Counted from the first letter of the stretch, positions 1 to 64,000 are shown. The stretch: DNA of 64,000 nucleotides from Candidatus Latescibacterota bacterium (GCA_963422735.1 OY730476.1:768001-832000), one strand, 5' to 3'. Numbers and translations are program-made. Notes: generated by a model not told the origin, from the letters alone.

Positions 1-1064
1 CCCCTCGGGTTAGTGCGGCCGTGCGCACGCCCCGGTTTTCCGACTTGACGCACGATTTTCACGTCTGCCAGCACTGCTTTTCGGTTTCTTCGGCGACTCG
101 TCCGGTCCACACCTCGCTTTTTACTGGGCTATACCCATTTGAACACGGCATCGAAGGCCAGCAGTCGCCCGCTATGCGGCAGGGCTTTGCCAACCTCTTC
201 GACCTCTGCCATCGAGCCGGCTATGCGGTCGGTGCGTTCTCAGAGGCCCCGGACATTTTTACCGGCCTGAGCTACGCCGACCACATAGCCCCCTTGCCAG
301 CCGACGAGCAGCTTGCCGGCTGGCTACAACGCCGCGAGCCGACTGTTCTCTTTATTCACTACTGGAGCGTTCATCCTCCTTACGGCGCCGCAGATGGGCT
401 GGCCTTCGGGGAGGTGGGCCAGCTACTAGCGGCCGGGCGCATCGACTTGGTACAGGCGCGTTATCGAGCTGCCATTGAACAGCTCTTCGAGCGGCATATT
501 GCCCGGCTGTTGGCCGCCTTGGACCTGAGCGCGTGGGCCGTTTTCATCATCAGCGACCACGGTCAGAGCTGGCGGGACGACGAACCCTATCACGGCCAGA
601 CCTTGTGCAACGACGTGCTGCGGGTGCCTTTGTACTACCGACTTCCCTCGGAGGAATCTGCCGGGCGCGGCTTGATTTCCCTCGTAGATCTTTTCCCTAC
701 TTTCTTGTCTCTATTGGAGTTAGATCACTCCTACCGCGGCTTTGCCCGCGACATTCGCTCCCCGCTCACGCCCCAGTACTATCTCGCCGAAATCGACCCC
801 GGCCCGACAGTCCCCCACTATGGCCGCCAGTGGTCGCTCTTTGACGCGGACGCCAAGTTCACTTACGACGAAGAGACTCAGCGTGAGACCTTAGTTTCCA
901 CCTTCAGCGAAACGCCGCGCTCGGCCTTGGGCCGCTCACACCAGTACCACGCGGCATACGCTGCGCTCAAGGCAGCGTCAAGCTACGGGCATTCGGATTG
1001 GGGTCCGCTCACGGATCGCACAATGTTGGAGCAGCGGCTGCGGAAGCTAGGCTATTTGGATTGA
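1..1064 (+). CDS. Sulfatase-like hydrolase/transferase (alkaline phosphatase superfamily), probably 5'-truncated by window edge
   Basis: TRPVHTSLFTGLYP, HYWSVHPPY, ISDHG motifs and C-terminal RLRKLGYLD typical of sulfatase-like proteins; ORF track 21..1064. Confidence 0.75.
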   Translation, partial: PRVSAAVRTPRFSDLTHDFHVCQHCFSVSSATRPVHTSLFTGLYPFEHGIEGQQSPAMRQGFANLFDLCHRAGYAVGAFSEAPDIFTGLSYADHIAPLPADEQLAGWLQRREPTVLFIHYWSVHPPYGAADGLAFGEVGQLLAAGRIDLVQARYRAAIEQLFERHIARLLAALDLSAWAVFIISDHGQSWRDDEPYHGQTLCNDVLRVPLYYRLPSEESAGRGLISLVDLFPTFLSLLELDHSYRGFARDIRSPLTPQYYLAEIDPGPTVPHYGRQWSLFDADAKFTYDEETQRETLVSTFSETPRSALGRSHQYHAAYAALKAASSYGHSDWGPLTDRTMLEQRLRKLGYLD

Positions 1065-1065
1065 T
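1042..1065. repeat. 24-bp direct repeat, copy 1 (GGAAGCTAGGCTATTTGGATTGAT)
   Basis: 23/24 identical to 1423..1446; contains the sulfatase stop and an image of the GNAT 3' end. Confidence 0.9.
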
Positions 1066-1089
1066 TTTCGTCCGGGCCGCCGGCAGGGC

Positions 1090-1415
1090 CCGTTATTATG
1101 ATCCACGTCAAACGCCGATAGCAATTCCTCGCTGCCGAGCATGTCGTCCAAGGATAGAGAACGGATCCTACGCGCCAGCAACGTCGGCGTACCCGTCTCG
1201 AACCAGTAGGCCCCGAACTGATGATCGAAGAACAGCAACAACACGTCGAAGGGGTTGTACACCCTCTCGTCGCCCAGCCAGTTGTAGCCGTTGTGCCACG
1301 TGCGTATTTCATTCCGGTCCAACCTAAGAAGTTCCGGCGCAAACACCGCGTCCAAGTCTGCCTCGGTATAGCCGCAAATGGCCGAATAGCGCGGGTCTAA
1401 GGTAATGTCAATGAG
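1090..1415 (-). pseudogene. Internal fragment of AAA-ATPase-like / PD-(D/E)XK nuclease family gene
   Basis: LIDITLDPRYSAICGYTEADL...WHNGYNWLG..RVYNPFDVL...YWFETGTPT is the conserved middle of this family; Walker A and nuclease parts are missing; boundaries approximate. Confidence 0.8.
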
Positions 1416-1422
1416 GCGGGCG

Positions 1423-1446
1423 GGAAGCTGGGCTATTTGGATTGAT
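1423..1446. repeat. 24-bp direct repeat, copy 2 (GGAAGCTGGGCTATTTGGATTGAT)
   Basis: Overlaps the GNAT stop codon; 23/24 identical to 1042..1065. Confidence 0.9.
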
Positions 1447-1993
1447 CTGAGGCCGCGAACGCGGGTTTCATCGTCTGATAATCGGCCCCCAAACGGGCAA
1501 ATATGTCGGCCCACCGGCGCGGATAGGATGGATGGCTGTTATTGGGCGCGAAGCCCAGCTTGAGGTAACAGCGCAGGGCCGGGATGCGGAAGTCGTCGGT
1601 CAGCAGGTATATGGGCCGTGGACCTAAAGCCTTGGCTTGGGCCACGGCTGCTCCTACGATAAACTTGCCTAGGTCGCGCCCCTGAAAGGCCGGATGAACC
1701 GCAACCCAACCGATTTCCCAACAAGGCCGCAACTCGCGGATGCGGTCGTTGCAACCCGTACAGGCGACGATCTGCCCCTTGCACTCGACAAAGAGCTGGA
1801 CCCGGGTTCCTTCCAGTACGCTTTCTAGCCGCTGCCGGTCCCAACGGCCCAATTCGCCGTTGTCCTGCAATAGGGCCAGCCAGCCCTCCTCGTCGCCCGG
1901 CTGGTACGTCCGCAGCCGATAGCCGGCCATCTCCGGCAAGGCCGGGGCCGTCTCGCGCCCATACCAGAGGATGAGCTGGGGCAGGGGATTCAA
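1433..1993 (-). CDS. GNAT family N-acetyltransferase
   Basis: VAVHPAFQGRDLGK acetyl-CoA motif, ALRCYLKLGF. Confidence 0.85.
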   Translation of the reverse strand: MNPLPQLILWYGRETAPALPEMAGYRLRTYQPGDEEGWLALLQDNGELGRWDRQRLESVLEGTRVQLFVECKGQIVACTGCNDRIRELRPCWEIGWVAVHPAFQGRDLGKFIVGAAVAQAKALGPRPIYLLTDDFRIPALRCYLKLGFAPNNSHPSYPRRWADIFARLGADYQTMKPAFAASDQSK

Positions 1994-2400
1994 GTGCGGC
2001 CTTCCTGACGCCGGAAAAGAGACGACTTAAACTGCTCGGGACGATGGGGCTGGAGAACGACGATTTCGCACTGAGGGAAGGCTCCGGCCAAGCCCGCTGG
2101 CCTCCTTTGATCGTAGCCGAGGGCAATAATGTGGGGCGCGATCTCGCCGACGATGCGCAAAAAGTTACACCCCGCGTGGCCGAGGCGGACCTCGGTGACT
2201 TCGGGCAGCTTCGCCAGCGCGGCTTTGCGCTCCTCTTGGGATTGATCGGGATAGTGCCCCTTGATGCGCCGGACGTTCTCGTCGCGGGCGACCACGACGA
2301 ACAGTTCGTCGCCCAGCGCAGCCGCCTGCTCGATGAAGGAGCGGTGGCCCGGATGCAGGTAATCAAAAGTGCCGCAGCACAGTACGCGGGTTTTATTCAT
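1990..2400 (-). CDS. Cytidylyltransferase-family nucleotidyltransferase (RibL-type FAD synthase-like)
   Basis: GTFDYLHPGH (HxGH), VVVARD, IALGYDQ, KSS. Confidence 0.75.
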   Translation of the reverse strand: MNKTRVLCCGTFDYLHPGHRSFIEQAAALGDELFVVVARDENVRRIKGHYPDQSQEERKAALAKLPEVTEVRLGHAGCNFLRIVGEIAPHIIALGYDQRRPAGLAGAFPQCEIVVLQPHRPEQFKSSLFRRQEGRT

Positions 2401-2836
2401 CGGCGCGCCGGTCTATCCAATACTCGACACCGCGATCCTTGGCAAAAATGCGGCCGAAGCGGTCGGCGTCGGCATGATTGGCGAAATAGCCGATCCGCAC
2501 ACGCACGCCAGCATCGCTCTGCATGCTATAGACCGGATAGCCCTCGTCCTTCAATTCGCGCACCTTCTGATCGGCTCGTTTCGCGTCCCGATAGACACCA
2601 ACTTGAATGGTGAATTGGCCTTCGGGATCAAAAAATATCGGGCTAGTATCGCTGGTATCGACGGCATCCGCTAGGGTGGACACAGAATCAGCCGGGGTTA
2701 AGACGACTACTTCGCGACGGCCGGCAGGTTCGAGATCCTGTTCGTCTTTGCGGACACCACCCTCGTTGGCGCATCCCCCGGCCCAGACGAGGGTACAGGC
2801 GAGCATCCACAGCCTATTGGGATTCGCCGCGTTCAA
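2393..2836 (-). CDS. SPOR domain lipoprotein
   Basis: Lipobox-like AGGC; FTIQVGVY...RVRIGYF...A SPOR pattern. Confidence 0.8.
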   Translation of the reverse strand: MNAANPNRLWMLACTLVWAGGCANEGGVRKDEQDLEPAGRREVVVLTPADSVSTLADAVDTSDTSPIFFDPEGQFTIQVGVYRDAKRADQKVRELKDEGYPVYSMQSDAGVRVRIGYFANHADADRFGRIFAKDRGVEYWIDRRADE

Positions 2837-4134
2837 TGCACAGCCTTGAGCGCATCAAAATGAATGCGGAGGGTTTCTTCGACATCCCCTTCCCCGTGGG
2901 CAAGCGAGGGAAACATACATTCGTATTGGGAGGGGGCCAGATAGAGACCCCGCTCTAGGCAAGCCCAGAAATAGCGCTTAAAGCGCGCTAGATCGACCGT
3001 GCCGACGCTGGCAAAATCCACCACCGGGCACGAGGTAAAAAATAGGCAGAGCATGGCACCAACCCGGTTTAGCGCATAGCTCAAACCCAGTTTTTGCAGG
3101 TTGTCAACCATGCCAGCCGCCAAGTCGGCGCAGCGGCTCTCCAGCGTTTCGTACATTCCGGGTTCGGACAGCATATTCAATTGCTCCAAACCAGCGGCCA
3201 TGGCCAGCGGGTTGCCCGATAAGGTACCGGCCTGCGAGACTTTTATGCCCAGCGGCGACACGTTTTCCATAATCTCCCGCTTGCCGCCGTACGCGGCGGC
3301 CGGCAAGCCCCCCCCGACGATCTTGCCCAAGCATGTCAGGTCGGGCAGCACGCCATAGCGCTCTTGCGCCCCGCCCGGGCCAACGCGGAACCCAGTAATG
3401 ACTTCGTCGAAGATGAGGACGATTCCCTCTTCATCGGCTATTTGGCGCAGTGCGGGGAGAAACCCCTCGCGCGGGAGCACAGCCCCCATATTGCCGGCCA
3501 CCGGCTCGACGATGATGGCAGCGATCTGGCCGCTGTTTTCCCGCGCGAACGCCCGCACGGCATCCGCGTCGTTGTACGGCAGCGTCAAGGTCGAATCGAC
3601 CACGCTTTGCGGCACGCCCGGACTGGTGGGGACCCCCAAGGTCAGGGCCGAAGACCCGGCCTCGCTCAAGAAGCTGTCCCCATGCCCGTGCCAGCAACCC
3701 TCGAACTTGGCGATTTTGTCCCTTCCGGTATAGCCGCGAGCCAAGCGCACCGCGGCCATCGTGGCTTCGGTCCCCGAACTCACCATCCGCACCATTTCGA
3801 TGGACGGCACCATCTCCACGATGCGCTCGGCCAGCGCGATTTCCAGCTCGGTCGGGGCACCGAAACTGGTCCCCTTCGCGCAGGCTTCCTGCACGGCTTT
3901 TACGACGCGGGGATGAGCATGGCCGAAAATGAGCGGCCCCCAAGAGCACACGTAGTCGATGTATTCGCGGCCGTCGATATCAAACAGCCGCGAACCAGCC
4001 CCCCGGTCGATGAAGCGAGGGCCACCGCCCACCGCACCAAAGGCTCTAGCTGGGCTGTTTACTCCCCCTGGGATGACTTTCTGCGCTTGGGCGAAAGCCC
4101 TTGCGGAGCTAGGTGGCGACATGAGTCTATCCAC
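2833..4134 (-). CDS. hemL: Glutamate-1-semialdehyde 2,1-aminomutase
   Basis: IPGGVNSPARAF, DYVCSWGP, SGTEATM, FDEVITGFR, LGKIVGGGLP, AGTLSGNP. Confidence 0.97.
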   Translation of the reverse strand: MDRLMSPPSSARAFAQAQKVIPGGVNSPARAFGAVGGGPRFIDRGAGSRLFDIDGREYIDYVCSWGPLIFGHAHPRVVKAVQEACAKGTSFGAPTELEIALAERIVEMVPSIEMVRMVSSGTEATMAAVRLARGYTGRDKIAKFEGCWHGHGDSFLSEAGSSALTLGVPTSPGVPQSVVDSTLTLPYNDADAVRAFARENSGQIAAIIVEPVAGNMGAVLPREGFLPALRQIADEEGIVLIFDEVITGFRVGPGGAQERYGVLPDLTCLGKIVGGGLPAAAYGGKREIMENVSPLGIKVSQAGTLSGNPLAMAAGLEQLNMLSEPGMYETLESRCADLAAGMVDNLQKLGLSYALNRVGAMLCLFFTSCPVVDFASVGTVDLARFKRYFWACLERGLYLAPSQYECMFPSLAHGEGDVEETLRIHFDALKAVH

Positions 4135-4168
4135 TTAATACACCACACCCGAGCAGCAGACAGACGAA

Positions 4169-4228
4169 TTAGTCGTCATCGTCGCCCCGACCAGTATCAT
4201 CGTCGTCATCCAAAATAATCGTTTTCAT
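4169..4228 (-). CDS. 19-aa Asp-rich microprotein MKTIILDDDDDTGRGDDDD
   Basis: ATG..TAA ORF below the track threshold; AAGGGGAG SD ~7 nt upstream; AT-rich promoter-like stretch at 4261-4300. Confidence 0.6.
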   Translation of the reverse strand: MKTIILDDDDDTGRGDDDD

Positions 4229-4309
4229 TAGATCGTCTCCCCTTACAGAAAGCGATGTAGTTAGATCCTTTTCCTTTTTTTAATATAATAATACTTTTCC
4301 TTAGAGCGT

Positions 4310-5278
4310 TCACAGTATCTGTAAAAGCCCAGCCTCTTCCTCTTCCAAACGTTCAAGAACGACCAGCCGATACGCCCGCCCGCGCTCGCGCATCTCCAAG
4401 TCGGCCAAGACTTCCAGAGGATAGTCCCCGGCTTCCAAAAGGGCGATGAAATGGGCGAAATGGGCGACTTGAACGATAGCGATCCCACCTGCTCGCAACA
4501 CCCGCGCCAATTCGGCCAGCTCAGCGGCAGGGTTTTCTCCGGCCAAGCTGAACGCGTAATCGAGACGCGCACCCACAAGAGGCAGATGATCCAGCGCGGC
4601 GATTAGGTGCGCTCGGATACCTACTAGCAGGCGCGGCGCAAACGCCTCTTGTAGCGCGGCCAACTCACCAAGATCGCGGCGCGCCCAGAGGACGCACGCC
4701 CCCGGCCGCATGGCCGACAAGCGGCCCAAGCAATACGCCACGGCCGCATTCGGTGCTGCGCCCTCCCCCAGCCGCAGACCCAACAAAGCACGTCGCCCAG
4801 TTAGCTGTAGGTGCAGCCGCAGCAGATGCGACCCTTTGCCTCGGCGCAACCCGTGCTTGTCGCGTAAAACCGCGGTCACGGCCGCGATCAGCTCGGCCGC
4901 GCTAAACCGATATCGGCCCCGCAGCGTCGCGCTCAGGGCAAAAGCACGGGTGTCAACTGCTGCGGATTGGGCCTGCGCGAGGCTTTTGACTGGCGTCAGA
5001 TCGCAGCGGGCGATGCGTTTGCAGATGTATTCAAGGCCCGGGCGACCCACCGTAACGCCGTGCATCTGGCCAATTAAACCGGCGAGTTGCACGGCCGAGC
5101 GCAGGCGCAGCAGCCGCCCCGGGCTGCGCCTGTACGCGAAGAAAATCTGGCCCACGCGCCCGCCCGGTTCGACTTCGATCTGCTGTGCTTCGGGCGCGTA
5201 CTCGCGCAACTCGTCGAGTGCGACCGCCTCCAATCCGCTCGGCACTGCGATCCAATAGCGATAGATCTTGTCGGCCAT
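4310..5278 (-). CDS. THUMP-domain RNA methyltransferase-like protein with degenerate SAM-binding region
   Basis: N-terminal VPSGLEAVALDEL..RLRS like Trm14/RlmL; C-terminal ELARVLRAGG; no DPxCGxG motif. Confidence 0.55.
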   Translation of the reverse strand: MADKIYRYWIAVPSGLEAVALDELREYAPEAQQIEVEPGGRVGQIFFAYRRSPGRLLRLRSAVQLAGLIGQMHGVTVGRPGLEYICKRIARCDLTPVKSLAQAQSAAVDTRAFALSATLRGRYRFSAAELIAAVTAVLRDKHGLRRGKGSHLLRLHLQLTGRRALLGLRLGEGAAPNAAVAYCLGRLSAMRPGACVLWARRDLGELAALQEAFAPRLLVGIRAHLIAALDHLPLVGARLDYAFSLAGENPAAELAELARVLRAGGIAIVQVAHFAHFIALLEAGDYPLEVLADLEMRERGRAYRLVVLERLEEEEAGLLQIL

Positions 5279-6561
5279 TACTCCGCGCGTCCCGTGGGCA
5301 CAATCTGCATCGCGCTCAGGTGCACTGGCGACAAGCAGCTCTCCAGCACTTCGAGGATATCACCGACCGCGATCTGCTCGCGTACGTCAAAATAGACGCT
5401 GGGCGCGGCCCCGCTTACTGCGGCCGAGCAGAGCAGATCGGCCACATCTTCGGCTTGCTCCCACGCGCGCAGCAGCAGGCCGTAGGCTTTGCGCTGGGCG
5501 CGGCCCAAATCCGCGGCCACAGCGCACTCGTCGAGGCCGGCCAACGCAGCACCTATTTCCTCGCACAATCGCTCGCTCTGCTGGGTATATCCGCCCACCG
5601 TGCAAAAGCAGAACGTGGGCTCGGCATAGACCTCGGCCCCAAAGGCATCGCCGTCGATCAGGCCATCTTCGTAGTGCGCGGCAAAAAAATTGCTCGCCGG
5701 CCCCAAGGCGATGTCCAAGGCCAGCTCTAAGGCCAATTCCCGCAGGAGCAAGTCGCGGCCCGACCGGCCCGCCTTGTCGTCGCCGAAAAACAGCAAGGTA
5801 TAGGGCCGGCTGACCGGCAGTGCCAAAGCCCCGAGCGGCTGCGGAGCCGGCAAAGCCACCGGCCGCTCCACGCGGTCCCATGCGGAGCGTGGCCGGTTGT
5901 ACTTTGGCAAGGTGGACTCAACGGCCGCGCAAGTGGCCTCTACGTCGAAATCCCCGCACAAGTACAACCCCATGTATTCGGGTCGGTAAAAGACCTCGTG
6001 GCAACGGGTTAGCGCGTCCGCGTCGATCTGTCCGATGCTCTCCCGCGTACCGGCCATGTCCCACGCCAAGGGCTCGTTTCGGTACAGCCCCTCAAGGCCG
6101 CGCAAAAACCCGACCCACTCCGGGTCGTCGCAGCTTATCTGTAGCTCGCGGTCGATGATTTCGCGCTCCTGAGCGACGCCAACCGGCAGGATGTGCAAGT
6201 CCAACGCCAGTTCAAAGAGCAAATCTAGGTGGGCGGCAAAATGTTCGATGCACGTCAGGGAGAAGACAGTTGAAGTAAAACTGGTGCTGGCGTTTACGTC
6301 GCCACCGAGGCGGCTGATTTGCTCGGAGATGTCGCCGTAGGGTTTTGCAAAAAGGCGATGTTCGAGAAAGTGCGCGGTTCCAGCCGGCGTGGTCTGTACC
6401 TGCCCGGAGTCACAGGCGCGCAAATGCAAATCAACCGAACCGTAGTCTATGTATAGAACGGCCGCTTTTTGCCGACTGCCTGGCCGAGGTACCGCCCATA
6501 TATCGAGGCCACCTAAGCGGCTGCGGTACACGACTTCTCCCAATAGTGCATCCGCGATCAC
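5278..6561 (-). CDS. M16 family peptidase, YmfH-like (catalytic HxxEH subunit)
   Basis: PAGTAHFLEHRLF, NASTSFTST, EREIIDRE; GTG start just after the partner's stop. Confidence 0.88.
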   Translation of the reverse strand: MIADALLGEVVYRSRLGGLDIWAVPRPGSRQKAAVLYIDYGSVDLHLRACDSGQVQTTPAGTAHFLEHRLFAKPYGDISEQISRLGGDVNASTSFTSTVFSLTCIEHFAAHLDLLFELALDLHILPVGVAQEREIIDRELQISCDDPEWVGFLRGLEGLYRNEPLAWDMAGTRESIGQIDADALTRCHEVFYRPEYMGLYLCGDFDVEATCAAVESTLPKYNRPRSAWDRVERPVALPAPQPLGALALPVSRPYTLLFFGDDKAGRSGRDLLLRELALELALDIALGPASNFFAAHYEDGLIDGDAFGAEVYAEPTFCFCTVGGYTQQSERLCEEIGAALAGLDECAVAADLGRAQRKAYGLLLRAWEQAEDVADLLCSAAVSGAAPSVYFDVREQIAVGDILEVLESCLSPVHLSAMQIVPTGRAE

Positions 6562-6565
6562 GGTC

Positions 6566-7837
6566 TCACGTCCCGTGCAAGAGAAAGGCAGTGTCCGCTG
6601 CGACGCCACCAGCCACGCGGGCTAGCTCCTCGACGCCGACTTGCTCGATGCGCTGCCACAAAACTTGCGGGGACTGGCTCCCTCCGGTCAGCCCCTCCCG
6701 CAATTGATAGCGAAAAAAGCCCTCGCGGTCTTCGGCTAGCCCCAACAGCCGCGCCCTCAGCAAGTGCCGAGCTGCTTCGATTTCCCGGGGGTCAAAAACC
6801 CCTGAGCGCAGCGATTGGAGCTGTTCCTCCACCTTATTCCGGACCTCGGGGTACGCGGCGGCCTCAATGCCCGCAGCCACGAAGAGCAGTCCGCTCAATG
6901 CCTCAATATGCGATGCAATGTAGTAGCACAAGCCCTCTTCTTCCCGGAGGTGCTTAAACAGCCGCGATGGACCATCGCCGCCGAGCATCAGATTTAAGAG
7001 TACTAAGGCCGGATAGTCGTCTGTGCCGCCCGCTCCATAAGCGACTTGGGTGCGATAGCCCAGCACCATTTTTGCCTCTCGCACCGCTTGGCATTCAAAA
7101 ATCTCGCGCGGCGGCCCAGCGATGCGCGGGTGCGGTGGCTGGTGCTGAGGCTGGCTCGCGGCGCGCTCCCAAGTAAAAAGCGACTCCATCAAGGGATGAA
7201 TCTGCTCCAAGCGTAAATCGCCGCTTACGAAGAGGTCTAGGCGGTCGGCGGCCGTCCGCTCGCGGTGGAAAGCCCACAGCTCGTCGGCCTGCACGGCGGC
7301 AAAGTCCGCGGGGTTGCCCAGCGGCGACAGGCCCAGGGGTTCGCCCCGGCACATCTCTTCGCTGCATCGCCTTTGTGCATAGCTTAGTTTGTCGTTAAAG
7401 CCATCGGCGATTTGCCGCGCGAGGCGGTGCTTTTCGCGCTCTAGATATTCGCGCTGGAATCCGCTGCCATCGCGCAGGACATTGCGGAGGAAGGCCAGAC
7501 CGCGCGCTAGTATCCCTTTCTCCCCAAGGAAGTTCTCGTCGATGACCTCTAGACATAAATGAATGAACTGATGTTCGCCTAACCGATCGACTTGCACCGA
7601 GTAATGCGCCCCGTAGAGGTCGTCGATAAAGCGGTTGAGGCTCTGTACATCGGGCAGCTTGTGCGTACCACGCGCCAGCAGTCGGCTACTCAGGGCCATG
7701 AGCGAATGTTGCGGCGTACACAGCGGCGAGCTCAGACACACATCCACCCGGATCGTCTTGTACAACCCAATGCTGTGCAAGTGCAAATAAACGCCGTCCG
7801 CGAGTTGGATGCGGATGAATTCACCGGCTGTGTGCAT
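6566..7837 (-). CDS. M16 family peptidase, YmfF-like (inactive subunit)
   Basis: LARGT..IDDLYGA, GGDGPSRLFKHLREEEGLCYY; no HxxEH. Confidence 0.85.
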   Translation of the reverse strand: MHTAGEFIRIQLADGVYLHLHSIGLYKTIRVDVCLSSPLCTPQHSLMALSSRLLARGTHKLPDVQSLNRFIDDLYGAHYSVQVDRLGEHQFIHLCLEVIDENFLGEKGILARGLAFLRNVLRDGSGFQREYLEREKHRLARQIADGFNDKLSYAQRRCSEEMCRGEPLGLSPLGNPADFAAVQADELWAFHRERTAADRLDLFVSGDLRLEQIHPLMESLFTWERAASQPQHQPPHPRIAGPPREIFECQAVREAKMVLGYRTQVAYGAGGTDDYPALVLLNLMLGGDGPSRLFKHLREEEGLCYYIASHIEALSGLLFVAAGIEAAAYPEVRNKVEEQLQSLRSGVFDPREIEAARHLLRARLLGLAEDREGFFRYQLREGLTGGSQSPQVLWQRIEQVGVEELARVAGGVAADTAFLLHGT

Positions 7838-7877
7838 TGGCGCGTAGTATCCTTCTTAGTTTAGTTTGGCACACCGT

Positions 7878-8615
7878 ATGGATCCTCTCGACAACATCCG
7901 CGTCGTGCTCGTCGAGCCGGCGACGCCCGGCAATATCGGCGCTACGGCCCGGGTGCTCAAAACCACGGGCATAAGCCAGTTGGCCTTGGTCAATCCCGGG
8001 GCGTGGGATACGCCGGAAGCGCGCGCCTTTGCCCACGGCGCGGGCGATATTCTCGACGGCAGCCAAGTTTTTCCCAGCCTCGCCGCGGCCGTAGCCGACT
8101 GTCACATCGTCGTCGGCACGACTCATCGGCAGGGCCGCTTCCGCGCGGTTACTTCCGCGCCGGGGCCCCTGATTGCCCAATTAGCCTCCCAAGTACATCG
8201 CCACCGAATTGCCCTAGTGTTCGGACGCGAAAGAGATGGCTTGTGGCATGGGGAACTCGCGCTGTGCCACCAAGTACTGAGGTTCCCCACGGCCGTAGCC
8301 TATCCCTCCCTCAACCTCTCCCACGCCGTGCTCTTGTTCACCTATGGCCTATATGCGGCCGTGGGCGAAAAGCCACCGGACCCGCCCGTGCAACTGGCTA
8401 CGGCCGGCGAGCGCGAGCGCATGTTCGCTCAAATCCTGCAAGCTCTTGCCGAGATCGAGTTTACCCCGTACAACAACAAGCCGGATCACTTCGGCCGAGT
8501 GCTGCGCCGCTTCTTCAACAAGGTCGATTTGGAAGTTCGCGATGTGCGGGCGATTCAGACGATATGCAGCCAAATCCGCAAGTTCAGTCGCCGCTATCGC
8601 CGCAGTGCCGGGTAG
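7878..8615 (+). CDS. trmJ: SPOUT RNA methyltransferase, TrmJ/LasT family
   Basis: [39 protein letters not shown]. Confidence 0.85.
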
Positions 8616-9604
8616 TCCGGCCTCAGTACTGGGGCCGACTGATGGGCCACCTGCTCTAAGTCCCAGTCAACCATCTGCTGCACCATTTCCTCAAAGCCGA
8701 CTTCGGGTGCCCAACCGAGTTTTTCCCGTGCCTTAGTCGCATCGCCCAACAGGGTATACACCTCTGCGGGGCGCAAAAAGCGCTCATCTACGACCACGTA
8801 TTGCCGCCAGTCCAAGCCGGCGTGGGCAAAGGCGACCTCGCAAAATTCGCCAATAGTGCGCGAGGTACCCGTGGCGATGACGTAGTCCTCAGGCTCGTCC
8901 TGCTGGAGCATCATCCACATCGCACGGACATAGTCGCCTGCATAGCCCCAATCGCGCCGGGGATCGAGGTTGCCGAGGGGCAGCTTCTCGTCCAACCCGC
9001 ACTTGATGCGAGCCACGCCATGCGTGATTTTGCGGGTGACGAACTCGCGCCCGCGGCGCGGCGACTCGTGATTGAAGAAAATGCCCGCGCAGGCAAACAG
9101 GCCGTAACTCTCTCGGTAGTTGATGGTGATCCAATGCGCGTAGAGCTTGGACACCCCATAGGGAGAGCGTGGATAGAAGGCCGTTTGCTCGTTCTGCGGC
9201 GTCTCTTGCGCCTTGCCGAATAGCTCGCTGGTGCTGGCCTGGTAAAAGCGAATGTTCTCGTCGCAAGCGCGGATAGCTTCCAAAAGCCGCGTCACGCCCA
9301 AGCCGGTGATCTCGCTGGTCAACATAGGCTGCTCCCAAGAGGCCGGCACAAAGGACTGGGCACCCAGATTGTACACTTCCTGCGGCCGCGCGGCCTGCAG
9401 CGCCGAAATCAGCGACTTTTGGTCCAACAGATCGCCGGAGATCAGCTCGATTTTGTCCTGCAAATGGCCGATCCGCTCAAAATTGACCGTGCTACTGCGG
9501 CGAATCAGCCCAAAGACCTCGTAGCCCTTTTCCAGCAGCAATTCGGCCAAGTACGAACCGTCTTGGCCGGTAATGCCGGTGATTACAGCGCGCTTCTGGC
9601 TCAT
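8594..9604 (-). CDS. gmd: GDP-mannose 4,6-dehydratase
   Basis: [42 protein letters not shown]. Confidence 0.97.
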
Positions 9605-9605
9605 T

Positions 9606-12518
9606 TCACTCCTCTTGTGAGTACGCTTCTACAGGCGGACAGGAACAGATCAGGTTGCGATCACCCTGCGCGTCGTTTAGTCGCCCTACGGTCGGCCAGA
9701 ATTTGCGCTCCAGCAACCAAGGGGCTGGCAAGGCGGCAACGGCTCTAGAATAGGGCCGATCCCACTCGGCGGCCAGCACGACGTCCAAGGGGTGCGGCGC
9801 GTGGACGAGCGGATTGTTGGCTCGGTCCATTTCCCCGGCGGCTACCTGCCGGATTTCGCCGCCAATGGCGATCATGGCCGCGCAGAACCGGTCCAATTCG
9901 GCCTTGGACTCGCTCTCGGTGGGTTCGACCATCAGGGTCCCGGCAACTGGGAAGGATACCGTAGGAGCGTGGAACCCGTAGTCCATCAACCGCTTGGCCA
10001 CGTCTTCTACGCCAATGCCGTACTCCCGCGCCCAGCGCAGGTCGAGGATGCATTCGTGGGCCACGCGCCCGTTGCGCCCTTTGTACAGCACGGGGAAGGA
10101 ATCCGCGAGGCGGTTGCTCAGGTAATTGGCGTTGAGGATCGCCACCTGCGTCGCCTCGGCGAGGCCCGCGCCGCCCATCAGGCGCAAATACGCCCAAGAT
10201 ATGAGCAGAATCGAGGCACTGCCCCACGGAGCGGCCGCAATGGGGCCGATCGATTCACCGCCTGAAGGCGGCGGGTGGGACGTTTCACCGCCTGAAGGCG
10301 GCGGGTGGGGCGTTCCGGCCCCGCCGGTGTGGACGAGAGGGTGCGAGGGCAAAAACTCCACCAAGTGCTCGGCCACGGCAATGGGCCCCATCCCCGGGCC
10401 GCCCCCGCCGTGGGGGATGCAAAAGGTCTTGTGCAAATTCAAATGGCACACGTCAATGCCGATTTCCCCGGGCCGGCACAATCCCACCAAGGCATTCATA
10501 TTGGCACCGTCCATATAGACTTGACCGCCTGCTTGGTGAACGACCGCGCAGATTTCGCCGATGGCCTCTTCAAACACCCCATGGGTCGATGGATACGTCA
10601 CCATCAGGGCCGCTAGCCGATCGCGGTGTGCAGCAGACTTCGCTCGCAGATCCGCCAAGTCGATATTGCCCTCGGCGTCACAGGCGACGACGACCACGTC
10701 GAACCCAGCCATCGCCGCGCTAGCCGGGTTCGTCCCATGGGCCGAGGCCGGAATGAGGCAGACGTTCCGCTGGACCTCCCCGCACGTTTGGTGGTATTTG
10801 CGCACGATGAGTAGGCCGGCGTATTCGCCCTGCGAACCCGCGTTGGGTTGCAGTGAAATGCCCTTGAGGCCGGTGATTTCGCGCAGCATGTCCTCCATTT
10901 CGGCGAAAATCGCCGCGTAACCCCGGGCTTGCTCTACGGGCGCAAACGGATGCAGCGCAGCAAATTCAGGCCAAGTAACTGCCATCATTTCCGCGGTCGC
11001 ATTGAGCTTCATGGTACACGAGCCGAGGGGAATCATCGCGTGGACCAAAGACATGTCTTTGGCTTCGAGCCGGCGCATGTAGCGCATCATTTCGGTCTCG
11101 GAATGATGCAACGCAAACACTGGATGCTCCATGAAGCGCGAGTGGCGGCCGTGGACAGACTCCCAAGCAGGCTCTGCACCAACTTGGGCAGGCAGCTTGC
11201 TGCCTAGCAAGGCGAGGATAGCCTGCAAATCGGCCTTGTGCGTCGTTTCGTCGAGGGCAATGCCCCAGTGCCCGTCCCCCAAATCGCGGAAGTTCGTCCC
11301 CTCGGTCCGCGCCTGTGTCAACAGCGCGTCTCCCTGCGCCCCCACCTCAACTCGTAGCGCGTCGAAGTACTGATCGTGGACGACTCGGTAGCCGGCTTCC
11401 TCCAGCCCGCGGGCAAGCGCCCGCGCTTGGCGGTGTATGCGGCGGGCTATGCGCAGCAACCCTTCCGGCCCGTGATAGACCGCGTACATGCTCGCCACCA
11501 CGGCCGGCAAGACCTCGGCCGTGCAGATGTTGCTCGTAGCTCGTTCTCGTTTGATGTGCTGTTCGCGGGTTTGCAGGGCCATGCGCAGGGCGGGCCGGCC
11601 GCGGACGTCCTCTGAGACGCCAATGATGCGCCCGGGCACCTGCCGCCGGAACTCGGATCGCGTCGCCAAAAAGGCTGCGTGCGGGCCACCGTATCCCATC
11701 GGCATGCCAAAGCGCTGTGCGCTCCCGATGGCCGCATCGGCCCCAAATTCCCCGGGGGGCCGCAGCAAACACAGGGCGAGCAAATCGACCGCCACACACA
11801 CCAGCGTCTGATGGGCGTGAGCCTGAGCGCAGAACTCGGTGTAGTCGTATAGAGCACCGTCTGAGGCTGGATACTGGAGCAGGGCTGCGAAGGCCCCGGC
11901 CGCAAAATCCCATTCTCGATGATCACCTACTACAACCTCCCATCCCCGCGACTCGGCCCGGACCTTGACCACTGCTACGGTTTGCGGGTGGCAGGCCGAC
12001 GAGACAAAGACGCGCTGGCTCGCGTTCTTCTTTTGCACTGCCCGCAGCATGGCAATGGCTTCGGCTGCGGCCGTGGCTTCGTCCAACAAGGAGGCATTGG
12101 CCAAGGCAAAACCCGTCAGATCGCCGACCATGGTCTGGAAGTTGAGCAGGGCCTCTAGCCGCCCTTGGGCGATTTCGGACTGGTAGGGCGTGTACTGGGT
12201 GTACCAACCTGGGTTCTCCAAGATGTTGCGCTGGATCGCCGGAGGGGTTATGCAGTCTGAGTAACCCATGCCGATAAAACTGCGGTATATGCGATTCTGG
12301 CCGGCCAATTCGCGCAACCTTCCCATCAGCTCGTACTCGCTGATGCCTTCTCCCAGCGCCAAGGGGCCTTGCATCCGAATCGCCGCCGGCAGGGCCTCAG
12401 CCATGAGGTCGTCCAAGCTGTCGGCTCCCACGGCTGCGAGCATGGCGGCTACGTCTGCGTCCGTAGGGCCGATGTGCCGGCGGACAAAAGCATCGCTAGG
12501 TCCAAATTCGTCGCCCAT
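9606..12518 (-). CDS. gcvP: Glycine dehydrogenase (aminomethyl-transferring), single-chain
   Basis: [44 protein letters not shown]. Confidence 0.98.
10254..10313. repeat. Two tandem 30-bp units with palindromic core CCGCC-TGAA-GGCGG, in-frame in gcvP
   Basis: TTCACCGCCTGAAGGCGGCGGGTGGG(A/G)CGT x2; encodes xHPPPSGGE twice. Confidence 0.9.
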
Positions 12519-12530
12519 GTGCCCTCCGCG

Positions 12531-13640
12531 TCAGTCCTTTTTAATGCCCGAAGGCACAAAGGGCAGCTTGACCACCAAGGCGGGTTGTCGCTTGCCCTTC
12601 ATGTCGATGTACACCTCGGTGCCTATCTTTTGCACACCGCTCTGCAAGTAGGCCAGCCCGATCCCCTCTCCGAGTACCGGCGAGTGCGTCCCACTGGTCA
12701 CGGTACCCACCTGCTCACCATGCTGGTCGAAAACTGGATAATCCGGTCGGGGAATGCCCCTTTTCAGCATGCGGAAGCCGCGCAGGCGACGATAGCCTCC
12801 GGCTGTGCGTTGCGCCCGCAACGCCTCGGCTCCGACAAAAATCGCCTCTTTTTTTAAGTCCAAGGTCCAAGTCAAACCCGCTTCTAAGGGGGTCGTCTGC
12901 TCGTTCAATTCGCGGCCATAGAGGCAAAACCCCATCTCGATGCGCAAGGTGTCGCGCGCACCTAGCCCACAAGGCCGGGCACCGGCCGCACGGAGTTTCG
13001 CCCACAGCGCGGCAACTTGATCGGCCGGGCACATGATCTCAAAGCCGTCTTCTCCGGTGTAGCCATTGCGGCTGAGCAAGGCTCGTATCCCGGCGATCTC
13101 CATCACCTTGCAGCGATAGTACCCTAGCGCCACGCTAGCCGGTCCAGCGAGTGCTTCGACTAGGGCGGCAGCCTGCGGCCCCTGCACCGCTACCATGCCC
13201 TGTTCATCGCTCAAGTCCTCAATTTGCACATCCGACCAATCTGCTACGAGCGCGGTAATCCACTGCCAATCAGCGGCTTTCCGGCTCGCGTTGACCACCA
13301 AGAGGTACTGCTGCTGTGCGAGCCGGTACACCACTAGATCGTCCACGCATCCGCCCTGTTCATTACACAGCGGCGCGTAGAGCATCTGACCGATAGTCAA
13401 TTTGCGGACCCGCGCCGGCAAGAGGCTGTCGAGGAAGGCCAATCCGCGCTCCCCGGAAATGGCGATTCGGCCCATGTGCGATATGTCGAACAGCCCGGTC
13501 GATCGGCGCACTGCCCAGTGTTCGCTGCGGATGCCCTCGAACTGGACCGGCATTTCCCACCCGCCAAAGGGCACCATGCGCCCGCCTTCGGCGACGGCAA
13601 CCTCATAGAGGGGCGTCCGCTGTAAACGCTCATTTGTCAT
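12531..13640 (-). CDS. gcvT: Glycine cleavage system aminomethyltransferase T
   Basis: RTPLY, FGGWEMPVQF, LFDISHMG, GYTGEDGFE, GLGARDTLR; start at MTNERL overlapping the coaE stop. Confidence 0.96.
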   Translation of the reverse strand: MTNERLQRTPLYEVAVAEGGRMVPFGGWEMPVQFEGIRSEHWAVRRSTGLFDISHMGRIAISGERGLAFLDSLLPARVRKLTIGQMLYAPLCNEQGGCVDDLVVYRLAQQQYLLVVNASRKAADWQWITALVADWSDVQIEDLSDEQGMVAVQGPQAAALVEALAGPASVALGYYRCKVMEIAGIRALLSRNGYTGEDGFEIMCPADQVAALWAKLRAAGARPCGLGARDTLRIEMGFCLYGRELNEQTTPLEAGLTWTLDLKKEAIFVGAEALRAQRTAGGYRRLRGFRMLKRGIPRPDYPVFDQHGEQVGTVTSGTHSPVLGEGIGLAYLQSGVQKIGTEVYIDMKGKRQPALVVKLPFVPSGIKKD

Positions 13641-14256
13641 GGCTGCCTCTTCCCTGCGCGGCGCGGACCAACTCGGCCCACAGTGCTTCTGCCTGCGCGG
13701 CGAGCGCGGTCGAACTACCGTTGTTGTCAATGACAAAATCGGCGCGGGCCTTTTTTTTTGTTGGATCCATCTGGCGGGCCATCCGCTGTCTAATCTCGCA
13801 TACCGGCAAGCCGCTGCGCTGCTGCACCCTCGACACGCACCGTTCCTCCTCGGCATCGACCACCACGATCCGGTCAAAGTTCCCTTCGTTTCCCCACTCG
13901 TATATCAGCGGCGCATCAAATATCACGACTCCACCGCCGGCTTCCTCCACAGCCTGCGCCAGCCTGCGCTTTATGGCCGCTGCCAGCGGCGGCCGCATAA
14001 TCGCCTCTAACCGCTGGCTCGCCTCGTCCGACCGCAGAGCGCGACGCCCCAACTCCCGGCGGTTTAAGCACCCGTCTGGGCCGAGCAGATCGCGGCCAAA
14101 TGCCGCTTGCAGATTCTCTATTACTCCTGGGATGGTCGCCACTTCGCGGGCCACTTCGTCGGCATCGACCCGCAGCGCACCAAATTCGGCGAGCATCTGC
14201 GCTAGTGCGGACTTGCCCGCACCCATACCGCCAGTAATGCCTACGAGCACGTGCAC
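13630..14256 (-). CDS. coaE: Dephospho-CoA kinase
   Basis: GITGGMGAGKS, DAD, DAPLIYE, ADFVIDNNG. Confidence 0.95.
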   Translation of the reverse strand: MHVLVGITGGMGAGKSALAQMLAEFGALRVDADEVAREVATIPGVIENLQAAFGRDLLGPDGCLNRRELGRRALRSDEASQRLEAIMRPPLAAAIKRRLAQAVEEAGGGVVIFDAPLIYEWGNEGNFDRIVVVDAEEERCVSRVQQRSGLPVCEIRQRMARQMDPTKKKARADFVIDNNGSSTALAAQAEALWAELVRAAQGRGSHDK

Positions 14257-14367
14257 CTGTGGCTAGCTAGGTTCAACCAACAGCACTCAAAAGATCGTAG
14301 CACTATGCCTTACAATGGTTTAAGGACTTAACTTTCGGAGGGCAACCACGTTCTGTGAACAGGGTAA

Positions 14368-14396
14368 AATGTACCGCGCCAACCCAGCGCGGTCAA
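14368..14396 (-). promoter_or_regulatory. Sigma-70-type promoter for coaE-gcvT-gcvP-gmd
   Basis: TTGACC-17bp-TACATT on minus strand. Confidence 0.6.
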
Positions 14397-14416
14397 CCGA
14401 CCTGAGCGGTGCCCCA

Positions 14417-14445
14417 TTGACACTGTATTGGGCATCGCCTATAGT
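14417..14445 (+). promoter_or_regulatory. Sigma-70-type promoter for clpP
   Basis: TTGACA-17bp-TATAGT. Confidence 0.75.
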
Positions 14446-14489
14446 CCATTAATCAGCGAACAGGCTCTCTTCTCACGACAGAATAATAC

Positions 14490-15095
14490 ATGGCAATCGT
14501 ACCCGTAGTAATCGAACAGACCGGCCGCGGCGAACGCGCCTACGACATTTTTTCTCGCCTTCTCAAGGAGCGGATCATCTTCATCAGCTCCCCGATCGAC
14601 GATCGCGAAGCCAACCTAATCATCGCTCAGCTCCTCTTTCTAACCTCGGAAGATCCCAAGAAAGATATTTCGCTCTACATCAACAGCCCCGGCGGCAGCC
14701 TCACAGCCGGCTTGGCCATCTACGACACCATGAAGTACGTTCCCTGCGACGTAGCGACGCTTTGCATCGGCCAAGCATATAGCATGAGCGCGATCCTCCT
14801 CTCCGGCGGAACCAAAGGCAAGCGCCACGCCCTTGCTCATTCTCGGCTCATGCTGCACCAGCCTTGGGGAGGCATCCGCGGGCAAGCGGCCGACATCGAA
14901 ATCCACGCCCGCGAAATCGTCGCGTGGCGCGACCGGCTCAACCATATCTTAGTCCAAGATACCGGCCAGCCGCTCGAGCGCATCGAGCTGGTCACCGAGC
15001 GCGATTACTTTCTTTCGCCCGCCGAGGCGATCGACTTCGGCCTAATTGACGGCCTACTGACGTCCGAAAAAGAGCTGGTAGCCCTCGCCGACTAA
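14490..15095 (+). CDS. clpP: ATP-dependent Clp protease proteolytic subunit
   Basis: [24 protein letters not shown] (Ser), HQP, ERD. Confidence 0.97.
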
Positions 15096-16375
15096 TGCCC
15101 CAGCGGGAAGGCGATCACCTCGTCTAAGCAAGACGCGCCGGCAATTACCACAACCAACCGATCCAATCCCAAGGCCACCCCACCAGCTGGCGGAATGCCC
15201 CGCTCCATAGCCGCGAGAAACGCCTCGTCGGCCGGTGCGCCCCCCGACCGAGCACCCCGCGCAAAGCGCTCGCGCTGTTGGACTGGGTCGTTTAACTCTG
15301 TATAGCCGTTTGATAGCTCCACCCCTCCCAAGTACGCTTCCGTTCTCTCGGCCACGGCCGGATCGCCTTCTTTTAGTTTGGCCAATGCGGCTAACTGCCG
15401 AGGATAATCGAAAAGGTGGACCGCCCCTAGTTTGGCCAATTCTGGCTCGACTTTTTCCAGCAAAATCTTGTGGTATAGCTCTTCCCAACTATCTCCTTGT
15501 CTAGCGCTGCCATAGCCCAAAGCACGGGCGCGACGAAAAAGCAACTCCGCGTCTGTACAGGCCTGCAGATCGACAGCAGCCCAGCGCACAAAGGCATCGC
15601 GGACGCTGAGCCGCTCCCACGGCGGCTGCAAGTCGATCTCGCTTCCTGCCCGGACCACGCTCAACCGCCCCAAGACGCTTTCCGCCACATGAGCCACCAA
15701 GTGCTCGACATCGGCCATAATTTCCTCGTAACTGGCGTACGCCCGATACCATTCGACGAGGGTAAACTCGGGGTTGTGTTGCGGCCCCATCTCCCCATTG
15801 CGGTACGAGCGGCTGATCTGGTAAATCCGCTCAAAGCCCACTCCGAGCAACCGCTTCATGTACAGCTCGGGGGAGGGAGCGAGATAAAGCTGCTCTTTCG
15901 CCTTATCCCCCTGGTACTCTGTGGCGAACAGCTGTATGTGTTCCTCTTGCGCCGAGGCGCGGGCCAAAGTGGGCGTCTCCACAGCGAGGAAGTTCGCGTC
16001 CCGAAAAAAATCGCGCACAGCGTCTAACACGGCGGCCCGCACCCGCATATTCGCCCACAGCCCGTTGGCGTGGAACCGCACCCAATCCCCTCGGTGCCAC
16101 GCCGCGCTACTAGAGGCTAACAAGCGAATTTCACTAACGTCTATAACCCCTTCTGCAGCAATCCCATATAGCTCGACTATATCCCCGACTTTTATCCCTT
16201 CTGCCCATGTCTTCACGACGAAATCAACTCCACCGCTCTCGTCTGTGATCCTCCCCCGCCCTTCGGCGAAGTGGAGGAGCCGCCCCCGCACAGCCACTTC
16301 CCCGACCGCAGCAGCCGCTGCGGCCGCAGGCTGGTGCCGCCACAGCAGCCGCGATGGATAGTGTCTAGACTGCAT
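15092..16375 (-). CDS. epmA: EF-P lysine ligase EpmA (PoxA/GenX) with N-terminal OB-fold-like extension
   Basis: [43 protein letters not shown]; start placed at MQSRH, downstream of the clpX terminator. Confidence 0.85.
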
Positions 16376-16389
16376 TGCCCTTTTCTCAC

Positions 16390-16431
16390 AAAAAACCCTT
16401 CTCCGCCAGTGAACGCGCTGGCGGAGAAGGG
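16390..16431 (-). terminator. Rho-independent terminator after clpX
   Basis: CCCTTCTCCGCCAG/CTGGCGGAGAAGGG 14-bp stem followed by T-run on minus strand. Confidence 0.85.
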
Positions 16432-16463
16432 ATATAGTTAAAGCTCGATGCCTGGTTTGGGAA

Positions 16464-17690
16464 TCAAGCTCGCTTCTTGTTGTACACAAACGTCGGCGGA
16501 GCCTTGTTTTCGATGAACTCCTTGGTAATGACGCATTTGGCGATGTCATCTCGTGCCGGGAGATCGAACATGACTTCAAACATGACGGTCTCTAAGACTG
16601 CCCGCAGACCGCGTGCGCCCATCTCCTTTTCTTGAGTCAATGCGACGACCTTCCTCAGGGCCTCCTCTTCAAACCGCAGGGCAATGCCATCCATCTCAAA
16701 CAGCTTCTGGTACTGTTTGACGAGTGCGTTCCGCGGTTTAAGCAGGATGTCCATTAGCGCCCGATCGCTGAAGGGATGCAAGATACCCACCACCGGCAAG
16801 CGGCCAATCAACTCGGGGATTAGGCCGTACTGGATCAATTCTTCGGGTTCGACTCGCGCCAACAGATTAGACTCGTCTGATTCCTCGCGGTCGTCGAGGG
16901 GGCTGCCAAAGCCCATGGACTTGGTTCCGATGCGCTGGCTAATAATTTTGTCCAGCCCATCGAAAGCCCCTCCGCAGATAAAGAGAATGTTTTTGGTGTT
17001 TATTTGTACCAAAGGCTGTTCGGGATGTTTGCGCCCTCCTTTCGGCGGCACCCCCGACACCGTCCCCTCTAAGATCTTGAGGAGCTCCTGTTGGACTCCT
17101 TCGCCTGAAACGTCGCGGGTTATGGAGGGATTGCCGGATTTGCGGGCGACTTTGTCCAGCTCGTCGACAAACAAGATCCCGCGCTCGGCTTGTTTGACAT
17201 CGTAATCCGCGGCTTGGAGGAGCCGCACGAGGATATTTTCCACGTCCTCGCCCACGTACCCGGCCTCGGTGAGGACGGTGGCATCAACGATGGCAAAGGG
17301 CACTTTTAATATGCGCGCCAGCGTCTCCGCCAAAAGCGTCTTGCCCACTCCGGTGGGGCCGATGAGTAGGATATTGCTCTTGCTGAGCTGGACATCCGCA
17401 GTGCCGGAATATACCCGCTTGTAGTGATTGTACACGGCGACCGAGAGCGCCTTTTTGGCGCGTTCTTGGCCGATAATATGCGCGTCGAGGTGGGCCTTAA
17501 TCTCGGCGGGCTTAGGCAAGGGGCGACCGTTGAGACTGGGCTCGTGCTTGTCGTCCTCTGCCAGCCTCTCGTTGCACAAGCCGATGCACTCGCTGCATAT
17601 ATACACCGAAGGCCCCTGAATGACCTTCTCGACTTGATCGCCCCCCTTGCCGCAGAACGAACAGGCTATATCGGGCGTTTTTTTACCCAT
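16464..17690 (-). CDS. clpX: ATP-dependent Clp protease ATP-binding subunit
   Basis: CSFCGK zinc finger, [26 protein letters not shown]. Confidence 0.98.
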
Positions 17691-17696
17691 CTTCCC

Positions 17697-18326
17697 CTAC
17701 GATCCATCCTCGTCGTCTTGGGGATCCGGGGCACTGCCTTCGCTCTCAGAGGGGTCGCCATCGGCTGCGACGCTCTCAGCCTGCCCGGTTTCGTCGAGGG
17801 TCTCAGTCGGGGTGGCCACAGCCGTCTCCTCTTCGGCCTTGTCTTGACCGGCCTTCATCACGTTGATGGCTTGGAACCCCTTGGCGGTGCGGGTCACCAT
17901 GAACTCAACTTCGTCATCCTGGGTCAAACTCCGGTCCCAAGATGAAATATCGCGCCAGTGGACGAAGACATCGACATGGCCATCTGTAGAAATAAAACCA
18001 TATCCCTTATCATTGTTAAACCACTTGACTATGCCGCGAGTCCAGGTGTTTTCCGCTAGGCCGCGGCGCTCGTGCGTTGAAGGGCTGCTCTCCGCACTGC
18101 CGGGGAGCGGACGAGACGGCTGTTTCTTCTCCTCGCTCTCCAGAACGCGGGCGAACAGATCTTGCTTGAGACCTTGACCGCCCTCGGCACCTTGGGCTAT
18201 CCACTCGACAGCCGCCATCATACCTATGACGTAAGGACTATCGTTGCCGTAGAGCTTACGGGCGTCCCCTATGCGTTGAGCCAGTTCGCTCACCACCCTG
18301 CTTTCTAAGTGTATTGAACTACCCAA
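17697..18326 (-). CDS. Cold-shock domain protein with N-terminal extra domain and acidic tail
   Basis: GIVKWFNNDKGYGFI..DVFVHW (RNP1/RNP2) in the middle of the protein. Confidence 0.85.
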   Translation of the reverse strand: MGSSIHLESRVVSELAQRIGDARKLYGNDSPYVIGMMAAVEWIAQGAEGGQGLKQDLFARVLESEEKKQPSRPLPGSAESSPSTHERRGLAENTWTRGIVKWFNNDKGYGFISTDGHVDVFVHWRDISSWDRSLTQDDEVEFMVTRTAKGFQAINVMKAGQDKAEEETAVATPTETLDETGQAESVAADGDPSESEGSAPDPQDDEDGS

Positions 18327-18419
18327 TTAATCTATTCCTCCTACCCCTAAAGGGCCTTAAATGCCTCTTATCAAAGTTCGGGATATAAGGGATTTAGTTA
18401 AGCAATATGCATAGGTTTG

Positions 18420-19808
18420 TCAACCTACTCTAAACCGGTATTGCTTAACCCCTTCGTAGATGGTTTGGCCGCTCACTTTCGCTATACCCGTGAGCGGCAC
18501 GGCGATTAGCATCCCGACGATGCCCATGAATTGACTTCCCACCATGACGACAAAGAGGACGACCAAAGGATGCAACTCGACGCTTTTGGCCACCATTGTG
18601 GGTTGAATGAGTACGTTGTCGATCAGTTGAATGACCAAGAACATAACGATCACTTTGGCCACCATCGCCAAGCCACCACCAATAGCCAAGGCTACAATCG
18701 AAGAGCAGACGATCCCGATCAATGGCCCGAGATACGGGATTACGTTGGCCAACCCGGCGAGCAACCCCAGAGGCAGGGCATAATAGACGCCGATAATGGA
18801 CAAGCCGCTAATCGAGAGCACCGATACGACGAGGACGGCCAAAAGTTGGCCGCGGATATAATTTCCGATCTGTTTATTGACTTGGTACATTAGGTTTAAG
18901 CACAACTCAAAATAGGCATTGGGAACGAGTGCAATCAGGCACCGCTTCAAGCGCCGCCCCTCTTTGAGAAAAAAGAACGCCACAAATGGCACGAGCACCG
19001 CAAAAGTAAGGCCCGAGATCACGCCCTCGATGAATATCGTAGTGCCCCCCAACATCGTCTGCATTAGCCGCTCGCCGTGCTCCCGGATCAACTCGGCGAG
19101 GCGGAAATCGATCCCCAAATAGGGCTGTAGCATGGGCTCAATTTTTGAAGCCCTATCGCTGGTTTCCGTCAAGATTTTATTGCCGATTTCCACCAAGACG
19201 TTGGGGTCGGCCTCGCCAAAGCCAATATCAGTACGCGAAAACACAACGGAATCCGATTGGCCAGCCGATTGGCCTCCTGTGGCCAAACCACCATTGCCAT
19301 GGACGCTAATGCGCTGGCTATGCGTGCCTCTTCCCTGCGAGTACTCGACTAAGAGCGAGTTTGCAGCCGGTTCGTGACCCTTGGGAACAAAGCGGAGGTG
19401 AACTGCCAACTCCTCCATGGGAGCGATCTCTAGTGGCCAGCGGTGTTCCTCTCTTAGGACAAACGGCTGGTCCCGCGAATCGTCTTCCCAAGCTACCCCT
19501 CGGATGATTAGGAGTTTGTCTCCGGTGTTGGCGATGGTAAAAACTCTATCAACCGTTTCTCCGGTCAGCTTGTCTCCAACCTTAAATGCGCCCAGCCCCA
19601 ACCCGGCAAAAACGAGCGAAAAGACGAGGAGAGTACTCCAAACCCGCCCCAACCCCTTCCTCTCCATCCAATCGACGATTGGACAGAGGACATAGGCTAA
19701 GACAAAAGCTAAAACAAAAGGGGTGAGGATTCCGCGAATCTCGTATAGGAACCACCCGGCGACCGCTACGGCCACTAAGCCGATTGCGATTTTGACTTGC
19801 CAATTCAT
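18420..19808 (-). CDS. AI-2E family transporter with inserted soluble beta-rich domain
   Basis: PFVLAFVLAYVLCPIV, NYIRGQL, IPYLGP, LHPLVV, GMLIAVP. Confidence 0.88.
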   Translation of the reverse strand: MNWQVKIAIGLVAVAVAGWFLYEIRGILTPFVLAFVLAYVLCPIVDWMERKGLGRVWSTLLVFSLVFAGLGLGAFKVGDKLTGETVDRVFTIANTGDKLLIIRGVAWEDDSRDQPFVLREEHRWPLEIAPMEELAVHLRFVPKGHEPAANSLLVEYSQGRGTHSQRISVHGNGGLATGGQSAGQSDSVVFSRTDIGFGEADPNVLVEIGNKILTETSDRASKIEPMLQPYLGIDFRLAELIREHGERLMQTMLGGTTIFIEGVISGLTFAVLVPFVAFFFLKEGRRLKRCLIALVPNAYFELCLNLMYQVNKQIGNYIRGQLLAVLVVSVLSISGLSIIGVYYALPLGLLAGLANVIPYLGPLIGIVCSSIVALAIGGGLAMVAKVIVMFLVIQLIDNVLIQPTMVAKSVELHPLVVLFVVMVGSQFMGIVGMLIAVPLTGIAKVSGQTIYEGVKQYRFRVG

Positions 19809-20392
19809 TGGATACTGCCTGCTCGCCGAGCCCCTTTTAACAGGCGCTCGGGGTCGCGCAACTGCACCGAGAGTTTCTCTATAAGTTCGAGTACGTCGGC
19901 CGAGATCGCTTGCGCCAAGCCCTCGACTATTTTCGAGGCGAGCGGGATGTTACTCTCTATGAGTTCGAGTACGTCGGAGCGGCAAAACACGAGGAGGCTA
20001 CAAGGCCGGACAGCGTAAGCCGAAGCGGGGCGCGGCGATTCATCTACAAGGGCCTGTTCGCCAAAAAAATCCCCACTGGTCAAGGTGGCTAGCTGCTTCT
20101 CAACTCCATCGTCGCCCTTCTGTGCAACCAGCACTTGGCCGGAGACGACGATGTACATCCCCATCCCGGGATCCCCTTGGTTGACAATTGCCTCGCGGGC
20201 TCGCCAATCCCGCGGCCCGTAGAGCATCTCTTCTATTTTGTGCAGCTCTCGTCCGCTCAGCTCTTGAAAAATGGGGACTTTCTTCAAGAGCTTGCAGGTG
20301 GCGGTCGCTTCCTCGTTGCGACCGCTCACTAAGTGCTCTTGCAAGCGACGAAAGACATGCCTCCAGAGAGGATTAGACGGCATGTTTAGCAC
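19805..20392 (-). CDS. Cyclic nucleotide-binding domain protein
   Basis: QGDPGMGMYIVVSG, GDFFGEQAL, PRPASA. Confidence 0.88.
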   Translation of the reverse strand: MLNMPSNPLWRHVFRRLQEHLVSGRNEEATATCKLLKKVPIFQELSGRELHKIEEMLYGPRDWRAREAIVNQGDPGMGMYIVVSGQVLVAQKGDDGVEKQLATLTSGDFFGEQALVDESPRPASAYAVRPCSLLVFCRSDVLELIESNIPLASKIVEGLAQAISADVLELIEKLSVQLRDPERLLKGARRAGSIQ

Positions 20393-20436
20393 TCCCGTTC
20401 AGACAGGCAACGCCCCAAGCTCTCTCGTCCGCACAA

Positions 20437-20763
20437 TTAAGCCAATGCGGCCTCTAGCTTTTCGGTGATTTGCCTTTTGGGGACGGCACCAATTATCTGG
20501 TCGGCAACTTTGCCCTCTTTGAAAATGAGCAAGGTGGGGATGCTGCGGATGCCGAATTCGGCCGCTGTTTTCTGAGCCTCGTCGACGTCCAATTTGCACA
20601 CTTTGGCCCTGCCCTCGTATTCACCGCTCAATTCTTGGACAATCGGCGTAATCACTCGGCACGGACCGCACCATGTCGCCCAGAAATCCACGAGCACGGG
20701 TAAACCGGCGTTGAGAACTTCGGCGCTGAAATTGTCATCGGTTAAGACAGTAGGTTCGCTCAC
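20437..20763 (-). CDS. trxA: Thioredoxin
   Basis: VDFWATWCGPC, IRSIPTL. Confidence 0.97.
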   Translation of the reverse strand: MSEPTVLTDDNFSAEVLNAGLPVLVDFWATWCGPCRVITPIVQELSGEYEGRAKVCKLDVDEAQKTAAEFGIRSIPTLLIFKEGKVADQIIGAVPKRQITEKLEAALA

Positions 20764-20816
20764 GATAGTCTATACTTTCTTTTCAACATGTTACTAACAC
20801 AATACCTTGTGCTTCA

Positions 20817-20845
20817 ATTATAGTTCTGGCACTACCCATTGTCAA
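20817..20845 (-). promoter_or_regulatory. Perfect-consensus sigma-70 promoter for trxA
   Basis: TTGACA-17bp-TATAAT on minus strand. Confidence 0.85.
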
Positions 20846-20847
20846 GC

Positions 20848-21867
20848 TTAGCGCTTCCTGCACAACTTGGCCACCAGCAATTCCAAAACCAAGTGCTCTT
20901 GGCGTCGCCCCTGCGATTTTAGGCACCAATCGGCCTCCTTTAAGGCGCTCAACCCCGCCCACAGCCAAGAGATGGGGCGGCGCTTGGCCTGCTCCAAATA
21001 CCCGGGCAAAAAGAACGGCGCAACACCTAATTCGGCGGCCATTTTGTCGCGCGGTAGCGATTTGTCTACTAGCCCCTTAGCCTTGAGCAAAAGCTGGAAG
21101 TGCCGGGCGACCATGGCTACGGCGCGGGTTGGCTCTTCTCCTTGGCTGAGAAACTTTTGCATCAACTCTTGGGCTAACTTGCCCTGCCCTTTGCCTAGGG
21201 CATCGGCGAGATCGAACACACTAGCCCCGCGCGTGATACCAGCGACTTGTTTGACCGCCGAGGTGGTGATCAACTGGCCCTCCCCGACAAAACTGACCAA
21301 TTTTTCTATCTCGCTGACCAACTCGCGCGGCTTGGGCCCCACGTACTGGCTGAGTAGCCGGATGGCCGCGGGCTCGATCTGCACCCCTTGGCGCTTGGCG
21401 TACCGCTGTATCCACTGTGGAACTTGGTTGTCGTAGGGCGGCCTAAATTCTAGCGTACGACCTTGCCGCGAGAGCTCGCGAAAAAACTTCCGACGCATAT
21501 CGACCTTTCGGCCCACTACCAGCAGCCGACTAGTCGCCACGGGCATTGCAAATACGCGCTCCAAGCCGCGACATTGGTCGGTCGCTAAGGCCTCGGCATC
21601 GCGCAGCACAATCAGCCGGCTCTCGGCCATCATGGGATAGGTCTCATAGACCTGAAAAAAATCCAGCACCGCCAAGCGCTCGGCCCTCAGTACGTCGAGA
21701 TTGAAATCCCGCGTCTGGGCTGGCACCAAGGCTTCGACCATAGACACAACCAAGGCCTCGCGCTCGTATTCCTCGTCCCCGTGTAATAAATAAAAGGGCC
21801 GAATATCCCCCTTGGCGATTTCGGCCAGTAGCTCTTCGGGATTCAGCCCTTTGGACCTCTTAGCCAC
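20848..21867 (-). CDS. holA: DNA polymerase III subunit delta
   Basis: YLLHGDEEY, DFNLD, YPMMAESRLIV, SEIEKL, SVFDLADAL; GTG start inferred. Confidence 0.9.
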   Translation of the reverse strand: MAKRSKGLNPEELLAEIAKGDIRPFYLLHGDEEYEREALVVSMVEALVPAQTRDFNLDVLRAERLAVLDFFQVYETYPMMAESRLIVLRDAEALATDQCRGLERVFAMPVATSRLLVVGRKVDMRRKFFRELSRQGRTLEFRPPYDNQVPQWIQRYAKRQGVQIEPAAIRLLSQYVGPKPRELVSEIEKLVSFVGEGQLITTSAVKQVAGITRGASVFDLADALGKGQGKLAQELMQKFLSQGEEPTRAVAMVARHFQLLLKAKGLVDKSLPRDKMAAELGVAPFFLPGYLEQAKRRPISWLWAGLSALKEADWCLKSQGRRQEHLVLELLVAKLCRKR

Positions 21868-22054
21868 GATCTTCGCTTTCGGTCCCTTCTTCGTCCAATA
21901 TGCAGTATTCGGCCTCGGCGACTTGGCTCGGATCGATACTGCCGCGCTTGTTGGGCGCACTTCTGCGGGGACGTCCCCTTAGTTGCCGGTACGCAGTGTA
22001 ACATAGCAACACGATCACCGTCGCCAGCAGCAATTTGAACAACAGGAACATCAT
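21860..22054 (-). CDS. Small single-pass membrane protein
   Basis: N-terminal TM helix plus VAEAEY acidic tail; overlaps holA start. Confidence 0.6.
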   Translation of the reverse strand: MMFLLFKLLLATVIVLLCYTAYRQLRGRPRRSAPNKRGSIDPSQVAEAEYCILDEEGTESEDRG

Positions 22055-22093
22055 AGTTTGTTCATCCCTTCTTTTTGCGCTGGAATTTAACAC

Positions 22094-22122
22094 AAAAAGC
22101 TCCCCCTGTTACCGGGGGAGCT
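22094..22122 (-). terminator. Rho-independent terminator
   Basis: AGCTCCCCC/GGGGGAGCT stem followed by T-run on minus strand. Confidence 0.8.
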
Positions 22123-22151
22123 CTACGTAGTGCAGCGGGGGGCGGACTCGA

Positions 22152-22607
22152 CTATTTTGCGGCTTCCCACTTGAGCGGGAAGGGTTCGGTCTTGTTGGCC
22201 CTCTGCCACATCCGATCTAGGTTGCCATATATCTTGGTAAATTCTTCTTCGACGCGCGCAATGCTCTTTTGGGCGTTGGGCACAAATGTCGGGAAGTCCG
22301 GCTCGACCAGCTTGCGCATCGCCGCCTTCAAGGCCCGCTTCATGGCGTTGTGCAAGGCCCGGAGGCGCTTGTCTTCGAGCTCTACCTTCTCCAACTCGTC
22401 GAGCAAGGTCTGCATGACCTGTTCGACGTCGTGGGCCTGATTGGTCATGCCCTCGGTCGTTAGGTACTTCTGATAGTTCATTAGCTGTTGACTATAGCGC
22501 TCCAAGCCTTGTAAGGTCTGGATATAAGGGGTCAGTTCATCTTGTTTGCCGCCTCCGCAGGCCAAAAGCCCGCTGACGAGCGCGAATAGGATTAAACTTT
22601 TGCTCAT
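22152..22607 (-). CDS. Hypothetical helical lipoprotein
   Basis: LLAC lipobox, GGAGG RBS, followed by a terminator. Confidence 0.75.
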   Translation of the reverse strand: MSKSLILFALVSGLLACGGGKQDELTPYIQTLQGLERYSQQLMNYQKYLTTEGMTNQAHDVEQVMQTLLDELEKVELEDKRLRALHNAMKRALKAAMRKLVEPDFPTFVPNAQKSIARVEEEFTKIYGNLDRMWQRANKTEPFPLKWEAAK

Positions 22608-22645
22608 TGGTTCCTCCATTTCCCAAAGATATTATCAGCCCCAAC

Positions 22646-23509
22646 CTAATAATCTGTCGGGCGCGAGTCAAATGTATGGCGGCGGTGATAAAGCACCGCG
22701 TTCAACTCGCCGCCCAACAGCAAAGTAAAAGCCAGCAAATACGCGGACAGCAAGAGGATGATAGCGGTCCCGAGTACGCCATAGATGATATTGTAATAGC
22801 CGAACCGCTCGACGTAATCCAAGGCAGAGGCAATGGCCCCGGACAGTGTAGAAGACACTATACTACCAGGCAACACGTCCAACCAACGCAAGCGCACGGC
22901 GGGCATGAAATAGTAAATACAAGCGGCCGTTGTGACCATGCCGACCACGACCACCGCGTGCCTCAACAAGGCCACCAACGGAGAAAAGTGATGTGAGGAA
23001 GTCCAGTAGTCCCGCAGCCAACTCTCGACGTGTTCGCCGAATACGATGAGGTTAAAAAAAAAGACGAACGAAATCCCCAAGACCACAATTAAGACGAGCG
23101 AGAGAATGCGCCGTTTATAGAAGGACCGATGCTCTTGCACACCATAGGCCCGGTTAAGCACCATCATCGTAGTGGACATGCTAGCCGACGCCGGCCAGAT
23201 GACGCCCAAGAACCCGATGGCGAATAAACTCTGTGACGAGAGAAAGTTGATATTGTCTTCGACGGCCTCCAGCAGCGGGACGGGGATGACAACGCCCAAA
23301 ATTTCGAGGACTTGGATGAAATCTTCAGACGATATGCCCAAAAAGCCCAATAGGGCTGTCAGAACGAGAATGCCCGGGAAAATGGCAAATATAAAGTCAA
23401 AGGCCATGGCTGGGGCCGAGGTCGTGCAATCGTGGCGGAACGTTGCCACCACAGCATCGCGGCCGACTGCTAGATAGAAGACAACCCGGCTCTTGAGTGC
23501 GTCTATCAC
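22646..23509 (-). CDS. YihY/virulence factor BrkB family membrane protein
   Basis: FAIFPGIL, LNRAYGV..R, YNIIYGVLG, LLGGELNA. Confidence 0.88.
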   Translation of the reverse strand: MIDALKSRVVFYLAVGRDAVVATFRHDCTTSAPAMAFDFIFAIFPGILVLTALLGFLGISSEDFIQVLEILGVVIPVPLLEAVEDNINFLSSQSLFAIGFLGVIWPASASMSTTMMVLNRAYGVQEHRSFYKRRILSLVLIVVLGISFVFFFNLIVFGEHVESWLRDYWTSSHHFSPLVALLRHAVVVVGMVTTAACIYYFMPAVRLRWLDVLPGSIVSSTLSGAIASALDYVERFGYYNIIYGVLGTAIILLLSAYLLAFTLLLGGELNAVLYHRRHTFDSRPTDY

Positions 23510-23514
23510 TGCGG

Positions 23515-24282
23515 CTAATCCAGATGCCCCATGATGGACGCAAAGAGATGCCCGTTGGAAGAGAAGGCGTCTTTGCCGTATATAGTCGGCACCCCTTGCC
23601 AATCGGTAAAGGTGCCTCCGGCTTCCTCTAAAATCGGCAGCAATGGCCCGCAATCCCACGGATTCATAATGGGGTCAAAGCTGGCCTCGGCCCGGCCGGT
23701 AGCCACGAGTATGTGGCCATAGCAATCGCCCCATCCCCGGTGTAGTTGGGTGCTGGCGACTAGCCGCCGCCACTCCTGTTCGCGGCCTTGTTCGGCAAAG
23801 CTCGGCCACGACGTATAGCAGATACAAGCTTGGCCTAGCTCGGCTTGAGCGGACACCGCCGCCCGCCTACCATTCCACCAACACCCCTCGCCTCTAGCGG
23901 CCCACACCATCTCGCCAAGGGCCGGCATATAGCAACAGCCTACATCAACCCCATCCGGCCCTTCCCGCGCGATGAGCACTCCGTAGAGCGGCACCCCTTG
24001 GACAAAAGACTTCGTACCGTCTATGGGATCGATAATCCAGCGCGTGCCGGAGCTTCCCTCAACTTGGCCAAATTCTTCGCCGACAATCCCGTCGTCGGGA
24101 TAGGCTTTGGCCAACAAGTCCCGTATCTTGGCCTCAGCTTCGCGATCGGCGACGGTCACCGGCGATAGATCTTCTTTCCACTCGGCGCGGATGCCCGACT
24201 GGAAGTAGCGCAAGGTGATCTTGCCCGCTTGCCAAGCCGCATCTACTGCAAAATCCAAACAGCTCCGCAGCGACGCGCTCAA
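23515..24282 (-). CDS. hisN: Histidinol-phosphatase, inositol monophosphatase family
   Basis: SPVTVADR, GEE, WIIDPIDGTKSF, GWGD, WD. Confidence 0.8.
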   Translation of the reverse strand: MSASLRSCLDFAVDAAWQAGKITLRYFQSGIRAEWKEDLSPVTVADREAEAKIRDLLAKAYPDDGIVGEEFGQVEGSSGTRWIIDPIDGTKSFVQGVPLYGVLIAREGPDGVDVGCCYMPALGEMVWAARGEGCWWNGRRAAVSAQAELGQACICYTSWPSFAEQGREQEWRRLVASTQLHRGWGDCYGHILVATGRAEASFDPIMNPWDCGPLLPILEEAGGTFTDWQGVPTIYGKDAFSSNGHLFASIMGHLD

Positions 24283-25115
24283 CCCAAAATCTCTCGGCGT
24301 AGGTCGGTAAGTAGCTGCAGGGCCGCACGGATATCCCCGACTTGATCCGGGGCGTATTCGCGCTCAATGGTCAGCGGCCCCTCGTACCCCAAATCGCGCA
24401 ACTTCAAGAGGAATGCCCTGATGTCGACGTCTCCTTGACCAAGCGGTGCATCCTCGTACCACGGCTGGTCCGGGCGGCGCTCGATTGCGGCGTCTTTGCA
24501 ATGCACACTGCGGACAAAGCGACCCACCCGATCCAATGCTTCTAGGGGTGGGCCGGCATGGTAGAGGATCATATTGGCCGGATCGAAATTGACCGCAAGG
24601 TTCTCGCGACCGACAGCCTCGATAAAGGCGAGAAGCTCGTCAGCAGTCTCCTGACCGGTTTCTAAGTGAAAATACTGGCCGTGCCCCCGGCAGTAATCGC
24701 ACACCGTGCGCGCAACTTCGACGACCGCGGCAAAATCCGGATCCGATGGATCCTCTGGCACAAAACCCAAGTGCATGCCGATAGCATCTACTCCTAGCGC
24801 CGCGGCAAAGTCCGCGATGGCCAAGGTCTCTTCGAGCCGATGCTCCCGGCGCTCTAAAGGCACGAGCCCGACCGTTTGCTGGGCAATCTCCGGCGTGGTG
24901 TAATCGTCGTCGGGAAAACCGGCGAAAACCACGCTGATTCCGATCCCGGCCGCGGCGAACTGGTCCTTGATTTCCGCGGTTTTCTCTGCGGTGCGAAAAT
25001 CGCGGCCCGGGGCGTGCAGATGCACGGTGGAAACCCCTAACTCCTTCACCGAATCCAATCCAGCCCCTAAGCCCTCGTCAATGGAGGTAAATATGCCTGT
25101 TGCCCATTTGTCCAT
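24279..25115 (-). CDS. Sugar phosphate isomerase/epimerase (TIM barrel)
   Basis: LETGQE, NFDPAN, VHCKD, LTIERE. Confidence 0.88.
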   Translation of the reverse strand: MDKWATGIFTSIDEGLGAGLDSVKELGVSTVHLHAPGRDFRTAEKTAEIKDQFAAAGIGISVVFAGFPDDDYTTPEIAQQTVGLVPLERREHRLEETLAIADFAAALGVDAIGMHLGFVPEDPSDPDFAAVVEVARTVCDYCRGHGQYFHLETGQETADELLAFIEAVGRENLAVNFDPANMILYHAGPPLEALDRVGRFVRSVHCKDAAIERRPDQPWYEDAPLGQGDVDIRAFLLKLRDLGYEGPLTIEREYAPDQVGDIRAALQLLTDLRREILG

Positions 25116-25144
25116 TTGGTTTTCTCCATTTGGTTGCAGACAAA

Positions 25145-25354
25145 TTAAAAGAGGAGACAGCCAAGCCATCCCCTCTCTGGTAAATCCACGCGCTGCTTAC
25201 ACCTCCTCGCACGCTCTTCCTTTTCGTTGCGCCGCGTTCCCTCGGCCTGGGCAGCGTCCAAAACGGCCCGCACCCGCTGGCGAAAATTTTTGATCTGATT
25301 GTCAACTTCGTCTATGGAATTCAGCAGATCCTCCTCAATTACATCTTCTGACAT
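25145..25354 (-). CDS. Small hypothetical coiled-coil protein
   Basis: AGGAG RBS, fills the gap downstream of the sigma factor. Confidence 0.55.
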   Translation of the reverse strand: MSEDVIEEDLLNSIDEVDNQIKNFRQRVRAVLDAAQAEGTRRNEKEERARRCKQRVDLPERGWLGCLLF

Positions 25355-25405
25355 GGCGTACTCCTGCGACTTTTGGGGAGCAGGGGAGCCTGTTGGGGGT
25401 CGTCT

Positions 25406-26266
25406 TCAAACGCGGCTGTAGGAACGCAGATGATCGCAGCGGCTGGGATGCCGCAACCGGTGTAGCGCTTTCTCCTTGAGCTGCCTGACTCGCTCGCGCG
25501 TAAGCCCAAAGCGCATACCGATCTGGTCCAAGGTCATAGGCTCTTCCCCGTTCAACCCAAAATAGAGGCGGAGAATTTCGGCCTCGCGCCCGATGAGCCG
25601 GCTTAGGACCGAGTCAATCTGCCTGCGCAGACAGCCGCGCATCACTTGGTTTTCAGGGGACTCTTGGCGTTCGTCTGGCAGCACATCAAGCAGACTATGA
25701 TCTTCTTCGCCGAGAAAGGCCGCGTCGAGCGACCGCGTCGAGCGACCGCACATCAAGGTCTCCTTGACCTCTTCAACCGGAATATCGAGCTGCTCGGCGA
25801 TAGCTTCCGGGTGGGGATCGTCAGTGCGCTCTTGCTGCAAGATGCGGGACGCCTTGGATATCTTGTAGAGCAAGCCGATTTTGTTCAGCGGCAGGCGGAC
25901 CGTGCGCGACTGCTCGGCCAGCGTCTGTAGGATAGCCTGGCGGATCCACCAAACCGCATAGGAGATGAATTTGAAGCCCTTGTCTTCGTCAAAGCGCTCG
26001 GCGGCCGTGATCAAGCCCATGTTCCCAGCACTAACCAAATCGGCGAGGGGGACGCCGCGATTTTGGTATTCCTTTGCCACGCTAACTACAAAGCGCAAAT
26101 TCGCTTCGACCAATCTATTGCGGGCGTGTTCATCCCCTTGCTTGATCTTTCGCGCCAGATTGGCCTCGTCGGCCGGGGAGAGAGGCTTGGAATGCGCAAT
26201 TTCGGCCAGATAGCTCCCGAGACAATCTTCCATATCCCAAAATGGAGCTTTAGTCATCCCTGCCAT
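25406..26266 (-). CDS. RNA polymerase sigma factor, RpoD/SigA family lacking region 1.1
   Basis: ANLRFVVSVAK, KFISYAVWWIRQ, RTVRLP, TRERVRQ. Confidence 0.93.
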   Translation of the reverse strand: MAGMTKAPFWDMEDCLGSYLAEIAHSKPLSPADEANLARKIKQGDEHARNRLVEANLRFVVSVAKEYQNRGVPLADLVSAGNMGLITAAERFDEDKGFKFISYAVWWIRQAILQTLAEQSRTVRLPLNKIGLLYKISKASRILQQERTDDPHPEAIAEQLDIPVEEVKETLMCGRSTRSLDAAFLGEEDHSLLDVLPDERQESPENQVMRGCLRRQIDSVLSRLIGREAEILRLYFGLNGEEPMTLDQIGMRFGLTRERVRQLKEKALHRLRHPSRCDHLRSYSRV

Positions 26267-26340
26267 GGAACCATCCTCTTCGTTTAAAAGTGGGGAGGAA
26301 AAGGAAAGCTACACATGCTTGAAACTAAAAATGTGTTATA

Positions 26341-26369
26341 AACTTAGCCGGGGCCACAAAACCTGTCAA
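26341..26369 (-). promoter_or_regulatory. Sigma-70-type promoter for the sigma factor gene
   Basis: TTGACA-17bp-TAAGTT. Confidence 0.65.
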
Positions 26370-26386
26370 GCAATTTCGCCAAGCCC

Positions 26387-27100
26387 CTACGCCTCTGTAA
26401 ATGCGCTTAAAACAGAATGTTGCACGGCCAGTAAGTGCTCTATGCCCACAGCCGCCAAGTCGAGTAACTCAACGGCTTGTGCGCGAGTAAAGGGACGACC
26501 CTCGGCCGTGCCTTGGACTTCGACGATCCCCCCCGAGCCGGTCATAACGACGTTCATATCGGTTTCGGCGCGGCGATCTTCCTCATAGCACAGATCCAAT
26601 AGGAGCTGGTCCCTTACTACCCCGACGCTGACGGCGGCGACCCGATCTACGAGCACATCGCCTTGCAGCGTCTGCAGCGCCTCTACTAAAGCCACATAAG
26701 CCCCTGTTATTGAAGCTGTGCGCGTTCCGCCATCCGCCTGTATGACATCGCAATCGACATACAGTGTCCGCTCGCCGATTTGCTCCAAATTCACTACAGT
26801 TCGCAGCGAGCGGCCTATCAGACGCTGAATTTCCCGCGCCCGGCTGTTGGACTCGCGGGGGACTCGGCGTGCAGAGGATCCCGGCAGCATGCTGTACTCC
26901 GCGGTCAGCCAGCCCTTGCCGGTCCCTACCAGAAAGGGCGGTACCTCATCGACAGGCGATACCGTGCAGAGCACTTTTGTATCGCCCATTTCGATCAGAG
27001 CCGAGCCAGCCGCCGTTTTCAGGTACCTTGGGGAAATCTGCACCGGTCGCAATTGGGCGGACCGGCGTCCATCGCTGCGCTCCCAGCTTGTCTCACGCAT
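26387..27100 (-). CDS. rph: Ribonuclease PH
   Basis: GWLTAEYSMLP, EIQRLIGRSLR, QADGGTRTASITG, EVQGTAEG. Confidence 0.96.
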   Translation of the reverse strand: MRETSWERSDGRRSAQLRPVQISPRYLKTAAGSALIEMGDTKVLCTVSPVDEVPPFLVGTGKGWLTAEYSMLPGSSARRVPRESNSRAREIQRLIGRSLRTVVNLEQIGERTLYVDCDVIQADGGTRTASITGAYVALVEALQTLQGDVLVDRVAAVSVGVVRDQLLLDLCYEEDRRAETDMNVVMTGSGGIVEVQGTAEGRPFTRAQAVELLDLAAVGIEHLLAVQHSVLSAFTEA

Positions 27101-27923
27101 TGAGGTGCTTCCGATAGTCAGGGCCATTCATGGGGACGAGTTGGCACATCTCTACTAGGCGCGAGTAAATGCGGCCCTTGGCGAGATCCTCCAGTTCGTC
27201 GAGGGGCTGGTTGGTGGTCACGACCGTGAACCGTTGGTCGCCGTAGCGGGCATCTACGAGATCGTAAAGCATTTCTATTTCCCACTCGGTCCCCCGCTGG
27301 ATGCCAAAGTCGTCCAAGACGAGGTAGGGCATAGTGCACAACTCTTCGAGAATTTGCCAAGTGTGGCCATAGCGCTCGCTGTCGGCTGAATAGGTATCGC
27401 GCAACTTCTTAAAGTACGTGCGCGACAGACTGAGAAAGCGGCCCGGTTTGGTCCAGCGCAACATGAGTTCGTTGACTGCAATGCAGCCCATCAAGGTCTT
27501 GCCCGTGCCGGGATTTCCGTGGAGGAGATAGCCGCGCTTAGGCTCTTCCGCCGCTTCGATCAGGTCTTGATGAATGCGGAGATAGACCGTGCCCGCTAGG
27601 TCGATGCGGATCCCGTCTGGTGCCGCCATTCGGAAGTCGTCGACGAACTTCCACTTGTAGCGCTCGGGGATATCGGCCTGGCGAAACAGGCGGTTGGTTT
27701 CCGTCATTTTGCGGCGATAGGGACGGCAGGGACACCACTGGTTGCGCGAATCTTCGTCCCAGTACTGGTAGGGTGCCCTCCCCCCGCAGCGGCACTCGAC
27801 GCACTCCTCGCAAAGCCGAAGCGTACCATAGCGGCCCACCTCGACTATCGGGTCGTAGTACAGGCATCCACCGCCGCATTTATAACAGCGCGTCGCTTCC
27901 CGATTGGACGCGGGTACACTCAC
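27093..27923 (-). CDS. DnaC/IstB-like AAA+ ATPase with N-terminal Cys-rich region
   Basis: [35 protein letters not shown]. Confidence 0.88.
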
Positions 27924-28399
27924 CGATGTTGCTCCTTGAGGGCCCGGTCGACATCGCGGTCGGCCTGGCGTTGGGCCAAAGCCTGGCGCTTGTCGAACTG
28001 CTTCTTGCCGCGGACCAGTGCCAGCTCCACCTTGGCCCTGCCGCGCTTGAAGTAGATCTTCAGCGGCACTAAAGTAAGGCCCTGTTGTTGCGTCCTCCCC
28101 GTCAGTCTGCGGATTTCGCTGCGGTGCAAGAGCAATTTGCGCACGCGCTCCGGGTCGTGGTTGAAATTATTGCCTTGCTCGTATTGGGCAATGTGGACAT
28201 TGTGCAGAAAAATTTCGCCTCGTTCAACTAAAGCAAAGCTATCCTTGAGATTGGCGCGCCCAGCGCGCAGCGACTTGACTTCTGTGCCGCGCAAGACAAT
28301 GCCGGTCTCATAGCGGCCCGTTACCTCGTAATCGTGCCGGGCTTTGCGGTTTTGTACGGCGACGAACTCGCGCTTGGCACCACTTTCCGTTTTGGCCAT
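27920..28399 (-). CDS. smpB: SsrA-binding protein
   Basis: [30 protein letters not shown]. Confidence 0.98.
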
Positions 28400-28429
28400 A
28401 ACCCGCCTATTTTCACTAAGAGAACGGGC

Positions 28430-28458
28430 TTGACGGCTGCAAGCCCTGCATTTAATTT
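28430..28458 (+). promoter_or_regulatory. Promoter for tRNA-Leu
   Basis: TTGACG-17bp-TAATTT. Confidence 0.6.
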
Positions 28459-28471
28459 GTGCTGTTCAGTT

Positions 28472-28558
28472 GCCGAAGTGGCGAAATTGGTAGACGCGCA
28501 TGGTTCAGGACCATGTGGGGGCAACCCCGTGGAGGTTCGAGTCCTCTCTTCGGCACCA
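28472..28558 (+). tRNA. tRNA-Leu (CAG)
   Basis: GCCGAAG/CTTCGGC acceptor, CATGG-TTCAGGA-CCATG anticodon arm, long variable arm, GTTCGAGTC, CCA. Confidence 0.97.
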
Positions 28559-28683
28559 CTTTTTGCTTCTATCCCCTGACCGATTTAATCTACACGCCTC
28601 GTTCCAACCCGCGCAAGGGACTGACTGCACACGCAGCAGCCTGCCTTTTCTATTTATATATCAACCTGCGAAAGGATGTCTCT

Positions 28684-29061
28684 ATGGCTCGCTTCCTGCA
28701 CACCCGCATCCGCGTCGGCGATCTCGAGCGCTCTATTGAGTGGTACTGCACTCACCTTGGCCTTGAGGTCCGGAGCCGCTCCGACAAATCGCCCGCTGGC
28801 AACCAAATCGTCCATCTCGAGCTGCCCGGCAATGAACACACCCTAGAATTGACCTATTCCGCCGATTACCAGCTCGCCGTCCCCGAAGATCTCATGCACC
28901 TCGCGATCGCGGTTCCCGACTTGATCGGCTTTTGCGACACATTGGAAAACAACGGGATCGAAATATGGCCTAGCGATTGGCGCACAACCTTCCCCACCGG
29001 CCGCAAGATGGCCTTTATCGACGATCCCGACGGTTACGAGATCGAGCTACTCGAAGGTTGA
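28684..29061 (+). CDS. VOC/glyoxalase family protein
   Basis: FLHTRIRV.DLERSI, LELTY, HLAI, FIDDPDGYEIEL. Confidence 0.9.
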   Translation: MARFLHTRIRVGDLERSIEWYCTHLGLEVRSRSDKSPAGNQIVHLELPGNEHTLELTYSADYQLAVPEDLMHLAIAVPDLIGFCDTLENNGIEIWPSDWRTTFPTGRKMAFIDDPDGYEIELLEG

Positions 29062-30506
29062 TTTAACTTTTCCTTGCCGCGCAAGTACTGAGGTAAGTAG
29101 GCGTCAATGAAGTCCCGAGCTGTCCGGCCTCCGACTAAATCGTGGTTGTGTCGCATCCGCCAAACCTCGAAAGCGGCCAATACGTCTTCTTCCGACAGGT
29201 CGATCCCCGCCCGGCGCGCATAGGACATGACCATGGCGCGATATTGCTGCTTGCTAGGCAGATCGAGGAAGACCTTGAGGGCAAAACGGTCGTCGAGCGC
29301 CCGCTCCTGATCGAGGCGTTGCAGTTGTTGGGGGTCGTAGAATTCGGCCTGAATGCCTTGGTTGACTCGGTTGGGTCGCTCGTCGTCTAGCTGCATTTGG
29401 CCCAGCCCTTGCGGGCGTTCGCCCTCCCGGTCAACTAGGTCCTTGTAGTTAGAGGTCGCATAGAAGACCAAGTTGTCCGGGCACACTTCTAGCCCCCCAT
29501 CGAGCACCCGCGAGAGCAGGTGCAAGCTGTTGTCGCCCCGGCCCAAGGACACATTGTCCAGTACGCCCACAAAGCACTGGCGACGCCCCCGGACGAGGGC
29601 AAAGAGATCGGGCAAGAGATGGTAGCAAGAAGGGGCGATCTCGATGGCGCGCAGACCGCGATTAAAAAACTGACCCACTAAGGCCCGTATCAGCGTCGAT
29701 TTACCGCCGCCCCGCGGTCCCCAGATCAGCGCGTTATGCGCCCGATAACCCGCGAGGAAATGGCGCGTGTTTTCCACAAGGACTTGGATTCTCGCTTCAT
29801 TGCCCTCTAGCCAGCCGAGGGGAAATTCCGCGAAGTGGCGGATGGGTTCCAAAATCGGCTTGGCCTCCCTGCCGACCAAGCGAAAGGCCGAAAATCGGCG
29901 CAGCGCACCCTGCCCGTGCTCGTGTATCAAGCCTCCGAGCGCTCCAGCCAACCTAGCCCAATCCTCGCTGCGGGCAAAACGCTCTTTTAGTTGACCAACA
30001 GCCACGGGTTCCACCCCATCCTCGGGCACGAGGGCCAAAGGCTCCGCGTCGCCGCCGATCAGCCGCAGCCATATCCCCCAGCGGGGGCGGGCCAAGGCCG
30101 CCGCACTTTGCAAGTCGCGGCACGCAACCTGGCGCAGCGCGGTGGGAACATCTGCTGGAGATTGCTCTTCGCAAGCGCGCAAAAACGGATGTCGGCCATT
30201 GAGGATCCGGTTGAGCAACAGCCCTTGTAAATCCGGCGCACCACCACCCCAATCGCCGTTGAGTGCCGCTGCGAGGAGCGCATCTGAGCAACGCTGATGT
30301 TGCATGGCCAATTCGTCCGCAGTGCGTTGCGCCTCTTTACCGGCCACTAGCCTATCGGCACATGCCTGCGCGCAGCGCAGCAAGGAACGCAACGGATCCA
30401 TCTCGGCGGGCTCGAGCAACCGACTGAAGGAGGAAAGCCGATCTAAGGCCGCGAGCATGGCTTTGACTTGATCGGCGATCTGTAGAGCCTCTTCTCTCCT
30501 TGTCAT
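29034..30506 (-). CDS. DUF815-like AAA+ ATPase with N-terminal extension
   Basis: ENTRHFLAG..HNALIWGPRGGGKS, LDGGLE..PDN..YATSN, LDDRF. Confidence 0.8.
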   Translation of the reverse strand: MTRREEALQIADQVKAMLAALDRLSSFSRLLEPAEMDPLRSLLRCAQACADRLVAGKEAQRTADELAMQHQRCSDALLAAALNGDWGGGAPDLQGLLLNRILNGRHPFLRACEEQSPADVPTALRQVACRDLQSAAALARPRWGIWLRLIGGDAEPLALVPEDGVEPVAVGQLKERFARSEDWARLAGALGGLIHEHGQGALRRFSAFRLVGREAKPILEPIRHFAEFPLGWLEGNEARIQVLVENTRHFLAGYRAHNALIWGPRGGGKSTLIRALVGQFFNRGLRAIEIAPSCYHLLPDLFALVRGRRQCFVGVLDNVSLGRGDNSLHLLSRVLDGGLEVCPDNLVFYATSNYKDLVDREGERPQGLGQMQLDDERPNRVNQGIQAEFYDPQQLQRLDQERALDDRFALKVFLDLPSKQQYRAMVMSYARRAGIDLSEEDVLAAFEVWRMRHNHDLVGGRTARDFIDAYLPQYLRGKEKLNQPSSSSIS

Positions 30507-30714
30507 TTCAATATGAAACCTATATATGATCTCTGGCCTAGCCCCAAAGAAATGCACATCGCACTACACTAACAGATTCTCATCGCCCTCATCGCCGGAG
30601 CATAGGATCGGCGGCCCTACACTCCGCATTTGTGCATGCTTTTCATCAAGACCCTAAAGAATGTATCGCCCGACAGTAAACGTCTGGAGGGCAGTCGTTA
30701 GCGAGGAAATGAAC

Positions 30715-30788
30715 TACCCCCGGGCGGATTCGAACCGCCGACCCACAGATTAGGAATCTGTTGCTCTATCCTGCTGAGCTACGGGGGC
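30715..30788 (-). tRNA. tRNA-Arg (CCT), CCA not encoded
   Basis: GCCCCCGTAGCTCAGCAGGATAGAGC..ACAGA-TTCCTAA-TCTGT..GGTTCGAATCC on minus strand. Confidence 0.96.
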
Positions 30789-30875
30789 TATAGGAGGGAC
30801 GCTATCATACGATTAATACAATACCGCGAGCGGCCCAAAGTCAAATGCCTAGATCCGGGTTTTTTATTGCATCTG

Positions 30876-30903
30876 TTGACACCAACTTAAACTGGCCTAA
30901 TTT
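30876..30903 (+). promoter_or_regulatory. Promoter for act-cox operon
   Basis: TTGACA-16bp-TAATTT. Confidence 0.55.
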
Positions 30904-30967
30904 ACAAGACTGTTTTGGTCAGAAGAGCTAAGACTGGCTTTCTACAACCTCAGCTAAACTGAAAAAT

Positions 30968-31624
30968 ATGGCTCAAGTATTCCCGCGCAGTGCTAACTGG
31001 GCTTCTAAGGCCAGCATCCTCGTCGGCCTCGTCCTAGGCGCTAGTATCCTCGGTATCGTACTCAACATCAATCGCATTTACTTCGTCAACCAAGTCAACG
31101 TGGCCGTTGATCAGCCCGTTCCCTTCAGCCACAAACACCACGTCACCGGCATGGGCATCGACTGCCGCTACTGCCATACTACCGTCGAGGTAAGTGCTTT
31201 TGCCGGCGTTCCCCCGACCGAAACCTGCATGACCTGCCACTCGCAGATCTGGACCGAAGCCCCCATTCTCGAACCCGTGCGCGCCAGCTTCCGAGACAAC
31301 GTACCCATTGAGTGGAATCGCGTCCACGACTTGCCCGACTTCGCCTATTTCAACCACAGCATCCACGTCAACCAAGGCATTGGCTGCCAGTCGTGCCACG
31401 GCCAAGTCGATCAAATGCCCCTGATGTGGAAAGCCGAATCCCTGAATATGGAGTGGTGCCTCGACTGCCACCGCGATCCCGCCCAGCACATCCGCCCACG
31501 CGACCAAGTCTTTAACATGAACTACCAGTATCCAGCCGATCAGGAAAGCTTGGGCACCCAACTCGTCGCTGAATACGGCGTACAGACCAGCCAACTCACC
31601 AACTGCTCTATCTGCCACCGCTAA
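30968..31624 (+). CDS. actA: Alternative complex III pentaheme cytochrome c
   Basis: Five CxxCH motifs, QPVPFSHKHH, N-terminal TM helix. Confidence 0.93.
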   Translation: MAQVFPRSANWASKASILVGLVLGASILGIVLNINRIYFVNQVNVAVDQPVPFSHKHHVTGMGIDCRYCHTTVEVSAFAGVPPTETCMTCHSQIWTEAPILEPVRASFRDNVPIEWNRVHDLPDFAYFNHSIHVNQGIGCQSCHGQVDQMPLMWKAESLNMEWCLDCHRDPAQHIRPRDQVFNMNYQYPADQESLGTQLVAEYGVQTSQLTNCSICHR

Positions 31625-31626
31625 AC

Positions 31627-34608
31627 ATGGAAACCAGAAAAAACATCGATCTCTCGGCCATCCGAGCCCGCCTCGAAGCCGCACAGGGCCAAGAGTACTG
31701 GCGCAGCTTGGACCAATTGGCTCAGACCGAAGAATTCGCCGCCATGGTCCAGCGCGAGTTCCCCGAGCAAGCTGCCGAGTTGAAGGATCCGGTAAGTCGG
31801 CGGAATTTCCTCAAGCTCATGAGTGCATCGCTGGCACTAGGCGGGCTTTCGAGCTGCACGATTCAGCCCAGCGAAAAAATCGTCCCCCAAGTCCGGGGCC
31901 CCGAAGACGTCATCCCCGGCAAGCCTCAGTACTTTGCTTCAGCCGCCGCGCTCGGCGGTATTGGCATGGGCATCCTAGTCGAGAGCCACATGGGACGACC
32001 GACCAAAATCGAGGGCAACTCCGCGCACCCCTCCGGCAGCAGAGGCTCTAATGCGCTCGTACAGGCTTCGATTCTCGACCTCTACGACCCCGATCGCTCG
32101 CAAACGGTTAAAAACGCCGGTCGCATCAGTGCTTGGAGCATCTTCCTAGCCGATTTGACGCAGCGGCTGAGCTCGCACGAGGCCAACGGCGGTGCTGGCC
32201 TGCGTATCCTGACTCAAACGGTGACTTCTCCGACCCTCGGGCACCAGTTGCAGGCCCTGCGGGCTAAATTTCCCCAAGCCCAGTGGCACCAGTACGAACC
32301 GGTCAATCGCGACAACGCCCGCGCCGGGGCCCAAATGGCGTTTGGCGAGCCGGTTCATGCGTTTTACGACTTGGCCAAAGCCAAGGTCATCCTGTCGCTG
32401 GACGCGGACTTTACCTACAGTGGTGCTGGCAATGTCCGCCACGCTCGGGACTTCGCGGCCGGCCGCAGCGTCCGCAACGGCCCTAAGGCCAGCAATCGGC
32501 TCTATGTGGTCGAGAGCAGCCCAACAGCCACGGGCAGCATAGCCGATCATCGCTTGGCACTAGGCACGGCGCACATCGAAGCCTTGGCTCTAAAGGTCGC
32601 CCAAGGGCTTGGCATCGGCTGGGAGGGGCCGAGTGTTCCCGCCGACTTCTCCGCTCACGACGCTTGGATTGCGGCCCTAGTCGACGATCTAAAGGCCCAT
32701 CGCGGCCAAAGCCTCGTACTCGCTGGTGACCAGCAAGCCCCAGCCATACACGCTTTAGCCCATGCGATCAATCACGCTTTAGGCAATGCGGGCGCAACCG
32801 TACACTACACCGAACCCCTCGAAGTCGAGTCGGTTGGTCAGCGAGAGTCGCTGTCTGCTTTAGTCGCCGACATGAACGCCAGCCAAGTCGGGTCTCTGTT
32901 CATCCTCGGTGGCAATCCGGTGTACGACGCGCCCGTGGATCTCGATTTTGCTGCCGCGCTCGACAAGGTCGGCTACCGCGTCCACCTCGGCCTGTACGAC
33001 AACGAAACGTCGGAACTCTGCCACTGGCACATTCCGGAATCTCACTTTCTCGAAGCCTGGAGCGACACCCGCGCCCACGACGGCCTCGCCACGATTGTCC
33101 AGCCGCTGATTCGCCCGCTCTACAAGAGCAAATCAGTACACGATCTCTTGGCGGTCCTCACCGGTCAGCCCGGGGTCCCAGATCTCGAAATCGTGCGCCA
33201 GTACTGGGAGGGCCAAGGGCTGGACGCGATCGCTTGGCGCCGCGCACTGCACGACGGCTTCGTCGAGGGCGCACGCCCCAAAGCCCAATCCCTGCAGCTA
33301 GATCCTTTGCACCTGCCGACAATGACAGGAACCCTTCCCGCCGAAGAAGATCTCGAAATCCACTTTCGACCCGATCCCGTGGTGTGGGACGGTCGCTTTA
33401 CCAACAACGCTTGGCTACAGGAAACCCCTAAGCCCATCACGAAGCTAACTTGGGACAACGCCGCCCTCGTCAGCCTAGCCACGGCCGAGCGCCTGCGGCT
33501 CAAGAGCGAATTCCTCGCCGAGCTGCGCTTTGACGGGCGCGCGATCAATGCAGCGGTTTGGATCGTGCCCGGCCAAGCCGACGGCGTCGTCACCCTGCAC
33601 TTAGGCTACGGACAGCAGCGCAGTGGCCGAGTCGGACGGGACGCGGGATTCAATGCCTATGCCCTGCGTCCTACCGCGGCCTTGTGGAGCGGCGGCGGCC
33701 TACAGATCAGCGCATCCTACGACCGCTATCGCCTCGCCTGCACCCAAGATCATCACAGCATGCAGGGCCGCAACTTCGTGCGCCAAGCCTCGCTGGATTA
33801 CTACCAAGCGCATCCGCACTTTGCTCACGAGGGCGCACACGACCCACCCGATGACTTGACGCTGCACAACCGCACGGATCACCAGTACACGGGCTACGCC
33901 TGGGGCATGGTCATCGATCTAAGCTCCTGCATCGGCTGCAATGCGTGTGCAATGGCCTGCCAAGCCGAAAACAACATCCCCGTCGTAGGCAAGGACGAGG
34001 TACTCAACGGCCGCGAAATGCCTTGGATTCGCGTCGATCGCTACTACAAGGGCACACTCGATAACCCCCAGATCGTGCATCAGCCTGTGCCTTGCATGCA
34101 GTGCGAAAACGCTCCTTGCGAGTTGGTTTGTCCGGTCGCGGCTACGACCCACAGCGACGAGGGCCTCAACGACATGGTTTACAACCGCTGCGTCGGCACC
34201 CGCTACTGCGCCAACAACTGCCCCTATAAGGTTAGGCGCTTCAACTTCCTCCAATACGCCGACCGCGATACCGAGAGCTTAAAACTACAGCGCAACCCGG
34301 ATGTCACTACGCGTGCCCGCGGTGTAATGGAAAAATGCACGTACTGCGTCCAGCGCATCAATCAAGCGCGGATTGATGCCAAAAAGGCTAATCGCACCAT
34401 AGGCGATGGCGAGATCGTCACCGCCTGTGAGCAGGCCTGTCCTACCGAATCCATCGTCTTCGGGGACATCAACGACCCCGAGAGCCGGGTCTCCGCGCTC
34501 AAGGCCTCCCCGCTCAATTACGGCATCCTCACGGAGTTGAACACGCGCCCCCGTACTACGTATTTGGCAAGTATCAACAACCCTAATCCAAAAATTGCTG
34601 AGGCTTAG
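31627..34608 (+). CDS. actB: Alternative complex III molybdopterin-oxidoreductase-like/Fe-S subunit
   Basis: YWRSL, SRRNFLK Tat motif, [34 protein letters not shown]. Confidence 0.95.
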
Positions 34609-34609
34609 C

Positions 34610-35983
34610 ATGTCCGAAGCTGCGAAAACGCCTTATCGCCCCCCAGTGTCGGAACTAGGCCCGAGCCAGACCTCGTACACTTCAATCACCGACAAGATCA
34701 GTGGGATCGTCCTGACCAGAAACACCCCGCTGGCGTGGTTCATCTGCTTTGCTTTGGGCTTTCTCCTGCTGTCCGGATTCATGGTGGGCGTTCCCTATCT
34801 GCTCTTTGAGGGCGTGGGCATCTGGGGCATCAACAACCCGGTGGGCTGGGGTTGGGCCATCATCAATTTTGTCTGGTGGATCGGCATCGGCCACGCCGGC
34901 ACGTTGATCTCGGCGATTTTACTGTTGTTCCGACAGCGGTGGCGCACCTCGATCAATCGTGCGGCAGAGGCCATGACCATCTTTGCCGTGCTCTGCGCCG
35001 CGCAGTTTCCGCTCTTTCACACGGGGCGGCCCTGGCTGGCCTGCTACTGGCTGTTGCCCTATCCCAACTCCATGGGCATCTGGCCGCAGTTCCGCAGCCC
35101 GCTGATCTGGGACGTCTTCGCGGTCTCGACCTATTTGACAGTGTCGCTGGTCTTTTGGTTTGTCGGCTTGGTCCCGGACTTAGCGAGCCTGCGCGACCGA
35201 GCCAAAAATCGCATCGCTCAAGTCATCTATGGCATGCTCGCGCTCGGCTGGCGCGGCTCGGCCATTCACTGGGAGCGCTACGAAATGGCGTCCCTCCTGC
35301 TGGCCGGTCTCTCCACGCCCCTTGTGCTTTCTGTTCACAGCGTCGTCAGTTTCGACTTTGCCGTAGCACTTATACCTGGGTGGCACACGACCATATTCCC
35401 CCCTTATTTCGTCGCTGGGGCGATTTACGCGGGCTTTGCCATGGTGCTGACCTTGATGATCCCCATGCGCCTTATCTATGGCTTGGACGACTTCATCACC
35501 GAGCGTCATCTAAACAACATGGCCAAAGTCATGCTGGCCTCCGGGCTGATTGTGGGGTATGGCTACTTCATGGAGCAACTCATATCCTGGTACAGTGCCA
35601 GTGTATTCGAGGGCTTTATGATGCAAAACCGCATGCACGGCCCGTACGGCCCCTTTTACTGGGCCTTGATTGTCTGCAACATAGCCGTGCCGCAGCTCCT
35701 GTGGTTTAGGCACTTCCGCACGAACATGTTCTGGCTATTTTTTATTTCTCAGTTCATCAACGTCGGCATGTGGCTGGAGCGCTTTATCATCGTCGTCACG
35801 AGCCTACACCGGGATTTTATGCCCTCTTCTTGGGACATGTTCCACCCGACGATCTGGGACATCGCCATCTACGCGGGGACCATCGGCCTGTTCATCGTCC
35901 TGTTTTTTCTGTTCATCCGTGGCCTACCGATGATTTCCATCCACGAGATCCGCAATCTGCTGGCCGCTAGAAGCCACAAGTGA
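34610..35983 (+). CDS. actC: Alternative complex III NrfD-type membrane subunit
   Basis: [50 protein letters not shown]. Confidence 0.95.
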
Positions 35984-35995
35984 GCCATTGAACTT

Positions 35996-36541
35996 ATGCT
36001 GCAGCGCGAAGAACCAACGCACTACGGCCTACTGGCCGAATTTGAATCTCCCGACGACTTGCTGGCCGCAGCCAAGGAGACTTTCGCCGCTGGCTATCGC
36101 AAGATCGACGCCTATTCGCCCATGCCCATCCACGGCTTGGGCGAGGCCATCGGCTTTCCACGCACTAAGTTACCTTGGCTGGTTTTCGCCTTTGGCCTGC
36201 TCGGTGCCATCACGGGCTACTCCCTGTGCTATTGGGTCTCGGCCATAGACTATCCGCTCAATATCGCCGGCAAGCCCTTGCACAGCGGGCCTATGTTCAT
36301 TCCGGTGACCTTTGAGCTGACCATCCTCTTTGCCGCGCTCAGTTCGGCCTTTGGCATGTTCATCGCCAACGGCCTGCCCCAGCCTTATCACCCGGTCTTC
36401 AACGCGCCTAATTTCGTCCGCGCCAGCCAAGACCGCTTCTTTCTCAGCATCGAAGCCGAAGACCCCCAGTTCGACCGCAAAAAAACCGAGGACTTTCTGC
36501 GCGGCCTGAATCCGCATGAGGTTGTCGAAGTTGAAAAGTAA
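35996..36541 (+). CDS. actD: Alternative complex III subunit D (DUF3341)
   Basis: DAYSPMPIHG, GKP, FIPVTFELTIL, DRFFL. Confidence 0.9.
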   Translation: MLQREEPTHYGLLAEFESPDDLLAAAKETFAAGYRKIDAYSPMPIHGLGEAIGFPRTKLPWLVFAFGLLGAITGYSLCYWVSAIDYPLNIAGKPLHSGPMFIPVTFELTILFAALSSAFGMFIANGLPQPYHPVFNAPNFVRASQDRFFLSIEAEDPQFDRKKTEDFLRGLNPHEVVEVEK

Positions 36542-36542
36542 A

Positions 36543-37127
36543 ATGACCATCACCAGCCGACGGCCCGCGGCCCTGTTAGGAGCGGTGCTGTTGCTGATTG
36601 GCACCACCGGTTGCGAGCTGCGGCAGGCCATGTACGACCAAGAAAAATACGAGCCGCTAGAGGCCTCGGCATTCTTCGCCGATGGCATGTCCTTTCGCCC
36701 GCAGGTTGACGGCACCGTGGCGCGCGGCCAACTGATGCTCGACGAGCACTTCTACCAAGGCAAAATACAAGGCCAACTCGCGGAGACCTTGCCGGTGGTA
36801 GTTGACCGCCAGCTACTAGTGCGCGGCAGGGAGCGCTATGACATCTTCTGTGCCCCCTGCCACGACAGGACCGGTGCGGGCAACGGCATGATCGTCCAGC
36901 GGGGGCTTAAACAGCCGCCGAGTTTTCACCAAGAGCGGCTGCGCGAGATACCCGTCGGTCACCTTTTCGATGTCATTACCAATGGCTTTGGCGTCATGTA
37001 TAGCTATGCCGCCCGCATTCCCGTGGCCGACCGCTGGGCCATCATCGCCTATATCAAGGTATTACAGCGAAGCCGAAATCTCGAATTCGACCAACTGCCG
37101 GCCGAGGACCAAAGGCAACTTCAATGA
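36543..37127 (+). CDS. actE: Alternative complex III monoheme cytochrome c lipoprotein
   Basis: TTGC lipobox, GTVARG, CAPCH, DRWAIIAYI. Confidence 0.9.
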   Translation: MTITSRRPAALLGAVLLLIGTTGCELRQAMYDQEKYEPLEASAFFADGMSFRPQVDGTVARGQLMLDEHFYQGKIQGQLAETLPVVVDRQLLVRGRERYDIFCAPCHDRTGAGNGMIVQRGLKQPPSFHQERLREIPVGHLFDVITNGFGVMYSYAARIPVADRWAIIAYIKVLQRSRNLEFDQLPAEDQRQLQ

Positions 37128-38356
37128 ACGAGTCGATTCCCCAGCAATCCACTGCCCTACATCCCTATTTGGACAACCTCCAGCGCCGTGCGCTGGCCGT
37201 GGGCTTGGTCGGCTTGGCCGCCACTGCGGTCGGCTACTTCACCGCCGAGGAGCAGTTCTTCCGCTCTTATTTGCTGGCCTTTACCTTTTGGATCGGCCTG
37301 CCTCTGGGCAGCATGGGCATCCTCATGATCCACCACGTCGGCGGTGGCACTTGGGGATTTTCGATCCGGCGTCTGCTCGAAGCCGCTACCCGCACCTTGC
37401 CGCTGATGTTTCTGCTGTCGCTGCCGATCCTCTTCTTCGGCCTGCACGACCTCTACGAGTGGACGCACCAGAGCGTAGAAGACGACGCCATCCTCAAGCA
37501 AAAGGTCCCATATCTCAACGAGCCTTTCTTTATTGCGCGCACCATACTCTACTTCGCCATTTGGGGACTGTTCGCCTTCCTGCTCAATCGCTGGTCACTG
37601 CAGCAGGACCAGACGACGGAGACGCATCCAACCCATCGCCTGCAGCTTTTGAGCGGTCCGGGTATCGTCATTTTCTTTCTTACCGCGACGCTGGCCTCTA
37701 TTGATTGGCTAATGTCGCTTGAGCCGCATTGGTTCTCGACGATCTTTGGCATCATCTACATTTTGGGCATGGGGCTGATGGCCTGGGGGTTCGCGTTCCT
37801 CATCGCCGTCCCCCTCTCGCGGCAGGAACCGCTACAGGGCCTGATTACCGAGCAGCACCTGCGCGACTTGGGCACCTTTATGCTAGCCTGCGTCATGCTT
37901 TGGGCATATACCTCGTTTTCCCAGTTGCTCATCATTTGGTCGGCTAATTTGCCCGAGGAGATTACCTGGTACATAACCCGCTTGGAGGGCGGCTGGCAAT
38001 ACGTCGGCTACGGGCTGCTGGTGTTTCACTTTGCCGTCCCCTTTCTGTTTCTCATATCTAGCACTATGAAGTCCAAAACCAAGCTGCTCGGCACCCTTGC
38101 CGCTGGCCTAGTCTTCATGCGCTTGGTCGATTTGTACTGGATTACAGCACCGGCTTTCACCAAAGTCCACGCCGAGCAGGGACCGAGCTTCCACAGCACC
38201 GGGATCACCCTACATTGGCTCGACCTAGTCATTCCAATAGGCATCGGCGGCATCGTTATTGCGCTTTTCTTCGCGCAGCTAAAAAAGCGCGCCCTGATCG
38301 CGCAAAACGACCCCCGCTTTACAGACCTCTACAGCGGCGAAAGCAATCATGGCTGA
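37124..38356 (+). CDS. actF: Alternative complex III membrane subunit F
   Basis: DWLMSLEPHWFSTIFG, WAYTSFSQLLIIWSANLPEE. Confidence 0.9.
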   Translation: MNESIPQQSTALHPYLDNLQRRALAVGLVGLAATAVGYFTAEEQFFRSYLLAFTFWIGLPLGSMGILMIHHVGGGTWGFSIRRLLEAATRTLPLMFLLSLPILFFGLHDLYEWTHQSVEDDAILKQKVPYLNEPFFIARTILYFAIWGLFAFLLNRWSLQQDQTTETHPTHRLQLLSGPGIVIFFLTATLASIDWLMSLEPHWFSTIFGIIYILGMGLMAWGFAFLIAVPLSRQEPLQGLITEQHLRDLGTFMLACVMLWAYTSFSQLLIIWSANLPEEITWYITRLEGGWQYVGYGLLVFHFAVPFLFLISSTMKSKTKLLGTLAAGLVFMRLVDLYWITAPAFTKVHAEQGPSFHSTGITLHWLDLVIPIGIGGIVIALFFAQLKKRALIAQNDPRFTDLYSGESNHG

Positions 38357-38741
38357 ACGATCACACGACCCAAACAACTCCGGCTACGAGACGACGGATG
38401 CGCGGATAACGCCGCTGGCACAGACCGGTCTTTTTATCGTCGCGCTAGTCGTCGCTTCTTTTGTCGGCATGATAGTCTTATTCAGGGTTTTCGCCTATTA
38501 CCAGCCGCTCTTCGACGATCCAGTCCCGCCGCTCGTGGCCGATCGCATCGCCAGCGACGCGCCGCGACTACAGGTGGACCCGCCAAAGCAAAAGTCCGAG
38601 TTGGCCCAAAGCGAAGCTGCGCTCCTCGGCTCCTATGGCTGGATCGACCAACAAGTGAAGGTAGTACACATTCCCATCGAGCGAGCGATTGATCTGGTGA
38701 GCGAGGGCAAAATACAGCTCATCGCGCCAGCGGCACCATGA
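38349..38741 (+). CDS. Single-TM accessory protein of act cluster (ActG-like)
   Basis: GYETTD, PRLQ, LGSYGWID, IPIERA; position in operon. Confidence 0.7.
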   Translation: MAERSHDPNNSGYETTDARITPLAQTGLFIVALVVASFVGMIVLFRVFAYYQPLFDDPVPPLVADRIASDAPRLQVDPPKQKSELAQSEAALLGSYGWIDQQVKVVHIPIERAIDLVSEGKIQLIAPAAP

Positions 38742-39577
38742 GCGGGGCTACAATTACATTCGCTCGGAGCGCGATCTTTGCGGCATTGGCCGTGCCGCTT
38801 TTGTTAGCCGGCCAGACCGAGGCGCAGAGCTATACCCAGCAGCTACAAGAGCGCATCGGCATCGACCAGAAGCTGGGCGACCAGCTCCCCTTGGATCTCG
38901 AATTCACCGACTCCAGCGGCGAGCGCACCTCGCTGCGCCAATACTTCGGCAAAAAGCCCGTCGTGCTCACCTTGGTGTACTACGAATGCCCCATGCTCTG
39001 CACTCAAGTGCTAAACAGTCTCTTGCGGGCCATGAACGTGCTGAGTTTTGGCATTGGCACGGATTTCGATGTCCTGACCATCAGCGTCGATCCCGGGGAA
39101 ACGCCGGAATTGGCCGCGGCCAAAAAAGCCGAGTACAGCAAAAACTACCGCGGCCGCGATGGTTCTACGGGTTGGCATTTCCTCACTGGTGAGCAAGACC
39201 AGATCGAGCAGCTAGCCGCAGCCGTCGGCTTTCGCTACGAATACGACGAAGACACCGATCAGTACATCCACGCCAGCGGCTTGATAGTGCTGACGCCGGA
39301 AGGTAAACTGGCGCGCTATTTCTACGGCATCGACTACCCTCCGCGCGACTTGCGCTGGGGTCTCGTCGAAGCAGCCGACGGTGCCATCGGCAACCCGGTC
39401 GATCAGCTACTCCTGCTCTGCTACAGCTACGACCCAATGACCGGCAAATACGGTCTCTATATTCGCAATTCCCTGCGCATCGGTGGGCTGATTACTGTGC
39501 TGGCTCTCGTCGCCTTTATCATCGCTATGCTCAAACGGGAGCGCAGCAACAATCCGCACCAGCCTCAGTTGAACTAG
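38738..39577 (+). CDS. SCO family copper chaperone
   Basis: YYECPMLC, WHFLTG, H. Confidence 0.92.
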   Translation: MSGATITFARSAIFAALAVPLLLAGQTEAQSYTQQLQERIGIDQKLGDQLPLDLEFTDSSGERTSLRQYFGKKPVVLTLVYYECPMLCTQVLNSLLRAMNVLSFGIGTDFDVLTISVDPGETPELAAAKKAEYSKNYRGRDGSTGWHFLTGEQDQIEQLAAAVGFRYEYDEDTDQYIHASGLIVLTPEGKLARYFYGIDYPPRDLRWGLVEAADGAIGNPVDQLLLLCYSYDPMTGKYGLYIRNSLRIGGLITVLALVAFIIAMLKRERSNNPHQPQLN

Positions 39578-39595
39578 TTCGGAGCCTTGAACCGC

Positions 39596-40531
39596 ATGTC
39601 CGACTTCCCACTTTTTCCCGCCCAAGCCTCCACCATCGCTTGGCAAGTAGATGCCCTGTACGCCTTCTTGCTCGTCTTGACTGTGGTCTTCTGCCTGCTC
39701 GTCTTCGGCATGGTCATCATCTTCGCCATCAAGTACCGCCGCCGATCGGAAGACGAACAGCCCGAGCAAAACCACGGCAATCTCGTCCTCGAACTGTCTT
39801 GGACTATCATTCCGCTCTTCCTCGCGCTTTTCGTCTTTTTGCTCGGAGCCGATGTCTTCTTCCGGCTCCAGCGGCCACCGTCCGATCCCTTGGAGATCTA
39901 CGCGGTCGGCAAGCAATGGATGTGGAAAATCCAGCACGAATCGGGCAAGCGAGAAATCAATACCCTACACGTGCCCAAGGGCCAGCCCGTTCGCCTGACT
40001 ATGACCTCGGAGGACACAATCCACGACTTTTTCATTCCGGCCTTCCGGGTCAAAAACGACGTGGTGCCCGGGCGCTATACCACCCTGTGGTTCGAGGCCA
40101 CGCAGACGGGCGAGTTCCACTTGTTTTGCGCCGAGTATTGCGGTACTCAGCACTCGGGTATGATTGGCAAGGTGATCGTCTTAGAGCCAGCGGATTACCA
40201 CGACTGGCTGATGGGAGCGTCCAGCGGCGAATCCATGGTCGAGGCGGGCGAGCGCCAGTTCCAGCAACTCGGCTGCGAGACCTGCCACAAGTCCGCGGCC
40301 ACGGGGCGCGGCCCTTCGCTGGTCGGGATTTACGACAAGCCGATTACGCTCAGCAACGGGCAGGAGATAGTCGTCGATAGCGACTATATCCGCGAGTCCA
40401 TACTCCAGCCCAAGGCCAAAATCGTCGCCGGGTACGAGCCGATTATGCCCGTCTTCGAGGGGCAGATCAGCGAGCAGTCGCTGCTGCAAATCGCGTCTTA
40501 TATAAAATCCCTGAGTGAGTCCGCAGAGTGA
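39596..40531 (+). CDS. coxB: Cytochrome c oxidase subunit II with fused cytochrome c (caa3)
   Basis: [13 protein letters not shown] CuA site, C-terminal CETCH. Confidence 0.95.
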
Positions 40532-40556
40532 ACATCCCAACGAGGTCATTCAAGCC

Positions 40557-42224
40557 ATGAGCCATGCAGTTAGTGCCAACGGCGAGCCAAGAAACTATCT
40601 CAACGAAACCTATGGGATCAAATCTTGGCTCCTGACCCTAGATCACAAGCGCATCGGTATCCTCTACTTGATAACGATGGCGATCTTCTTCTTGGCCGGC
40701 AGCCTTTTCGCCAGTATGATTCGCTTTGAGTTGATGACGCCCAAGGGCGATTTGGTCGAGGCCGAGACCTACAACAAGCTCTTCACCATGCACGGCGTGG
40801 TGATGATCTTCTTCTTCCTCATTCCCTCCATCCCGGCGGCACTGGGCAACTTTTTCATTCCCCTACAGATCGGCGCTCGGGATGTGGCCTTTCCCCGCCT
40901 GAATCTCCTCAGCTACTATCTCTACGCGGCCGGGGGGCTGTTCGCCGTGCTGGCCATCATCTTGGGGGGCATTGATACGGGTTGGACCTTTTACACGCCT
41001 TACAGCAGCACATACTCAACTTCGTTTGTCTCCCTTGCCTTAGTCGGCGTTTTTGTCAACGGCTTCTCTTCGATCCTCACCGGGGTCAACTTCATGGTCA
41101 CCATCCACAAAATGCGAGCCCCGGGCATGACGTGGTTCCGCTTGCCGCTTTTTATTTGGGGGCACTACGCGACCAGCCTGATTCAGGTCCTAGGTACCCC
41201 AGTGGTGGCCATCACCTTGTTGCTAGTCTGCTTCGAGCGCATCTTCAAGATCGGCATTTTCGATCCCAATTACGGCGGCGATCCGGTGCTCTTTCAGCAC
41301 ATGTTCTGGTTTTACTCGCATCCGGCCGTGTATATCATGATCCTGCCGGGCTTTGCCGTCATTAGCGAAGTAGTAGCTTGCTTCTCGCGCAAGCGGGTCT
41401 TCGGCTATTCGTTTGTCGCCTTTTCTTCCTTGGCCATCGCCATCCTCGGCTTTCTCGTCTGGGGACACCACATGTTTGTATCGGGTCAGTCCACCTACGC
41501 CAGCATGGTCTTTTCCTTTATTACCTTCTTCGTGGCCGTGCCCTCGGCCATCAAAATTTTCAACTGGTCTTTCACCCTTCACAAAGGCTCGGTTCAGCTA
41601 GACTCGCCCATGCTCTACGTGATGGGCTTTATCGGCCTTTTTACCATTGGCGGGCTGACGGGCCTGTTCCTCTCCACCTTGGGCACCGACGTCCATCTCC
41701 ACGACACCTACTTCGTGGTAGCCCACTTTCACTATGTCATGGTAGGCGGCATGGTCATGGCGTTCCTCTGCGGCCTGCACTTTTGGTGGCCTAAAATGAC
41801 CGGGCGCATGTACCCGGAAGGGGCGGCCAAGCTCGGCGTCATGTTCGTCTTCGCCGGGTTCAACCTGACCTTCTTTCCCCAGTTTGTCTTGGGCTACTTG
41901 GGGATGCCTAGGCGCTATCACGCCTATCCCGAGGAATGGCAAGCCCTCAACATCATGTCCACAGCGGGTGCCACAGTCCTCGGGCTGGGCTTCTCGCTGA
42001 CCATTGTCTATCTCCTCTGGTCCTTATTTAAGGGCCAGAAGGCCACCGCCAACCCATTCCAAGCCAAGGGCCTCGAATGGGACATCCCCTCGCCGCCCAT
42101 AGCCCATAACTTCGAAACCATCCCGATAGTTACTTGGGAAGCCTATCCCTACGGCGAGGAGGAACCAGCCCCGCCGGGCACCGAGGTCGTACCTGAACGC
42201 GCTAAGGAGGATGAAGTTGTCTGA
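40557..42224 (+). CDS. ctaD: Cytochrome c oxidase subunit I, A2 type
   Basis: [15 protein letters not shown] (YS motif), [16 protein letters not shown]. Confidence 0.97.
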
Positions 42225-42885
42225 GCACGCACATAGTGCCCACCACCTGCACCAGTTCGAGACGGCGGAGCAGCAATACGAAGCCGCCAGTCTCGGCATG
42301 TGGGCGTTCATCATCCAAGAGATTCTCTTCTTCGGGGGGCTGTTCGGTGCCTATACCGTATATCGCAACACCTATATCGACGCCTTTACCGCTGGCTCGC
42401 ACCACCTCGACATCTTCTGGGGCACCTTCAATACCATCGTGCTGATCGCCAGCAGCCTGACCATGGCGCTGGCCGTCCGCGCTGCACAGACCAACGCTGG
42501 TCGCAACGCGATTACGGGATGGCTCGTCGCCACGATCATTCTCGGATGCGCCTTCTTAGGCGTCAAGTACATCGAGTATAGCGATAAGTGGCACCATCAC
42601 CTTATCCCCGGCAGCATGTTCCAGTGGAATGACCCCGCCTTTCCCGAGGTTTCGCTCGGCAACGCCAAAATTTTCTTCTCGTTTTACTTTGTGATGACCG
42701 GGATGCACGCGCTGCACATGGTCATCGGCGTCGGCATCATGCTGTGGATGATCGCCAAGGTCCGGCGCAACGAGATTTCGGCTCAGTACTTCACACCAAT
42801 CGAAATTAGCGGCCTTTATTGGCACTTCGTGGATATCGTGTGGATTTTCCTCTTTCCCCTGCTCTATCTGATCGGACGCCACTAA
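42211..42885 (+). CDS. coxC: Cytochrome c oxidase subunit III
   Basis: [23 protein letters not shown]. Confidence 0.93.
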
Positions 42886-43214
42886 TGTCTGAACATCACG
42901 TCGTCCCGCTCAAGATCTACTTTCTAATCTTCTCCGCCCTGATGATCGGCACGGTCCTCACCGTGGCCGCCGCCTTTGTCAACATGGGCTTTTTGAATAC
43001 CCCGGTCGCCCTGATCATCGCCTTAGTAAAGGCATCGCTGGTCATCTTGTTCTTCATGCACGTGAAATACAGCCCCAAGCTGGTCGGGCTGTTTGCCGTG
43101 TCCGGCTTCTTCTGGCTGTGCATCCTGTTGGCCTTGACCATGCAGGACTATTACACGCGCGGCTGGGGCGAAGAAGCGCCGGTGGAGTTTCTCAAGCAAG
43201 GGTCGTTCTTCTAA
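42885..43214 (+). CDS. Cytochrome c oxidase subunit IV
   Basis: KASLVILFFMHVKY. Confidence 0.88.
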   Translation: MSEHHVVPLKIYFLIFSALMIGTVLTVAAAFVNMGFLNTPVALIIALVKASLVILFFMHVKYSPKLVGLFAVSGFFWLCILLALTMQDYYTRGWGEEAPVEFLKQGSFF

Positions 43215-43257
43215 GGATGATGGTGAGGGATGAGACTGGTGGAAAGAAATTAGGGAT

Positions 43258-43455
43258 ATGTCGATTAAGCTAAAGGACATCTGGCCAATCGAGAATGTTG
43301 GCGATTACAAGGTCCATTTCGGACGAGACTTCATCTTTTCGCTGATGAACTTTTACCGTTTTTCGCTGATGAACTTTTACCGTGAGAAAGACGGCTGGCT
43401 ATTCGGAGGAATCTTCCGCGTCTTGGCTCAGCATGAAGATCGCTACGCGGTTAGG
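43258..43455 (+). pseudogene. Degraded 5' part of a GIY-YIG nuclease-family gene
   Basis: DYKVHF...IFSLMNFY...WLFGGIFRV N-terminal signature, with internal deletion and a 24-bp tandem duplication; nuclease domain missing. Confidence 0.6.
43336..43383. repeat. Perfect 24-bp tandem duplication (TTTTCGCTGATGAACTTTTACCGT x2)
   Basis: Read directly; encodes FSLMNFYR twice. Confidence 0.92.
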
Positions 43456-43675
43456 CCCTCGGAGCCGGGAATGTCGATATAGGCCACCGTTCCCTGGCCT
43501 GCGGGGCTGTAGGCGGCACTATACAGACTGGGTTGTCCGCTGTCGGCTTGGGCTCCGGGCGGGCGCAGATAGAGAATCCAGTGTTCGCCGGGCCAGAGGA
43601 GCGCGGCACTCCGCTCGTGCGTTTTGCGTCGCATGGAGGTGTCAGGATTGCACTTTACACGTTGGAACCATGCCG

Positions 43676-43711
43676 CTCAAGCAATATCGCGGACCAGCAT
43701 CAAGATCGCCG
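43676..43711. repeat. Diverged copy of groES-like gene 3' end (36 bp)
   Basis: 33/36 identical to 44140..44175; encodes AILMLVRDIA* vs AILVLVRDIA*. Confidence 0.9.
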
Positions 43712-43712
43712 A

Positions 43713-43951
43713 TTAGCGATATGCCTCGTGGCGGTGTTCCACTCGGTAGATGGTAACAACTCGCCCGCGATCATCTATGTCGTAGAGAATTCGATAGACT
43801 CCCACACGCAAGCTGTAATCCGTTCTTTCTTGAAGCCTTTTTGCAGATGTAGGAAGAGGATTTTCTGACAGGCTATCGATGTGTCTGCTCATCAAGGCGG
43901 CAGATTAGAGAGGTCTCGCATCGCCCGCCGCATGATGCGAACGCTATACAT
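43713..43951 (-). pseudogene. Frameshifted RelE/ParE family toxin
   Basis: MYSVRIMRRAMRDLSNLP* then out of frame SLSENPLP..YSLRVGVYRILYDID..VEHRHEAYR. Confidence 0.85.
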
Positions 43952-43974
43952 CCGCTCTGCCTGCTTGTAACTCT

Positions 43975-44088
43975 ACCCCTCTGAGTCTTCAAGTTCCTCT
44001 AGCACACGTAGTCGAGCAGTACCGCTTTCTTCTTGCCACGGGAGTCCACGACAAACTGAGATCTTTTAATCATATCAGCAACGCCCAT
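43975..44088 (-). pseudogene. Truncated antitoxin of the RelE pair
   Basis: AAGGAG RBS, QFVVDSRGKKKAVLLDY then premature TAG, followed by EELED. Confidence 0.7.
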
Positions 44089-44140
44089 TTCGTTCTCCTT
44101 TCCTGCATATATCCCGCAAATCTCCGGTCCCAAACGACTC

Positions 44141-44506
44141 TCAAGCAATGTCGCGGACGAGCACCAAGATCGCCGCCTGCGGCACGACGATGAACTTCTC
44201 GGCGTCGAACTTGATTTCCACCGCGTCGTTGCGCAGGAAAATGGCGTGGTCTCCCTTCTTCGCCTGGAGGCCGATATAGCGCATCTGCTCGCCCCTCTCT
44301 TGGTCCCAAGGCACGCCGTCGTCATCGGTTTTCGGCGGCAAGGGAACGCCTGGCCCTACCTCTTCGACGCGCCCGCTTTGCACATTCTCCTTTTCCAAGG
44401 CGGTCGGCGGCAAGTAAAGCCCCACGGCCGTGCGCTCTTCCATGTCGTCAACCCGGATTAGCACGCGGTCGCCGACTACATACAGTTCCTTGTCGCCCCT
44501 AATCAT
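44141..44506 (-). CDS. Co-chaperone GroES family protein (stand-alone)
   Basis: GDRVLI, GLYLP, G.VEEVGPG; no groEL adjacent. Confidence 0.85.
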   Translation of the reverse strand: MIRGDKELYVVGDRVLIRVDDMEERTAVGLYLPPTALEKENVQSGRVEEVGPGVPLPPKTDDDGVPWDQERGEQMRYIGLQAKKGDHAIFLRNDAVEIKFDAEKFIVVPQAAILVLVRDIA

Positions 44507-44520
44507 CTACTCCTCCTGCG

Positions 44521-45780
44521 TTAAGACGCTAGTCGCAAACACTCGCTGTAGCGCTCGAAGCGCTCTCCTTCCCCCTCTTCTGGATCGACGTATTTGAGCC
44601 AAAGGGCACTGTCCTTCTTGTCGCCGCTGAGTTTGCGGCGGCTGCCCAGATGGCTCGGATCGACGCCGTTCCACACCACTTGGCCATCCTGCATATAGAT
44701 GAATGCCCCTCGATAGCGGTCAATTAGCTTCCGCCGTTCTTCTTCGTAGATCAGCCCCTGCTCGCAGGTGGTGCGCCGCCAGTTGGCCACTGTAGCGTCT
44801 GAGTCCGTAGATACCGAGTCAAATTCGGCAAGCGGAGCCTCGACCTCACTCGCAAAGTCGATCTCGTTCAAATCCACCGTGCCAAAGCCGTGCTCGGCAG
44901 CTATCAGCAGATGATTGCGGTCGCGGCGGAAAGGCGGGATCGGCCAATCGGAGCGGGGATCGTGGCCCATCAAAGTCATGCCGCAGGCATCGGTCGCCAC
45001 CGGATGATCGCCAGCCATCAAGGCATTGCAAATCCGGCCCTCGCCGCCCCATTCGCGTCCCCATTGGCCGGTGAGGGCCTCGACGATGTTGAGGCAGGGC
45101 TTGGTAATCATGCCCAAGTCCGGCAGGACGTAAGAAAGCCGGATTAGATGGTGGTAATACGACCGCGTCCGCCCTTCCGGCGGGATCATCGGAGGCAGGC
45201 CAAAGAGATTTTTCAGGGTCAAGGTAATGCCCATGAAGGCGTGATTTTTCATCTTGGCGATGGATACCACCTCGTCGGCCTCGGCAAAGATGGCATTGAG
45301 CAGGTAGCGGTCGAACATGCAGCCGCCACCGGGTACGTCGTACGTGGCAAAGGGAGGCAAGTTTGAGTCCACATAGCGGACGCCAAAATCGTCCAATATA
45401 TAGCGGTAGTTGAAGTCTTCGGGCGTTACATGGCCGTTGCCGTAAGGATAGGTGTCGGTGGCGACTAGCTCGGCGGTAGTCCGCTCTCGCAGCAGGCGCA
45501 GCACCGCGCGGGCCACCGCATCATCTACTAACTCCCTCCGGCGACCAGCGAAGTACTCTATGCGCTCCGGCGGCTTGATCATATTGAATTTCAATACGAT
45601 CCGCCGCGCCTTTTCCAGCTTCTTCCAAGAGCGATCTAGCGGATCGGTAGTCCGTTTGAGGACCTCGTATATTTCTTCCTCGCTCGCCCGATGGTGGCAA
45701 TGCGAGGCTCTAACCGCGTATTGTCTATCGCCCATGGCGACCTTTCCTTTCCAGTTAAATGTTTGTGGTTTACTACTCAC
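44521..45780 (-). CDS. DUF362 domain protein
   Basis: LKFN, SIAKMKNH..ITLTLKNLFG, DHPVATD. Confidence 0.8.
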   Translation of the reverse strand: MSSKPQTFNWKGKVAMGDRQYAVRASHCHHRASEEEIYEVLKRTTDPLDRSWKKLEKARRIVLKFNMIKPPERIEYFAGRRRELVDDAVARAVLRLLRERTTAELVATDTYPYGNGHVTPEDFNYRYILDDFGVRYVDSNLPPFATYDVPGGGCMFDRYLLNAIFAEADEVVSIAKMKNHAFMGITLTLKNLFGLPPMIPPEGRTRSYYHHLIRLSYVLPDLGMITKPCLNIVEALTGQWGREWGGEGRICNALMAGDHPVATDACGMTLMGHDPRSDWPIPPFRRDRNHLLIAAEHGFGTVDLNEIDFASEVEAPLAEFDSVSTDSDATVANWRRTTCEQGLIYEEERRKLIDRYRGAFIYMQDGQVVWNGVDPSHLGSRRKLSGDKKDSALWLKYVDPEEGEGERFERYSECLRLAS

Positions 45781-47089
45781 CGAGGACGCCCACGGTCTGT
45801 TCGAGCCGCATCAGGGCAAGCGCCTTGTCGCGGCGAGCAACAGCACTTTGAGTGCGCGCCTCCACTAAGGCCAATTGCGCGTCCAGATTTTCCAATTGCG
45901 TACCGACTCCGCTCACATAGCGCAACTCGGCGACTTCCAGCCCCTTCTCGGCCTGCAATACCGCATCGCGGTGGGCCTCAATGCGCTCGCTGGCTTCCTC
46001 GACGGCATAATAGGCCTGCTGGATTTGCAGCCGCACTTCTCTCTCGATCCGTTGATGGTCGTACTCTATCCGCCGCAGGTCCTGCCGCGCCTGTGCTACT
46101 CGCGCCCCGGTGAGCCGCCCGTCGAAAAGTGGTATTTGCACTACTAGCCCGGTGTTCCAACTCTTGCGCCACTCCCGATCGGCTAGGTCGAACTCGTCGC
46201 TCTGGAACTGGGTTTGTCCAGTGGCTACTAGTTCCACCCTAGGCCGGGTGGACGCCTGATCAGCGGCGATCTTTCGCTCGTGCCATCCTATTTCTTGCTC
46301 GACGTGTGCCAGCTCTGGCCGCTCCGATAGCCCCAAGGTGACGAGAGCTTCCGGATCATCGAGATCAAGTGCCGTCTCGGTGCGAAACGTTCCCCGCACT
46401 TCTATGGCTCGGTCCAAGTCTAAACCAACGACATCCTTGAGGGCCATAGTCGCCAGCCGCAGGTTGTTTTCGGCGCGAATGGAATCGGCGCGCATGTTCG
46501 AGACCTGCACCTGAGCGCGCAACTGGTCGAGTTCGGCGGCCCGGCCGGCCTGCGCCCATGCCTCCACCTCGGACAGATTGCGTCTCGCCCACGCAAGTGC
46601 CAGATGCGACACGGTGCGCAACTCCTCTGCTAGGAGCAGGTCGTAAAATCGCTCCTCTACCTCGGCCATCACGAGCTGTGTTGTCTGCCTCTCGGTCTGG
46701 CCAAGCATGGCAAATTGGCGGCGAGCCATGTCCTCAAAAGCGCGAATGCGGCCTCCAGCATAGAGCGGCTGGCGCACACTCATGATGCCCGTGATGTTGT
46801 TTTCCGTGCCTATTTTGACGGCACTGCCGGCAAAAATAAAAGAAGGCAGCAGCCAGTTGCGGTTATAAGTGAAGGAGGCCTCGACCTGCGGCAGCCCCCC
46901 CGCCCGAGCCACGCGGAGTTCCTCGCGCCCACTCAGCAGGTCAATGCGGGCTTGCAATAGGCGTTCGTTGTTTTCTTGCACCAAAGCCAACCCAGTTTGC
47001 AAGTCGAGGATCAGCGGCCTAGCCTCTGCGTTGGCTGAACGGCTAGAGACCACGCACAAGACCACCAAGCAGAAAGTCTTGATCAACAT
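45773..47089 (-). CDS. TolC family outer membrane protein
   Basis: Signal peptide, QPLYAGG, IPLFDG, RY.SGVGT repeats. Confidence 0.88.
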   Translation of the reverse strand: MLIKTFCLVVLCVVSSRSANAEARPLILDLQTGLALVQENNERLLQARIDLLSGREELRVARAGGLPQVEASFTYNRNWLLPSFIFAGSAVKIGTENNITGIMSVRQPLYAGGRIRAFEDMARRQFAMLGQTERQTTQLVMAEVEERFYDLLLAEELRTVSHLALAWARRNLSEVEAWAQAGRAAELDQLRAQVQVSNMRADSIRAENNLRLATMALKDVVGLDLDRAIEVRGTFRTETALDLDDPEALVTLGLSERPELAHVEQEIGWHERKIAADQASTRPRVELVATGQTQFQSDEFDLADREWRKSWNTGLVVQIPLFDGRLTGARVAQARQDLRRIEYDHQRIEREVRLQIQQAYYAVEEASERIEAHRDAVLQAEKGLEVAELRYVSGVGTQLENLDAQLALVEARTQSAVARRDKALALMRLEQTVGVLGE

Positions 47090-47343
47090 AGCAAGCCGCG
47101 TTGCCGCAGCCACGCCGCGACATCCTCGCCTCCCACATCGGCCAGCGCAACGCCGTCGATTTCAACGCCGGGCCAAGCGTACTGCCGGCTCTTGGCGACC
47201 ATTTCCGCAAAGGCCTTGCGGCCGCTGATAATATCCAATTCCTCGCATTGTAATCCGGCTCTATCGAGTACCGCCCGCACTCCTGGGAGCCAAAGGCAAT
47301 ACGGATTGAGATATGCTTTGATTACAGGGGTAGTCTCTTCCAC
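47083..47343 (-). CDS. Glutaredoxin-like protein (single Cys, CLWL)
   Basis: AYLNPYC, MVAKSRQ..P.VEIDG..LADVGGE; GTG start with AAGGA RBS. Confidence 0.65.
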   Translation of the reverse strand: MEETTPVIKAYLNPYCLWLPGVRAVLDRAGLQCEELDIISGRKAFAEMVAKSRQYAWPGVEIDGVALADVGGEDVAAWLRQRGLLC

Positions 47344-47433
47344 TTTGTCCTTTCCGATGTATAGGGGACGCGATATATTGAGAAAAACATATCGCCCGCC
47401 TCTCATCCCTGTCAAGGAAGGCATCTCTAATTC

Positions 47434-48261
47434 ATGAAACCTCTGATCCTGTTCCACGGAGGCTGTAACGACGGCTTCTGTGCCGCGTGGATCTACCGCC
47501 GCTACGTCAACCCGCAAGCCGAATTTAGGGCGGTTCAATACAATACCGACCCACCGGCTACGGCCGGCCGCGACGTCGTCATCCTCGACTTCAGCTACGA
47601 GCGGGTACAGCTCATGGAGATGCACGGCCACGCCCGCTCGCTCTTGGTTTTGGACCATCACGAGACGGCCGCGCATGACTTAGCCGGGCTCGACTATTGC
47701 GTGTTCGCCGAGGACAAGTCTGGGGGGCGCATGACTTGGGAATACTTTTTCGACCCCCGCTCTCAGGCCAGTATCGACGACGTCCCCTGGCTGGTGGCCT
47801 ATACCGAAGACCGCGATCTGTGGCGGTGGGCCTTGGCCGATTCCAAGGCCGTCAACGCCGCCCTCGCCTCGTACCCGCGCGACTTTGCCGTGTGGGACGA
47901 AATCGCCGCGCGAGGGCCGCAAGCCCTCGCCGTGGAAGGCCAAGCCATTCTCCGCTTCCAACACCGGCTCATCCGGCCGCGCGTCCGCTATCACGGTTGG
48001 ACCACTATTAGCGGGTTTCGCGTTCCCATTACCAATGCCACGTTTCTGACCTCTGAAATCGGCAATGCCCTCGCCGAAGGGCATCCCTTTTCCGCGGTGT
48101 TTTTCGTCCGTCCCGACAGCAAGGTCGTGTACAATCTGCGCTCCAAGGGGGACGCGGCCGCGGATGTGGGCCGCATAGCGCGCGATCACGGCGGCGGTGG
48201 GCACAAACACGCGGCGGCTTTTACCTTGGAGACTATGTTGCCGATGGAAGATGCTGCATAG
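47434..48261 (+). CDS. DHH/DHHA1 family phosphoesterase
   Basis: H..C.DG, LDFS, LDHH, DRDLW, GGGGHKHAA. Confidence 0.88.
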   Translation: MKPLILFHGGCNDGFCAAWIYRRYVNPQAEFRAVQYNTDPPATAGRDVVILDFSYERVQLMEMHGHARSLLVLDHHETAAHDLAGLDYCVFAEDKSGGRMTWEYFFDPRSQASIDDVPWLVAYTEDRDLWRWALADSKAVNAALASYPRDFAVWDEIAARGPQALAVEGQAILRFQHRLIRPRVRYHGWTTISGFRVPITNATFLTSEIGNALAEGHPFSAVFFVRPDSKVVYNLRSKGDAAADVGRIARDHGGGGHKHAAAFTLETMLPMEDAA

Positions 48262-49062
48262 ATGACCCCCGAACAGCGTTATCTATTCGACATCAACGGC
48301 TATTTGCATCTTCCCAATGTGCTTAGCGATAGCGAACTAGCGGCTGCCCGAGCGGCTGTGGACCGCTATATGGCCACGCCCGATGACGAACTGCCCGAGG
48401 GCTTTTCCCGCTCCGACGACGGCAAGTCCTACGCCAACGGCTTTGCTTTCGATAAGGCGCTTGAATCCTTGATCTTCCACCCCACCCTGTGGCCCATCAT
48501 CAAAGAGTTCACCCACGACCGGCCTGCTTTTAGCCGGGGCACCCTGTTGGTAAATAGTCACCGGCACGAGCCGCTGCGCCTGCATTGTGCCCGCGAGGAC
48601 TTTGGCTGGCAAAGTACGCGCTACGACACCCGCGAAGGCCGGATCTTCTGCGACGATTTCGTCATCTTCCCCTATTTCGACGACGTCTTCCCGGGCGACG
48701 GCGGCTTGTTGGTGGTTCCAGGCTCGCACAAGGCGGCGTTTGCGCGTCCGCCTAGCCTGTTCAACGGCGGCGTCACCACCCATTTGGAGGATTTGCCCGT
48801 TGGGGTCGTCAATGTGACGCCGCGGGCCGGAGACGCCGTGGTAATGACGGAAATGCTAGCCCACGGGACCTTGCAATGGAAGCCTAAAGATCGCTTGCGC
48901 CGCACCTTAGTGTTGCGCTACCGGCCCCAATTCAAGGGCCAAGCCGCGGTCCCGGAAGTCCTCTATGACCGCTTGTCGCCTCAGACTAGAGAGCTGATGG
49001 CCTCAGCTCACTACACCCATGTCAAGGAGATGGTCAAGAAGGGTGTAGTGCGGCTCACTTAA
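48262..49062 (+). CDS. Phytanoyl-CoA dioxygenase family protein
   Basis: YLFDINGYL, DGGLLVVPGSHK, AGD...E...HGT..W. Confidence 0.85.
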   Translation: MTPEQRYLFDINGYLHLPNVLSDSELAAARAAVDRYMATPDDELPEGFSRSDDGKSYANGFAFDKALESLIFHPTLWPIIKEFTHDRPAFSRGTLLVNSHRHEPLRLHCAREDFGWQSTRYDTREGRIFCDDFVIFPYFDDVFPGDGGLLVVPGSHKAAFARPPSLFNGGVTTHLEDLPVGVVNVTPRAGDAVVMTEMLAHGTLQWKPKDRLRRTLVLRYRPQFKGQAAVPEVLYDRLSPQTRELMASAHYTHVKEMVKKGVVRLT

Positions 49063-49075
49063 ACAAAATCAAACC

Positions 49076-49119
49076 AAAAAAACAGGCACCTGCGATGGGT
49101 CGCAAGCACCTGTTTTTTT
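49076..49119. terminator. Bidirectional terminator between dioxygenase and tRNA-Lys
   Basis: A7CAGG...CCTGT7 hairpin with inner TGCGA/TCGCA. Confidence 0.7.
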
Positions 49120-49194
49120 GGTGAGCCCACTGGGGATCGAACCCAGGACCTACGGATTAAAAGTCCGGTGCTCTACCAGCTGAGCTATAGGCTC
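49119..49194 (-). tRNA. tRNA-Lys (TTT)
   Basis: GAGCCTATAGCTCAGCTGGTAGAGC..CCGGA-CTTTTAA-TCCG..GGTTCGATCCC..GGCTCACCA. Confidence 0.96.
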
Positions 49195-49296
49195 TATCCG
49201 CGCTGTATCTAACTCAAAATAAGCGGTTTGCGTATCCATCGCAAGGCTTTGGTCAGTGGTTAGTGGCCAGTGGTCCGTCCCGTCCCGTCCACCCAA

Positions 49297-50815
49297 TTAG
49301 TAGGCCAAAGCGATTATTTTGGTTGTTTTCTGAGTCTGCGCGTCCCCTTGCACTTCAACCCGCAAAATGTAGTTTCCCGGCGCGGCCATCTGCCCGGATT
49401 CGTCTTGGCCATCCCAACTCAACTTTGTCGGCCCGGCTGTTTGCTGCTGATCGTCCAACACTCGGACTTTCCGTCCGCTCAGGTCGTAGAGTGACACGTG
49501 CAGCAAGCGGGGCTGGAGGACGTTCAACAGGGCGAATTCTATCTGCAGCAAATCGCCGATGCCATCTCCGTTGGGGGTCACGAGCGCAGCCGACAACGCG
49601 AGCCTGTCAATTAACCCAGAGCTGACGGGCAGCGACACGGCGATCGCTTCGCTGGCATCGCCCACATCCACCCGTTGCCTTATCTGTCGCTCTCCCTGGC
49701 CGCTGGCTAAGAACGCCTCGAAGGGCATCTGTTGGCGGTATATGGTGCTGGCAAAGTCGAGTTCGATCAACCCGGCTCGGACGAATGGATCGGCAAAGGC
49801 GATGTCCAAGCCGCCATCCACTAGGGTGACCTCTGCATCCAATTAGGACTTGCCAGCGCAGCGATCCGTCCGATCCCCAGAGGATATACCAAGGGAAGTG
49901 GATGGCGTTGCGCCGGATCCAGCGCCAGTCAACGCTGCTGGGCGCAATGCCGGCCAGATCGCCCAAAATTCGCACCCGATCCACCCAGTACAGGGCACCT
50001 AAGTCAAAAGTGAATTCGGTGTCGCCCGGTTGAGAAAAACCCCAGTAGCGCCAACTCGACACGATATCGCCATCGATCAGCGCGTTGCTATTGCCCGTTG
50101 ATTCGTAGCCCTCGGCCCGCGTGCCGATTTCGTTGAGGATATCGACTTGGCCGCCGCGTTCCCGCATCCCCAGCGAGATGTTGTCCCCCACGGCCTTCAC
50201 CTCAATCGAGCTGATCCCCGCCCCTTGGGTGGGCAAGTCCACTTCAATGCGGATGAATTGCAGCGGTTTAAGGCCGTATTCGATGACCACCTCCCGCTGC
50301 TGGTTGAAGCTGTAGCGAAAGCGGTCGCTATAGCGCATAATGCTCGGCAAGGGTAGTCCGGTCGAATCAAAAAAGTGCTCGCCATTGGACAGCAGAACCT
50401 GAAAAAACTCCAACGGCGGTCCATCTTCCCTGAGCTGCAAGATCACGCGCCGCGCAGAAACGACGCGACCCAGATCGAGCTCGACGTACATGCTATCGGG
50501 ATCATCGTCCCAATCGGGGCCCCAGAAGCGGCCCGAGCTCCCGTCGATCAGATTGCCAGCATCGCCGCCGTTGGAGCCTGCGGCGCGGATGCCGCCGCCG
50601 AAATTGCCAGCATTGGCGACCGCATCGATATTGCGCCGCACGAATCTGGGGCCGGCCTTCCCGCGGCGGATTTCGATTGCGTCGCCAGGCCGCTGCCACG
50701 CATCCCAATCCGCACTGGTCCCAATCCGCAGTTCTTCGCACGTCGCGGGCGAATATATCACTCCGCAGGGCAGCAAGGCCCAAAGGGCGAGCCCCAACTT
50801 GCGTTGAGTTTTCAT
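49297..50815 (-). pseudogene. Secreted discoidin-like/FlgD-Ig-tailed protein split by a frameshift (probable internal deletion near 49850)
   Basis: Signal peptide and ELDLGR/FDLGALYWVDRVR motifs in 49607..50815; TPNGDG..YDLSGRKVR..WDGQDESG..PGNY FlgD-Ig tail in another frame (49297..49842). Confidence 0.7.
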
Positions 50816-50867
50816 GGTGCGACTCCCGCGCCCGGGTGTAAGTTAGCACAAACGGCTACGCAGACAA

Positions 50868-50902
50868 AAACAAGTGCCTAGGATTTTCCCCAGCACTTGT
50901 TT
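50868..50902. repeat. 10-bp inverted repeat AAACAAGTGC-15bp-GCACTTGTTT (operator or hairpin)
   Basis: Read directly, upstream of the secreted-protein gene. Confidence 0.5.
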
Positions 50903-50980
50903 CGCGAGTGCCGGCCACGGCCAGCACAGCCCCGCGACGCCAGCAGGCGCTTTGTTAGGAACTCTAAGGGTTAGGCGAGC

Positions 50981-51017
50981 AAAAAAGCCCCAGCTTGCCG
51001 GTAGGAGACAAGCCGGG
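50981..51017 (-). terminator. Rho-independent terminator downstream of the defence island
   Basis: CCCGGCTTG/CAAGCTGGG stem followed by GC-T6 on minus strand. Confidence 0.6.
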
Positions 51018-51040
51018 AAACGCAGGGTTGTAGTCGATGT

Positions 51041-51175
51041 TTAGGGGATGGCGTACTTGAAAACAATTTGAATCAAGACCAGCACTACGGGCACTCCGAT
51101 GCTTATCGCCTTGATCGCCATCCGCACTTCGCCCTTGAGTTCGGCAACATCCTCCTTTGTCGCCAGATACTTATG
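51041..51175 (-). pseudogene. C-terminal fragment of DUF1640-like coiled-coil/TM protein
   Basis: HKYLATKEDVAELKGEVRMAIKAISIGVPVVLVLIQIVFKYAIP*; no start, cut at the island repeat. Confidence 0.5.
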
Positions 51176-51176
51176 A

Positions 51177-51251
51177 TGAGAAAACGCTACCTGTTCCCTA
51201 TCCCACGCGATACTTCGTCACGGCCTCCATATCAAGCTCAAAGCCCAGCCC
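51177..51251. repeat. Left 75-bp boundary repeat: diverged copy of the enolase-family gene 3' end
   Basis: 66/75 identical to 62115..62189; encodes GLGFELDMEAVTKYRVG* vs GLGVELDMEAVEKYRVR*. Confidence 0.92.
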
Positions 51252-51267
51252 AAGGGCGACAAAGCCA

Positions 51268-54200
51268 TCACGACGAGAGATCAACGGAGTACGGCCTATT
51301 CTTGCCCTCGCAAAAATACAGGGCCTTGAATCGGTCCATTTGTTTGATTTTGTCGATCAAGACTCGTTCCTGCTGCGAGCTCGACACATTCCGTACAAGC
51401 GACTTGGCCTCCGCTTCGGTCAACCGCAAAACGAGATAGTTGGCGATGGCCGAAAATACCGAGACGTCGAAGTCCTTCGCCTCTTGCGAGGCAAGCACTA
51501 GCGAAATACCGTATTTTCGGCACTCTTTCGCCATGGTGGGAATGAGCTTTAACCCTGCGGCTCGATGCGCCTCGTCGAAAATCAAAGCGTGCGTGATTCG
51601 ATCTTGGATCCCTCGGCGGAACATGTCTTTGTAGAGACCGTAAAACACCAACGACGCAAAGGCTCGCTGAAGGTTGTCATTCTGAGTCATGTGAATCCGA
51701 ATGACGGTCGGCTGCTCGCTCTCCCACAGACTACTGTGGGACTCACGGAGATCGAAGAACCCGTAATCTTCAAGTTCTTCCAAACGCGCAAGCAGCGTCC
51801 GCAACCCGCGGTCCGGTTTTGAATCGTCGCGCAGAATCTCGACGAAGCGACTGAACGTCGGTTCCGGCAAATCCGGGGCAGCCGCGTTGGCGTTTCCCCA
51901 CCCTACCTCAACGAAGCTTTCCTTGATGGCCCCCCGAATGCGCTCGGCCTGAATGTCGCCGAGTTCTGGGTAGATGGCTGCGAAGATATCCCGCACCGCG
52001 CCCGCCACATCGAGATGCGCCATCCAAGACTCTCGATCGACCACCTCCAGCGGGTTGAAGCCCAAACCATCAAAATCGATGAACCGAACCGAATCAGCCG
52101 ACTGCCCAAGTCGCTCGTCAATATCCTGATGATAGGAAAAGACGATCGGGCGAATACCGGCTGCCATCATCTGATTGCACAGGTTCAGCAGGCAGGTAGT
52201 CTTGCCCATACCGGGCAGCCCCGCTATCAGAAGGTGAGGGTTGCCCTGTACGGTCAGTGGCCATCGAACTTCTGTGTTGGTAAAGGGATCGGTGCCGAAA
52301 CAGATCGAGGGGGCAAACACAACGGCGTCTTTCGGCTCTCCCCCGCAGGCATCCGCATTCTCAACAGCCATATTGCCGACAGTTGTTACCGTGCTTTGTT
52401 GAACGCCTAGATCGCCGTTGTGTTGATCATGTTCCTGCTTCAACGGCTCGGGAATGTGCGCGGCCATTTCAACCCGCAAGCCCGAGTCCGGCAGCAGGCC
52501 GGGACCGCATAGGAATACCTTCGTGCTCCAATTGTCCGGAGAAATTTTCAACGGATCCGCCCCGGCATACTCAGGGCAAAACACCCAGCCGCGGTCGCCG
52601 CTTTTGTCCGTGTCCAGCCTGTAGTCGCCGCCCTTTTCGATCATGCGGTCAATCTCGGCCGCGAGTTTGGTATGCCGTGCGGCCGGTAAATGGTGCCTAC
52701 GCGCCTTATCTGCATAGAAGTGCAGTACCCGGGCCAGTTTGGCACGACGAACTGCTCTGAACGCAGAGCACTCTTCATGCGAATACCAGTCGTTCCAACG
52801 CTTGCTCACCTCAGCGGTCTGCTCCTGAATGCGGCGCAGGATGTCCGGGGACCTTGCAGCGCGTAGATCCCGACGGTATTTGACCTCGACGAAGCGGAAC
52901 ATCAGTCCCTTTCCCGGTGCCGTGGTCACGTACATCAGGTCCGGCCGCACCTCCTTCTCATCGCCGTCCTCGTCCGTCAACGGCGGCAAGAGATCCCGAA
53001 CATCATCGACGGGAACGATGAAACCGCGCTCCAGCGATACCCAGCATGAATCCGTCTCCTGTGCCTGCTGGCAATTTGCCTGCGCAACGGCGAGCGCGAT
53101 CAGTTCCGAAGTCGGCGGTTTGTCTCCAGTGAGGCGAATGGCGAGCCGGCCGCTGAGGGCCTTCAGATGCTCCAAGAGGAATTCCGCGTTGCGGCGGCTA
53201 CGGCTGAGCCCCATCTGATCCAAGGCATCATCAAGTAGGACGCGTACCTCCTCCAAATTGCTGGTAGAGGTAATTAACTGTAAGCAGCCCAAGTCCTCCC
53301 GCTCTGGAACGCAGTCAATCACGTAAGCATCGTAGATTGTCCGATTGTCCCGTGGGGAATCGAAGTACTCGATGCCGGCGTTCCGGTCCAGCGTAATGAC
53401 CCAATCGCAAAGCCGATGGAGCTCCCTGAGGCCACCCTCCTTTTCCCGCGACACCTCTGTGTACAGCACCGGCAGCTTTCCACTCACGGCACCGACATGT
53501 CGCGCCACAGCATCCTGTATGGCACCCTGCAAGTCCGCCAAGCGTTTAGTATGTGCGCGGTCCGCCGGGTGCCTTTCGCCAGCTTGCGCCAGCGGGACTG
53601 TGCTGCACCATAGCGGCGCGGGCCTAGCGGCGAAGTCGCGCACGTAGAACGAGAGCAGGCCAAACGCATGGAACATCCCGTCGCTCGGCCTCTCCCGCTC
53701 GGCCAGCCTTACCTGCGACTCGAAGGTGTCAAACGCGACCGCAACGTGGGCTGCGGTCTTAGGATCAAGCTCATTCTTGCGTGCCCAGCGCAACCTCGGC
53801 ATGTTCACGCCGCCGGGCAGACTCAGGGATTCGAGCATCCATTGATCGTCAGGTGATACCGCGCCGGCACCACTGCGCCGCCGTTCCCGCGCCTCGGCGA
53901 TGAACCGCCCGGCAATTCCGCGTTGCTCCTCAGAAGGGTACATTTCCAGCGAGAAAACGGGCGCACCCCGAGATTGCTCTTCGGAAACATCCTCGTCATC
54001 GGCCCGGCGCAGGCGGTCATGGACGCGGCCCAGCGACCGGGCGATGGTCAGGCCATCTCCCGCCCGAAGGGCGTGAACGCGGAGTAGGCGGGACGTGTTG
54101 TGGCAATCCAAGTACTTGACGACCTCGTCACCGACCACCTCTGCGCTCTGTCCCCCTACTGTCGGAGCGGCGTCCATGGACTCCCCTTCCCCCAGCGCAC

Positions 54201-56256
54201 GGGCGAGAATCGCCACCGCCGCCTTGGGCTCTTTATCTGTATCGGGGACCATGCCGACCGCATGAAAGCCAAGGGTGTCTGCAAAGACAAACGATCCGCC
54301 GTCTGGATTCGGGAGAAAAGCCGGAAACATGGCACCATCCAAGCACTGGAACTCGTCTTTTACGTCTTTTGGCTTTTGACCCTGCTCAAAGGCCGCGTGG
54401 AAAACGAGATTGTCATACGCCGCATGCCACGCAACGCGCAACGGGTGCATCGGCAAGACGATGAGGCCAATCATCCGCCCAGCAAGGGACTGCACCTCTA
54501 CAGTGTTGCACCGCGCCAAGGATGGATCGCCACTCTCCAACAATGCAGTCCAAGCGCGGGTGTACCCTTTGACCGAATCAAAGGCTTTCGCCCTATCGTC
54601 ATAAACGTGCCCCACCACACCGCCGCCCTCGCGGACGCAGTCGGCTAATTTTCGGCTCGCCACGGTGGCTTTCTCCCATGTCGGCCCTTCATCCTCATGG
54701 TGAATGAACTCCACGTCTCCCGCTCGGGCACCGGACGCACGCACCTTGACGCGCCAGCGCCCAATGGCTCCGCCTCGCTCCGTCCACTGCTTTTCCACGT
54801 CGCGGAGCAGCGGCGGGCAGGGGACGCGAAAACTCAATCTTTTTGTACCCACAGATGTGCGTAACAGCACGAAATTGCTCTTCGCATCAAAGCTGAAATT
54901 CGCCGGACGGTCGGCGATGGCGGACGCGCTCTCCCGCTCATCGAGCTCGACCAACCCCTCGCTGAACGCACGGACCTTTCGGCCAGCCCCTCCAGCGGTC
55001 TTTTCGGGTGGCTCGCCAAAGCGGATGATGAACTCCTCGCTCTCTTGCGGTTCGACTGCGTCGTTCCCCACCACGGAAACCACCACTTTGGCGGAGACCA
55101 GAGAGTCTTCGTTCAGCATTGAAAAGTCATCGTTGCTGAACCGGCACTTCTCCTCTTTTCTCGCCGCGTGACTCACGTTATGCACGGATAGCTCTTCATC
55201 CACGCCGGTTACTATGGCAACGCGGTACTCTACGGCATTCTTTGCCAAATTGCCGGGTCGCGCCTTCCAGCGGACCTCCAGCTTTGAATAGTCCGACGAC
55301 GACATGGGCTCGGGCTTCAGGATCAGAACCGGTAGTTGCTGGCTGAGGTCTTCAACCAGCGATTTCACTTCGGGTTCTAATCCCGACCACTTGGCTATCG
55401 CGCCGTTCCGGTTGCGCCAAGACGTAAGTTCGATGGCTTGAATGTCATGGGCACTCTCTATCTGCAATGCGCCCACCCATAGTTTTTGCTTGTCGGCCAG
55501 TGCCGCCAACGCCGACAGCAGCGATTGGGTTTGTGCGGTGTGCAGAAAAACTTCGAGATCGCGGCGTTGCTCACCTGTCGGCTCCGCCAGCCGCAGCGAC
55601 TCAATACGCACCGGGATAGTCAGCCCAGAGGCCGCCGTTCTCAACAGGTGATCTACAAATCGGCGCGAGTAGTCCAAGACTTCTTCGTCCAAACCGGCGG
55701 ATTCGGCGACCGGCCACAGGCCGAGCAGGTAAAGATACGCGCCCGGATGCCGTTTGTGCGCTGCGATGCGGCAGAGAAAGTCGAATGCGGTCCAAGGCGA
55801 AACGCTGTACTGACTGCCGGATCCCTGCGCCTTTTTGATGGCCCGCTCGGCATATCGGCGATGGGTGCTCGACGACCGGCGCGTCCCCTCGGCACCAGCC
55901 AGTCGTCGAGCTTCCTTGAACAGGCTTGTCTCATCTACTTCCCGCGAGGCACTGTAGATGCCATCCATGCCGGCACCGGCAAGATGGGTATCCACCAGCA
56001 ACAGGGCGGCATCGCCTTTGGCTTCGCGCATCTCGACAGCTTGGTCCGCGGTAATGGTCCTCAGGTCTGTATCATCCGCATCCGCCACCCGCTGAACCTG
56101 CCAATTTGGTACGCGGAAGTTGTCGTCCGCCGCGAGCTTTGTCACCACATCCGGCGTCAGGCAGCGGACGAAGGCCATAGCCCCGGTTTCGGCTCGGCCA
56201 AGCACCTTCTCAAACGCCTGCCCGAGGATTTGCCCATGTAGTTTGCTCCATTCCAT
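51268..56256 (-). CDS. DptH/DndH-like protein: large N-terminal region, PD-(D/E)XK nuclease motif, C-terminal HerA/FtsK-type ATPase
   Basis: 1662 aa; RPDL..FVEVK; NPHLLIAGLPGMGKT, IFDEAH, ECRKYG..LASQ. Confidence 0.75.
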   Translation of the reverse strand: MEWSKLHGQILGQAFEKVLGRAETGAMAFVRCLTPDVVTKLAADDNFRVPNWQVQRVADADDTDLRTITADQAVEMREAKGDAALLLVDTHLAGAGMDGIYSASREVDETSLFKEARRLAGAEGTRRSSSTHRRYAERAIKKAQGSGSQYSVSPWTAFDFLCRIAAHKRHPGAYLYLLGLWPVAESAGLDEEVLDYSRRFVDHLLRTAASGLTIPVRIESLRLAEPTGEQRRDLEVFLHTAQTQSLLSALAALADKQKLWVGALQIESAHDIQAIELTSWRNRNGAIAKWSGLEPEVKSLVEDLSQQLPVLILKPEPMSSSDYSKLEVRWKARPGNLAKNAVEYRVAIVTGVDEELSVHNVSHAARKEEKCRFSNDDFSMLNEDSLVSAKVVVSVVGNDAVEPQESEEFIIRFGEPPEKTAGGAGRKVRAFSEGLVELDERESASAIADRPANFSFDAKSNFVLLRTSVGTKRLSFRVPCPPLLRDVEKQWTERGGAIGRWRVKVRASGARAGDVEFIHHEDEGPTWEKATVASRKLADCVREGGGVVGHVYDDRAKAFDSVKGYTRAWTALLESGDPSLARCNTVEVQSLAGRMIGLIVLPMHPLRVAWHAAYDNLVFHAAFEQGQKPKDVKDEFQCLDGAMFPAFLPNPDGGSFVFADTLGFHAVGMVPDTDKEPKAAVAILARALGEGESMDAAPTVGGQSAEVVGDEVVKYLDCHNTSRLLRVHALRAGDGLTIARSLGRVHDRLRRADDEDVSEEQSRGAPVFSLEMYPSEEQRGIAGRFIAEARERRRSGAGAVSPDDQWMLESLSLPGGVNMPRLRWARKNELDPKTAAHVAVAFDTFESQVRLAERERPSDGMFHAFGLLSFYVRDFAARPAPLWCSTVPLAQAGERHPADRAHTKRLADLQGAIQDAVARHVGAVSGKLPVLYTEVSREKEGGLRELHRLCDWVITLDRNAGIEYFDSPRDNRTIYDAYVIDCVPEREDLGCLQLITSTSNLEEVRVLLDDALDQMGLSRSRRNAEFLLEHLKALSGRLAIRLTGDKPPTSELIALAVAQANCQQAQETDSCWVSLERGFIVPVDDVRDLLPPLTDEDGDEKEVRPDLMYVTTAPGKGLMFRFVEVKYRRDLRAARSPDILRRIQEQTAEVSKRWNDWYSHEECSAFRAVRRAKLARVLHFYADKARRHHLPAARHTKLAAEIDRMIEKGGDYRLDTDKSGDRGWVFCPEYAGADPLKISPDNWSTKVFLCGPGLLPDSGLRVEMAAHIPEPLKQEHDQHNGDLGVQQSTVTTVGNMAVENADACGGEPKDAVVFAPSICFGTDPFTNTEVRWPLTVQGNPHLLIAGLPGMGKTTCLLNLCNQMMAAGIRPIVFSYHQDIDERLGQSADSVRFIDFDGLGFNPLEVVDRESWMAHLDVAGAVRDIFAAIYPELGDIQAERIRGAIKESFVEVGWGNANAAAPDLPEPTFSRFVEILRDDSKPDRGLRTLLARLEELEDYGFFDLRESHSSLWESEQPTVIRIHMTQNDNLQRAFASLVFYGLYKDMFRRGIQDRITHALIFDEAHRAAGLKLIPTMAKECRKYGISLVLASQEAKDFDVSVFSAIANYLVLRLTEAEAKSLVRNVSSSQQERVLIDKIKQMDRFKALYFCEGKNRPYSVDLSS

Positions 56257-56257
56257 A

Positions 56258-58054
56258 TCAGTTCTCCATCGCCGGCTTGAAGCGAGGCTCCAGCCGCTTC
56301 ATCGCTTCCGCATCGTTGACGCCCACCAAAAGCCCTAAATCGCGCAGACGCCGCTCCAGAATCGTGCGATTCCTTTGCAGCAATTCGTTGGAGATCGTCA
56401 TCCCCGACGGGGCGGTATCCACGTGTAATCCATAGCGTTCGCGCAAGACTTCGAGAAACTCCCGGAACGAAAGAGGGCGAACGCCCGGTTTGTTGCCACT
56501 TCTCAACAAGTGCAGATGCACCAGATAGTCCAGCACCGAATCAGTGAACACTAGGGAACGAACATCGCGTTTCCGGCGCGTTGTGCTCCCACCAAGACCG
56601 CGCGTCGTCGTCCTTCTAGCGGCCAGACCGTTTGGACGACCGGTGAGCAAATTCGAGTCGAGCATCGCCATGAAGTGGCTACGAGGCCCCATTAGCACCA
56701 TCAATCCATCGGCAAGCCGCCAGACCGGGTTTTCTTGGCTGGTATCGTTAGTCAAGATTTCCGCGAATTCGGGGTAGTCGTCCGCTAGTTCCTCGGCCAG
56801 TTTGTCGGCATCGTCTTCTATCCTGTCCAAAATTCTTCGTGCTTGCGGATGGCGGTCGTGCAGCAAGTCCCCCAATAGATTCAGCCAATCCGTGGCATAA
56901 GGGCGGGTAGCAATATCCTCCCTTTTGATTCTTTTATTGTCCCGCGCCCGATAGTCCAATAGCCGCAGTACCATCAAAAGGACGGGAAAACGCTCCATAC
57001 GCCGCCTATAGTCATCCATCGACTGCTCGGCCGCGTCCCGGATGCTGCGCTCGATCCCATTAGAGCAATCCACGAACAAAGGGGCGGGTAGCTGTTCATC
57101 GCGGTGCGGGACAGTACCTGTCTCCGACCACCGCAACAACAACTCGACTGTGCTAGTAAAAATAGTCGTCAGACCAATGGCAATACAGGACTCCAGCATT
57201 TCCACCAGAGCGTATCGCGGCACTGGGTTTGCGTAGGAGCGCACAAAGCGGCGGATGTCCTCGGAGAAATTCCGCGCCACTTCCTCTGCTATGGGGCGTT
57301 GATTGGAGATTGTGCCGCCCTCCTTACCCCGCATCTTGTCCGGTGCCGTCTTGAGTTGCTGCGCGAGCCGGATCATCAACAGTTGGTCCAGTCCAACGGA
57401 GTCGTCTTCCTCCTTGAACCGATCCGATGCCAAGTCGCTCAAGACCCCTCCACGGCGGGTAACGCCTTGGCCGAAGGCACCCAACAAAACGTTCTCCTCG
57501 TACTTTTTCCCCACCGGGAACCATGTTTTTTTATCGTCGCTCTGTCCGACTAACTCGCCCTTCTGATCGGCCAGCATGGCTACGATCATTTCGGGAACGT
57601 AACGGAGGTGCGCCACTGTCTCTGGAAGATCTACCCAACTCGCCATGTAATGGGCTGGGGCGACCCGCTGGATTTGCTGGTCGCGACCGAGATTGTGCTT
57701 GATATTTTCGAGACAGAAACAGAGCAATAAATCGCCAAGGATGGCTTTCTCGGCTTCGCCCTCGAAACCGCACAACTCTACTGTACCGGAAAGCCTCTCT
57801 GCGATGCGTTCTATGGTCGCTGATTGTCTTATTCGGCTAGGCGATCCATCTTTATCGCCGAAGGTTTCTAGAAATTTTCCCTTCCCTCTCCGTTCACCGA
57901 AGCGGAACATATAGAAGACCGCGGGAAGAACCGCGGAAAGCTCAAAAATCTGTACCGAGACCGGCAATACCTTGTCGTAGTTACTGGACCAGATTTCTCG
58001 GGTCATGCCGGGGCCCAGTACGTCTTCGACGAGTTTGCGCACATTATCGGCCAT
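56258..58054 (-). CDS. DptG/DndG-like protein of the defence operon
   Basis: Position between F-like and H-like genes; C-terminal FREFL..LRERYG..D..L..LGLL...ND resembles the DptG C-terminus. Confidence 0.55.
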   Translation of the reverse strand: MADNVRKLVEDVLGPGMTREIWSSNYDKVLPVSVQIFELSAVLPAVFYMFRFGERRGKGKFLETFGDKDGSPSRIRQSATIERIAERLSGTVELCGFEGEAEKAILGDLLLCFCLENIKHNLGRDQQIQRVAPAHYMASWVDLPETVAHLRYVPEMIVAMLADQKGELVGQSDDKKTWFPVGKKYEENVLLGAFGQGVTRRGGVLSDLASDRFKEEDDSVGLDQLLMIRLAQQLKTAPDKMRGKEGGTISNQRPIAEEVARNFSEDIRRFVRSYANPVPRYALVEMLESCIAIGLTTIFTSTVELLLRWSETGTVPHRDEQLPAPLFVDCSNGIERSIRDAAEQSMDDYRRRMERFPVLLMVLRLLDYRARDNKRIKREDIATRPYATDWLNLLGDLLHDRHPQARRILDRIEDDADKLAEELADDYPEFAEILTNDTSQENPVWRLADGLMVLMGPRSHFMAMLDSNLLTGRPNGLAARRTTTRGLGGSTTRRKRDVRSLVFTDSVLDYLVHLHLLRSGNKPGVRPLSFREFLEVLRERYGLHVDTAPSGMTISNELLQRNRTILERRLRDLGLLVGVNDAEAMKRLEPRFKPAMEN

Positions 58055-58061
58055 TTGTCAT

Positions 58062-61000
58062 CTACTCCTCCAGTCGCTGAATAATCATCTGTTGCTGAAC
58101 ATCGGCGCCGGCACCTTTGACGATCGCCGCAGAAACCTCGTAGATCGCCTCGTCCTGCATGTGATTCCAAGCCAACACCTTGCGGTCATCCTCGCGCACC
58201 AACCGTTGCACAAAAATCGACAAGTGGGCAAAGGTGTCATCGGTCGATACATCGCCCAACTGGTAGCCGTCGCTCAGTTCCAAAAGCAGGTGAAACAGGT
58301 CGGCACCGAGGCGGAGCCGCTCTTTACGCCCACCTCGATAGCGGTAGATCAAAAAGGCTTGGCGATGCAGCCGGTCAAGTCCTTCGGCTTCGGCTGGCAG
58401 GTCCGCTTCAAGCCGAAAGCTGGTCAGTGGCTTCTCCACCCAGAACGCGGTTTCCGTGGGCGTTCGCGGCGTGATGCGTAGCGGGACTACACCGGGGCGG
58501 TCAAGTGCTTGGGGCGGCAGACTTTCCAAACGCGCAATCCCCTCGCACAGCCTTCGGCACAGATCGTCGAGATCACCTTCGGCGCTTGGGAGATTGCTAA
58601 ACTCCCGATAATACCGCGCTTGGGCCAAGCCGAGGGCGTAAGGATCTGCGGCGAGCGCGGCGATGTCGTCTGCGGTCCATTCAAAGTAGGCCCGCCGCCG
58701 CGCTTCTTCCAGCGTCAGCCCCGGATAGTGGGGAGCACCTCCCGAGGTATCAACAGAGGGGGTTCGCAGAAGGCGTCGATCAATCTGCGGATGGGCTTCA
58801 AGGGCTGGGTCAAAGCGAATTAGCTCTTGCAACACATCTCCCTGTCGCCCCGGCGACTCCGGCGAAAAGGCGCGTTCCCAATAGGGCAACGGAGCATCCT
58901 CACCGCTGTGATAGTCGCTGCAGAAGTGAACGCCGAACAGGATATACACCAGTGCGGCCCGCAGTTCGCGGACGGTGATGTGGGTTTCGCCGCGCAGGTG
59001 AACGGCTTGCAACATCTCGAACAGTCGTTGCCGAGCGCGCTTGCGCTCATCTTCCGGGGCCATGCCGGGCAGCCCTTTGGGACCAAACCGCCGCATGGCG
59101 CGCCGGACCTCACACCGGTCTTGGGCCGAACACGTCTCGCAAGGTGCCCAAATCTGGGGGGACTTTTCTTTGCCGTAGAGGCTGTCTATCAGCTCATCGA
59201 GAAAGTCGGTTTTAATGTTTGCTTCGTCCGGCACCACGCTGCCAACAAGCGACCGTTGATTGAGGCTGATGAAGCGGATGTGCGATTCGGGCGCGGATTC
59301 CTCGCCATTGAGTAGGTTGTAGAGAGCCTGTGTCAACGGCGTTTCGGCTCTATCAATCCACTCCAAGAGACGCCCATCGTTGATCGCCAGCAGATGGACA
59401 ATGTCTTCGCCGGGCGCACCCTGTTGAAACGGCTGCAAAAATTCATCCAACAGCTCATCGGCGGAACGTCCCTGCCACGACGCCGACCCATCGAGATTCA
59501 TGCGGACAATCAGGCCATCGTCCATCGGATGCTCCAGAATGCGCTCTGAGGAATTGTGTATGCCAAACCCAAGGCGACCAGCAAGGTGCTGCAGCAACGC
59601 GGTTTTCCCGTCGCCGGCGTTGCCGCACAGGATGACGAGCCGGACTTTTCGGCACAGAATGTCGCCATACAGGGCCTCTTCGAGACGGGTTTCAACATAG
59701 GTTTGCTCGGCAAAGTTCGTGTCGAGGCCGCGTGTTTCGCTGTTTCCCCAGCGAGAGCCGGGGTAGGATTGCAGCAAGGATTGCAGCCAACGCACTTCAT
59801 TCTCACGGCGAGCGGGAGGTTCCGCTGGTGGCTCTGCGGATTCATCGGCACTTTCGGCCTCAGTGGCCGAGGGGGGACTCAAAGCGGCCTTCGCTTCATC
59901 CGCAGAAGCAAATCGCTGCTCGGGGTCGGGATCCGTCGCCTTCGCTAGGAATGCGGTGATGGTTGGATAATCCTCGCGCTCGACGCCATCCCAATTCAAG
60001 CCGCGTTCCTTGGCCCGGCTGCCATCGTACATGAACGGCTCCTTCTCGAAGAGCACCTGAAAGAAGCTCGCAGCTAACGCGAAGAAGTCGTCTGCAGGAG
60101 CGGCCGGCCGGTCTTTGGGATGTGTATGCGGGCTATATATGATGGTGCCGGGGATGACCGGCTCCCCCACCTTGGCCACGCAGTCGTAGTCCGTCAAAAC
60201 AATCTCGTCATCGGCAACGATCATGTTGCGCGGGCTGACGTCGCCATGCACCAAGCCGTTGCGATGCAGAACGTCTAATGCATCGCAAACCGTTCGCAGC
60301 CAACGCAACGCCAATGCCTCCCCCGACTCTTCGTGGAAGTCTTCGGCGAGAATCGGGAGCACACCGGCGAGCTCGCTCAAGGGTTCGCCTTCGATCCACC
60401 GCATCAAGGCAACGAAATCGTTGTCGCGCCACTCCTCCGCCGTTTCAAATATGGTCGAAAGCGCTGCCGAATCAGCGAGGTGCGAATGCGCTAAGTTGTA
60501 TGCCTGAAGGACTCGCCGACCCGTTTCTTCGTCGCTGACCACCTTGGCGACGTAGGCCCCGAGATCGCCGCCGGTCGCGCCATCGATCCGCACTACCTTG
60601 AACGTAGTTCCAACCCCGCCGGAACCGAGACGCGAAACGATTCGGTAATCCCGGCCGCGAAAGTTCACGATCTGATCTTCGGTCCAGAATCGGGCCGGTG
60701 GCGCGATGACTGCCGGCGGTTCGCCCAGCAGGTCCAACAATGAGGCGTGGAGTTTTTCCAATGTAGTTCGCGCCGCCGGATCGTCCGCCGTACCCTCGGC
60801 TAGCGCCCTGCTAGCCTCCACTTCCTGGCCGGCCTTGTCGGCCGTGTGGCCGTGTGGCCCCGTACCCTCGGCTAGCGCCCTGCTAGCCTCCACTTCTCTT
60901 CCCTCGAACAGCACGGACAGACTGGCGCACAACGAATACACATCGGATCGACGATCCGCCGCCCCAAGGCCCTGTTTGCGAATCTCGGGGGCCACCGCAA

Positions 61001-62090
61001 CATCCCACTCGTCTTCTGCCCCGCCGGAGACCGCCACTGTGACATCAGCGGGAATCCGGGCGTACTGGAAACCTGTCAAAATCGGCGTGTTGTCGTGTTT
61101 GACGAGAATCGTGCCCGGCGCAAGGTTCCGGTGCAGCATGGGTTCCTCGCCCTCACCCGGTTCGTGCAACTTCGTCAATGCTTCTACTGCTTGCCGAGCG
61201 AAGTCTAGTCGCGCCTTCGCATCCCACGTATCGTCGGTGGCGCGGTGCTCAACGCTAGGAGCCGCCGGGTCTGCGACCGTGAAGAACCACATCTCGCCAG
61301 CATACCCCGGTGCCTCTTGGAATGAATCGACAATGCGCGGTGCCCAAGCGCGAAGTTGCAACCGGTGCAGCGCGTCAAATTCCCTCCGCACCCTCGCCTC
61401 TAGGTCCCGCTGTTCGGTTGCCGACACGTCATAGAGGTGCAGCAGCACGGGATCTCGACGGGTGGAATGCACACCCTTGTAGATTCGATGCAATCGCTCG
61501 TCCGTAGGCGTCTGGAGCGTCAGATTGACATAGCCAGCCAATCGTCTCAGCGCACCGTCCACAGCCACACTGGCCTTCGGGTACAAAGCTTTGCCCAGCA
61601 TTTTGACTTGCGACGGCGATAGGAACTCTGGCGCATCCAGTGCCAAGGCACCTTGCCAAGTTTTCAATGTGTGGAACCGAACGCCGCGAACTTCCCGTCC
61701 CTCAAGCGGCTTGACTTTCGCCGCATCCTGCGTGACCAAAAACACCCCATCCACCCGGCCGAGATCCGAGATCATCCGGCGCAAAGTGGTGCCGACCTTG
61801 CGCGCCTTGTCCGTTACGCGCTCGGCTTCGCGTTCCACAAGTTCGTCGTTCCGCTTCACCCAAGCCGCGTTCCAGTGTTTGACCTCAATGACCCGAACTC
61901 CAGGCGGGCCAATGGCGACAATGTCGATTTCGTCTGATTGGCGACGATGGGTGGTGGAAAACGCGAGATTCGTCAGCAGCAACCACTCGCCATCACCTGG
62001 TTCGGCTATCAGACGAGTCTTGAGTTGGGCAATAGCCTTGCGCTCGCTCTCGTTGACGGCTGGCCCACAGCTAATAGAGGTTACTTTCAT
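58062..62090 (-). CDS. NERD nuclease - pseudokinase - Ser/Thr kinase - DptF-like P-loop NTPase fusion
   Basis: EIDIVAIG..VIEVKHW; HRNL/TGF; GSGGVG, VAK, HGDVSPRN, DYD; LCGNAGDGKT, LAINDGRL, FDPA. Confidence 0.85.
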   Translation of the reverse strand: MKVTSISCGPAVNESERKAIAQLKTRLIAEPGDGEWLLLTNLAFSTTHRRQSDEIDIVAIGPPGVRVIEVKHWNAAWVKRNDELVEREAERVTDKARKVGTTLRRMISDLGRVDGVFLVTQDAAKVKPLEGREVRGVRFHTLKTWQGALALDAPEFLSPSQVKMLGKALYPKASVAVDGALRRLAGYVNLTLQTPTDERLHRIYKGVHSTRRDPVLLHLYDVSATEQRDLEARVRREFDALHRLQLRAWAPRIVDSFQEAPGYAGEMWFFTVADPAAPSVEHRATDDTWDAKARLDFARQAVEALTKLHEPGEGEEPMLHRNLAPGTILVKHDNTPILTGFQYARIPADVTVAVSGGAEDEWDVAVAPEIRKQGLGAADRRSDVYSLCASLSVLFEGREVEASRALAEGTGPHGHTADKAGQEVEASRALAEGTADDPAARTTLEKLHASLLDLLGEPPAVIAPPARFWTEDQIVNFRGRDYRIVSRLGSGGVGTTFKVVRIDGATGGDLGAYVAKVVSDEETGRRVLQAYNLAHSHLADSAALSTIFETAEEWRDNDFVALMRWIEGEPLSELAGVLPILAEDFHEESGEALALRWLRTVCDALDVLHRNGLVHGDVSPRNMIVADDEIVLTDYDCVAKVGEPVIPGTIIYSPHTHPKDRPAAPADDFFALAASFFQVLFEKEPFMYDGSRAKERGLNWDGVEREDYPTITAFLAKATDPDPEQRFASADEAKAALSPPSATEAESADESAEPPAEPPARRENEVRWLQSLLQSYPGSRWGNSETRGLDTNFAEQTYVETRLEEALYGDILCRKVRLVILCGNAGDGKTALLQHLAGRLGFGIHNSSERILEHPMDDGLIVRMNLDGSASWQGRSADELLDEFLQPFQQGAPGEDIVHLLAINDGRLLEWIDRAETPLTQALYNLLNGEESAPESHIRFISLNQRSLVGSVVPDEANIKTDFLDELIDSLYGKEKSPQIWAPCETCSAQDRCEVRRAMRRFGPKGLPGMAPEDERKRARQRLFEMLQAVHLRGETHITVRELRAALVYILFGVHFCSDYHSGEDAPLPYWERAFSPESPGRQGDVLQELIRFDPALEAHPQIDRRLLRTPSVDTSGGAPHYPGLTLEEARRRAYFEWTADDIAALAADPYALGLAQARYYREFSNLPSAEGDLDDLCRRLCEGIARLESLPPQALDRPGVVPLRITPRTPTETAFWVEKPLTSFRLEADLPAEAEGLDRLHRQAFLIYRYRGGRKERLRLGADLFHLLLELSDGYQLGDVSTDDTFAHLSIFVQRLVREDDRKVLAWNHMQDEAIYEVSAAIVKGAGADVQQQMIIQRLEE
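60788..60896. repeat. Perfect 37-bp direct repeat (72-bp period), in-frame within the kinase gene
   Basis: CCGTACCCTCGGCTAGCGCCCTGCTAGCCTCCACTTC at 60788-60824 and 60860-60896; EVEASRALAEGT twice. Confidence 0.9.
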
Positions 62091-62114
62091 CCGTTGTCGC
62101 CTTCCATGAGCATT

Positions 62115-62189
62115 TGAGAAAACGCTAGCTTTTTCCTACCTCACGCGATACTTCTCCACGGCCTCCATATCCAGCTCAACGCCCAGCCC
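62115..62189. repeat. Right 75-bp boundary repeat (functional 3' end of the enolase-family gene)
   Basis: Matches 51177..51251 at 66/75. Confidence 0.92.
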
Positions 62190-63140
62190 GGGTGCGTCCG
62201 GCACAACGACGAAGCCATCAACCGGCGTCAGCGCACCGCCGATTAGGTCGTCCTCGCGGGTGAAGTGCAGGCTGTCGGAAGGGATGGTGGCATTGGGAAT
62301 GGTTGCGTGGACATGCGTGCCATACGCGCCCGACACGCCTAACCCCAACCCCACGACCTGCAACCAAACCGGCATCCCGGCCGCTGCAGCCATGCCGGCG
62401 CATAGCTGTGCGCTCTCGACGGTGCCGCCCAAATTGAAGCAATCGGCCGCCTCGGCGCGGATCGCGCTCATCACTATCTGCGGATTGCCTAAATGGGGCG
62501 CGAGCCGAATGCGGGTGTGACGGCGAAAGTCGCGATACTGATGCCAGCCCGGCAAGTATTGGAAGGGATCCTCAAATGCCTCGATGTGATACGGCTCTAA
62601 TGACTCGGCCAGTCGCAGACTGGTACTCAAATCGCCGAAGGTGAAATTCGGATCGACGATAATGCCGTAGTCCGGGCCGGCGGCTTTGGTCATCAGCTTG
62701 ACGGTCTCGACGAGGTTCCAAGGCCGCGCCTTGAGTTTGTGGGTCTTAAACCCTCGCTTGGCCCCTTCCTCGGCCATAGCGGCGAATTCGCGCGGCTCCA
62801 GCGGCGGCGACCACCAGCCCACCGGCACTTGGTCCCAGTGCTTGGATCCCATCAGCTTCCAAGCCGGCACCCCGAGGGCCTTGCCGACGATGTCGTACAG
62901 GGCCATGATCATCGCCCCTCCTTTATCGCCCAAGTTGACCTGCATGGGATCGACGCCGATCCACTCGGCCTCCAAGCTCGATCCGCCGCGCCCCCCTTCA
63001 CCCACCCCGCAGATGCCCTCGTCGGTATGCACTTTGATCAGGCTGATGGGCCGTTCCAAGTAATCTCCGGGACGACTCTTTTCAATTGAGGGGATATGCG
63101 GCACCGCGGTGACAAACTCTTCGAGCTGGGTGATTTTCAC
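62136..63140 (-). CDS. Mandelate racemase/muconate lactonizing enzyme family protein
   Basis: TDEG..G.GE, YDIVGKALGVP, KLK, VDPN, EDP, PGLGVELD; GTG start with AGGAGG RBS. Confidence 0.9.
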   Translation of the reverse strand: MKITQLEEFVTAVPHIPSIEKSRPGDYLERPISLIKVHTDEGICGVGEGGRGGSSLEAEWIGVDPMQVNLGDKGGAMIMALYDIVGKALGVPAWKLMGSKHWDQVPVGWWSPPLEPREFAAMAEEGAKRGFKTHKLKARPWNLVETVKLMTKAAGPDYGIIVDPNFTFGDLSTSLRLAESLEPYHIEAFEDPFQYLPGWHQYRDFRRHTRIRLAPHLGNPQIVMSAIRAEAADCFNLGGTVESAQLCAGMAAAAGMPVWLQVVGLGLGVSGAYGTHVHATIPNATIPSDSLHFTREDDLIGGALTPVDGFVVVPDAPGLGVELDMEAVEKYRVR

Positions 63141-64000
63141 GAGTACACCTCCTTTAGCCAGTCCTCGGGGATATCGAGCCCAAAGCCGGGGCCTTTGGGC
63201 AGACCGAGCCGGCCGTTTCGTGGCACGTTGGTCCCCGGCGGAACTTTGTAGTGTCGCTGCCCCCACTTTGAAGGCGTCCCGATATAGCACTCGGCTAACG
63301 GCACCCCGGGCAAAGATCCAACGAAAAACTCGATCAGCGGGGTATTGGGCATCGCCGCCGTCCAATGCTGGCCATACGGATCGTTACCCCCGGTGTGCAG
63401 GCACATCTGGACGCTTTGCGAATCGGCGTAATGGGCCAGTTTCATCGCCTCGGTGAAGCCCCCTATCCAGTAGATATCGGCTTGGATCAAATCGACGAGT
63501 CGCTCCTGCACGGCCCTCATGCCGGGATGGCGAGTGGACCAGTGCTCGCCGTCGGCCAGCGTCTGCCAAGGTACGCGCTGGCGCAGGACGCGGTGCCCCT
63601 CCCAGTCGTAGGGCATCAGCATTTCCTCCATCCAGCGCATCCGATACGGCTTGAGCGCCTCGCAGATGCGCACGGCAAAGTCGAGATCAAAGGTCATCCA
63701 GCAATCGAGCATCAAATCGGCAGACGGGCCGATTAACTCGCGGCACTTGGCCATCAGTTCGACCGTGCCGTCGATTCCGGCTTGGCCATCAATGGGTCCG
63801 TGCGGACGGGCCAACTTAAACTTTTTGAAACCCAACTCCAAGTACCAATCGACGTCATTGCCGGTAGCATAGACGTCCATCTGGGTGCGCTGCGGGCCTC
63901 CGGCCAGCCGATAGACAGGCTGGTCGAGGGTTTTGCCCCATAGATCCCACAGCGCTAGATCGACCCCGGCGACCGCCCGCGCCGTAAGCCCTTCGTTGCC
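63137..64000 (-). CDS. Enolase-superfamily dehydratase (L-rhamnonate dehydratase-like), 5' part outside window
   Basis: DLALWDLWGK, YATGND, KLA, LDCWM, WMEE, GEH, PGFG. Confidence 0.85.
   Translation of the reverse strand, partial: GNEGLTARAVAGVDLALWDLWGKTLDQPVYRLAGGPQRTQMDVYATGNDVDWYLELGFKKFKLARPHGPIDGQAGIDGTVELMAKCRELIGPSADLMLDCWMTFDLDFAVRICEALKPYRMRWMEEMLMPYDWEGHRVLRQRVPWQTLADGEHWSTRHPGMRAVQERLVDLIQADIYWIGGFTEAMKLAHYADSQSVQMCLHTGGNDPYGQHWTAAMPNTPLIEFFVGSLPGVPLAECYIGTPSKWGQRHYKVPPGTNVPRNGRLGLPKGPGFGLDIPEDWLKEVYS

Follow-up and report, generated by a model that had tools for sequence, protein, structure and literature searches.

A decaying duplicate of a host gene's 3' end flanks an integrase-free, MAD6-8-like defence cassette in Candidatus Latescibacterota

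How does a defence cassette that encodes no recombinase come to lie between a complete host gene and a second copy of that gene's end? Defence islands in hotspots mostly lack mobility genes, and their entry is usually inferred from flanking homology alone. The question is raised here by a stretch of 64,000 nucleotides (the window; GCA_963422735.1 OY730476.1:768001-832000, positions counted from its first nucleotide) of a Candidatus Latescibacterota genome, in which three genes, F, G and H, stand behind a gene of the enolase superfamily. The genome is a metagenome-assembled genome (MAG), a single contig of 4.95 Mb with 95% completeness and 5.3% contamination. The host genus comprises sponge- and coral-associated Latescibacterota.

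The original prediction described an ungapped direct repeat with 66 of 75 positions identical (51177-51251 and 62115-62189), and this was confirmed. A repeat search yielded a single direct-repeat family, extending without gaps over 82 nt at 85% identity (70/82; 51177-51258 and 62115-62196), and a genome-wide search with 51100-51300 as query returned two places only, the query itself and 62115-62189 (88%, E 1.3e-20). The gene-attached copy (62115..62196) consists of the final 58 coding nt of the host gene (about 20 codons), its TAG stop at 62136-62138 and 21 nt downstream. The distal, orphan copy (51177..51265) is a pseudogene fragment that corresponds to the 3' end of the host gene plus 21-30 nt of the leader of F; when a 12-nt gap is allowed its homology extends to 51265, so that its 5' edge overlaps the H stop codon. 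The orphan translates as ...GLGFELDMEAVTKYRVG*, and the repeat lies 16 nt from the H stop and 24 nt from the F start, all as predicted.

Both junctions are bridged by contigs of four runs from three studies, some of which may be the source sample, and the chimeric join that could have undone the original prediction was not seen. Contigs of runs X15 and X19 (11,660 nt, 0 differences) span 49500-60817, and an X15 contig of 6,876 nt spans 60867-63500. Run X1, from a different study, contains a related strain in which both junctions are bridged as well.

The host gene (62136..63365, minus strand) encodes a 409-aa protein of the MR_MLE family (mandelate racemase/muconate lactonizing, enolase superfamily; Pfam MR_MLE_C, E 3.4e-33). 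It would be of the sugar-acid dehydratase type, with scores under the cut-offs of the NCBIfam acid-sugar dehydratase families. A second MR_MLE paralogue (63137-64000) lies upstream, and the true start of the host gene may be further downstream. Sequence comparison delimited a leader of 45 nt (62091..62135, minus strand) that separates the host stop from the F start. It is kept in all island-bearing enolase loci, is missing from empty sites and showed no terminator-like or sigma-70-like site. On the other side of the cassette, the orphan adjoins the 5'-truncated remnant of a small gene encoding a coiled-coil and a transmembrane segment (50842..51176, minus strand; terminator at 50988-51018), which is intact in genomes G045 and G046 and absent from empty sites. 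Further downstream lies a host gene with an F5/8 type C domain (49607..50815, minus strand), found in empty sites within about 40 nt of the MR_MLE stop; here about 737 nt of it are missing, and it is probably a pseudogene. A tRNA-Lys(UUU) gene (49119..49194, minus strand), with the island on its 5' side, closes the variable interval at the far end.

F (58062..62090, minus strand; 1342 aa) is MAD6-like and combines a NERD nuclease-like domain, a Ser/Thr kinase (Pfam NERD and Pkinase) and an SspF-like region. PADLOC matched it to MkoA, PD-T4-6, mad6 and SspF, the last over residues 798-1054 only, and NCBIfam MADS6 gave E 2.6e-55 with 188 bits against a cut-off of 460. G (56258..58054, minus strand; 598 aa) is MAD7/SspG-like (PADLOC mad7, E 3.7e-14; NCBIfam MADS7, E 4.3e-41, 141.6 bits against a cut-off of 410), with an SspG match confined to the C-terminus (E 1e-4) and no match in Pfam. 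H (51268..56256, minus strand; 1662 aa) is DndH/MAD8-like with a C-terminal HerA/FtsK-type ATPase (PADLOC DndH, E 4.6e-23, over the last 340 residues only; mad8, 9e-18; HerA); Pfam added nSTAND3 and TrwB_AAD_bind, and the NCBIfam HerA and CedB matches were weak. By these profiles, the cargo is a MAD6/MAD7/MAD8-like (SspFGH/DndFGH-like) three-gene anti-phage cassette. No mad1-5, dndA-E or sspA-D gene adjoins the cassette, either in the window or at the 14 loci scanned, which come from at least eight phyla; its neighbours are housekeeping genes, not the remainder of an eight-gene mad1-mad8 operon with a methyltransferase. Searches with the PADLOC mad1 and mad2 profiles (3 and 66 places genome-wide in G000) were uninformative because the same profiles also match 14 of 14 control genomes. 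The nearest relatives of the cassette outside the genus belong to other phyla (52-66% aa identity), and of the 26 loci that a metagenome scan gave, most were distant relatives or lay on short contigs, and L126 alone was informative. At the level of gene content, the surveyed loci show a MAD6-8-like trio that appears to travel across at least eight phyla without a modification module, which raises the question of how self is told from non-self.

The absence of an integrase was also borne out. Pfam, PADLOC and NCBIfam detected no recombinase or transposase domain in F, G or H, and neither PF00589 nor PF00239 (tyrosine and serine recombinases) matched anywhere in the window, including the flanking ORFs at 45773-50815. 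Genome-wide, there are four tyrosine and no serine recombinases, the nearest tyrosine recombinase being at C1:742026. The island ends carry no inverted repeats and the island does not qualify as a transposon; it is not integrative-element-like either, having no constant attachment site and variable F-side ends. Two further candidates were rejected. One was a conserved hairpin or recombination site at the 3' end of H, for which RNAalifold gave -1.2 kcal/mol and no covariation over 12 islands; the other was circularisation by NHEJ (no Ku found in the 95% complete genome). ComEC and DprA are present in the genome; both are found in non-transformable bacteria too.

Relatives had been proposed as the place to look for an empty allele, and we found one at 14 of the 18 same-genus loci that carry an orthologue of the host gene (83-93% aa identity). 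After the stop, nine of these empty sites continue into the F5/8 gene and five into the tRNA-Lys region. The island tree shows the enolase-locus islands as a paraphyletic set spanning the root of the genus clade (SH-aLRT at least 99), and the enolase junction is therefore the oldest.

The orphan had been thought to read like another allele rather than random decay, a view that the orthologues contradict. It shows 10 differences over 72 aligned coding columns, in addition to a 12-nt deletion. Four of the changes are private to it and fall where 14-16 of the 16 orthologues have the same nucleotide, three of these four at codon positions 1 or 2; in all 16 comparisons the orphan is farther from the orthologue than the gene-attached copy is. 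These differences indicate that the orphan is the decaying scar of an old insertion and not a second allele. The idea that it represents the untouched resident end fared no better: it carries F-leader sequence with no counterpart in any empty site, abuts the truncated small gene and is the trimmed rest of an orphan that was once longer, from about -138 to +34 around the stop (about 175 nt). The junction of the H stop with gene position -138 is common to four species, a different part having since been lost in each. In G018, G043 and G007, an identical run of 13-14 nt (GCCTGCACTTTAC...) directly follows the H stop, and in G043 the match continues for about 76 nt as MR_MLE sequence, the segment just upstream of the window's orphan; in G006 the orphan has been lost entirely. 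Together, the patterns in these four genomes point to one ancestral junction followed by differing deletions. Forms in run X1 lack either 126 nt of orphan and spacer or the whole orphan. The distal copy is functionless and is being lost piece by piece; at the window's secondary deletion there is a 5-nt microhomology, TGATG. The orphan joins the small gene at (C)TCAT, a motif also found in the leader (GCTCATGG).

The cassette occurs at no fewer than four loci besides the enolase site, among them FdhD and PQQ-propeller genes, and three further junctions each have their own duplicate of the upstream gene's end. In G002 the duplicate is 67 nt long with one mismatch (98.5%); an H-like ORF reads in frame into the orphan, and the orphan passes on into empty-site flank. 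In G022, at FdhD, it measures 102 nt at 94%, and the orphan sits 23 nt ahead of the next gene's ATG, as in nine empty genomes; attached to the full gene are 328 nt common to the TA-bearing alleles of G002, G010 and G024. In both genomes the full gene is thus tied to occupied-type sequence and the orphan stands in empty-site context, an arrangement that speaks for recombination between an occupied and an empty allele; a nearest-neighbour scan along the G022 FdhD region gave no clear switch. The FdhD stop is a further hotspot, with inserts in about 17 of 29 genomes. At L067 the duplicate is 110 nt at 100% and colinear with five empty sites. It is native sequence over the ends of two convergent genes, both of which are intact because both 110/110 copies are native and span both gene ends. 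In G046 an 89-bp replacement accompanies the cassette and there is no duplicate; intact small genes follow H. That repeats generally flank the cassette was rejected: among 21 loci from at least eight phyla, repeats at the island ends were found at L067 only, in a search that stubs under about 25 nt would escape, and weak matches at L073 and L075, 1.7-5.6 kb from the island ends, were dismissed as chance.

The joins themselves are asymmetric. Relative to the H stop codon, five independent distal joins all fall between about -6 and +8 nt, and the proximal (F) side carries 19 to about 850 nt of varied DNA. At the H-side joins of L067 (TGTGC) and G022 (TGC), the 8-nt tail that follows the H stop shares microhomology with the host gene, though the joins are too few for statistics.

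Our preferred explanation, held tentatively and at a little under an even chance, is that the repeat is the scar of a recombinase-independent, microhomology-joined insertion of the cassette behind the MR_MLE gene, most likely anchored in the host gene by homology-facilitated illegitimate recombination (HFIR, or displacement). The incoming DNA would have had the host gene's end linked to the cassette; a homologous crossover would have taken place within the host gene, and the far end, a few nt past the H stop, would have used microhomology to join the recipient's chromosome at a point upstream of that gene's stop. The same product would result if a circularised fragment entered by a single crossover of the Campbell type. 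The insertion is old and now inert. Its gene-attached copy keeps the host gene whole and would feed transcription into the cassette, whose leader is only about 20-45 nt long, with no terminator before it and no promoter-like site. An intact gene with an orphan 3' fragment behind the insert, the hallmark of such a scar, is seen in the window, G002, G022, L067 and G043, and the microhomology hallmark at the L067 and G022 joins. Arrival of the cargo with a donor allele, as originally proposed, fits G022 and G002; for the window's own event, a donor MR_MLE allele for the first insertion is not evident, because the nearest outside relatives of the cassette are in other phyla. Neither copy stands out as foreign, because the L067 copies are identical and both native and, in G000 and G022 (9 of 9 comparisons in the latter), it is the gene-attached copy that lies nearest to relatives. 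The duplicate-free cassette of G046 is a point against the anchored insertion, which also does not explain the constant distal joins. In the laboratory, HFIR mostly deletes recipient DNA instead of duplicating it.

De novo insertion with target duplication would fit the first insertion as well, and as an account of the repeat it is possible, though we lean against it. A microhomology-mediated template switch during replication or repair (MMBIR- or FoSTeS-like) would copy the cassette from a different molecule and return to the chromosome 66-175 nt behind its point of departure, leaving two copies that are both the recipient's own. This would suit the native, identical copies of L067 over two convergent gene ends, the single difference in 67 nt at G002, the varying duplicate lengths (67, 110, about 135 and about 175 nt) and the microhomology at the joins, and it explains a first arrival at a new locus from another phylum, which the anchor model cannot. 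A single insertion would not, however, join an occupied-type left junction to an empty-context orphan as in G022 and G002, nor supply the leader sequence of the window's orphan, which occurs in no empty site; and G046 has a deletion in place of a duplication.

The constancy of the distal joins could also reflect a recombinase-free process with a defined end, starting or stopping at the stop codon of H, a reading that we regard as unlikely. A nick or DNA end at that codon, for example, followed by unidirectional copying or transfer, would produce a constant 3' end, a variable 5' end dragging along the leader, VapB-PIN and a truncated IS200 tnpA, and long, variable target duplications. Such a signature is known from target-primed or one-ended mechanisms and is not known to have been described for a bacterial defence operon.

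We find it improbable that the repeat arose by tandem duplication in situ, from gene position -138 to the H stop, followed by microhomology deletion of the second cassette and the 5' part of the small gene. Such a history could account for an orphan that includes F leader and meets the small gene at (C)TCAT (GCTCATGG), and for the intact small genes after H in G046, but it cannot yield G002, G022 and L067, where the orphan runs seamlessly into native empty-site flank. Homologous recombination would, moreover, normally collapse an 11-kb tandem duplicate.

Integration by a tyrosine integrase in trans (CIME-like), with the repeats as attL and attR, had been the original prediction's second route and is very unlikely, because the cassette occupies at least five sites with unrelated repeats of differing length, one locus being repeat-free. 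Direct repeats that include the gene 3' end at both ends, and the four tyrosine recombinases elsewhere in the genome, would be expected of such an element; the inconstant F-side ends, the lack of inverted repeats or conserved hairpins, the L067 repeat over two convergent gene ends and an orphan that goes back to one old event in four species would not. No excised or empty forms appeared in the public runs; these were contigs, from which rare forms are lost, and the result does not count as evidence that such forms are absent. To an assembly artefact or chance similarity we give practically no credence, for although the genome is a MAG, the match has E 1.3e-20, four runs bridge both junctions and other genomes carry homologous structures.

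The scars are of several ages, from 100% through 98.5%, 94% and 85% identity to 14-nt stubs, at several loci but for one cassette in one genus, and the series amounts to a natural time course of the arrival of an integrase-free cassette, its relocation and the erasure of its scar. For annotation, the lesson is that a duplicated gene end beside an island is insufficient as evidence of an att site.

The arrangement resembles several known systems. The elements e14 and phage 21 insert in the 3' end of icd in E. coli and supply a substitute end. As here, a diverged duplicate of the target gene's final tens to hundreds of nt flanks the insert and the gene stays intact, but those elements have their own integrase and one site, whereas this cassette has no integrase, at least five sites and repeats of variable length, with none at one site. 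C-terminal displacement by HFIR was reportedly treated by Jackson et al. in 2009. In Kirchberger et al. 2017 (PMC5361080), displacement at Rhs, CDI and T6SS effector-immunity loci leaves orphan 3' pieces and is attributed to homology-facilitated illegitimate recombination. Those loci share with ours an upstream anchor gene, cargo behind it, an old 3' piece kept as an orphan and the lack of an integrase; they differ in that the anchor here, an ordinary metabolic gene with its end duplicated, has no polymorphic toxin tip, the cargo consists of defence genes, and the orphan is decaying and has no immunity gene to keep it. Integrase-free hotspots, among which work by Johnson and by Hochhauser, both from 2023, is said to belong, are a third point of comparison. 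Gene turnover in such hotspots between core genes is described in Oliveira et al. 2017 (PMC5635113). The present interval, from the upstream flank to the tRNA-Lys gene, likewise differs by species and has no mobile-element genes, but a double crossover in both flanks is scarless, whereas the orphans left here record one-sided or illegitimate joins. Finally, the cargo recalls MADS (mad1-mad8) and the DndFGH and SspFGH restriction modules, as outlined in PMC13662399, PMC8092258 and PMC11662687. F, G and H match MAD6, MAD7 and MAD8, and partly SspF, SspG and DndH, in the same order of kinase, middle gene and large HerA/FtsK-type end; they differ in that F and G score far under the NCBIfam equivalog cut-offs and that F adds a NERD domain.

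A single long direct repeat was found in the 47-64 kb part of the window, with copies at 51177-51258 and 62115-62196 that match without gaps at 70 of 82 nt. The original prediction had reported 66 of 75 over a shorter span, and the same figure was obtained there. All relevant genes are on the minus strand. The right, gene-attached copy consists of the end of an MR_MLE (enolase-superfamily) ORF (62136-63365; Pfam MR_MLE_C, E 3.4e-33), its TAG stop and 21 nt past it. The left copy, the orphan, shows homology up to 51265 when a 12-nt gap is allowed, overlapping the stop codon of H, the last of three long ORFs: F (58062-62090), G (56258-58054) and H (51268-56256). A 335-nt spacer separates the orphan from an F5/8-type-C gene (49607-50815), followed by tRNA-Lys (49119-49194). 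With the left copy as query, the whole genome (a single contig of 4,953,052 bases, 95% complete, 5.3% contamination) returned only that copy and the right one (88%, E 1.3e-20).

A chimeric assembly join, the artefact envisaged in the original prediction, is contradicted by public-run contigs that span both junctions. An 11,660-nt contig in runs X15 and X19 covers 49500-60817 with 0 differences, a 6,876-nt contig in X15 covers 60867-63500, and the sole contig breaks fall at a 37-nt exact repeat within F; some of these bridging runs may be the source sample. Both junctions are also bridged in X1, a run from another study, by a related strain. The runs containing the stretch are mainly sponge and coral metagenomes. 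The breakpoint of all short-read contigs is an in-frame tandem duplication of 72 nt in F (60788-60896; 37-nt exact repeat, spacing 72), missing from the X1 strain. The F5/8-type-C gene is probably a pseudogene: at 49843/49844 it lacks about 737 nt present in X1 and relatives, and its translated C-terminus appears out of frame. Within the MR_MLE gene, 298 nt (62232-62529) occur as two alleles in runs X16 and X19 (15 differences, depths about 247 and 186, identical flanks); the alternative allele is found in X1, and the segment resembles a short tract of recombination lying immediately upstream of the repeat.

We compared 18 same-genus loci with an orthologous MR_MLE gene. The empty allele that the original prediction sought was present at 14 of them, the F5/8 gene starting about 40 nt past the stop in nine and the tRNA-Lys region coming next in five. 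Three loci bear an island (genomes G006, G018 and G002), and the remaining one is cut off by a contig edge. Nine of 31 genus genomes contain an H homologue, which in seven is full or nearly full length. The interval from the flank just past the window end (C1:832807 onward) to tRNA-Lys is a variable region across the genus; in G045 and G046 neither of the MR_MLE genes nor the F5/8 gene is present (that flank in G000, the genome of the window, against loci L053 and L038).

The orphan had been read as another allele of the host gene. This was not borne out: it differs from the gene-attached copy at 10 of 72 aligned coding columns. Four of the changes are found in the orphan alone, at sites on which 14-16 of the 16 orthologues agree, and three of these four fall on codon position 1 or 2; the gene-attached copy has one private change. 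All 16 orthologues, island-free and island-bearing, are closer to the gene-attached copy, so the open 17-codon reading is no sign of a second allele. Nor is the orphan the former gene end of an empty site left unaltered: it includes 21 nt (about 30 nt with a 5-nt gap) of the leader between the host stop and F, a leader common to all island-bearing genomes and absent from all empty sites, and it is fused at (C)TCAT to a small gene truncated at its 5' end, of which G045 and G046 have intact, repeated copies. Of this gene, the window retains the last 45 codons (51041-51176). It encodes a coiled coil and a C-terminal membrane helix, weakly matches DUF2730, and stands in two to three tandem copies (L038/G046, 2734-3551; L053/G045, 8693-10069), where internal 69-nt repeats enlarge the coiled coil from 74 to 164 aa.

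Relatives indicate how the orphan decayed. The 13-14 nt directly past the H stop are identical in G018, G043 and G007, and in G043 they continue as MR_MLE sequence for about 76 nt, the counterpart of window 62198-62272, just upstream of the part kept in the window orphan. These shared stretches show that the ancestral orphan spanned from about -138 to past the stop. The losses since then differ between lineages. In the window, -138 to about -90 has gone, with the join at a TGATG common to the H end and the gene, and 12 further nt are missing; in G043 the 3' part was lost, G018 and G007 keep a stub alone, and in G006 the orphan is gone and the H stop overlaps the next gene's ATG. Of two forms in X1, one lacks 126 nt of spacer plus leader and the other joins 50834 to 51266.

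Similar structures recur at other loci. In a maximum-likelihood cassette tree (14 rows, 10,765 columns, quick search, SH-aLRT only), the genus islands form one clade, within which those at the enolase locus are paraphyletic. G043 and G007 branch off at the base, G000 and G006 cluster with the pair formed by G022 and locus L067, and G018 is sister to L061, followed by L063, L065 and G046. This paraphyly makes the enolase locus look ancestral, with at least four relocations. Recombination may blur the tree, because identity along some pairs is mosaic.

In G022 the cassette lies behind an FdhD gene, with a VapB/PIN remnant ahead of it. A repeat of 102 nt at 94% (longer with a 22-nt gap) starts 16 nt past the H stop, and the orphan sits 23 nt ahead of the next gene's start, exactly the arrangement of the nine genomes in which that gene directly follows FdhD. 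The full FdhD gene is joined to 328 nt common to alleles of G002, G010 and G024 that bear a small insert there, and all nine relatives are closer to the gene-attached copy than to the orphan. Both the junction and the 22-nt gap recur in L126, a metagenome contig. The position directly past the FdhD stop (L037/G022, 15198) is an insertion hotspot: about 17 of 29 genus genomes carry inserts there, 0.15-3.5 kb long and in some cases VapB/PIN-like; G000 has about 1 kb at this site (C1:441696-442693).

At L067 a 110-nt repeat, 100% identical, surrounds a truncated IS200 tnpA, 550 nt of AT-rich DNA and F-G-H. It spans the ends of two convergent genes, the last 50 nt of a beta-propeller gene and the last 57 nt of its downstream neighbour, and is colinear with five empty sites; without the duplication the two genes would not both be whole. 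The tnpA remnant (IS200-type, Y1; 3346-3645) lies at the F-side edge of the insert, and its frame continues into host sequence. In G002 a single diverged ORF of 1024 aa (L025, 15562-18636) with NERD, kinase and HerA-like ATPase end reads through in frame into an orphan of 67 nt, which has one difference from the gene's own end and is followed by empty-site flank. The orphaned MR_MLE fragment supplies the last 22 codons and the stop of this ORF, which is a compact system variant or else a decayed fusion. In G046 the cassette replaces 89 bp of G045 sequence, with no duplicate.

Homology-facilitated illegitimate recombination (HFIR) behind the host gene is the explanation we tentatively prefer. 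The structures in G022 and G002 look like recombinants of an occupied with an empty allele, such as a homologous crossover within the host gene and an illegitimate join of the far end would produce. The sister islands of G022 and L067 share an 8-nt tail past the H stop and join their host genes via 3 and 5 shared nt, respectively; these joins look illegitimate. The product would be no different if a circular fragment entered by a single crossover. The genome (95% complete) has ComEC and DprA and lacks Ku, which is weak evidence on mechanism either way. De novo insertion with target duplication through template switching would account for the identical copies at L067 and for the cassette reaching any locus for the first time, its original entry from another phylum included; we consider it rather unlikely.

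The two cassette ends differ. On the H side, all five independent joins (the enolase group, G002, G022, L067 and G046) place the cassette end within a range from about 6 nt before to 8 nt after the H stop, and two of them have removed that stop codon. On the F side, by contrast, the cassette is accompanied by 19 to about 850 nt of DNA from various former neighbours. From this asymmetry comes the proposal of an end-defined, recombinase-free mobilisation at the H stop, which we regard as improbable. Deletion trimming up to a limit set by selection, documented in the window and in G006, may explain the older joins; it hardly explains that of L067, because its repeats are still identical. Tandem duplication in situ followed by deletion fits the leader-bearing orphan of the window but not the three orphans that run on into native flank, and is likewise improbable. 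The att-type integration in trans allowed by the original prediction, or any site-specific integrase as mover, is unlikely, as none lies near the island (four tyrosine and no serine recombinases in the genome), the repeats are unrelated between loci (67 to about 175 nt, absent once), and no inverted repeats or conserved hairpin were found at island ends.

F contains NERD and Ser/Thr kinase domains; among PADLOC profiles it matches mad6, PD-T4-6 and MkoA, and SspF over residues 798-1054, and it matches NCBIfam MADS6 (E 2.6e-55) at 188 bits, below the cut-off of 460. G matches PADLOC mad7 and SspG, and NCBIfam MADS7 (E 4.3e-41) at 141.6 bits, below the cut-off of 410. The last 340 or so residues of H match DndH, mad8 and HerA. 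On one-genome-per-species contigs the trio is intact at 20 of 26 loci from at least eight phyla, with 52-66% aa identity beyond the genus. At the 14 loci scanned, its neighbours are housekeeping genes, apart from a few transposase remnants and a PIN gene that precedes F in two phyla; no integrase, dnd, ssp or mad1-5 genes were found in these flanks. Our best guess from family resemblance is that F-G-H would act as a kinase-controlled nuclease/ATPase complex attacking foreign DNA. A trio with no linked modification module raises the question of how the cell's own DNA is spared. Some cassettes are eroded: F is split into two ORFs in G022 (L037, 10465-14708) and lacks the N-terminal ~750 residues in G043 (L039, near 12100), and H is cut down to its last ~540 nt in L126 (815-1357). 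Only 19-45 nt precede F at the enolase locus, and neither a terminator-like site past the MR_MLE stop nor a sigma-70-like site was found there, so the cassette is presumably co-transcribed with its host gene; a strong terminator lies behind the small-gene remnant.

What sets this variant apart is that the duplicated end of an ordinary gene lies behind a defence cassette, in several instances that differ in age. In the literature searched we found no description of such scars at defence islands, although one may exist. MADS is described as an eight-gene operon with m6A methylation in which MAD7/MAD8 form an ATPase-nuclease module (PMC13662399); the cassette has counterparts for its last three genes only. 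The substitute gene ends brought by integrases resemble these repeats in appearance only. We place the phenomenon among displacement scars and integrase-free hotspots: HFIR has been proposed as the mechanism by which T6SS and Rhs loci undergo displacement that leaves orphans (PMC5361080), and many hotspots are reported to be without mobile elements, with recombination at flanking core genes (PMC5635113).
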